A DNA stretch of 64,000 nucleotides from Pocillopora damicornis (Eukaryota). The DNA is taken from assembly GCF_003704095.1 (NCBI RefSeq), contig NW_020845755.1, forward strand, positions 1-64,000, written 5' to 3'. Under the pieces are notes generated by a model that worked only from the letters and a program-made list of their open reading frames with translations, was not told where the DNA came from and searched no databases. Positions 1 to 64,000 of the stretch are shown in pieces. Made by a program: the position numbers and the translations under genes. How positions within the stretch are numbered: position 1 is the stretch's first letter; every line of letters starts with the position of its first letter.

Positions 1-12100: not shown

Positions 12101-15100
12101 TACACGCTGCATTTGTGTGAAGTACTCGAATTTAAACTTAGTTTTTCAAATGCATGAATTCTTCACTGATTTTGATTTGTACCAGGGAAAAGGCAAGTCG
12201 CGTCTTTTGCAATGGTCAAAATCGAACAGCATTACCGCTTAGCGTCGTGAAAATAGTACTAAGAAGTATGATAGTAGAAGGATGTAGATGGTTGATGTGC
12301 GAATTAGAAATTATATATAGAAAAAGAGGGGGGGAGAGAGTTTTTCTAACTAAACTAGTACTGTCTGCTACATGAATACACGAATAAAAAAGCGAATACC
12401 TGAAGCGGAGAAATATTTTATCGATATATAGTTTACCTGCGCAGCACTTACGAAGAAAAGCTGTTCATTTGTGTAATTCAGTGCAGGAAGTTGAGGTTCC
12501 TCGCCATTTTTCTCAATCCATTTTTTATAAGCCTGTAAAAAGACACTTTTTATTAGCGGCAACTTTTGACAGCAATTATCGGCTAAAAGGATTTTCCATC
12601 GATGAGGGTCCCGGGAAAGAGTCATCGCATACCTCCGGGGTCTTATGTTTACAGTCATACCAGGTTAACAGACAAAACAAAGCACGGTAGTTTTCTGATT
12701 TGTCAGATCTCACGAGGTTTTGAATAACTCATATGCGACAAAAGTAAATGCCATTTGAATGCAAAATGCTCCAATATCAAAACGTTTCCATGTTTCTGCA
12801 GCCTAAGTAAATTAAGACACTAAACACTGAAAATAATATTTGCTGAAAAATGTTTTTTTGTTTTTTTAATGACGTACCATAAACGCTTGCTTGATAGCTC
12901 CGTTGTCTGCAATATTTTCTCCAAGGGTTTGGATACCATTCAGCTATATTAAGAAAGGAATTAGGATTAGGAGACACTATATGCATGATGAATACCAAAA
13001 CTTACCATGTTAAGGTTATAAATACAATCTGAAAGGCGGATTTTGTTGAGCACGAAAGGATTTCTCCCTCACTGGAATTAAAATGCTCATCTGGGTTATA
13101 GCAGAACAGTAAATAGTTAAAGACCTCAGACTTCAGCGGAACATTGTATGTGTTTTTGACTAAGCGTGAGGTCAAGATGGCTGGATATTGGCCGAATTTT
13201 TTTTTTCTTCAGAGTTTTTATGGACCAAGTCGAGGTTGAGGTTCATAACATGCTAAAAAAGAATGAGGCTAATATCCAGTGACTTTTAACGAACAAGTTT
13301 GGTCATTTAAAAGAATTTATTATACATCTGTCTATTTGAGCACTTTCCTTACAACGAATCAAAGGCAATCTAAGGCACGTTAAACGAGCAAAGCCCACCC
13401 TATGATATGTTTTATATATATAAAAATTCCTGTAAACAATAATAATTTTTTCAGCTTTTGGTTGTACATTTATTGTGAAAGAGATCTTAAACTGGAACTT
13501 TCATCTCAAAGTGTCATCGAAGCAAACAATGCATTTCACCTCATATTTTTCTCATTTTACTTAAAATCTTCGGTAGATAATCTGTTGCCGTAATGTTAGC
13601 TTACGGCATTTTGCGAGATTTACTTTATCCTTACAAATGTAAGATAAAGACGGATCGGTATGGCCGTTTACTTAAATACCCTTGTTTTTTGTGGCTTTTT
13701 ACTGTCTTAAAATACCGGGCGCTTAATTAGGATCTTGACTAGGATCTTCAGTGGTTCATATTTTTCTCAAACACCGTCACATTCCACGAAAGGAAAGACA
13801 CAGTCTGACTCTTATGATCTGCGTCAAATGCACTCACCTTTTTCGCATAAGCTTCAAAGTTTGAATATTGCCTTATAAAACACTGAGATTTTTTTTCAAA
13901 AGCTTCGTTAGATGACTCAGACCACCAGTTAACAAGATCACCGTTCTTGTTGTATTTCCGACCTGCAAAAGAGCATAAATAAGAACAGTATACAGCTGAA
14001 GTCAATTATAATTATCATGATATTGATAATAATTTTATAATTTTAGCAACAAGAGCAAAACGCACCAATACTTGTGGTAAAAAAACAAATAAATAAATTA
14101 GTGATAGTTTGTTTCACGATTTAGTCACTTCAAGCGTATCCAGTTTACCATACCGCCTGAAGGGAGACTAGTATGCAGTCGGAATGTAATGACTGACATC
14201 AGATGCGACTACATTGTCAGAAATATATGATTTTACAACACAAGTGCATGTATAGGTGTATGAACGACTACAATCTTTTTAAGGAAAAAAAAAAAATAAA
14301 AACATGAGAATCAACACGAAAGCGATGATGATGATGATGATTGGAAGGCATGATATGGGTCTGCAGTCCGCATTTGTACATCGGAAAATTTCTCAGCTAT
14401 CAGTAAGAGAGTCAGCCATAACCTGCAGGAAAATTATCTCTCCGTCTCGCTGCATGTTTCGATCGTAAGTTTTGAGTTTTACTTTGCAGATCTTTTTCGC
14501 ACGTCATGGTGTATGAACAAGGCATTTGTTGTAATCAGATAAAAAATATGCCTTGTCATGCTGAGAAAAGAGTTTCTCGGCAAGAATCATGAATCGTGTT
14601 CAAACCACGCATATTCATACCGTTAGAAGAAACCAACATTAAAAACGTTTCTTAGCTTGCATGTAGTGTTGGAGAATCCAACCGTGAAGAGAGAGGACTC
14701 ATTTTTTCAAAATTCAATCCTGGTAAACATGACACAACCAGTGAAGAAAAGGATACTTAAAGTTTTATCCGTCCTCAACAGAACTTTCTAGAAAGCATAG
14801 AATAGGGAAACAAGCTTTTCCGAGAGCAGTCTTTTAGATAAAAGAGACAAAGGATGTATTACACGAGACGTTAATAAAGCAATTTTTTCTACAACCAGGC
14901 GGAAAGAATTCATAATAATATGTACTTATGACCGAGAGCCAAATATTTTCTCCTTCGATCGACCTAGCTCTTTAAAATGTTGTATGACTGTCGCTATTTC
15001 TACTTTTCTTCTCATTCTTGTTCGCATCTCGGGGCCCGTGTGACTTTCCTGATCCCGCTTACGCCATTTCATACGGCCCTCATACGAGAACTGTGCTCAA

Positions 15101-18100
15101 ACTTTTTTCAATATCAGCGCCCACAGAGACATGGCATGATAGCCGTTATTTCGCAAGATTTATTTTGAAGTTGCCATTGTAATCATATAAATAAACTGAA
15201 ACTCTTTTGAGTGAATGTAACGTGCCTTCTCTTATATAGGAGTCTTCCAAAAATGACAAAGCAAACAAGAAACGTTTAAAGAATAAATGGCTTTACATGC
15301 GGGCACCTGACTCTTTTGTTGTCCAGCCATCTCAATACCTAATCGAATCCCGAATCAGCAAGAGACAAGACCTTTCGTTCTCTGTGTTGTTAGTAACGGG
15401 AAGAATTATGTTCTTTACCATATCCTGATACCATTCACCCCTGAGTCAATTCGAAAAATTCGATCTCCCTGGGTGGTGGCCATATAAGTTATAACATCTA
15501 GCACGGATGTCCAGCGCGTTGGACACTCGTTCGATTTCGGTCAGCCCTACTCGCGCAAAAGGGGTTACATATTTACATACAGTGCAACTCGCGTTAAAAT
15601 TATTCATTGGTAATTGTGAGTGTTTATTCGCCAAGTATTTGAAAAAAAGGGGAAGGGAATCATTTGAGAATGGTTTTGTGACATTTAGCATAATTCTCTT
15701 TCACATGTAGATTAATTGTCTCGAAATTGCTTTTTGCGTTAATTCTGGCTGGGTGCCATTTCAATTACAATTAACAAATCGACGTGGTTTACCGTGGTCT
15801 TTACTCTTATCGACGACGTGGTCAAAATGTTGTGGACTCACGAGGCGCAGCCCACACTTAACCTCGGTCGATTTGACTTTTACCACAATATCGACGTCAA
15901 ATAAAACGATTCTTTCAGTGCGTGACCATTGCGAGACAGGTTAACGCGAGCAGTGTTATCTTTACTCTTATCTACAATGGCAAATTGGCCAATCAAATTG
16001 CGACATGACTGCCAATTGTGGTAAAAAACAAATTTCGAAACCGTTCATATACACGTATCATCTAACAATGATAATAATCAGGGTAATGATGAAGATGATG
16101 GTAATAATAATGGTGATGATTATAACAATGAATAGTAATCAGAATGATTATAACAATCATGATAATTATAAAATATGAAAATACAGTGATCGAAAGATGA
16201 ATGTTTTCACGATGACAGTGATCGTCCTGACTCTGCTTTAGAGAACAGGGGCTGAGGTTTTGACAACTTGAGGCTTCTGTCTACTTACCACTTCTCAACA
16301 AATTGATGACGTAAGCCAAAATTTCAGAGAACAGGTTTTCTTTATTGCATAAAATGTTGTCGAGTTGCATGTAACTGGATGAACTGGATGGCTCTTATCA
16401 GATGAAAAACGAAAATTTAATCCAACTACAAACTTTGTTACAAAGCTTTAAATAATACTTACCATTGCTATCAAATCCATGCGTTATTTCATGAGCAACT
16501 ACAATTCCTATTCCACCGTAGCTTATTGCTCTGATACAATAGAAACAAAGTGTTGAATAGTATGGCCATCTTAAAAATGTTTCTCATACGGCCAAAAAAA
16601 TAAAAACTAAATTATTTACAAGACTTACAAGAGTACATGTCAGTCTCAGGTGAAGTAGAGAAACAATATCAGTAAAATTTAATGCGCATGAGGTTGCCTG
16701 ATTTACTCAGATTAATCATGACATAATCTCACACGTGGCTTTTAAACATTTAAAATTTTTGCATATAGGAATCTCAAGCCAGTACGGGTGCTTTTATGTT
16801 ATTAAAGGAAATTGTTGTTTTTCACAAAATATTCTATTTTGAAAGAGACAATTGTGCCCCAGTGCCTTTGCTATGCTGGAGTAGGGAAGAATAGGGAGGC
16901 AATAAGGAAGAAATGAGAGAATTAATATCCCTTGTTAGTCACAAGAGCGACTCTGAGTGAGCTTCAATTACGCGAAAACGACGAGGAATCACCACTGAAG
17001 ATAAGACATATATGTTATTTACCAGCCGTGTGGTCCGTATTCGGAAAAACTGTGCCCGAAGTCTTAGATACGGTACTAAAGACAGAGGGAACAGTTTTTC
17101 CTGATATGGACCAACTTAGGCTGGTGAATAAAATATTTCTTTTCTAAAAACTTAACAATATGCTTTCCGAAAGAATCTTTAACTCAAACATGACAAATGA
17201 AAAGTAGGTAAGTAACCTTTGCCATAATTTGAACCCAGTATATTAGACTAACACAAAGCGTGATTTGATCTGCCAAATGACTGTCAAAGTCAACTGCTGA
17301 ACATAGTTTCAGGGTTGATGTAATCAAAGGTGACGAGTTGGGTGTCAGAATGTCGTTTTTATTTACCCTAGTTTTGAGGGCAGCAAATGATCTTGTTGCT
17401 GCTATTACATATAAGTCGAAAATTAACACACAGTACAAGACCAATAATATTGATCGATTTTATCAGGAGCTCTCACCCTGCCTGACATTACAAAAAGGCA
17501 ACGAAGCAAATCGGATCTGGTATTGCAACATTGGTTACAGGATGCCATAAGTTGCAACTGAGCCAACTCAGAGAAATGTATGTATGTATTTTGTCAAAAA
17601 GTTAGAAAATGTGTGCCCTTGATGTTCATCATCAATTGGTGTGTTTACTCGAAGATAATCCAAATATGGCTTCGGAAAAAGTTATCGAAAATGGCTCGAC
17701 ATGCGCTATTCCAAATTCTCCCCTCATTCAGATGTAAACGATACTCTTTTAACCAAAACAGTGTTGTGAGTATTATTGCCCCGCCCAGTTTCTCTTAGTT
17801 TTCTCGTGGACACGATCTTTACCTGGTTTTATCCGGGTTCAGAGGTTATCTGTTGTTAAATACCAGTTATTTGGCCTAGCCACAGTTGATTCACTGTCCT
17901 GGACCCGGAAGGACCTGAACTGTTTAGTGTCGTCAACATAATAGTCCTTTGCCGTTGCGGAATCGATGGTAAATCATTGGCATAAACTATGAAGAGGTGC
18001 CTAAGGATGCTGCTCAATGGAATGCTCCAGTTCATAAGCAACAGGTCGGACAAGGCAAAATCTATGCGCATAGCCTAGTACAATTGAGGCACCGGATAGC

Positions 18101-21100
18101 AGAAGATGGCAAGCCAATGTCTTGTTGAATAATAACTATCTCATAACTGATACTATCAAACGCCTTGCTCGTCTTAAAGAGAACAACAGCTGTTGTTCCC
18201 TTATGGTCCAACGCATTAAGAATACAATCAGACGTAAACAAGAGAGAAGTCTCGGTCGAATGCCAATGGCCCGGTAAATACATTGTAAGAAACCACTCGC
18301 TGTGATCGACCTGTTCTTGGAGGCATAGCTGATGAAAGTCCGAAGTCGAAAGAAAGGTAAAGTCTCGCGAAAGGTCATCCTCTCATACATGCACAAATAC
18401 CGCCGTCGATCTTTCCATGGCCGCGATCCAGGCGCTATAAATCATAGCGTGGAATTTCAACCTCAACGTCCAGAACAAGCAGCCTAACCAGGTTTTCGAA
18501 GCCGTAAAGGTTTTAAAAACATTTTTTGCCTCAAAGTTTTTGATTGAGATGAAATTTCTCAGTTCCTCAGGAAAGCGCGCGTTCAAGTGAGTGATCTCTG
18601 CTCTTAGAAAATTATCGGCGAAATTGTTTAGTTGACTTCCTAACTTGTGTTAACCGTGGACCAAGCTTCTAGCAAGATAGCCACAACGCTTCAAAGAAAT
18701 TTGAGGGATTTGGCTGAAACAGGGTTTCTAACCCAGAACTTAAGTTTTTTAGTTTAGTTTTGTCCTCTTTTGGAGAAGATAAAGCGACAAGGATAGGGAA
18801 TAAAGCCGAAAAAGTCAAAGCGAATCAAGACGCGAGCGCAATTTACCTGTGTAGGTTTATATGGCTTATGATCAATCGATTGAATCACGGATTTAATCGA
18901 AGACTGAGGTATCTTATCTAGAGAGCACGAAGTAAACTCCTCGTGAAATAATATTATAGCGATCTCCAGCATTGTCGACATGGACTCATGCAATGTCATC
19001 AGTTCATTTACTAACTATTTCAAGTCCCGGTATTTGAAAAGACTACCCAATTTGATCTGGTGACTTATACTTTACAAAAATCCTCATCACCAATGCCCTA
19101 ACCTTCATGGGGGTTAATGTACATTTATCCATTGACTTGCCATAAGTGTAAAATTGCTTCACAGAGGAGATCGATGGCACTCTCGGTTGGTGAATGAGAG
19201 TTTTAGTGAAGAAATGTAAAATGGTTTCCGTGTTTACATAGCCTGATGTAAACACGCGGGAGGTTGGGAGAACACGAGATAAGCGTAGGAAACCACGACG
19301 CGAATCGGAGTGGTTTCCAGCTATCGAGCCCTAACCTCCCAAGTGTTTACATCAGGCTATGTAAAACCGGAAACTATTTTACATTTCTTTTATAAAATAA
19401 CTAATGAAAGAGGAATGAAAACCGTATTTTCATATGCTCATGTAAAATGGTTTTATGGCCAATCAGAGCGCGCGTACTATTTGAATTATTTCATAAAAGG
19501 GGTTCTAAATGGAATTGATTTTATTTCGTTCTCTGCAAGATATGTTGAATTTAACAAAAGTGACTTCTGTTCCTCTGTGTCACGGACAACTAAAGAGCAA
19601 AATTTATCCTATTGACGCATGTTTGCTGTCTCTAACGTAAATTAGAAAGAGGTTGCCCTTGCTTAAAACACTTACCGAGGAAATTTTCTGTTGTAAAATG
19701 GAATTTGAAGTATTCCGGCTGGAAAAACTGCCGAAAAAATGAGAGGGCAAACATAAATAGGATACAAATCAACTATTTATTCTAAAGCATCTCAGCGATC
19801 CATATCCCAATCCGTTTTTGCTAAGTATCCCTTGTTCTAGATATAAAAGTTATAGTTTGAACAAGACCCAAAGGACAAGAGAGGAGGTAAGATCAAGTTA
19901 CATACATTTGCATTGTTAAACATAGCCTGAAAATTAAAATTTCCCTCAATCAATGAGTTAACGGAATGGTTTTTTTTTTTACATATTTATAGCTTGTGTA
20001 GCCTACAGACGGAGATATGTCAGTCTGGTGGATCTAAACCTTGTACATTGTAAGTACTTACTTTTAATTTGACTGGATTAAGATGACGCCTTTGAAAATA
20101 TTTATTACATAACCTGAGTTGTGTTACAAGGATTTCCAGCTCTGAGAAAAGCTATAACTGCGCACGCGTAAAATTGAGATAATTTTTTACCTGCGTTCGA
20201 TATCGGTAATCAGCTGTTGATGTAACTCGCCTTTCGCGCCCCTCTGTCAGGTTATTAGTGAATAGCAAAGTGTTTACCATTCTCACTGCTAGGTCTTTTG
20301 TCGAAATTTCTCGGATTATGGCTGCTAATAATACTGAAAGATTCTTATCGCTCATAGAAATTACAAACCCCTTCACGTTTTCTTATAGTTTATGCTTCAC
20401 GAGTTTAAAGAAAACTCTCATTCATAGCATCTCGCAGAAACAACCGAGGATGCGTCAATAGCTCGTTCAATAACAACTTTCTGTCCGAAACAAACCTCTC
20501 ATCGGGAAACCGTTTAACATCATAGTAATCTTACATCTACGTAGGCTACACCTTTCGTCACTACCTAAAACTGAGCTACTCCGAAGGACAAAAAAAAATT
20601 GAAAGCAAAAACAAAATTTACACACGGATACACACAAACATTACGAGAGAAAAAGACGAGGTTGGTCTGGGTCGTTAACAAATGTCTTATGGAGTCCTGG
20701 AGAAATTTTGCTAAAATAGGGCAAGATTTTAAAGGGTTTGGCTTTCCCAAGGTGTACCCTCTGAATTCAATTTTGTCGCGGGGCTGTTCGATTTTAAGGC
20801 TTTTTCCAGGAATCCATATGCGACCTCTTTGGTATTTCCAGTTGCACCATGCAGGTTGAGAGATCTTTCATTGAGATTTTCCGTTCCAAATAAGCCTCTA
20901 TATTCATCAACTGCTTCTTAAATACAAGTAAATCGTTTTCCAGTTTCCCTTTATCGCATTGCATATCTTTATCAATCTCTTTAACAGTCTTACCAAACTT
21001 TTGCGTCTTGATCTATAAGGTGCTGATTTCTGAATCTATTCTGTATACTGTCTTCCTGATGTTAGCTATTTCCCATTGGATCCCATTGATTTATATCTCT

Positions 21101-24100
21101 AGAATGTCCACCTTTACTGTCTTTTTTGAGAATTTCTATAACCTTTCTACCAGGAGCTTCCCTGATGTTAGGAGCCTTAATTACTTCATCATTCTTAGCT
21201 CTCGATCGGTTTTCGTCAGGAGAATTTTTTCAATCTGTGGATGATGACGATGACTGTCTATTCTTTCTCATTTGCATGTAAATAATTCGTTAGGTGGTGC
21301 AAAAAGCGAGAATAATGCTGGAGCTGAGCGAATAACTTTCACTGCTCCACCACACTAGTCTCAGTCTCCTCAAATTGTACTACTTGTGTATCGTATTGAG
21401 AGTCGTCGCATTATGGACGAATTTGAACGATGCTGGGATTTCTCTATATTAGTAATCTATTAAACCAACAAGGAAACATTTTTAAAGTTTATTTTTTTTT
21501 TGCAGAAATGTCAAGTCAGATGTTTTGGCGGAATCATCTCGATTCTCTTCTAGGACATTCAAGGTGAAAAAAGTTTGCATAACGGAATTTTTAACCGTCA
21601 CGGTAGAATGAAAGGTCGGTGGTGATTGGTTACTTCAATCTGTCGATAACGTTAATCATTTTTGAGAGGTACTGTGTGTTTGTTGTTTCAATGTCGGGTA
21701 TGAGTCATTTCTATGGAGACGGGAATTAATATATTATCTCTCAAAAGGAATTTGTTCCCAGCTAATAAGACAGCAGTTTAAGATTGTTTGTTGAAAGTAG
21801 ATCGTGCTGCAGGTTATCTGTAATTTCCTATGTTGTAACATTTCCTAGAGTCTCGTCGCTCATTTTTGCGCATTAGGGCTTTGATTAAGGCTTCTGATAG
21901 CTGTCTAGATGTATGAGATTAGGGAATCGGACTTGCCTTAATCTTCATTACTTGAAAATTAGTTACTTGTATTTACTTGACGTTTCTGCAGATGATTATT
22001 CTCATGTACTTACTGATTTTGTTGGTCACTCTGTCGTAGAAGGCATTGACCGTATGTGGGTGAATCATCCACCTAAATTAGAATAAATTGGAGAAATTGT
22101 GACTTCATCATTAAACAGGGAATTGGCTGGGGTTTCGCATAGCGAATAGCAGGCGAAGTAAAAATTTAACATTTTAGCTGTGATTATATATTAACGCTTG
22201 CTATGTGAAAAAGTTTTCAGCTTTCAAATCCTGGCGAAAAGAAAAATCCCGATGTATTTTCAAGTAAGTTACGCAGGATCTAATAGATTATAAATAAGAG
22301 ACGTTCTTTCCGAAACATTTTCCCGAATCTCCCCGAATTTTTTCTGTACGCGAATTTTTTTCCAAACTAGAGTAATGTAATTGGCCCTTACCTTTCTTTG
22401 TCTACAACATTACGAAGATCCTTTAACATTGTCTTCATAGAAAAAGTTCGGATGCTAATCACATTGTTGAAGTAAGAGGAATTATCCATTGTTAGCTGAA
22501 ACAAAACAAGAAAAAATTAATTTTGTTATTATGAAATTACTAAAAATAATCAAGTTCAATGAGGTAATCACGGTCAATTTACAGTTCCACATGTATAAAG
22601 TACCGTTAAATTTGTAATTTGTAAACAACATATCTTTATGTTTATTTAATCAAACTTTTACGGAAGTCTATGCATGTCGGGACACAGCCAATACACAAAC
22701 GTTGTATAGTATATTTGGTAGATTCAATCCATGCATGAAGGGTACAAAGTTTTTAAGGCCTCAGTTTGATGTAATCATTTTAATTATATCAAGAGACGAT
22801 ATCGATAATGGGGAACATAAAGCAAACACCACCAAAATCGTCCAAAATCTAATGATCAGGGGGTTGTTCAATATACTCGCATTATAACGTTTGTGTAAGC
22901 AACATTACGGTCCGTATAGTTATTACGGACCATTAACGTGACAGTCGTCGCTACCTTAAGCGTGGTATACGGTCCGTGAGTTACAATTAATTAATAGAAT
23001 AGAGGAAGTTCATGCTGAAAAAGTGGCTACGTACGGTTTGCCAATTCATTAGTGGATACGTGTTTTTTTCGTTCCATATTAATTGTGTTCGTCGGAATCG
23101 ACCGTAACATTCTTCAAAGGTCCGTCAAGAGCTAACTACTGTCTCTAAATTGCAGTTTTGGGAATATTTCCATGAACGCGTTTTTGTTCGTCAAACAACA
23201 AGTCCTTTTTTGTCACTCATGGATGCGAAGGAAAAAGATATGCAATCAACAAAAGGTCGAAAGTTGTGTGTCAAGTGGTCTTTGCATTCTTTTGGTAACA
23301 GTTTTTCCAACAGTCAGCAGCTGAAGCGCCGATTTGTTATTTTTTTCCATGCTATTGATGCCGACGTGTGCGTATGTTTCTCATTCTGATTCAAGATGAG
23401 ACCTCTCTTTCAGTGGGTCCTCTATCTTAATTCCGAGAAATTTAAGAAGCAAAAACAACGCATTCAAGTAAGAAAAAAATTGAAATATTTCAGTGTATTT
23501 ATTAGTTTTTCTATGGGTTGTGTGGTTCTTTTCAACAAATCCCTTTTAATTCTATCTTGTCACCAGTCCATTTCATTATATAGTCGCATGAAATGCATTT
23601 CGCTGGAAGGTAAGCATTTTGTGAGTGTTTGTGTTTTACATTTTCGGGTATTATCGGCATCCTACCGCTAGCTTGATTATAACATTACGCTCGAAAAGGA
23701 AAAGATCGTTTGGAGGAAATAATAAGCTGTTACCAAAAGTAAAGACCACTGAAGCTTAAGAAATTTCTTATTCAATCTCTTTAACTACATACGCATTCAT
23801 ACCACCATTTTAAAGGGACTACACAGGTCACTACTAACCTAAAGGTTGGGGGAACATCTATAAAAATAAAATAATCTTGTCTGATGTTTTTGGGGTAAGC
23901 ACTGGATGCACCTCTATCCCTGTTCAGCCCACATTACTCGCTCAAATGTTTTAAGAGCATGAATTTGTTGCTGGGGTTATAAAAGAATGCATATGCTGCT
24001 TCAGAGATGTGGTATAGAGAAAAGGAATATAAACCAGGCTATTTTGGAATATGATAAATGCCTGGCGTTAGACAAGGAAAAGGGCCGTTTTGAGTATCAC

Positions 24101-27100
24101 TCGACCTTACAATATCAAGAAAAATGTGAACCACGGTCACGGTGGTATGTTCAAGACTTAAAGTATTCTTTCATTCGTATCTACAATTTAAGCTTTTTTT
24201 TTCGTCACAGGTGCCTCCTAGTGGGGTAGGAGCGGTATTTAAATCGGGGATATTTGAACGAATTTGAACACGTTGAATTGAAACACTACATTTACTACCT
24301 GAAAAATTTGGCTGTCACACGCAACAATGAGCGATAACACTATTTCAGCCGACACTTTGAACAAACGTGAGCCAGTAATTCAAGGACAGATGGCTTAGTG
24401 ATGTTCGTCAACCTGGCTGGGAAAATCTTTTTGCAGTTTCTGAATCTTTAAGGAATCTAAGGGAACCTAAATAGAAGCTGGAGAGATGATACCCGACATA
24501 GGCCTAACTACTCCACACATCTCGCATCAACTCCAATACTACAGTAGTTAGAAATAGATTTGTATGTATATACACCCATTAGCGTTACTCCTGTTTTGTC
24601 AACTGATAACAAGTAAGGTTGATTGTTTGGTTAGGAAAGGGGTAGATGCGCAGTTGTTCACATACTGATAGTGATCCAAATGAATTAATTACGTGAGGCT
24701 CACCTATACATGTAAATCGAAGTTTGACTTCATTTCCCCATTCCTTCTTACCACCGACCAGGAAAACTGGCCAGCATCGCGCACGCATTTTTCATATGAC
24801 TCCTTCGTTTTTGAATGATGATAACGTAGAATCTCAATCACATTTCAACTTACTGGTAAGTACCATTTCGTTTTGTAAGTAACGTAAATTTTGTTGTCAC
24901 GCGTAAAGAACAATGGATACTTTACATATACACTCTCAACTTGATTAGCGATTGTAGCTTTTGAAGTAATGTGTCTTTTGTCTTCATCTGTTTGTTTACT
25001 TGAATTTGTGAGTAACCCAAGCAACGGGTGCACTCCGATTGCGTTGGATTATGGTAGCGTTGTTTTCAATATGTCGGTGAAGGCGGCAGATATCGGCAGA
25101 TTTTGACCGAACCTTCCGTAGAAGTTCGACCGTTCATTGTTCTTTCACTGAATACTGATACTGAATTTGTATAATTTTTTTTTACGTATTTATCGCGTAT
25201 TCAGTGGTTCTCAAGGACAAACGCAATCACTGTTTTGTAGTATGTAACTTGAGACCGGTTTTCGAGAAGGTCTGATTTGATGTTCATCGTAGTTTGAAGC
25301 CTTTCAAACGTTGGAATGGCAGCTTTGATCCTTCTTTAAAAGCCCTGACTAAATGAGAGCGCAGATTAGTAATCGAAGAAAAGGAAACAGACAATGAATC
25401 CCGTTTACATTCTACGCTACCTCGCTGCCGCCATGCACAAAAAATGTTCCCCCGACCGCGACAGAATGCAAATGACTAACCTTTTGTGTTACGACCATAA
25501 TGCAACGTAATCAGAGTGCGCACACCGCCTGTGGGTAACCTGTTTAAAAACTGTGGTACGTAACATATAATTCTTGTGTCGTTTGCCTACTTAATGAGCA
25601 TTCTTAGCGCTGCTTATTTGCGTGGCCTGTGGTTCCATGTTTAACGAACGAGGCATAGACTCTCTATTCTTATAAGTTCTCTGATTGGCTTGTTCTCCAC
25701 ATTGATACCATTTACTTTGTGGTGTTTACAAAGTGCATCAACCATGCTAAAGCCGAACACATATTAATTTGCTATTTCAATATGTCACTGACAAATGTTA
25801 ACGAGCTATTCTCAGTTTTACGCTAATGAAACAAGGTGTTCACATAATTATTTGCTTGAAGTTGTCTTGTAATAGGAAAAAAAGAACAAATGCGCACGAA
25901 ACTGAACACTGTTTGATGTGTCAAGAAATACACGATCCATACGCGCCGCAACCAAGGTTATCTGGAACTGACGATCCGGTCCGCAACAGTTTGACAGTGT
26001 AACCGAAGTCATGCGTAATTCTGCTCATCATTTATTAAAAAAAATCGACATCTCTAAATTACTAAACGTGAGTAGGAAAATACATGTTGAAGAACGAAAA
26101 CTTACATATAAACTCACCACGAAGAAAAACATTAACCTTAAGTAGTTACAAAAAGCGGATTCTGGAGCATCGTCAAATGCCACAAGTCACACCCCTCTTT
26201 ATTTAACTGCTGTATCACAGATCAACGAATTCATTAGATAAAAACCTAGGTTTCTGACACATTTTGAATTTCACAAGCCACCTCCTGTAAAACGCAAAGT
26301 AATTAACACACGCAACTGCCACACTTGCATGCTTCTTGATAGTTTAATACGACAGGATCTGCATCGATATTGTATCTTCCTATGAAGAAGTCGTGTTGTG
26401 CCTTGATTTTTTCTTCTGTCAAAACAGTGTCTATGTAAATGAAAACAGTCTGACAGTCTGAGTTTAAACCTTCATGATAAACACCCTCATCATCATCATG
26501 TTATAAAAATTTCCCCATACAAATTGTTTATTAGAATTTACTATTTTTGCATTCAAGTTGGTAAGCTTTTTCCATTACATCGGAAAGAAGGAGCATAACT
26601 CACATCATTTCGACTTTGTCCGTTCCAATGACAGCTGACACGATTCACCAGGATTGATCAGGTCAATTGAAAAACTTATTTTAATTCATACTCTGTTAAT
26701 CATCATGATCAACGAATTCCTTCGGGAGGTAGTTCAGTTCCAGCAGTAACTATCAAGAGCTCTTCTCTAACGAAACCACGCTTTGGTCCATCCTTCAGGT
26801 AATAGAGAACAGTTTCATTCTTATTCACAATTTTTCTCTCCATACCGTAGACCTTCAGAGACGACACTGGATCTGTAGTTCGCCTTTGACTACCTTCCAA
26901 CTCACCAGTTGCATCGAGGAATCTCACATTCTTTGAAGAGTCTCTTTTCCTTCAAGCCAACCGGTTTTGAATAAGTAATCGAACTCTCCGCGTTCACCAA
27001 CTTCTTCCGTCAACCACCTTTGATTGCGTCAACAGGATTTTTTCCCGTCAACCTGGTCACTTCTCCCATTCAGTGGATCTCTTTGATGAGGATGTGTCCC

Positions 27101-30100
27101 CTGATCCCTGTGAACGTTTACATTCCCTCTTCTTCTCCTCAATCAATACTTTGCCATCTCTCTTGTAACTTCAGCCATGATTTCACACCGAAAATCAACT
27201 TGAAGAACACTGGTCCATCTCAGTGGTCCTTGCCTATAAACTGTCTTAAAAGTTCTTGAGACCTCAGAGGAGTCCTTTGAGGTGAGAGGTTCAGCAGACT
27301 TGGATCTGCTTGCAACTTTTCTAAAACTTTTAATGCATACTTATAGACTTTCCTTCCTCTCGGGAGTCTTTCATGGGGAAGGAAAATGAGATCAGCTTGA
27401 TGAACTACATTTGGGGATTACACATGAAAAGTAGGTCTTGGTATATGTTTCAGGGTACGCAAGTCAATCTGCCAGATGGCTTGCTTCATCAGCCAAAGCT
27501 TTCCAACGTCCTCAGACACTCGAGCTTCTTTTGTCAACTTCTTAAACTTAGACAATCCCTTCCATAAACTTTTTGGAGCTATCATTAATTCGTGAAAGTT
27601 TTTTCCATGGACTCCCCAAAATGACTGACATCCAATCCTATGGTCAAAGCACCAGCAACGACGTATTTTCACCTTGCTTTTGCGAGGTACTCGGCCTATA
27701 AGGGTCGGAAAACTGTGCTTCCCTCAGACCGACCTCTTGATTATGCGCCTTGTTGTACAGCTTCAAAGCTTAATCTGTATCCGCAAAATTCTGCATTGCC
27801 TGATCCTTGACTTGGTTATAAACCGCAATCCAATCGAGTAGTTTTGTTTATTCTCTTCATACTTAAAAGTCGCTGGATATTTCTTCTTCTCCTCTTCAAC
27901 ACTATTCTGATCTTCACTTAAATACCTTGCCAGATAGCTTCCGCCAACATCACATAATTCATGAGATTAGAACTCGGATCAGAAGTCATCGATTCCTTGG
28001 TGACTTTCGCAATCCATCCGATTCCAGAAGCCGATCCAGGCAAGGTCGCTGAATGATTAAATGTTTTTACAAGCCTATTATCAGACATTTTTTTGGCAGA
28101 CAAAACAAAATCAATCCACTGGTTTTACTCCAACAGGAATCTGTGGTTGTGTTGGTTGAGGCTGTGGTTTTGGTTTGTTAACGAGAGCCATCACCTCTCT
28201 CCTTTTATAGCAGAGTGCAACCCGTGAAAGAACAATGCTTGCAACTAAAAGTATTTGAGTTAGTGAGAATAATGATAACGTTTCAGCTTTCTTCTCAATG
28301 TGTTGTTCAGAATCAGCGTTATTTTCTCTAACACGTAAGCTATGCTTCTTTGCTTCTCTCACTCTTCACCTTTTGTGCTACTGGTAATTTTTCAGTCTTA
28401 AGTTCTTTTCCATCCATTTTATTTTTCAATGCATAATTTTCAAGTACTTACTCAAGTACTTAGCAAAGTACTCGCTCAATTTCTTATCGAGTCATGATAA
28501 GAACTTAATCAGCTTCTTCAGAAAGACCGGTCCTACTCAAAATCAACATTACTAGCAGTGAGAAGGACGGCACTTGTGATCGCCTTGTATATTCCATACT
28601 TCAGACTCAGTCTTACGGCAATCATTCCAATTTCTCTTGACCACGAAATTCAAATCTATCGGAAGCTTTCTTTCATCAAGGGGGAGGAGACTTGACGATG
28701 CCTTACATGATTGCTCGAGAAAAGTGTTAACGATAGCTTCACAAGTGTTTTTTTAGAGAAAGGTCTCGTACCTTTTGAAGTATTTCAACATCTTTTTCGG
28801 GAAGCCCTTGACTTGATCCTTGGTGAGAGGTATGTCAATCATTTCCTTCGCTTTACCACTTGTGACGAGAATTGTAAGCTGCTCTCGATGATCCGAATCA
28901 CTTGTGGGTTCGGCCTCTGGAATTTTGGAATTCATTTTACCAGAATTATCTCCTTACAATGTCAGTCAAGACTTTTTATTCTATTCTCAAATCCTTTGGT
29001 GCAGTAAGTTAATATCCTCAATTCCCAGTTGAAGGGCTGGAATGTTAATAGATGTAATTTTGCAGCGCTATTTGAGATGCCAAAATTATTGTAAGAGTGT
29101 AAAGAACCATTTGGTTCAAAAGGCTTTGTGTGCACTTAATTTTTAAACTATACCAGAGAACTCTAAAATGTGTGGTGGTTGGTTTGTTTTAACCATTCCC
29201 TGATTAATTCTTCTGGAACTTTTCATTAAGCCATAAGAAATCTGGCTTTGAGACAAATTGTTATGAAATAAATGTTGATCGAGACATTTTTTAAGTGCAT
29301 AATATTGTTATAATATTAAAATTTTCCCATAAATTATAAAGCTGAATTTATAAAGAGTTGCTGTACCTGTCTCGTCATGACATTTAACCAATTAATGGTG
29401 GCGGTAAATTAGTGAGTGCTGCACAAACAATAACCATGTCATCCAGTGTGTCCTTAAGAGTCAGAGGCACCACAGACTGGAAAAGTCGGAATCGTTTCAG
29501 ATGCTGGATGGCACGCTCAACATGAATCCTAGCTTTTGCAATTGCCCAACCTTGAAGAACGTTTACCTTTGTTAATTGTTCCTGACCTTTGGTAAATGGA
29601 GGCATATAAAGTTTTACTTGCTTTGTTAAAAGAAAACCCTGTACATTGAAACCACAGTCAACCATACAAGCTGAGTTGGAAGAGAATTTTGAGATCACAC
29701 CAGAATCAGAAAATATAAATCTATCAGATGACACGCCTCCATAGCCTTTTGACACAAATGAAACAATTCCAGCTGAGAGTGATGGACACTTTATATAAAT
29801 AAAAACATGAACAATGAATGAATTAATACTTGAACATTATTTCTTATCGCATGGTTTTAAGTTATGGTTTAAATACTTTAAAAAATTCTTTAAAAAATTC
29901 ATGTTAAGGCAGACATGGTTTAAATGATCTTACCAAGTATTTGGATGTGTTATGGCTCTTGTAACTAGAGTATATCAGTGCCTGTGCCTCTGCTACAGAG
30001 GGTTTGTGAACATATATTGCTGTACAATCAGTGATTGGAAAAGCCCTAGGAAATGGTTTAAAGGCTTCCGGGTAGAACTTTGTTACATTTCCTGGCTTGG

Positions 30101-33100
30101 CCATTTGATCAAACCTTGAAATTCTCTTGATAAGAAGGGAATCCAAGTTGATGAAATTGTGGACTCATTACTTGCTGAAGTCGTAAATCTGTAGGCTAAG
30201 TCTTCCTCTGACAAATTTGTTTAATTGTTTACTTTCTTTTTCTTCCAGGCTTACATTTACCCAAGTCGTTTTGATACCCTTTAATGCTTGTGACCTTTTT
30301 CTTTTGAAATATTGCAACTTTTGCACTTTGAGTTTTGTCTTTGACACAAGAAACTGAAACACTCCATAATTTAGGAATATGTTTCAACAAGATGTTTAGT
30401 TTTTTGATGTCTTTTAGATCAAAAGCGTGTTCTTTCATTTCCTCAATTGTGGCTTTGTCTGCTTTAGTTGTTACTGTATATCAGACACACTTTTCTGAAG
30501 TACTAGACACAAAGGGCAACGAGGATCAAGTTCCTGTTCGCCTTGAGAACTTTCGTGTCCGTGAATGCCAACTGGCAGAGCAAAAGTATGATCTTCGGTT
30601 GCAGGATTAGTAGAAATGTTTTCAGTGGCCCTTTGCTCTGTCTTTGAAGACTGGCTTTTGTTCTGCTGGATTTTAAAAGTAGTGCTATCGTCCATATGGA
30701 TTTCAAAAGGAGCATCATTGTTAACATTATATTCCACATGTTAGAATTGTTAACATCCCCAGGCGGTGCTGTTTTGTTCGTTGCTTTTTCGGCTTCAATC
30801 ACAGTTTCACCACCACTTCCTATTCTCCCCTTTGCCACATTTTCAGTGACATTCGATTTCTGCTTGAATGCGTTGGAGCTACTTTTCATCTCATCGGTCA
30901 CAGGTCGATTACACTTGTAGCGACCTTTTTGGCCAGAACTCTTCTTTTTCCCTTTCAGGTCAGAAATCCTGAGTTGACTGTGTATCCGTTTAGAAATAGT
31001 ACTGGATTAGGATGATCTTCCGTGGGCCGGCCGTCTTAAAATGGTTCGAACAAATACAAGGACTTTCTTTTGCATCTGTTCGTCCAATAATTTTTTTTTC
31101 CAGATGGGTTTCCTTCTTTTTTCTTGACATTTAAAAACGTGAATTTTATCCACGTGATCCTTTTTTACGCACCTTGAAGACATGAGAATTTATTCAGCAA
31201 CTTATTATGGACTCCAGCACAAACTTGCTGGGCAGTTTAACTGAAAATATAAATAAAAATATGTATAAAAGAATTTCCTTAAATTTTCGTAGCTTCTTGG
31301 GTATCTGCGGTCACTGTCACAACCCCTTACTGAGCAATGATCTCCTCACCCATTTTTTAAGCAAAAACGGTTTACAAGCAAACACTTTTGAGTCAATTGG
31401 GAAGGTTTATTTCGCTCTGTGCCTCACCCAACAATAGAAACGATCGAAAACTCACGGACACTGATGCCCCATGAGTGACTTGGTACTGGCTCGGCCAATC
31501 CCAGCATTCAGTTGGACGCCAGTATTAGCAAAGTCGCATTTTCCTTCTGCTCATCTCTCGTCCACTCATCCACATAATTCTCGAATGTGATCTTCATGTC
31601 TTTTGCTGAGGGTGTATACAAGAGAACTAATGCAGCATACATAAACCAGCATACCGGAAGAGATACAGTTGTGAAACGGCACTACTAGCATTGACGGAAG
31701 ACTGGAAAANNNNNNNNNNNNNNNNNNNNNNNNNNNNNNNNNNNNNNNNNNNNNNNNNNNNNNNNNNNNNNNNNNNNNNNNNNNNNNNNNNNNNNNNNNN
31801 NNNNNNNNNCCCTAATAATATCAAGAACCTGTTTGTTATTAATAACAACAAATATAATTTAAGGAACAATGATTTCATTATCCCTAGAGTTAGTACTACG
31901 CGCTATGGTAAGCACTCTTATAGGTACTTAGGTCCAGTAATCTGGTCTAAGTTAGATGGAAAAATAAGAGCACCAAGAACGCTGCAAGAATTTAAAAACG
32001 CTTTACACAAAGTAGATATACAAAGTTTAATCTCTTCGAATAATTGCAAGAACTGTATTTTATGTAAATCTTAAATATTTTAAATATTATCAAGATCATA
32101 TTATTGTAATTATTATTATCTTATATTATATAATACAGGGTAGGGTATTATAAACATGGGGTCTACTATTTCGGGGTAGGGTAGTTTTATATGGGAAGAG
32201 CTCTTTTATCATATTCCAATAAATTTTTAATGCATAATTTATATAGATTAGATTAGTTTAGTTTAGGTGTCCTTACTTAGTGGGAAACTGCTATCTTATT
32301 TGACACGTAAATAAAGTTTATTATTATTATTATTATTATTAATGCAGCGGTCTTCTCTCTGAATGGTTTTTCGATTCTTGTCGTTTGCTGTGTGATTCCC
32401 CGAACACTGATCCTAATGTGTCTTGCGCTGAATGCTAAATTCACGAGCTCATTCGTCCTCTGCTTCACGTTTCTCAAAGCAGCGCATTCATCGAGAATGA
32501 TCAGTATATTTGTTCCCTCATACGGATAAATATGGATAACTGCTATTCTTAAGACTATCTGGTCTTGAAGTGGAGTCAAGATAAGTAAGTCCTTATCATT
32601 TTCTCCAAAACCATCATTTGTAATGTTTTGAATGAATGTCGGGCAAATCAAGAATATGTGATGAAACTTTCCTCGGAGGGTACTGCTCAAGATATTTACC
32701 AGGTATCTCGTCTTTCCTGAATTTGTTGGTTCTACCATTAATGTATTGAATGGACTATTGTCAGTAGTCATATTTTATAGTGGGCACGAGCAAAAGTTCT
32801 TCTCTTCCCTTATTACCCTCTTATCATCATTTGAACTCAAGGCTATCTTGTTGATGGTCTCAGTGAAGACTTCATGCTTAAGTGATCTTATTGCAATTAT
32901 ATTCCTTATTTGAATCTTTCCTCCGCTGAATAAGCACTCCTAGTAGTATTCATGACTAATAATCTTCGTTACTAGAGCCTTCTTAACCCCTTTACACTTT
33001 CTCTCCACTTTTCCCTCAAGAATCTTGATGCTGTAAAGTTCTGCTCTCAATCCAACGAACTATTCAATGATCCTACCACCAGCTTCATTTTTCATCATGG

Positions 33101-36100
33101 CCACAACCTTCTTGTTGCAGCCAGTTAAGATCCCTGACATGTGATCTTTGTGGTAGTTGCTTGTGTCGAATTTATCTTCAACATCACCGCCTTTATCCTT
33201 GAAGAAGTATTCAGTTTCAATCTCATACACGAGAGTGTCTGTGTCTGTAAAGAGAAGCTTTGCTCGATCTTCATATTTTGGTTTGGTACAGTTATAATAG
33301 AAGTCACACATCAGTGTCTTGCTGATTGTCGAGGACGCTCATTCCACAGTAGACCGGCTTATCAAATACAAGTTTTGTCTCCCTCGAGTGTTGTGTAATG
33401 TTTGAAGTTTGGTTTTGCTGTAAAGTTTTCGTGCCATCGAACGATTGTTGACTAATCTCACATCTTCTCAATTCCTGATGCTTTCCATAATTTTCTGAAG
33501 CGGAATCTTAATAGATAAGGGATCTGACACAATCATCAATGAAACAGTAAATGCCCCAAGGCGATCACTGAAGGGACTTCTTCTCCTCTACAAGCCACAC
33601 ACAATAGGAGCAAGAGACAGTGAGAAGACATTCAATCCCGACATCACTGAGGTAAAGGTGGTTGTGAATGGAATACCGAATAAGGTTTTACAGTCGAGGG
33701 TATATGTGTGAGGGGTCTTTTAGAAGATTTTGGAAAGAAAACAGCGCAATGAATGCAACAGACGTTTATGCTGAAGAGTGATGTGCTCTATTTGTCTTGG
33801 AAGTATGAGGGACAACGATCTTTACGGTTCAGGATTGAGATCGGTGGATACGAAGAAACTGAAGGAGTTCAGCTCTCAATTAACAGGAAGGCATCGGGTT
33901 TAGGGAATGTGAAATGTCACGTCTTTATCTTCGCAGAGGCTCAGCTGCACATCATCAACCAAGAGCTTGAGAGTGTGATCTACTAAATGCTTCTCATTTA
34001 AAATCAAGGCACACCACGATTCCTTCATAAGAAGATACAACATTGATGTAGATCCTGTTGTATGAAACCGTCAGGAAGCATGCAAGAGTGACAGTAGCGT
34101 GTGTCAATTACTTTGAATTTCACAGGACGAACCACTTGCCATAATTACGTAACGTTACGTAATGGTACAAAGATCAACCACGAGTACACATTGCAACTAA
34201 TAAAACGTACAAACACTTACAGGTAAATTAAAACCTTAACGCAATACACACAGAAAACGGTATGACAATAAGTTTCACGATTACAGGCAGTATAAGACAT
34301 GACTGAGACTAGGAATTTCATGATTTCTATTCCTTCCCTCAAAAGATCTTTAACCCATCAAGAAAACTTGCTATTCATTTTGTGTCGTTCGTAACACGCA
34401 AATCCGCTACACTTTTTTGACGGAGACTAGTTAACAGTACAAAGGAAGACGTCTTGTTGTTGTAATTTCTCGTTTCGTCTTTAACGGAGACTTCTTCAGG
34501 GAATGATTACAACTAACAATGGAAAGCATATAAACGCATTCTTGTGCCTAAGTTTATCTTCCCATGGAAGAGAATAATATCTGATATCTGAAACATGCTG
34601 TGAAATGACGTTACAAGAAACTAAGAAGTAAAAGTAGCAACAATGGCAATGTCGTTGTGATAACAGCACTGCAACGAGATAAATAAAGAAACACAAGTTT
34701 TATTGAATTAGATGGAAGTGAATCCAAGTGCTGCGTGAAGGTCGATGCATACGAAATATTCATTTACCCATTGGGCGAAGTGGGTCACATGGCAATGCTG
34801 CACTTAAACTAAAGACGTTTTTGTCTATTAAAATCCCTATTTGAGATTATATTGAATCAGATGACTTCTCGGCGAAAAATCATCGTGCCTCGTGATACAG
34901 CTGATTCTTTCGCCAAAAATCGCTTTTGGTTTGCTAAAGGAATTACTCTACATCAACCAAACTCTAGAGCACTGAGCAAGGGGAACCTTTGCCGCACTAA
35001 GCACGAAGGAATGAAATGTTATGGCAACAGAAACGAACACACTACCCACTCTTAACATAGATTTCGCCATAGAAAACAAAACACAAACGCAAAAAACTAA
35101 ATATTCTGTAACGGGAGTTTTTTGTTCTAGTATTGACCTGAAAACCGCAGGCGAGAAACCGCCTTTGTCAGTCTTTGTCGAAATCTTCTTTGATGCACGC
35201 GGTTCTCCTTTGTAAGGCTGAACCGTACTCGCAACTTCCATTTCTTCTGTGTCACTTGAGTACGATGTATCACATCTCTCGTTAGAGCTTGCTGAAGGTA
35301 AGTATAGATCGCTATCGGTCATAATTTCAAGAGTATTTCAACACTTATTGATACAAAATTACATGAAATGCGAGAGATTTGTAAGTATCAACTGAGAGTT
35401 TTCACAGTTTTCACCCGCTAATTCGTTATAAGTCCACGGGACACTTTTAAGACAAAATAAGGACACTTTAGGGCCCGAAAAACCGTGTTTTGGGCTTTTT
35501 GAATTTTTTCTTCTATCGGAATTGGTTTGTACATGTGATAAGCTAAATATTTACGCAAAAAAAAAACATTCGTGTCATAGGCACTTAAATTCAAATGTTT
35601 TTGCCTGCGGTTGTATTTTGGGAACCATACGATTAGCGCTGATACGATAAGAATTTTGCCGGCTGATAGTAGCTCATGGTGACGCAAAATAAAGAAAGCA
35701 AAAAACGGTAGGTGACATATGAAGTGGGACGGAATCCCAATCTAGGAGCTGTATTAATTGACGTGGAGCTGTATTCATTGACGTGTCATGTCAGTGCCAT
35801 CTGTAAGTCCTCTTCTTGCAATAAACCAGCTCTCAAAGAGCTTTACTCCATGTTGGGGAGCATGATATGTTTGAATTACTTCTTATTACCTATGAAGTGT
35901 AGGCACCTAGCTATATTTCAAGTATGATTTATCAGTGCAGGCCCACTACACAACCTAGATCATCTTCTACAAACCGTCTTCAGGTAGCGAAATGCTAAAC
36001 TGAAACTTATTCGGACATAGCCTTTAGTTTAGCCGCTCCATCCTTATGGAAATCTTTGCCAAGGACCATTAGCGCTTCGAGATTTTTGAATGAATTTAAA

Positions 36101-39100
36101 CGGAACCTGAACTCATAATTTTAGGTTAGCTCTCTGCTAACTTTAACAGTTGTTCAGTTTTCTTAAGTTCTACTCTAGAGATCTATGAAATATGTAATAT
36201 TATAGAACTTAAGTCGGTTAGATATTTTTCTCTTTCATATATATGGTAAAGCGCAATAAGTGCTTTACAGATTGTATATGGGCGTGAGTGTTTTACAGAG
36301 ATCTAAAACACTCTTCACATGTACCTTGACCAACGGGCGTTGTTATGTGAACCTTTTTATAATTTGGGCACCGGCTATTTTGTTTATATAATATCCAGTA
36401 TTTGTATAAAAGCCAGCATTTGAATTTCTACCACATACATTTATTGTCCATGTGATAAAAAGAAAATTACATGTTAGCTCCAAGTTATGTATTTTATGTT
36501 CTCGTGATACGAATTATATCTCACTCGCAAATAAAACTCATATCTTCTCACCATCAAGTAATATCCTCTCTATACTTACGTCCTTGAATCTCTCTGATAG
36601 CTTTCGTTTATCTTTCATGTATTCTGGGTACCCAATGTTGTGTCTGATTGCAGAAGCCTGAGGGTGATAACATGAAGGTTTATTTATGTGTAATGAACAA
36701 CGTATTAATGATTATGTAGTGAATTCGTTTCAGGAAAAGCCCAAAGTGAGTTCTTGCCGAATTGACTAAACGATAGCAAGTTCATTACCACTGGGCAGAC
36801 GATTAAGAAACCATGGTTCACCTAAATCCCTTGGCTTGTTGTTTGTCAAAGATTACTATCCAGAAAATCAAATTTCTTGATTTAAAATGAAGGTTGAGCC
36901 AGGAATCAGACAACTCTAAGACATCATTCAGGTTGGTACAAAGTATCACCTTCAGCATTATGCTTTTTATGAATAGAGGACCCGATTCGAGACCTAACAA
37001 ATGTAAAATATCTTTACCAGCTAGATGTATAATATCAGAAACTGAATTTGAGATGTTCTCTGTAAGCTTAACAGTTCCGCAGCATTTGTCACCATTTTGA
37101 AACTTGATTCTATTTTTGATATTTCATTGTGTTAAATACGGATGTTTCTTATTGCTGTAGAACACTATAATCATTAACATTACGACGACATCGATGAATG
37201 AAAGAAATCTTGAAAGCGACTTTTTACGCAATAGCAGCTCGACTCGATAACAACTCTTACTGCTTTGCAAACCTTAGAGAAGAAACAATTCTCATTAATT
37301 TGGGGATTCCATAAGGGTCGCCATTGAAATGCATCCGGGAATATCTGGGTATATTATAAGAATAGAAAACGAAATTTTAACAACCATTGCCGAGAAAAGA
37401 TACATTAAATAAGAACCTTGAATGTGTTTAAAAGCAATGAGGAATTATATAAAGTCATGTAAATTTCTTAAAAAAAGCACTGGCAGTGGATGGAAGTCTT
37501 TCGTCGCAGCGTTTATAGATGTACCTTTTCTCTGGCATAAGCCCTTGTTTTGTTGTCCATCCAGTCAAGTTTGTCGAGGTTAGCGATGAACGTTTCCCTC
37601 AAATCATCGATCATGGCCATTACCTGAAATAGTTAAATCATTACAAGAAATAGCAAAGATTTATTTACTTGAAAAAGGCAAAGCAAACTTCTTGTTTACT
37701 TGATGGCATTAACTTAAAAATTTCAAAAATTTTGCTGAATATATATCTGATACTAAGTGACGTCGGGCCTATTCAAACAGTAAGTCATAGGCAGATTAAT
37801 TTTGGATGAATCGGAAAGTACTTAGCTTTGAGTGTATAAGGGAACTGGTTGGAGGTATTAACCCCCACTGAAATGTTGTCGTCTTTGTAACACAGAATAA
37901 AAAGGTAAAATCAAGCCGTCCTAAAAAATTGTTCATAGGATTAAATGAGAGCATTTTTTCTGAAATTTTTATACTCGTTCTCTTTAATGAAACCAGCGAT
38001 TTTAACCAGTTCAAAGTATTGAAGTATTGTTCAGAACTTTCAAACTTTTCAACACAAAACTATGAAAATTTCTGGCCGTGAATTCCAGTAAATAACGATT
38101 CAAGAATGTTTAATTTACTACGTACATGCAAGAAATTCGTTCCTTGATCGCTTCTGAGTAGAACATTTACAATTCTTTGAATAAGCTTTGGTCTCGAAAT
38201 ATTCCTTAGTCGTTTTCTCCTTGTCATTTAAACATAGTTTACGGGAGGGACACGATTACCTGGTTAACCCGACACAGTAGTAACAAACTCTTTCTTTACG
38301 AGCACAACTTGTGTCTGCATACTATGTAATAAAATAATTGTTTCAAGCCTTAATGTGCGTATGTCAAGTTATGGATGCACTTGGATAGCTCGAAGAGCAC
38401 TGAAAAAGCTAGAGGTTTTTTCGGCTGCGCCTCAAGCAAGTTTTGCATTTCTCTCGTGCTCTCCAGACTTCCTGCGTGCATATATAACCCGATATACGCA
38501 CGCTAAGTGTGGACTAATTCTTTGATGACTGGTCCGGAGCCGCTATTTTCGACGCACATGTAAATTATAACTAGTAAAAAAGAGACTGTCGAACAAAGCT
38601 CCCAAACTTACAAAGAAATAACAAATAAACGTGTTTAAACTCTCTTCACTGAAACAAGGCCCTCACCGACTCTTTATCTTTTTTTTCAAACTTCTCATCC
38701 AGGAAGATTACTCCCAGAGGATCTCCAATGTCATTGTCAAGGCGACTCATTTCCGTAATACATTTTTTCCAGATGTCTGTCTCGCCCGAGCTTCCCATAA
38801 CCACCCTGTGATAGTTGTAGAAAGCCCTACGGTATTCTTCACTAAGATGGGGAGCCAGCTGAACAACTACCTGCCACATCATGTAATTTGCAAGAACCCT
38901 GATAAAAGAATAGGAGAGAAATCATTGGAACTGTGTCCCAAATAATCGACTGTTTTAAATAAAAACTACGGTCAAACCTGTTTTAAGCGGCACCGTATTT
39001 AGCGGTCACCCTGTATCAAGCGGTCAGTTGCCAAAGCCACGATTTTTTTTGCATTGATCTCCGCAATTTTCACCTCTATTAAGCGGTCGCAATCACTCTT

Positions 39101-42100
39101 TGCTGAGTCCCAACGGCCCATTTTATTATTCTCCACCTGTATTGAGCGGTCAGAAAAACTAAGAATAATCCATGTGTCTCCCCCACAATCGAAGTTAGAA
39201 AAATTGTTCGAGCGAGTTTCAATTATAGCATCAAGTGGGATTGCTTAAAGCCACATATGTCGTCGAGATGGGCGAGTGTGCGTAACAATTGAATTCCAAT
39301 CTTGAGCCAATTTTCACCCGATGTTTTCCGGTGCTATCTATTGTATGTATTTGTGTACTTTAGAAAGTCGAAATTCGCACTCGCTACACAGTTGAGTTCT
39401 TTCCTTTTGTGATTTATGGCTTATAGACACTAGCATATTATGTTTTTAGTTCTTGCCGTGACACTACGGAAACAGCAGAAGACGATAAAGATCTCACAAT
39501 TATTTTCAGGATTGTGCACGTGCTGCTTAGAGGCAGAGAAAGGCCGCAGACTGCCATATGCTGCTTAGAAGGAATAGGGAAATGAAATTGTCTAGCGACT
39601 GGTTTGGATGCGTCTTTATCATCTTTCTTTAGGTTACGAAGCTGTTCTCGGAATCGGTTGCTTGGTCGTTTTCCTGTTTCGCCTATGTACATCTTTTTGC
39701 ACTGAGTACAAGTTACGCAATAAATAACATTGGTGGAAGTACAGGTTAAAACAATGATCACTGATCTTAACAGATTGCTTGGGTCCTGACCCAATATTTT
39801 CTGAACGTTTCGAATGAAAGGACGGAAAAGGTTTTTATGTTTTTGTTGTATTTGAATGAAATTAGCAGAGGTTAAATTGATTTAAAATTACTCCGAAACT
39901 GGTATAATATATTACATATTATACCAGTTTCGGAGTAATTTTAAAGCAATTTAAAGTTTTTTAAAAAATGATGGATTTTGCTGCTTTATTCGGTGAGAAT
40001 GAAATGCGAGGGTGAGAGTGAAATTCAATGATTTCTCTCTTTCTATGACGTTTGGCAGTGATGGCCATCTTGAACGAGAGAAGCAGAGTAGCCATTCTTT
40101 TGGAAAAACTGGCACATTGCTTCTGACTTTTTAGAAAAATCAGAGTCCTCAGTATATAGGCGACGAAGTCAAAGAAACTGAGAATAAGAAATGAATTCTT
40201 GTCATGTGATGGATGTGAAGATGAACACAACAGTTATCCATAGGAATCATTAGCATTGTAGCACACACTGTTGAATAGGCCGTTGCCTTCGAAAGAAAGT
40301 TTGATGACTAGAAATTGGGAGCGACGGTGAAAAGGAATGGTTTTAATGTCCATAGTGTCCCATTCCTAATGCTTTGGTGGAAGCATTCTAATCAAAAGGT
40401 ATCGCCACATCTATGAGGGTAAAATCCTCGATTCTTTTGCGTTTGATAACAGTGCGTAGACGATTTGCTGTTATTTCTCTGTCTCTCTGGATCGTAATCG
40501 TACCACTTATTAGCAGTGTCTACATCAAAAAGAGTACCAACTATTTGAAAATTGTATTCAACCGTCATTAAAACTAGGCTATGACGCCCCATTCTGAAAT
40601 ACCTCAGAGGCGTTGCCCTTACACTCATCAACTAGTAAAAGCCACAACGTGCGATTCACAAAGAACTGCTGCTTTGGTTATCACTAATTCATTTCTGGAC
40701 CCAAGAATGCCTATTTTTTTTCATCTCTGAATTGTACAAACAAATCACCAACAGAGAAAAAAGCGAGAAACTACTAGATCGTAAGTTAGCGACCCATTTA
40801 GTAGATTTGCAGTAAATTTTTGAACGGTTAGGTAGCTTTTTGAAATCTCAAAACATGGTATGTTTCGCAACTTAATGTACACTTAATAAATGCCTGAGAT
40901 GAACTGCACGATGATATTTTGATGATATTGAACTTGTTCTTAGTAATCAGCATAGGAACTGAGTTAAAGATTTCCTCCAGCGAGCGTTAACTTCTTCAAC
41001 TGAATACAACTAGCAGCAGGTAGATGGGCAAGATATAAATGATGTTGAAAGATGTTTGCAATGGTCGGCAGCCGGGTGGCGACGCAGATGACGTGATAGT
41101 ACTCAAAGTGCTTCAACTTTTATTAAGTCTATCAAATTGAATATGGTTAATTGATTACTCAATGTTACCAACCTTTCTGGTGTGTTGGTTATCAAACTTG
41201 ACATGTTTGTCAAGTAATCCAAAGCAAAAATGGCGAGCTCTTCGTCTTGCTCTATTTCGTAGCTGGTGTCTTGAAACATTGCTTTTATGTAAAACAACCA
41301 GTCAATCTACGAGTATAGAAATAGCGGATTACACACGTGTAAGTATATATTTTTCAGTAACTTGTATTGTACCAATTTGTATCGATGTTGTATGCTTTTA
41401 ACTTTAAAGACAAATCGCTCTAAATTATTGGTATTCTTCATGAGAACTCTCCAAAACCACTTTAACTGAGTATTCATTGTTTTAAACACAAAACTCAGAA
41501 AGAAATTCCTTCTGAAGATTATTTACTTAACTTTTATTTAAGATAGTTTTACCCTTGAGAATTGACCAAATGCAAAGAAATTGTGATGAGAAATGGTATT
41601 AAATGGGTAGGCAGATCCTGTTTATAGCTACTGAGCCTAGTGAAATAACCCCTGCAAGGGAACTATTCAAATTTATTCTGAGAGTGAAACTGCTGCTCAA
41701 GGAAAATGCTTTTCGGTTCTGAAGACTTTCTTTTGCACTAGTAAATTGTGCACAACACGACTCCCGTTATTACAGACTCTCGCTATTAAGGAAATGCAGA
41801 CACTTTCATGCCCCCTCCCCCAGCTCGAAATTTCATTTGTTTTTTCTCTCGCTATAACAGACACTTAAGTACTCGTCCAAAATCCTGACTCACATAATAT
41901 GAAGCAACATTATGATAAAGGAAACTAGTGACACCATTCTTCAATTGGATGCGAACTTGAAAATTTCCTGCTTGCGACCGGATCTGTTTGTGGCCACGGT
42001 ATAAAATTTATGTTTACGTAGTTACATTTTATTTCTTATGCATTAAGACGAAATGATTTTTTTCTCTCGTTTCCTGCTATTACGGAATCTCACTATTACG

Positions 42101-45100
42101 GACACTAAATCTTCCCCCGAGGGTGTTCGGAATAACGGAAGTGGACTGTAGTAGTGGTGATGGTGGTGGTGATGATAGCAGTGGCACAACAAAAGAGTAA
42201 TTTTCAATTGAGTGTCGAAGTTGATCTTGGATTGCTTAATTTCTGCTTTACTTCGCTCTGTGATTGGTCAAGAAAACTCACACTTCCCTATCAATACATC
42301 AAATAAAAAACTAAAAACCAATTCCAGCTCGATCATTCGCGTTTCCCCGCGCTCTAAGCAGGTTATTTATTTTCCTTTGAGTTTTCATTGATTAATGATA
42401 ATGTTGAACTTTGTTCTGATAAGTTTTTGTGGTTACCTTTCTTTGGTTCATCAACACTCCATAAAAAATTGCTTTATAAGTTTATCTTAGGTCGGGTACA
42501 TTAGGCTTTAGGCTGGTTAGGCCAGTGAAAAAAACAAAAGAATATGCCGAGAAGATAAACTACGACAAGAATACAAGGTATTTGATCGATTACATGGTAT
42601 CGAATAACTAAGGTTATCCATCAAATTAAAACAATGTAACCAAGCCATTCGCCGTAATTTTCAGCGATGCTAATCCTCACCGGTTTTTCTGTTTTGTTTT
42701 GAAGTTCTTTCAAAGTCATTAACTTGTATACCTTACTTCTGTCAGCTCTCTCGTTAGCAGTTGCGGATAGCTTGAGCAAAGAAAAAATTAAAAATGGCCG
42801 TTACTCTCTCTATAATAATGTATCCTCATTTGTCACGATGATTAGTTTTCGATGGAACTACCTTTAAAATTTCAAAATAAAATTCCTAACTGATTTTTGA
42901 TCAGTTAATTGGAGAAATTTATTTCTTACCTTAGAAAGGTCCTGTTCAAATTCAAACACTTCTTTAAGCTGGTGCTCGGCCCACTTAGTCTCTCCACCGA
43001 TCAGGTTGATCAACTCAGACATAAGCTGCTGGTAGGCTTTTCTTACCTACAGCCAACAAAACAAAATGTATGGAGTTTTACATAATAGGAAGGTCACAAC
43101 AGTTTCCTTCGTTGTTCAAGAAAAGGCTAAGATTAACATTTTATCAAGCAAAACATGAAAATTATGCCAAAAGTTTTATTTAATAGGTTGGCCTACGTAC
43201 TTATTAATAAGTTTGTAGATAACCATCAAAACCACAGTGTTCCTGTAAATCCTCAAGACAATGCGAAAAGATTACAGGACAGTGTCAGAAAGTTGGCAGA
43301 CCTTTTTTTACAATTTTTTAATCATTTAGCAGCCATAATCCATAACCCGAAAATATTCCGGCAAACGACCTCGGATTAAGAATGTTGAAGGCTTTGCCGT
43401 TTATTTATCAACTTGATCGGGTGGCGCGAAGAACGAGTGACGTGTCAGCAGCTGATTGGCGATATCAATCACTCGTGAAAAAATATCATAGTTTTCACGT
43501 TGTTACGGCTTTTCTCGGGGCTGGAAATCCTTGTATAACACCGCAGTGTATATGATAAAATAAATAATCATATGGCTTCGGCTTGTGGCCGATATAACGT
43601 GCGCTGATTGGCTACGACAAAGAGCAGAGCCGTGCATTGTAAGCGGTAATGCCCACGGGCCGCTTACGGATTATGTAAATTACGAGGAGCACAACAGATC
43701 ACACAAGTACCGCGGTGGTTCTCCTCTTTTTTAATTTTGTCACAGCTAGTTTAGTAGTTATCATTAATAATTTACCACTCCATAACACCAGCAAGTTTAA
43801 ATCAGCTTCCAGTAACATCAGATGTAAACAGTCGAGCGGTTCCTGTTGGCAGTAGTATTGCTCATTACATGGAGTTGTTTTTATATGTTCAAAAAGCTTG
43901 TAAACGTCATCCGTAAATCTCTTAGAAGGCGGAGATATGAAGTCGAAAGCGAAGACTAAAATATTTTAAATAATGCATTCCGATGATTTGTATCTTTTTG
44001 CCAAGAGGCCGTACGTGTTTGTTTGGACTAATTTGGACTACAATTTCGAAGCACTTTTCTGTCTTTCCTGTATGCATTCTAGTTGACGTTTGCCTTGAAA
44101 GTCAGGCAAAAATTTATTTGTGACACCTCTATATAGAAGATCATCTTTTCCGAAAATAAATGTGTTCCTGCCAGAATACGTGATACACCGGTGTAGTTCA
44201 CTGATTACGTAGTTTAACCGAGGGTTTGAGTCGATGAATGATTGTATAAACGTGCGCATCGCCGGATGTAAATTGACGACTTCCGCTTGAATAAGTTTTT
44301 CGTTTCTTCTTCTTCATAAGCCATATTATAAATAACTAAATAACTACGACTGTCGGTCGCTATCGCTCGAACAATACGGCAAGGAAGGCCTCAGTTTGAG
44401 ATTATCCCGTAATGACCTCAATCTCGGTTGTTAAGTGGTTAATAACGAGAGTAATTAAAATCTAAGTAATACCTTTGATTACCCAAACGATTATTGACGT
44501 TATCTACAAGATACAAAACACTAATTTCCTAACAGAAAAGAGAAGTTACAAATAACAATTATCGTAAGACCCGTACTGCTCCGAGCGCTCATGTGCTTTA
44601 CCCTGTGCCTTACCCTGTGCCTAAATTTCGCCGTACTCCTGACAACTTACTTGCTATAGAGACTATTTGCAAGATTGAATTAGGGATCAGATCACTCAAT
44701 CCCGAACAGGCGGGCACTGTCAGAAGAGCTCTCAACGGAATCCTTTCACAAGTAAAACAACCGGAGCCTAACCTCACGAAGAAATGCAGGACGCAGTAAA
44801 ACGCCTAGAGGAAGACCAGTCTATCATAGTTCTACCAGCAGACAAAGGACGTGGTATTATACACCGACACCTATCGGACTAAGATGTTCTCCTTGATCGA
44901 AAACAGACTTATCAGCGCTCGAAAAAAGATCCGACAGACATCTTTGCCATCTTGTCCGTGAGCGCGTAAAAAGCTTCCTACACTGATTTAAACCACCAAC
45001 AGCCTTCCATTCACTTCACTAGGGAAACGGAAGGTAACACCAAATTCACCTTCCTTGACACTGCAGTACAAGAGAACCTGATAGACGTCTATCCACCGGC

Positions 45101-48100
45101 GCACACAGCAAACCGACACACACTGACCAGTACTTAGCAGATCCACCACAGTCCTGCCCTTTGTCAAAGATCTTTCCGAACAACTTCGCCGCTATTTAAA
45201 AGTTGGAGTCTACGTTATGATCACACATATTACTACCGAGACATGTGGTCAACCCGGCTATGCAGGATCAAAACATGTTATACAGGATTCTCTGTGAGTG
45301 CGGGGAATTCTTCATCAGCGATACTGGCAGATCTATACAAGAGAATCAAAGAACACGGCAGGAATGTACGACTCGCGAAGACCAGAATCTACGCCATTTC
45401 AGTACACAATCACAATAACGGATGTCACCCGCTCTAGAACGAGGTAAAGTTCATTGATTGTGATACCCATTTCTAACACGCAGTGTGAAAGAGGCCATCT
45501 ATATGACACTTCACAGTAACAATTTCAACAGGGACAGTGGAATCGAAATCCCAGAAGCGTGGATGCCCACGATCAATAACATATCAGCAGGCAGCGGACC
45601 ACAAAGAAAGACATTAAAAGGAAATCTTCTCTAAAATATAAGCTCAAACTCGTCCAAAATGTTCTAGAATGGCTTAAGATTATCCATGAAAAAGGAAAAA
45701 TAGTTTTTCGGTAAGAAATGGCGTCGTTATTGTCATAGTTGCCGATCTTTACCCTTTCAAATATACATTTTTTAGTGCCTGTTTGATTATGCGGAGGATA
45801 TGAATGCGCCTGTAAGTGAAAAGCAGGTTGTGTAATTCAAGATACACCATGCAAACTATCACAGATGGCCCTGAAAACAACCCCAAAGCGTTTACAAGTT
45901 CGAATTTTCGAGATTTTAGCGTTTTCGGAGGATTGTTAAAAACTACAATATAATATTGAAAAACGATTAAAAAAGCATGAAATCTACAATATAAAAAGCA
46001 ATAACATCGGACTGTAAAAGGATATTGCATAAAAATATAACAGAGATTGTTAATAGTTATACAACCCTATATGCAATTTACAAACTATTTATAAATGTGA
46101 TTTAATAAATAGGCATTAACTTCCCTTAACTAAACTTTGAAATCGCTACAGTTTCTCATATTTGCCGAAAGGGCATTAAGTAACTTGACAGTCTTGAAAG
46201 GTGCCCCTCTCCATTGGTATAATTATTTTAGTATCGTCAGCGTATTGAAATGAACCAATCGAGAAAGGGAGATGATCTTGCAGATCGGAAACGCAGAGGT
46301 TAAATAACATTGGGCCGAGGATCGACCCCTGTGGCACACCAAACCGTACGTTCACTGATTCAGATATACGATCATCGATCTGTACGAAATGTGACCGGTC
46401 ACTCAGTAGCTATTCAACTAGCACAGAGACGGCTTCGAGAAACCAAGCGTTGATAACTTAGTTATAAGAATCTTTTAGTTGACTGTGTCGAACGCTGTAG
46501 AGAAATCGGCCAGCACTATGAGAGCAACCTCACCTTTTTTCATCGCTCTTACCAAATCGTTGCGCATAGCCATTAGCACTGTATTGGTCGAGTGTCCCTT
46601 ACGAAAGCTAGAAATTGTATCGCGGAGTACTGATCCAGATTCACAAAAGGTGGTCATCTGCAGCGCGACAAGTTTCTCAAAGACTTTTGATAATGTGGGG
46701 AGAATTGAAATGGGACGAAAGTGTTCCTCAGACTTCGGTTGATCGACTTTAGGAATTGGACTGATCCTCGCATTTTTCCACGCCTTAGGAAAATAGTACT
46801 TCCTGATACATTTGTTGATAATAGTTGTGAGGGGACCAGCAATGGATTCAGCCACCATTTTAACGAATTGGACAGGGATACCGTCGGGGCCAGTAGACGT
46901 ATCAGATCTTAACAATTTCAGCACGCTCAGGACCTCGCTGTGGGGCACTTCTCGGAGCTTGAAATTAGTAGGGCTATCATCAGGTAGAGATTCAATTTCT
47001 TCTTTAAGACAGGAAGGTAAGTCACAACTAACAGGTAAAGTTCTCCCGGTAGTACAAGCAAAGAATGAGTCTAACCTGTCAGGATCCTGCCGCAAGGGTT
47101 GCTGGTTAGGTTTCAGTATGCGGTGGATAATACGCCACACCTTCGGTTTATTAGAGGATAACGCCTGCCTTGTGAAGGTCTCGCGAGCCCGACGAATAGC
47201 TGCCTTCAACTTGTTTCTGACGTCCCGCTGTAGTAGTGACCGTATTTGGCAGTCCTCTATCCGAAACTCGTAACTCTCTCCCTCCGAAGAGGGGCATGTC
47301 TCTCGATACACTCCTTAAACATGCTGTTTAAGTGTTCAAACTGTTCCTCTGGATTATCAGATGAGTATACGATGTTCAGATACCGATCTACACCCACATT
47401 TATACAGGCAAACGGAGAATCGTGGTCGCTTACAATACTGGTAGCAATGACATCAGTGGCAGAAATGCGCATTGGGAGGTTAGTAATAATATGATTAATC
47501 AGTGTTCCAGAGGTCCTAGTGACTCTAATCGGCTTCATAACAAACATGTCTAAGGTATTACTGTAACGCGTAAGGAAAGAGTCAGGGCGACCGATAACAT
47601 CAAGTTAATATCGCCTGTAAGAACTACCTTGCCATTCCACGTGGATGTGATATGACCAAGCAAGTCCTCGAAACACTCTAGCCCGTCATCAGTAAGTCTG
47701 ACCTGTAAATAACTTCAAGCAACAGTTTACTGTGTTTGTTTCTCCTTAGTAGCTCCAGCCATAAGTGCTCCAGGTCTGGTTGAGTTTTTTCAATGTCAAA
47801 GTTTTTTCAGTGTTATGTGGTAAATGTCAGGAATGACGCGGCTTGACATGGTCAGAAACAGTTATTAAGTAAGAAAGCCATTCAATCTGAAAGTGGTGCT
47901 TTTTTCTACCGTTGCCGGTTAAAGTTCAGGCTGTTGGAGGGCTGACAGTTAACCGATGGAGGCCTTCTTGATGATTTTTTTCGGATGTATTTTAGATTTC
48001 TGATAGTTCTCAGAAGAATACAACTTAGTCGGAAATATTTCCGAAAAGTCCAGCCGCAATAAAAAGTAGGTGCTTTTAAAATAGTATAGGTATTTGGACG

Positions 48101-51100
48101 TGATGAGACAGATACGTTGTACATCATATCTATCAGGGATCGTTATCACTTACTTGGTAATGGTAGGAAGTATTAGCGAGGTATGCATCTCTTGTAATGG
48201 TATGAGTCGTTTGATCTATCTGAAAAAGATAAAAGAATAGGTTACCGGTGGGAAAACTGCAATATGAGTTGAGCATTTAAGTATGGATTTAAACATTTAA
48301 GTTTTCTTTAGACAAAAATTAGTTTCCGCAGAGGGAGTATTTTTGTAAGTTGACTGCTCCTCTTTAACACGCTGCCAAATTCCTGAGGCTTATCATGGAT
48401 TAGCAAGGGGTAGTTGTTGATATAAAGAGTCCGTCAACAAAACGGATTAAAGAAAATTTTGATTTAGTCAGGAGAAACTCTCTTATGAACTATTATCGAG
48501 AATGTGTCGTAAAAGCTGAAATAGAGAAATTTAGATTTGGTCAGGAGGAACTCCGTAGCAAACTGTTTTCGAAGATCTGTAGTAACACGAACACAATAAA
48601 AAAAGATATCGGCAACAAAGTGAAACGACTAGTTGTCAAGTTAATAAATTTTTCAAATGTATGACTGAGAGTCATTTCACCAAGGGAAGGTAAGACCTTT
48701 TTTGGACAACGAAGGGAATAGAATTTCCGAGTTCCGAGATAGAAAAATTGTGTGGTTCGATTTGCACTTTCAGCGCTCGATTAACTTTGGCACGTAATTC
48801 ACGATAAATGCATGCTACGCCTCAGTCCTTTTGTCATCCAAGATATTAGCTTTTCAGAATCATGTGAACACGAGTCGTGACCTTGCGGGTGTTAATCAAG
48901 TGAAGGTGTAATGCGCTGCTATGAATGAGATAGGATGCTATGTCTTTTTTCTTGCAATTTCTTTAATTGCAGTTCACCTGCCGGGATCATAACTTCATTT
49001 AATTTCATAATTTCAGTTGTGGTAACGGATGTTGATGTTGACAAAAATTATCCACCATAATAAGACCTATAACTACTTCAAATACAACCGAGTTTGATGG
49101 ATTTCAAATCATTCGAAAATAAACTTCAATACCATTATGACGTAGCGCGAGGATTCCACCAGATCTGGTTTTACTTGAAGTGTAAACAGTGGCGAGAGTT
49201 TGAGCTCTTTGTGAATACGAACCAAAGTCTCGGCAAAATTCCAGGAGTCGGAAGTCCAAGTTTTGTTGGTGATATTCCATGATCCATACCTCGCAATTAA
49301 TTCAAGAAGAGGTGACCCTTTCGCATGTTCAATGGCGTCCTGGTCAGTGCAGGAATCGTAATATAGGAAGGCCTTCTGAACAGCATCATTCTAATCAAAG
49401 AGGAACTAATGAGGCTACGTCCTATAAATATTATCGATAGTAGGGGAAAGGGATGATTTACCCCTTAATCTTGCCTTCAATGCGATCTATGCAATCTGGA
49501 AACTAATATAAAACTGGCAATAAAGTTATAAAATGAGTCACTCACCACGATATATCTCTTTCTGACTGTTTTGTCATCGAGAAGCCTCTTCAAAAGTTGG
49601 TCATTTCTTTTCTTGAGAGCAAGCACTTGATTCCAGAGTGGTTCATTAGGTGGAATAGGGTTGCTCTTGATCCAGCCGCCACATGCGTGAAGGAAAAAGT
49701 CTTCGCACGGATCTACATTCTGGTCGACTGTACGCAGAATATCTTTTAAAGAATCAAGAGAATCAAACAAGGTAAACAGTTGTTCTGAGTCTAAAACCAT
49801 ATGCGTAAGCCTGACCATAGTGGCTCATAATATAGATTACTCTAATGGGATGACTCCACAAAGAAAAACCGCACAGATGTGCATCGACTGATTCGCCTTT
49901 GATAATTGATCAAAAATGAATACAATTGTTTTAATCAACAGATTTGCGATGAATATCGGTAGAAAAGCTGTAGCAACGTTCACGTCAAGGACCTACGAGA
50001 GGAACGTTTCTTCACTTTTGAAATCGTCGTGTTTGGATAAAATGAATTCTGCTACAGTTTCCCAGCGAACCATTATTGTTAGCGAAAGCTATCGAGTAAT
50101 GTTTGTCTTCATTGTCACATTGCCGCTCCACCCGTTGCTTGGTGAGTTGGGGAAAATATAACACAGATGAATAAAATTTAGAACTTTGAACTGAAAAGGG
50201 GCTAAGGATTACTTCAGTTACAATCAATTTATCAAAAAAACCTTTCCGATTTATTGGACATTTGCATCACTGGTAATTAGCCTAGATGAGAATATTCAAG
50301 GTCTTAACTATCCAAAGTTAACTCTGCTGCTACTACAAATAGGAAGGAGATGAAAACATAGTCTGATGTAAATATAACTATAACGCTTGAATGAAAGGTA
50401 GAGAGAACTCATGAAAATGTTAAAATCATTGTAAGTCATCAACGCATCACTGTCAAGCAATGATAGTACAGCCCTTTATGGGAGAAGCATGGAGTTTGAG
50501 TACTAAGTAGGTTTAAAACATGGCAACTTTTTGTAGCCACTTGCTGGTATCCAGCAGGATTGTTCCAGGTTTTTGAACGCTCATCTTGACTTATATAGCA
50601 ACACGCAAACACACATCGCAAGAGTTCTTCAGATACTCTTTTACATATCTTCATGTGGCGTATCCCCAACAGAAAAAGAAGAGTTTTAATATTACTTTTT
50701 GTAAAACATACTATATTTAATTAAATTTAACGATCATAGCAAAAATTAACTTGGTACTTTATCCACAGGACACAAATTGCGACAAAAACAAATCCGGAAA
50801 TTCACTGGTTAGCGTAGTGTCGAATTTGGCAATTTCCCAATCCTTCTTTGTATAAATTACTTTGAACAAAAGTTAACAGCTACATCTTTGGAAGCATTTT
50901 CCGACCCATTTGTTAGAAAGATTTTTAAAGTGAATTTAGCAGGTTTCATCTCACAAGAAAGCAAACCAATGGTAAAGACTCTCTAGCCTAAGAAATCTGC
51001 GAAGTGTAACTATGGTGGCTGGCTAGTCAACCTTAAGTAAGCCATTTTCTTTCTGTTGGGAAATATCTAATCTTTTTTTTTTTTTCGCGCCGTTCATTAG

Positions 51101-51492
51101 AATAAAAAGGTTCTAAAATCCTAAGCGTCGTAATAGCTTTCAATAAAAATGACTTTGGTTAGCAAGTGCTACTTACTGGCAGAGGCGAGTATGCATTGGA
51201 CACTTGTGCATGGTGGCGTCACATTCCCACTCGAGTTAGATGTGCCCAGGACGGTTCTACAAAACGAGCTTCGAATTTCATCGTTCCTTTGCAATTTTTC
51301 TATTGCCAAAAATATGACTAGACTGATACAGGCCAGGGAAAGCAGAACTACCACAAACACAAGTACTGAAGTGCTACATCCATTTCTTTGCACCCGTTTT
51401 CTACTGTGTATTATATGGCCGTCAGGACTGTTTGAATTTCCATCAAGATGCATCTTCTCTTCCATTGTTAAGCGGTATTTGGGATCTGCCAT
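6024..51492 (-). CDS. M13 family zinc metallopeptidase (endothelin-converting enzyme/neprilysin-like), type II membrane protein, 19 coding exons, 777 aa
   Basis: Manual splice: 51492-51177, 49742-49546, 49390-49133, 48219-48154, 43046-42930, 42770-42681, 41306-41173, 38898-38667, 37623-37525, 36657-36580, 22495-22392, 22072-22014, 19727-19676, 16530-16463, 13962-13838, 12943-12878, 12532-12437, 11951-11875, 6123-6024. All introns are GT-AG with compatible phases; total 2334 nt. N-terminal TM segment, then [43 protein letters not shown] and terminal KKCSIW*. Confidence 0.93.
7900..9260 (-). mobile_element. highly decayed DIRS/Ngaro-like retroelement
   Basis: [27 protein letters not shown] (RT YxDD context typical of DIRS); remainder heavily disrupted. 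Confidence 0.45.
11318..11353 (-). ncRNA. degenerate minimal hammerhead ribozyme (PLE/retrozyme-type repeat)
   Basis: Minus strand CTGACGA-GGGGCTAACACAC-GAAA-CGTC; core boxes present, stem II damaged. Confidence 0.5.
11875..11951 (-). CDS. M13 gene 1 exon 18
   Basis: [26 protein letters not shown]; TTCTTAG / GTAATC; phase 0 in, phase 2 out fits neighbours. Confidence 0.85.
12437..12532 (-). CDS. M13 gene 1 exon 17
   Basis: [32 protein letters not shown]. Confidence 0.93.
12878..12943 (-). CDS. M13 gene 1 exon 16 (GENIAD, third zinc ligand)
   Basis: [22 protein letters not shown]; TAG / GTACGT. Confidence 0.95.
13838..13962 (-). CDS. M13 gene 1 exon 15
   Basis: [41 protein letters not shown]. 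Confidence 0.93.
16463..16530 (-). CDS. M13 gene 1 exon 14 (HExxH zinc motif)
   Basis: [23 protein letters not shown]; CAG / GTAAGT. Confidence 0.95.
17860..18285 (-). mobile_element. CR1/L2 LINE reverse transcriptase fragment
   Basis: HSTETSLL...[15 protein letters not shown]; [19 protein letters not shown]. Confidence 0.8.
19211..19386. repeat. long palindromic repeat
   Basis: AAATGTAAAATGGTTTCCGTGTTTACATAGCCTGATGTAAACAC / GTGTTTACATCAGGCTATGTAAAACCGGAAACTATTTTACATTT. Confidence 0.8.
19676..19727 (-). CDS. M13 gene 1 exon 13
   Basis: [17 protein letters not shown]; CAG / GTAAGT. Confidence 0.93.
22014..22072 (-). CDS. M13 gene 1 exon 12 (VNAFY substrate-binding motif)
   Basis: [19 protein letters not shown]; TAG / GTAAGT. 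Confidence 0.93.
22392..22495 (-). CDS. M13 gene 1 exon 11
   Basis: [35 protein letters not shown]; CAG / GTAAGG. Confidence 0.88.
26283..26410 (+). repeat. left inverted repeat of Polinton-like element
   Basis: Reverse complement aligns ungapped to 34000-34127, 19 mismatches in 128 nt by hand (~85%). Confidence 0.9.
26709..27600 (-). pseudogene. Polinton-type retroviral-like integrase, frameshifted
   Basis: [14 protein letters not shown]...[10 protein letters not shown]...HIPRPTFHV; [26 protein letters not shown]...LQVD; [20 protein letters not shown]...[21 protein letters not shown]. Confidence 0.8.
27700..28990 (-). pseudogene. cluster of small, same-strand Polinton accessory ORF remnants
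   Basis: Tightly packed short ORFs 28753-28935, 28111-28362 (hydrophobic stretch plus PQ-rich tail) and 27918-28103 (MSDNRLVKT...GIGWIAK...DPSSNLMNY) directly upstream of the integrase. Confidence 0.55.
29045..31540 (-). mobile_element. PIF/Harbinger-type transposon (DDE_Tnp_4 transposase with THAP-domain remnant) nested in the Polinton; ends approximate
   Basis: [13 protein letters not shown]...[14 protein letters not shown] | [13 protein letters not shown]...MVDCGF...MPPF...[22 protein letters not shown]-like CICSNHF...[14 protein letters not shown] near 30990-31060. GT-AG intron ~29933-29788. Confidence 0.8.
31637..32340 (+). mobile_element. 5'-truncated CR1/L2-type LINE spanning the N gap, with (ATT)n tail and 9-bp TSD
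   Basis: [20 protein letters not shown] (RT) ... [34 protein letters not shown]; AATAAA then (TTA)n; TAATGCAGC at 31628-31636 and 32340-32348. Confidence 0.85.
31710..31809. other. assembly gap
   Basis: 100 N. Confidence 0.99.
32775..33500 (-). pseudogene. protein-primed family B DNA polymerase, C-terminal remnant
   Basis: [14 protein letters not shown]...[16 protein letters not shown]...MCDFYYN...[13 protein letters not shown]...FDTSNY...[28 protein letters not shown]...KCKGVKK...[11 protein letters not shown]. Confidence 0.9.
33505..33986 (+). pseudogene. probable Polinton major capsid protein C-terminal remnant
   Basis: [25 protein letters not shown]...[27 protein letters not shown] ... 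[41 protein letters not shown]. Capsid identity is from recall of similar cnidarian elements and position, not from a search. Confidence 0.6.
34000..34127 (-). repeat. right inverted repeat of Polinton-like element
   Basis: AAAATCAAGGCACACCACG...TTTCACAGGA is the inverted copy of 26283-26410. Confidence 0.9.
34740..35690 (-). mobile_element. DNA-transposon remnant with acidic N-terminal ORF (possibly Kolobok-associated P2RX7-like accessory gene)
   Basis: MTDSDLY...[10 protein letters not shown]...[19 protein letters not shown]; family assignment by recall only. Confidence 0.35.
36580..36657 (-). CDS. M13 gene 1 exon 10
   Basis: [26 protein letters not shown]; CAG / GTAAGT. Confidence 0.9.
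37525..37623 (-). CDS. M13 gene 1 exon 9
   Basis: [33 protein letters not shown]. Confidence 0.92.
38350..38507. repeat. palindromic repeat
   Basis: GTGCGTATGTCAAGTTATGGATGCAC...GGCTGCGCC...GTGCATATATAACCCGATATACGCAC. Confidence 0.7.
38667..38898 (-). CDS. M13 gene 1 exon 8
   Basis: [11 protein letters not shown]...WKKCI...[13 protein letters not shown]; CAG / GTGAGG. Confidence 0.92.
38966..39152. mobile_element. Tc1/pogo-type MITE fragment
   Basis: TACGGTCAAACCTG terminus and repeated (A)AGCGGTCA motifs. Confidence 0.5.
39500..40310 (-). mobile_element. Penelope-like element remnant (RT thumb plus GIY-YIG)
   Basis: [11 protein letters not shown]..; [28 protein letters not shown]...RFREQLR. 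Confidence 0.85.
41173..41306 (-). CDS. M13 gene 1 exon 7
   Basis: [11 protein letters not shown]...[18 protein letters not shown]. Confidence 0.88.
41755..42150. mobile_element. pogo/Tc1-like MITE
   Basis: ACTCCCGTTATTAC... / ...AATAACGGAAGTGGACTGTA inverted termini; repeated CTCGCTATTACGGAC motifs. Confidence 0.55.
42681..42770 (-). CDS. M13 gene 1 exon 6
   Basis: [30 protein letters not shown]; AAG / GTGAGG. Confidence 0.85.
42930..43046 (-). CDS. M13 gene 1 exon 5
   Basis: [18 protein letters not shown]...[11 protein letters not shown]; TAG / GTAAGA. Confidence 0.88.
44620..45600 (+). mobile_element. internally deleted Penelope-like element (RT plus GIY-YIG remnants)
   Basis: [11 protein letters not shown]; [14 protein letters not shown]...FLD...KPTHTDQYL; [14 protein letters not shown]; [18 protein letters not shown]. 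Confidence 0.85.
46130..47830 (-). mobile_element. CR1/L2 LINE ORF2 remnant (APE endonuclease plus RT)
   Basis: [24 protein letters not shown] (APE); STGPDGIP...[11 protein letters not shown]...[16 protein letters not shown]...FRKGHST...[11 protein letters not shown]; [15 protein letters not shown]. Confidence 0.9.
48154..48219 (-). CDS. M13 gene 1 exon 4
   Basis: [22 protein letters not shown]; TTTTCAG / GTAAGT. Confidence 0.85.
49133..49390 (-). CDS. M13 gene 1 exon 3
   Basis: [38 protein letters not shown]...RYVIM; 258 nt. Confidence 0.9.
49546..49742 (-). CDS. M13 gene 1 exon 2
   Basis: [23 protein letters not shown]...; 197 nt; AG / GTGAGT. Confidence 0.92.
51177..51492 (-). CDS. M13 gene 1 exon 1 (start, cytosolic tail, TM anchor)
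   Basis: MADPKY...[23 protein letters not shown]...[11 protein letters not shown]; donor A|GTAAGT. Confidence 0.85.
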
Positions 51493-52302
51493 TTTTCTCC
51501 TCGATGGACTCAGACGCTTTTTTAATTTACAGAAAAATACTGAAATGATATGCCTTTGTCCTTATGGTGAACTGATGTCAAGTGGAAAATGAGGGAACAC
51601 TCTGGCAAAGTGCTATTCGAATTATAAGGATTTCGAATTTGGCAGCTGAAAATGTTTTCAATCAGTACATTATAGATATTGTTCATTTTTGATTCGCCCA
51701 TTATGCACCACATGCTTTGTTTGTGGTTCCGCAACATAACTGACTTAATAAACCGAAAAAGTGATTTCATCTATGGTCCACTGACCTATCTTTTTGTCGG
51801 CAGGTGACTGGTTTTTTGGATAAATTTAATAAAAACTGATTAGCATTACCGTTTACGTTTGTTGGTAGTGTTCAATAGGCGATCCGCCATTCTAATCGGC
51901 TTTCCCTTGATGGATCGTAGAATTGCAAGAAAGTGAAAATTAAGGTATGAAGTAGTCGTTATGCTTTGCTGGATTCTTTGCGGGCTTGGAAGCGTTCAAA
52001 CCAATATTTTTAAGGGTATAATTGATGTCACTTGGCAGTCGCGCGTTCTCGTAAATTTACACCTTGAAAGTATCTTATTGTATTCCAAGAGCGTGGATTA
52101 TTATTTTTTTTTGTTACGCAAGATGTAAAGCGACAAAGCTTTTATGACACAGGTTCAAATTGTAAGTAATTCTTAGTAAGGTGAGTCAGTACGTTTTTAC
52201 ATAACAGGTGATAAGTAGGAGTGGTGATATGACTATGCTGCCAACTCAGGAAGGGCTCCTGGGTCGATTTGACCAAAAATAGCGCCAACAGCAATAAGCA
52301 AC

Positions 52303-52405
52303 GAGGTTTAATTTGCATTTTCAAAGTTTCCCAAAATTTCCCGAGTCGCGGAGCAACTCGGGAAATTTTGGGAAAACTTTGAAAATACAAGTGAAATTTA
52401 TCCTT
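52303..52405. repeat. near-perfect palindrome
   Basis: TTTTCAAAGTTTCCCAAAATTTCCCGAGT-CGCGGAGCA-ACTCGGGAAATTTTGGGAAAACTTTGAAAA. Confidence 0.85.
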
Positions 52406-53689
52406 AATTGCCTGAGGGCACTTGCGACTTCTTATTCATCACTTAAAGGCAAAATTTTTGAGGGGATTGCATTCGAGCACGATGTCCCCGCGATGAAGCC
52501 TTTTCAATGCCGCCACAAACGTAACTGACCAATAGATCCAATGAACATTTTTATTCTCAAAATACAGTTAACAACGTTACACGGCTTAATTCAGTTAAAC
52601 TGCAATCGATCAATCGTTGCCGCAAACAGCAGAAAGGTTCAAAATGTATTTATCTGAACAATACACCTAAATCGGAGTCAGATTCTGAACGAAGAAATTT
52701 TCTGGTAACTAAGCATGCTCTGGCCGACACTTTCTCGGGAAGAATGGTTTCCAGCGATGTTGAGAGTTACACTGCAATGACTGAAATTGAAAATTTGACT
52801 CAGAGCTGAGCTGGGATGTGTTTGCACTGCGGACAGTGGTTGGATTACCCGAGTTCTAACCATCATTGTTATCTCTATGTCAACAGACATGTACAATTGT
52901 TTGTACAATTAAACAAAAACATTTAATGAAAAGAGATCAAAGAACCTATAATAAAACACTAAATATAATCAAAGTCGGTGAAAAGAAAAAATTGATCTGT
53001 AAGAAAATGAAAAGCAACATCACAAAAATCCTCATAAAAAAATTCTGGAAAAGGTGTATCACCCTCCCCTTGAATAGCTTACAAAGAGGTATGACCCCTT
53101 TTGGTGCTCACTTTAATTGATGACCCTCCCCTCTGAGGCCCAAGCCCTTCCCCCCAAGAATAAACGTACCTTTCCTTAGCTTTACCGGTACTATTTTTTT
53201 ATAACCATTAAATAGATTCAGTCATTCAGTGACTAAGCAGGGTAAACATACAGACGATAGCCAGATGAGAAACTCTGTGGGCGGAAGGATGGCACATATC
53301 GGTTGCATCCAATCACGGAGCGACTGAAGGCTTACGTATGTTAGAGCCATAATCGAAGGTGTGCTTAAAATCATTTCAGGGTTGTTATGTAGCTGAAGGG
53401 AAGCATTCCTTTAGCGATTTCTACCTGTAACAAAACGTCTTTTGTAGAGTCACGCAACAGGTCAGCCAATCAATCTATTTAAAGAAAAGCAGTACTTTAG
53501 TTCATAGTAAAAGCACGGATTTCATCTTTGCTCATGAGTGAAGCCATTAGATTTAAAAGATACCTGTCGAGGTTTGCTCTGTTGGTGGCCCTGCCATTAC
53601 ATGTATAATATAGTATACATTTTTCATGCTTGTAGCCTTGCAAATATCCTGGGTATCATTATCACAAACGAACCTAACTCATTTCATAA

Positions 53690-55090
53690 CATCGAAACTA
53701 TGCATGTAAGTGTTCTAACATTCCATACGGACCACGTTCCAGGGACGTTCAATGTTACTCTCCGCATTCCTCGATTACCAAAACAGTCTTGCACTGGTTA
53801 TAATTTCAAGAAAGCAGATTCTGAAACCTTCCAAAAAAAGTTTCGCGATGCAGACTTGACTGACCTGATCTCTACCACCCTAAATGGGGAACTTTGAGAA
53901 TTGGTATTTCAACTTACATCTCTCATTGACGAGCACATACCCAAAGTAAAACTCAAGAGTATCAACTCTCCTCTATGGATTGTTGGTCAAGTTAATCACT
54001 TGCTCCGAAAGCAAAACGTCAGAAATAAAACTTAAAAGACTAATGGTGAATACTATCGTGAAAAATTCTGTACTCTTTATTGTGAATGCAAGTTGCTAAT
54101 CTACAGTAAATGTAACGACTACACAGACTCTTTCAAGCGTCACTTCACGGGAATCCAAAAAAAATTTTTGGTCGTTTCATAAAAGTAAAAGGAAATTACC
54201 TTCAGTACCTACCATTGTTAAATATTGCGGTCAGTTTCTTTGTACTCTAGCTCGTCAGGTTGAAGCGTGTAATCATTACTTTTTCCCTTCATTTTCGTCT
54301 GATCCACCACCTTGTGTGAGCTCTATACTGAACTTAAATGCAATGTTATCTTCCATCCTACTGACCTTTTCCGTAGTAGAATCATTGCTACGCGACTTAG
54401 ATATCAGCAAAACCTATGAACCTGTCAGTCTCCCGACTGATTTTTTTTTTTTGCGTATGCAAGTTTTTTGACAAATCACGGTACCTAAACCTTACCTTGG
54501 TACGGTACCTAAATTGTGGAAATAACCATTGGTCATACCTATCCACAAGAAAAAAAGATAACGAACTAGTGGAAAATTACGAGCCTATTTCATTGCTCTG
54601 TATCCTACCCAAAGTGCTTGAAATACGTATTTTCAAAAGATGTATTAACCACCTGCATTTCCTATTTTACTTAGCAACACGGATTCCTGCGTGGCCGTTT
54701 AACAGTCACTCAGATGCTTTGTTTTTATTGGGAATCACGTCGTATTGCAAACTGACACACAAAAATATTGGTAAAGTTATCAATGCAAACCTTAACTGGA
54801 GTTCCCACGTCTCTTCCATATTATCCAAAGCATCATCTACAAAACAGTTGACCCTCCTTTCGGATCCAAAGTCAAGCGCTCTCTCTACCTGAGCCTTGTG
54901 CGATCCTATGTCGGACATTCTGGTGAAGTGTGGACGCCGCCTCTGCACAGTGGTGGTCTACAAGCAATCGAGGGAGTTCAACGTCGAGCCAGAAATTTTA
55001 TTTTAGATTCCCAAATACCCTAATTCCGTACAAGAAAAGACTTATTGCACTGAACCTTTTTCCAGTGTCTCACTGGCATGAAATCAGGGA
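53690..55090 (+). mobile_element. decayed CR1/L2 LINE
   Basis: YNFKKADSE; PLWIV; VENYEPISLLCILPKVLE; NLNWSSHV; LQAIEGVQRRARNFIL. Confidence 0.75.
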
Positions 55091-57275
55091 TTGAGTATTT
55101 TCCCATAAGGCCATATATGCCCATATATGGGCATATATGAAGGTCTCTAATTGGATTTCGTAACCCTAACAGGGCCATTTCGGTGGGTGATAATTTTCTC
55201 AACTTGCATTGATCTGTTGAAGTTTATGGTCACCGTAAGGTGTAGGTTTATCTCTTTTAGCCAAAATGATGATATCGTTCATTTTAGAAGTTTTCAAAGT
55301 ATTGTTCGTTGTAACGAACGCTGTAGTCATGGTAATGACTTCCTTCCGTTAAAGTTTGATCAAGGGATAAAAGTATTAGTACAGACAGGTCAGTATAAAA
55401 GAAACGAATAGCAATGTCAACAAGTGCATAAAACACAAAAGGTGACGTCAATCCCATCGTTCCATGACAAGGGGGATGGAGAAGAATTGACTGAACACAA
55501 TTCTGCTGTTAAAGTGAATACTTCTTCCGAAGCGGGAACACCTTCTGAGATGAAAATCAGCCTCTCGTTGCAAAGATGGAATGTCACCATCATCACTCGT
55601 GGAATCGCACTCAAATATTCCATCTTCCCCTTCGTCTCGTTTCCCGCTGTTTTCTTGCTACTCCTCGAAGTTAGCGTTCGAGGCTGACCGGTTCGCCAGG
55701 CTACGACGGCGGAGTTCCTTGCCACCGTTGTTTATGCTTAGTCCCTCATCTTCTGTATGCCCTGTGGTGCCATCGGTACTGGTGATAACGGTTGACTATT
55801 ACTGGTATGGCCGACAGGATCATGGCACGTTCGAATTTGGATTTCTAAAATAGTACATCGCCCAGTGGGTTGTCCTCTTCAAGCCTTTTTGGCTGCATTT
55901 CAAAAGTTTATCCTTGTGATGCACTACCGAGCGAATATTCTTCACGTCTAGTCTCATTTGACTCAGTATGTTAAGAGCGTCATATCGGTAAAATTCTGAG
56001 ACTTGCTGGGGGGTTTTTCAACACCGTTAAGCGTATTAGTTGACGCAGCACTCTTCGATGCCACGTTTCCCTGTGGGCCATTGAGGGTTTCTGGTAAATT
56101 GGTGACTTCGCTTCAGATATAATTGTCATACCCGCACAATAACTGAAGAGTGTCGCTGAACAGCCCGACCGCCTCTTAAATGCTAAGTTAAAAGCACCAG
56201 GCCTCTACGAGTGGTACTTTTCATGGACTGAGAAGATCAATTTTTTAATAAATTCTCAACATGGGACATCCTAGTTCTCTGTTCGTTTAAGTGAGTATTT
56301 CCCGAATCTTGTTCCTCAAAATCGCCGATTCCTGTGTCCCGTTCACAATAGCAATCCCGCATCTTGCTCCCCTCATAAATTCCCGAATCCCGGCCTTTAA
56401 ATAAGCCCAATCCCGAATCCCGAAAAACTAGACAAAACTGTATGATGGGGATCGGGATTGGCCGGTATAAACCGTCGAGATTGCGGGATTGAGAAAATTT
56501 TGGTCGGGATTGCGGGATTGCAGAGTGGAGACTCTTTTTCAACGTAGTCATTTCAATCCAATATGTAACTAGTGGAAGTGAATATAAATACATAGATACA
56601 CCCGTTTTCAAAAACGTCGCAAATTTGAAACTATTTATCAATATATGTGGCTTATATTTTCTCATCAAAAAGAGACACGGTGACGCACACTCAATCGACC
56701 TTGTTGGCCAAAGAAACAAGCAGTATGCAGTCGAAACGTTACGATCCACAGCCGAAGTGACCACACCATGAGAGAAACATGAGACGAGCTTTCACATAAA
56801 AAAAAGGCTCGTGTGAAATTCGTACGAAATGCATAACCAACCAATCAGAAAAGTAAAACGAGTGTGAAAATACATGGTTCTTCTAATCAGAGACACGGTT
56901 ATTGTGACTCTTCTATCTTATCCTCTCGAAGTATTGCGTATTTCCTACGCAGCGTGCGAACGTGACTACGACCTGTCATCAGTGAAGTGTGTTTGCCAAT
57001 GTAAATTATTGCAACCAGAAAAAAAGGCTATGCGGCAGACCAATATATAAGAAACAAAATTATCTATAATGTATCAGACAGCTTTGGAATTAATGTCTCC
57101 ACACGATAGGTAAATCCAGCGATCCCGACAAACGACTTTGAAATTTGTTATTGCACCATGATTTGGCCTATTGACCTGCATCCGTATCAGGTCGTTTTGG
57201 CACAACTGTCCTGTATCATATCAAAATTTTAAGGAAATCACAGCCTGATAAATGGTATAGGTTAGAGCAGCACAC

Positions 57276-58208
57276 AGGGTAAAATATGGACTGGACTATT
57301 GGACACTTGGACTAGTTTTTTTGGACTATTTTTTGGGACTATTTTTTGGGACCAATTTTTTGTAGACCGTTTTTTTGGACCGATAATATCGGGGGGGGGA
57401 GGGGGGAAGGAAGACCATAAGTACTTAGAGAGGGGTGGGATGCAGTCTATCAGTACTCAGGTAGGGGTGGGAGGTAAACTGTTGTTACTGAGGGAGGGAT
57501 GGAGGACAAATTATTAGTACGCAGGGAGGGGGCGGGAGTTTTTAATGGATCATACAAATTATTTTCAGCGGTTTTTCGACTGACTATTCTTGTGTCAAAG
57601 TTTTTGCGCTGGGTCGTAGCGTTTCTTTATTTTTTGCTATCCGAATGCGAAACTGGCGCCTGAACACTGGACTAAAATTGCCATCGACATTATCGCCAAT
57701 ACCCGTTTTCGTTCCTCCATTGTTGAGTCACACGTGTGCCTTTTAAGACGACTTATGCCAGTGCTTAATGATACTCACTGGTTAGCGTGAATCATCCACC
57801 AGTTCCTTCACGTTTCCCTTTGTGTGAAAAGCCCGGGCTCTTCCTATGTACGTAGTAAACCTAGAAATGGTTAACTCGCTAAAATGTGTTCTTTTCAACA
57901 TAGTAAGCGGTCATATAACAAGCGATGCACTGTGGAAGTAAGGTGAGGTGTTTTTATCGAGAAATTTTGACTTTCATTCCTTAGAGCGGCCGAGGTCGTA
58001 AATATTCCCAAGATCTTATGATTTTACCATGACTGTTATTTCACAAGATGATCACCTCACAGCTGGAGCTTAGGCCGCCTCTGCCTTCCTCGATGAAATG
58101 GTCCAAAAATTGGTCCAAAAAAAGGTCTTTAAAAAGGTCCATAAGTGGTCCAAAAAAAAAGTAAAAAAGTAGTCCAATAGTCCAAGGGTCCAGTCCATAT
58201 TTAACCCT
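57276..58208. mobile_element. TIR element with subterminal tandem (TTTTTGGACC-like) arrays
   Basis: AGGGTAAAATATGGACTGGAC / GTCCAGTCCATATTTAACCCT plus mirrored internal repeats. Confidence 0.8.
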
Positions 58209-58488
58209 ATGCCGAACTGGGGGAAAAGACCCAACAACAATCAAAGTACTGACGTCACTACGTATCATTTGCGCTGAGCTTTATTCCCCAAATCTGTTTA
58301 GCGATTAACTAGACAAGTTCTCCTTAACTAAAGACAGTATTCTTACGCTAAAGTTGATCCATGTTCTGTCGGTGAGGCAGAGCCGAAGTTAATTAGAGTC
58401 GAGAGGTAGAGTCGAGGTTAATTAACCCACGAAGAAGAAGAATTAGCCGAACAACGAAATTACTAATGAACGTTGATTGCCGATCAGG

Positions 58489-58792
58489 ATGGAATCAGTG
58501 TATGTTAAGACGAAGAGAGAGACGCGCAGGCCAAACAGTAGAACAAGTTTTGTTTCGTGGAATGTGAAGGAAGCAAAGAAATGTTCAGCACTGGTTAAAT
58601 TTCTAATCCTCACTATCGCTCTACTGATAGTATGTTGCCTTGTCTTACTGAATCTGTACTTGAGGGAGCACGCACGAAATCTCACCGCTGAGGCTGTAGA
58701 GAAACCAGAGACAACAACTACAAGGATACCTGAACACGAAAAATATCATGGCGGTATGTGTTGGACAACAGACTGTCTACATGCGGTATCAG
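58489..58792 (+). CDS. M13 gene 2 exon 1 (start, TM anchor)
   Basis: ATG at 58489, hydrophobic anchor, CxxxxC stalk, donor GTAAGG, phase 1. Confidence 0.85.
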
Positions 58793-61700
58793 GTAAGGAA
58801 TTTGTCCTTTTTTAAATAAAGACAGACGACAAACGCAAAATTTGGAGAAAAGAAAAGCACGATGAGTGAATAAGCACACTAATATATAATCTTGCTTAAA
58901 TTTGATACAGCTGTGCGCTATAAGAACGATAAAACAAATCATTCCATGTATTTTAATTGATGTACGTGGGATTCAGTTTCACTCCTTATCAACCTCGCAC
59001 ACGCAAGAATCTAAGCCATTAAAATAGTTCTATATTTTCTCGATGTAACACAAAGTCTGGAATAAACGATGGGTCTTCAGGCAGTCAGTTTACCTCTTTA
59101 CCTATGCCGGTAAGCTTACATAGCTTACTGCTAACTAAGATTCCCTGGGTTAAGACTCTTACAATATCTGGGCTCCAATAATATTGATCAAAAACCTCTT
59201 TTAAGGTCATATTTGTAGTAAAACAAGGGACTCTTCATTTACTTAAGTAACAACAGGAGGCAAATCACGCCTGAAGCTGTTTCACGAATCACGTTTGCCT
59301 TCTGTAAAATTCATACGTCACATATTAATTTTGGCCTCAATCACGCGTTTCTATGAAACCCTTTGGCACCCTCTTAGAATGGTATGGGGTGTTGATCTTT
59401 TTTAATATTTGTTTGGTCTCCTTTTTTTACCATAAAAATGCAATGCCTACACGTGTGGGGGCAAATTCGTAAATTTGCATGCATGGAGTAAATTTTATGT
59501 GATGTCGCATGAGCTACAATTTGAAAGACATCTTTAAACCTTTATATTTCCAGAAGAACTAACTGTCCATGTTTGTGTAACATATTGATCTCCTGTAATT
59601 AACATAATGCCGCGTTTTGGTCGAAGGGAGAACAATTATTTTCGGCCATGTTTCTTGTGTGAGGGAGGTGGAGTAGCATGTTTTCGAATGTTATCTTTGT
59701 CATTTTTCGTTCGCAATATATGTTTTGTTGTTGCCACCACGCTTTTTCTCATAAGTTTTTTTTGGCTGGGGAAAAATAGCGTTATTCAAAACTCATAAAA
59801 ATCTAAAATTTCCCATTTGATAATCTATTGTTTTGGAAATTGAGCTTTAGGGATTACACGCACTTCCACTCAATAAGTCACTTTATTGTATCTCTCAGTT
59901 AGTAAGTGCGCCATGATTGAGCTATTTAATGGGGCGTATTTCGCTGTACGGCCCACTAAATTAGAAAAATTTGTTTTGATCGCCAAAATGTCTCGTGAAG
60001 AAAAAATTGAAACACATTTAAAGGAAAAGTAAACAAACGATGAAAAAGCACAAACCTCAGAAGCAGATATCCCAGACTTTCGAGTTGATTTCTTCGAGAT
60101 TTTGGCAGATGACAAGCGACAAATGAAAAATGCGAGGACGACAAAGATAACTTGATTCGAGAGCTAGATGATTTCATCGCCGCCGAAAGGTGCTCAAACA
60201 CTGTGAAAAGGGAAAAATACGATTGGGAAAAGTTTGAAGGGTTTTGCGAACAGTAGGTTGATGAAAATTTTTACGTAATGAACATACCTGTTGCTGCTCT
60301 CGACAAGCTCCTTGGCAAGTTCGTTAAAGATGTCCGCAAGCAAAATGGCGGCGAGTACGAACCAGACAGTATTTCAAGCTTTCAAAAACGCAAACTCGAG
60401 TAAACTTCGTCTAACGTGTCCTTCTCTATTTGCCACCCGTCTTCCTTCAAAATCCCTACAAAATAGGTTCGGCTTCCAAAAGATGCCACATCCTTTTTCT
60501 TCGCGTCAACAAACATCGGCTTAATCTCCAATGCAATAGTGTCCTTAATATTGTTCAGTCTGCACTGAGTGATCCACCTGGGAACCTTCCATGAAAACGC
60601 CGCAAACACCAAAAAGTTGGATGCTAATCGATGAAAAGATTCTTGTGTTGTTTTCAATCGTATTGATAAAATTCATTCATTTATTCATTTGCCGTTAACA
60701 TTGAAAAAAGTTAGCCGTTCGCACTTTCTACGAAGAAACACGTTGTGCCTTGTAGATATCGAGTATTTTGAAAAAAACTCTCGACAAAAGAGTTACTTGA
60801 ACAACATTGTATCAGTTCCTTGTAGAAAACCTTTGTATACTTGAACAATTCTTTTCATGAAGTTTGCTTCATTTAGAACTATGGATATGAAACGATTATT
60901 TTAAACTTTTGACGACTCAAAGTCCAGTTTTTAAAAGCCAATAAAATGCTCTTGTAATCATTAATGGCCGTTCCGCTCGAGTTGAAATCTTTTCCCTTCT
61001 CTGTTTGAAGCAAAATACATAATAAAGATCTTACTGACCTCATTTTTCTCCGTACTGTAAGTTACGTAAACTCGTGTTTTCCGCTCGATTTATGGCCCGC
61101 GCGCTTCGCGCTTGGGCCATAAATCCGAGCGGAAAAAACACGGTCTGCAACTTAAAGTAGAGCCCTCGAACTCGGTAAATAAGAGGTATTTTTGCCCGTT
61201 TTTTGACTCGGAATGGCTCTTTGAGGAAATTCAATATGCTAATGTGCCCGTCACTCACTTAATTGCAATAAGTCGGCTGTAAACTCGAGAGAGTCCGCTG
61301 CACGATATCTTTTATTCGCTTTCTTTTTATTGTCTGATCGACCCATCCACTTCGACGGTAGGGAAGGCGATGGCAGACAAAACAAATTAGGAAGAATGCC
61401 TGATGAAAATTTCGACAATCTTGCACACCCTCCTGGCAACCTTACAGATGTAGGCATGAGTCATTTTTAAATTCACCTTTGTTTCAAACAAAAGAACAAA
61501 AAAACAAAAAAACACCTCTTTGATTTTTATGATAGTATACCAAGGCTACAACACCAAATGTTTATCGGAACTGTTTGAAATCTTTGGGTGGAGCAATTTC
61601 ATCATAACCATAACTTTGTAATCCCATATTTTGTTATTTTCTCTTTGCTTCAGCAATAAGTATTTCATGAGGTGGTAAAGGTGTAAGATTGAAGCTGATG

Positions 61701-63829
61701 AAATGCAGTTGAAGTCCACCGTTTAGACACTACATGATTGGCATTGACCATTTTCGCATTGATCATTTTTCTTTGACAAAGTCCTCTCTTTATCGACCAG
61801 CGCTGTCACCCTTAAGATTGGAAGAACATGGGTCATCATAAATATGGCGAAGAGGAATCGTTTTATTTCCCACGTGTCTTTCCACGGTGAAATAACCCCG
61901 AAATAAATCCATTTTCACCCCTTTCCCCCCTCACAATCCGGGTTACAAATTTACAACAAATGTAAACAAATTCTGCCCTTTGCCCATGTGCGACATCTTC
62001 TACAAAGACATGCAGAAAGGATGTATATTTATTGATTGACTCTTTTCAAGACTTGCTGAATTCAGTTGACCCTTCAGTGGACCCTTGTACGGATTTCTAT
62101 CAGTACGCTTGTGGAGGATGGATGAAGAAGAACCCGAGGCCACTTACATCTAGAAAATGGGATCAGTTTGAGAAACTGACTGCAGAAAACAATGAAGTGC
62201 TCGAGAGACTACTTAAAAATAAAGAACTGAAAGCTAAATACTCTAAGGTAAGGCCAATACCAAACGATAAATTCTATCATCTTTCATTTTTGAAATTCAT
62301 ATATTTACACTGAGAGAGAGATTAAATTAAGAGATCCTCGCAGCTAAGAACACTACTGAAACGAGTAGTTGATAATGGGACCTGAAAAAAATTCAGGCCC
62401 GTACGGGATTTGAACCCATGACCTCTGCGATACCGGCGCAGCGCTCTACCAATTGAGCTAACAAGCCAACTGTGAGCTGGTCAAAGTGTTGGGTACAATT
62501 AAACCATCCAAGTGATGAATGATGATCAACTACTCGTTTCAGTTGTGTTCTTAGCTGCGAGGATCTCTTAATTTCATCTCTTCTCCGCAGTGGAAATATA
62601 TGAATTTCATATATCTAAAATCATCATTATCAACTACTCGTTGTAGTAGTGTCCTTAGCTGCGAGGATCTCTTAATTTCATCTCTTCACCGCAGTGCAAA
62701 TATATGAATTACATATATCTAAAATCGTCATGATCATAATATTTTAAGAAAGAGTGTCGAGCATGAATGAAAGTGATCCTCGTAGTAATGTGCACTATTT
62801 GGGCAGTAGTGAAAATATTGTATATAAATGATATCTCGGCTTCTTATTATCGCAAAATTGAGACACGTCTTACCAACTTCTGTTTCATCCATATCTTTCC
62901 TTTGGCCTTGTGGTCTGGGGCCGAACCTCAAAAACAAATCTGGAAAAAATTTTGATCCCTACGGAAAGAGCTCTACGCTTAATTTACTTCTCCAGCAATT
63001 TTGAGCATGCAATTCCAGCTAGAATCTGGGACAAATCCCCAAGTATTTGAAATCAAAACCAAAGGAATCATTCAAAGAAAACCTTCAGACTGAATCGTTG
63101 CAGATTTTAGAGCGTGAGGGGGTTTATGCTGATGTGTATAATATTTCTGATTAATCATTCCTTAATCAGAAGCCTAATGTTTTTCTATTTTAAACTACAT
63201 CTATTCGCCTTCTTATTTAATTCCTTTCTTTTATATGTAATGATCTTGTCCTCTCGTTATGTGTTAATTTTCTAGCAGATATGTATATGTTTTCCCATAT
63301 TTATCATTTCATGTTGTATATATATGGAGTCTACACCGCCTAGAGTAGCTATGCTATTTGCGGTGTACAGTTACCTCTCTTTCATTAGTAATTTTCATTA
63401 ATTAATAAACAGTAAGTCTGCCTCCACCAACTTGTCACCAGGCAAAATACATAGTTTTTGTTGCGCAAATTTCTGGGTGAAGCAATATATAAGACTGGGG
63501 AACAGGAAGGAAATTTAAGAAACTAACTGATCGAAGCAAACAAGTGTCCTGTGTTCATTCAATTATTTCAGGAGGAGGCGGTTTGGAAGGCTCTGGCATA
63601 TTATGATTCGTGCATGGATGTTGCCGCGATCGAGCGACTGAAGGGCGAACCCCTTGAGTTGCTTATCAAGGAATATGGCTCGTGGAGCATCACAGATACT
63701 AACTGGGAAGAAGAAGAATGGGACTTGATATCTCATCTTGCGAGGATTCATAAAGATTTAGTTGTACCAGTTTTGTTTTCCATGACTGTTTCGATTGATA
63801 ACAAAAACAGCTCACACAATGCAATTACG
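58489..63829 (+). CDS. second M13 metallopeptidase (ECE/neprilysin-like) paralog, exons 1-3 only, continues beyond window
   Basis: Exon 58489-58792: MESVYV...TM FLILTIALLIVCCLVLLNLYL...CWTTDCLHAVS, G|GTAAGG. Exon 62051-62247: LLNSVDPSVDPCTDFYQYACGGW. Exon 63572-63829: EEAVWKALAYYDSCMD...AIT|GTAAGT. Confidence 0.9.
59980..61180 (+). mobile_element. internally deleted Crypton-like element (DUF3504/KIAA1958-like N-terminal remnant plus palindromic end)
   Basis: ELDDFIAAERCSNTVK...LDKLLGKFVKDVRKQNGGEYEPDSISSFQK; palindrome 61075-61142 centred on GCGCTTCGCGC. Confidence 0.6.
62051..62247 (+). CDS. M13 gene 2 exon 2
   Basis: VDPCTDFYQYACGGW; 197 nt, same as gene 1 exon 2. Confidence 0.93.
62395..62467 (-). 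repeat. tRNA-derived (Thr-like, GGT) SINE head / pseudo-tRNA inside inverted arms
   Basis: GGCTTGTTAGCTCAATTGGTAGAGCGCTGCGCCGGTATCGCAGAGGTCATGGGTTCAAATCCCGTACGGGCCT; A and B boxes present; C rather than U at position 33. Confidence 0.75.
63572..63829 (+). CDS. M13 gene 2 exon 3
   Basis: KALAYYDSCMD...GEPLELLIKEYGSW; 258 nt, same as gene 1 exon 3. Confidence 0.93.
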
Positions 63830-64000
63830 GTAAGTGGAATTACTTTCTAACAACATGATGTCCTCCGAGTTATCCACTTGTAATAGAGAGGAATTTTTTA
63901 AACGGGAAGATGGTCCTCACGATTTATAGAGTTCTGACTTAAAAGGTTTTCCCGATCCCTTTCCCCCCAAAGAGCTGATGCAGGAATTATGTTGTGAGGG

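Follow-up and report, generated by a model that had tools for sequence, protein, structure and literature searches.

How did a cluster of broken reading frames resembling virus genes come to lie within intron 10 of a metallopeptidase gene? We addressed this question in a window of 64,000 nucleotides, the whole stretch of DNA analysed, from the coral Pocillopora damicornis (contig NW_020845755.1; Table 1). The cluster is very probably a dead polintovirus copy of the Polinton/Maverick type, which integrated long ago and decayed in place. The host M13 gene has 18 GT-AG introns, no internal stops and the HEITH motif at aa 614. Its predicted product shows 7 differences from the protein P0004, on which Pfam M13_N and M13 were matched, and the gene is colinear with a 777-aa protein that spans the exon 10-11 junction. 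This confirmed the initial annotation, which had placed the element in a 14,084-bp intron 10 of an intact metallopeptidase gene; the intron runs from 36579 to 22496, and the host is a Pocillopora coral.

Table 1. Features of the locus, with positions in the window
Feature	Position	Strand	Remarks
Host M13 metallopeptidase gene (ECE/neprilysin-like)	6024..51492	-	19 exons, 777 aa, intact
Intron 10 of the M13 gene, holding the polintovirus copy	22496..36579	-	14,084 bp
Left TIR, ~300 bp	26141..26440		opens with AGTAGT at position 26141; inner border placed approximately
Left arm of the 128-bp inverted repeat	26283..26410		pairwise comparison with the right arm
Putative short ORF-like stretch that extends into the TIR	26303..26500	-	7 homologues
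rve-type integrase pseudogene (weakly supported), spread over several frames	26709..27723	-	sibling comparison
Three small ORFs, conserved in siblings (27918-28124, 28111-28365, 28678-28953)	27918..28953	-	weak Pfam match only, E 0.065
Nested PHIS-type (PIF/Harbinger/ISL2EU-like) DNA transposon relic	29008..31545	-	start approximate, within 28924-29090
Stretch skipped by the second allele, inside the nested transposon	30146..31456		1,311 bp; joint 30145-31457
Packaging ATPase, C-terminal piece	31541..31637	-	colinear with 4 of 6 siblings tested and with L003
Nested 3' end, likely LINE	31638..32339	+	(ATT)n tail; 9-bp duplication TAATGCAGC; high repeat depth
Packaging ATPase (A32/FtsK-like), N-terminal 145 codons	32340..32774	-	Pox_A32 E 1e-10, above cut-off
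pPolB C-terminal fragment, with stops and frameshift	32802..33494	-	aa 1019-1256 of a 1277-aa relative
Junction of the internal deletion, where the fragments of pPolB and capsid meet back to back	33495..33504		contigs cross it in 4 of 4 runs
Predicted major capsid protein, C-terminal fragment, broken	33505..33986	+	aa ~248-412 of a 411-412-aa protein
Right TIR remnant, beginning directly behind the capsid stop	33987..34127		outer ~142 bp absent in this haplotype

Boundaries and coherence of the element

The 128-bp inverted repeats of ~85% identity reported in the initial annotation are real. The two arms (26283-26410 and 34000-34127) align over 128 nt at 85% identity (BLAST E 5e-34 for the genome) and differ by 14 transitions and 5 transversions, corresponding to a K2P of 0.17. 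They form, however, just the inner portion of a longer TIR. The left boundary previously set at 26283 was wrong: the true start lies at 26141, with AGTAGT, and this haplotype lacks the outer right end. The same end motif also opens sibling copies, and a search with an end-motif pattern, designed with the site at 26141 in view, found 7 places and 0 in the control. A second allele seems to retain a larger part of the right TIR. A hairpin seen at 26265-26300 is not a telomere but shared inner TIR sequence.

The gene order of the copy is TIR-integrase-small ORFs-ATPase-pPolB / capsid-TIR. Such an arrangement might be a chance mosaic, in which fragments of at least two copies came together within the intron or through misassembly, with the repeat being a dispersed one. 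An N gap lies inside the element, some sibling loci are composite (L002, L026), the TIR arms are 15% different and no listed contig spans the entire element, all of which would suit a mosaic. Nevertheless, positions 1-44 of the repeat query were matched by the two arms of the window only, the same divergent layout recurs at three sibling loci (L003, L029, L043), and contigs run across the left end in no fewer than 2 of 4 runs, and across the joint between pPolB and capsid in all 4. We consider a mosaic highly improbable. Many other loci also have the repeat together with integrase, pPolB or capsid; it is not the generic sequence unconnected to pPolB and integrase that the initial annotation had named as the outcome that would overturn its reading.

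Viral genes retained in the copy

The packaging ATPase recognized previously by its Walker A and B motifs was confirmed by its Pox_A32 match; the motifs read EPTNSGKT (Walker A) and ILIILDE (Walker B). The integrase could be followed via siblings, while the frames in the window matched nothing themselves. In the sibling copy L012, the rve profile gave a match of E 5e-4 and 20.7 bits, which is under the curated cut-off of 32.6, and a second sibling (L007) gave E 0.064; the window integrase is 48-79% identical to these copies (48%, E 4e-30, to L012). This weakly suggests an integrase identity for the window frames. Pfam searches with the integrase, pPolB and capsid pieces of the window, as ORFs or read through with X, gave no match, and a PDB sequence search with the integrase piece returned one chance match only.

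A pPolB with TDTDT is indeed present, but only as a C-terminal piece. This fragment, which carries LLFTDTDT, is 54% identical to the 1277-aa relative (P0136; E 4e-62) and represents 19% of the full protein; the pPolB matches of siblings cover aa ~125-1274. We took the motifs DTDS/T and LMNNxxFGK to be those of pPolB and labelled it on this assumption. The pPolB relatives had no Pfam polymerase match, P0136 had no PDB sequence match, and viral contigs searched with the pPolB piece contained 0 relatives. Similarly, the plus-strand ORF previously regarded as a probable capsid gene retains only the C-terminal 40% of the protein, with 51-63% identity to a full-length relative (P0017). The structure model of this relative (pLDDT 84.7, pTM 0.84) is a predicted double jelly-roll, in line with the fold that the initial annotation had proposed to look for, and Foldseek matched it to the PBCV-1 capsid (E 1.7e-16, TM 0.63) and the mavirus MCP (E 1.5e-11). 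Judged by this predicted fold, the plus-strand piece is a double jelly-roll capsid remnant.

No adenain-like protease was found in the window, and PF00770 gave 0 matches genome-wide in a search in which no positive control gave a signal. A minor capsid (penton) gene was likewise absent from the window, and the gene upstream of the sibling capsid had no usable Atlas or Pfam match. Metagenome contigs searched with a right-flank pattern gave 0 matches. The copy fits Polinton-Maverick in the broad sense, with TIRs, an AGT-AGT end, pPolB, a weakly matched integrase, A32 ATPase, a double jelly-roll capsid and, in siblings only, a short duplication. With its core genes broken and TIR arms that are not near-identical, it is not an active or intact element.

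Internal deletion, nested insertions and alleles

The insertion would have taken place long ago, likely via the family's own rve integrase, and would have left a 5-bp duplication, to judge from sibling copies. Later, at this locus, a deletion would have removed no less than 3.8 kb coding for pPolB and capsid, and likely more than 5 kb if one counts the gene located upstream of the capsid in siblings; the nested insertions, too, would have come after integration. The host would tolerate the element because, as we propose, splicing removes the intron in its entirety, and no product would be made from the element today. As to its age relative to the alleles, the divergence between the TIR arms contrasts with the near-identical contigs of individuals.

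The internal deletion is private to this locus, its junction being spanned by 0 of 38 other matches. This bears on the idea that the deletion came first and that a helper copy then mobilized the short, non-autonomous version, an idea in keeping with the retention of both ends and the integrase-ATPase side and with the many siblings that are likewise internally deleted. We regard this order of events as very unlikely, since besides the private junction there is no close sibling (best 80%) and the retained genes are broken. Decay in place of a once longer copy is the preferred reading.

Foreign nested DNA accounts for ~3.2 of the 8.0 kb of the element (~40%) and interrupts the ATPase region. Hence, the initial proposal that unrelated-looking pieces belong to one element is right for the viral genes, while some pieces are truly unrelated nested transposons. 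The likely LINE insert, a label that we presume from an RT-end motif, had no Pfam match and contains the N gap (100 N, 31710-31809). The nested DNA transposon matched DDE_Tnp_4 (E 1e-25 and 1e-5) and HTH_Tnp_4 (E 0.0025), and presumably has a THAP domain, for which there was no profile match. Its right end matches the TIR of a dispersed repeat, and the transposon is absent from colinear siblings. A left TIR proposed at 29008 was rejected (p 0.72). With these two domains it resembles the PHIS transposons, ISL2EU or PIF/Harbinger, in the passages drawn on from Han et al. (2015, PMC4482050), from which it differs in that a left TIR and a target duplication were looked for and not found.

The element was found in 4 of 4 DNA runs examined, and the contigs of other individuals mostly differed by 0-8 letters over 0.5-4.2 kb. 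The joint that skips part of the nested transposon occurred in 3 of 4 DNA runs at about half depth, indicating an indel polymorphism, and no empty allele was seen among the joints listed (15 of 62). Conceivably, part of the element, such as the ORF in the TIR or a capsid antisense transcript, serves the host as a domesticated or regulatory relic: of 24 runs listed, 14, from 5 studies, contained at least 0.85 of the element's words, and RNA runs had shares of 0.02-0.27, one of them 0.27. An old neutral insertion, however, likewise gives wide presence. Moreover, all hallmark genes are broken, indel polymorphisms occur within the element, and the TIR ORF lacks a codon-position signal (0.19/0.12/0.18 for the three positions in 37 ungapped copies; p 0.23, not significant). 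Such a relic is scarcely credible, and nothing points to a function or to an active virus. Common to many individuals and bearing nested insertions and two indel alleles, the locus could be used as a marker of relative age within Pocillopora.

The family and its insertion footprint

The copy is one of a resident, decayed multi-copy family and not a singular event. The genome-wide TIR search, suggested at the outset as a route to intact siblings, returned 37 other matches from a decayed family. There were 35 pPolB matches in the genome, none with an open frame longer than 311 aa, and a six-frame capsid search gave 93 matches on 31 contigs, the longest stop-free match being 182 aa. None of these 31 contigs held a full-length open capsid copy, in a fragmented assembly that could collapse young intact copies. 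The closest DNA relatives of the copy are 65-80% identical. The earlier interpretation as a Polinton/adintovirus-type fossil stands; its boundaries do not, and the copy is internally deleted.

Among sibling copies with both ends, 3 of 8 pairs showed a perfect 5-bp duplication (P ~2e-7) and 1 of 8 a 4/5 match, with no clear target duplication in the other 4. A perfect 6-bp duplication, as expected of a vertebrate-type Maverick, was found in 0 of the 8 pairs. This count left out unpaired termini as well as L041 and L042, because their second end is missing; for want of its right end, the duplication is also unreadable at the locus in the window. The family thus likely uses a 5-base, not a 6-base, insertion footprint, apart from which the copy is ordinary. 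Literature searches on target-duplication length and cnidarian Polintons brought up no report of 5-bp duplications in coral polintoviruses. Work on Mavericks from 2007 reportedly described target duplications of 5-6 bp. For PLVs, 5-6 bp are on record (PMC12220804).

Polintoviruses of stony corals were already described by Stephens et al. (2024, PMC11131425), and the present element is a further copy of that class. In the passages of that paper searched, MCP, ATPase and TIRs are reported for scleractinian genomes including Pocillopora, and this copy shares with those elements its endogenous state, capsid, ATPase, TIRs and paralogous expansion; the words 'target site' and 'intron' do not occur in these passages. 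The filters given there (10-50 kb, MCP+mCP+ATPase, 2% mismatch) would reject the present copy because of its 8 kb, 85% TIRs and broken genes. In contrast to the one element that these passages give for P. damicornis, our six-frame search detected relics of the capsid gene on 31 contigs. This shows that a coral genus for which few polintoviruses have been reported holds a sizeable fossil record missed by gene-call-based surveys. It is possible, though rather doubtful, that the family forms a distinct coral polintovirus lineage, with a 5-base integrase stagger, a TIR gene directly behind the capsid stop and maybe no adenain, which swept the genome in two layouts and then died out. If so, it is only in searches for intact elements that the species would look poor in polintoviruses.

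Adintoviruses, according to passages of Starrett et al. (2021, PMC8502044), share with this family the rve integrase, FtsK-type ATPase, PolB and double jelly-roll capsid, and include degraded germline copies; they differ in their adenain and penton, which were not identified here. The Beta PolB class is stated there to lack a pfam03175 match, as do our three full-length pPolB relatives (PF03175), and this absent match offers a lead towards a Beta adintovirus placement. Compared with the vertebrate Mavericks in passages of Barreat and Katzourakis (2021, PMC8097293), in which 96% of copies are degraded fossils, the protease and minor capsid were not found here, whereas the (AGT)2 ends, two gene modules and mostly degraded state are alike. 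The 5-bp duplication provides a testable contrast to the 6 bp that define those elements.

Termini and target site of the element

The element in intron 10 is genuine but unremarkable, a fossil of an established type that goes beyond the textbook only in the 5-bp target duplication of its family, a putative ORF in the terminal inverted repeat (TIR) and the two layouts of that family. It was assigned to the Polinton class in the broad sense by its TIR, end motif, pPolB, ATPase, double jelly-roll capsid and, weakly, integrase. Searches for a protease and a minor capsid protein gave no usable match. Polintoviruses of stony corals and degraded germline adintoviruses are already described (PMC11131425 and PMC8502044, respectively); PMC11071308 and PMC2836005 contribute no decisive point to the comparison.

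The inverted repeat reported in the initial annotation was recovered in a search of the genome (E 5e-34). The element, however, does not start at 26283 as had been proposed: the left terminus lies outside the 128-bp repeat, at 26141, and reads exactly AGTAGT, the end motif of Mavericks (PMC8097293). Siblings, other loci of the same family, reach far past the 128-bp repeat and terminate in AGTAG-type motifs, next to which stand a purine-rich run and TTCTGG. A terminus pattern, designed with the 26141 site already known, was found in seven places, and its reversed control in none. On the right, the element has no counterpart of the outer 142 bp, and the target duplication is therefore unreadable in this haplotype. 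In three of four sequencing runs a joint connected 26205 with 34126 on opposite strands, a contig passing there from the right flank into opposite-strand sequence resembling 26205-26277, and the record lengths imply ∼200 additional letters at 34126-34127. These joints and record lengths point to a likely second allele whose right TIR is longer. The TIR adjoins the capsid stop, and the integrase stop is ∼270 bp from the TIR. Immediately outside the truncated right end is a perfect palindrome, and high-copy repeats flank the element on both sides within intron 10.

Among eight sibling pairs with both termini, counted after two candidates without a second end had been left out, the 5-bp flanking duplication was perfect in three (chance of at least three of eight, P ∼2e-7; 7e-7 over four registers). 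The remaining pairs matched at 4/5 positions (one pair), 3/5 (two) or 0-1 (two). None of the eight showed a perfect 6-bp duplication. A short target duplication, seen in the siblings, is thus shared with Polintons/Mavericks in the broad sense. Vertebrate Mavericks, in contrast, have a 6-bp duplication (PMC8097293), and the element is therefore not placed among them; for PLVs 5-6 bp is reported (PMC12220804).

Judging from Polintons generally, an rve integrase would have inserted a linear copy, replicated by pPolB, into the intron by its AGT ends; that linear copy would derive from a virion or another chromosomal copy. Deletion, nested insertions and point decay would have followed, and removal of the whole intron by splicing likely shields the element from selection.

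Features of the element and its surroundings
Feature	Position	Strand	Remarks
Inverted repeat	26283-26410 / 34000-34127		128 nt, 85% identical
DDE_Tnp_4/HTH_Tnp_4 transposon relic	∼29.0-31.55 kb		nested; domain matches
LINE 3′ end (likely)	31638-32339		nested; ATT tail, 9-bp duplication
pPolB fragment		minus	aa 1019-1256 of 1277-aa relative
Capsid fragment		plus	aa ∼248-412
pPolB/capsid junction	33495-33504
Palindrome	34145-34164		20 bp
High-copy repeats	34400-35700, 24900-25700		depth up 15-80 fold
Host gene	51492 to 6024	minus	19 exons; 777 aa
Intron 10	36579..22496		14,084 bp
Reverse-transcriptase-like and other sequence	43762-47711		intron 4
Exon-like ORFs	58477-58815, 61966-62313	minus
220-aa ORF	2091-2753	minus	adjoins N gap

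Genes, nested insertions and internal deletion

The genes claimed between the repeat arms were largely borne out: we found an A32-type packaging ATPase (E 1e-10), a pPolB stretch carrying LLFTDTDT, and integrase-like frames. The plus-strand piece, proposed to encode the capsid, matches coral proteins of 411-412 aa. The fold predicted for a full-length relative (68 sequences; pLDDT 84.7), rather than for the broken window piece, resembles double jelly-roll capsids (PBCV-1: E 1.7e-16, TM 0.63; mavirus: E 1.5e-11). Integrase, ATPase and pPolB share the orientation of the host gene, and the capsid is antisense to it.

The element's own DNA makes up ∼4.75 kb of 7,987 bp. The nested transposon ends on the right in sequence matching a dispersed repeat's TIR; a search for the transposon's left end found none. 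The second insert we take to be a LINE. Siblings are colinear over both nested sites, with all six tested matching both outer sides and four of them also the 31541-31637 piece. The pPolB and capsid fragments abut back to back. The junction is crossed by contigs in all four runs and by 0 of 38 other matches; we therefore conclude that the deletion is genuine and confined to this locus. The missing coding sequence amounts to at least 3.8 kb, and likely to over 5 kb counting the sibling gene upstream of the capsid. CpG observed/expected was 0.53-0.79 in the parts of the element (26141-33986) versus 1.0-1.1 elsewhere in intron 10, a weak hint of past methylation.

Family, age and spread

The genome holds at least 37 other TIR matches, at least 35 pPolB matches (none with an open frame above 311 aa) and at least 93 capsid matches over 31 contigs, lower bounds on matches, which differ from copy numbers. 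No capsid match was both full-length and open. The closest DNA relatives among 60 loci fetched are 65-80% identical. In one family layout the capsid module points away from pPolB (L003, L029, L043, as in the window); in the other it lies on pPolB's own strand (L026, L044/L045, L046). Another TIR type (L001/L002, L006, L013, L016, L029) is distinct in its outer part and has at its end an inverted, internal copy of the terminus. More decayed copies lie on the window's own contig (C2390) at 85.0-86.0 kb and 159-174 kb (L026, L027), one apparently nested in another.

At least 0.85 of the stretch's words occurred in 14 of 24 listed runs (five studies, two organism labels), one of the 14 possibly being the source sample. 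Contigs from four runs, each from a different study, covered 30/30 bins in every run, mostly with 0-8 differences per 0.5-4.2 kb contig. A 1,311-bp stretch within the nested transposon was skipped at about half depth in three of the four; among the 15 of 62 joints listed, none skipped the whole element. Set against these few differences, the divergence of the TIR arms (K2P 0.17) shows that the insertion is far older than allelic variation.

Host gene and surroundings

The host is indeed an intact metallopeptidase gene with the long intron annotated; its coding sequence is free of internal stops, its 18 introns are of GT-AG type, and one exon matches Pocillopora endothelin-converting-enzyme-like proteins at 100% identity. 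The public model of the gene (P0002) joins host exons to the intron-4 sequence and ends after exon 9, a fusion that is likely a mis-annotation; the reverse-transcriptase-like part is presumably a LINE. The exon-like ORFs resemble an M13 peptidase start (TM segment; DPCTDFYQYACGGW), which suggests, by sequence likeness, a neighbouring M13 paralogue. The 220-aa ORF looks like the C terminus of an integrase, probably from a BEL/Pao retrotransposon.
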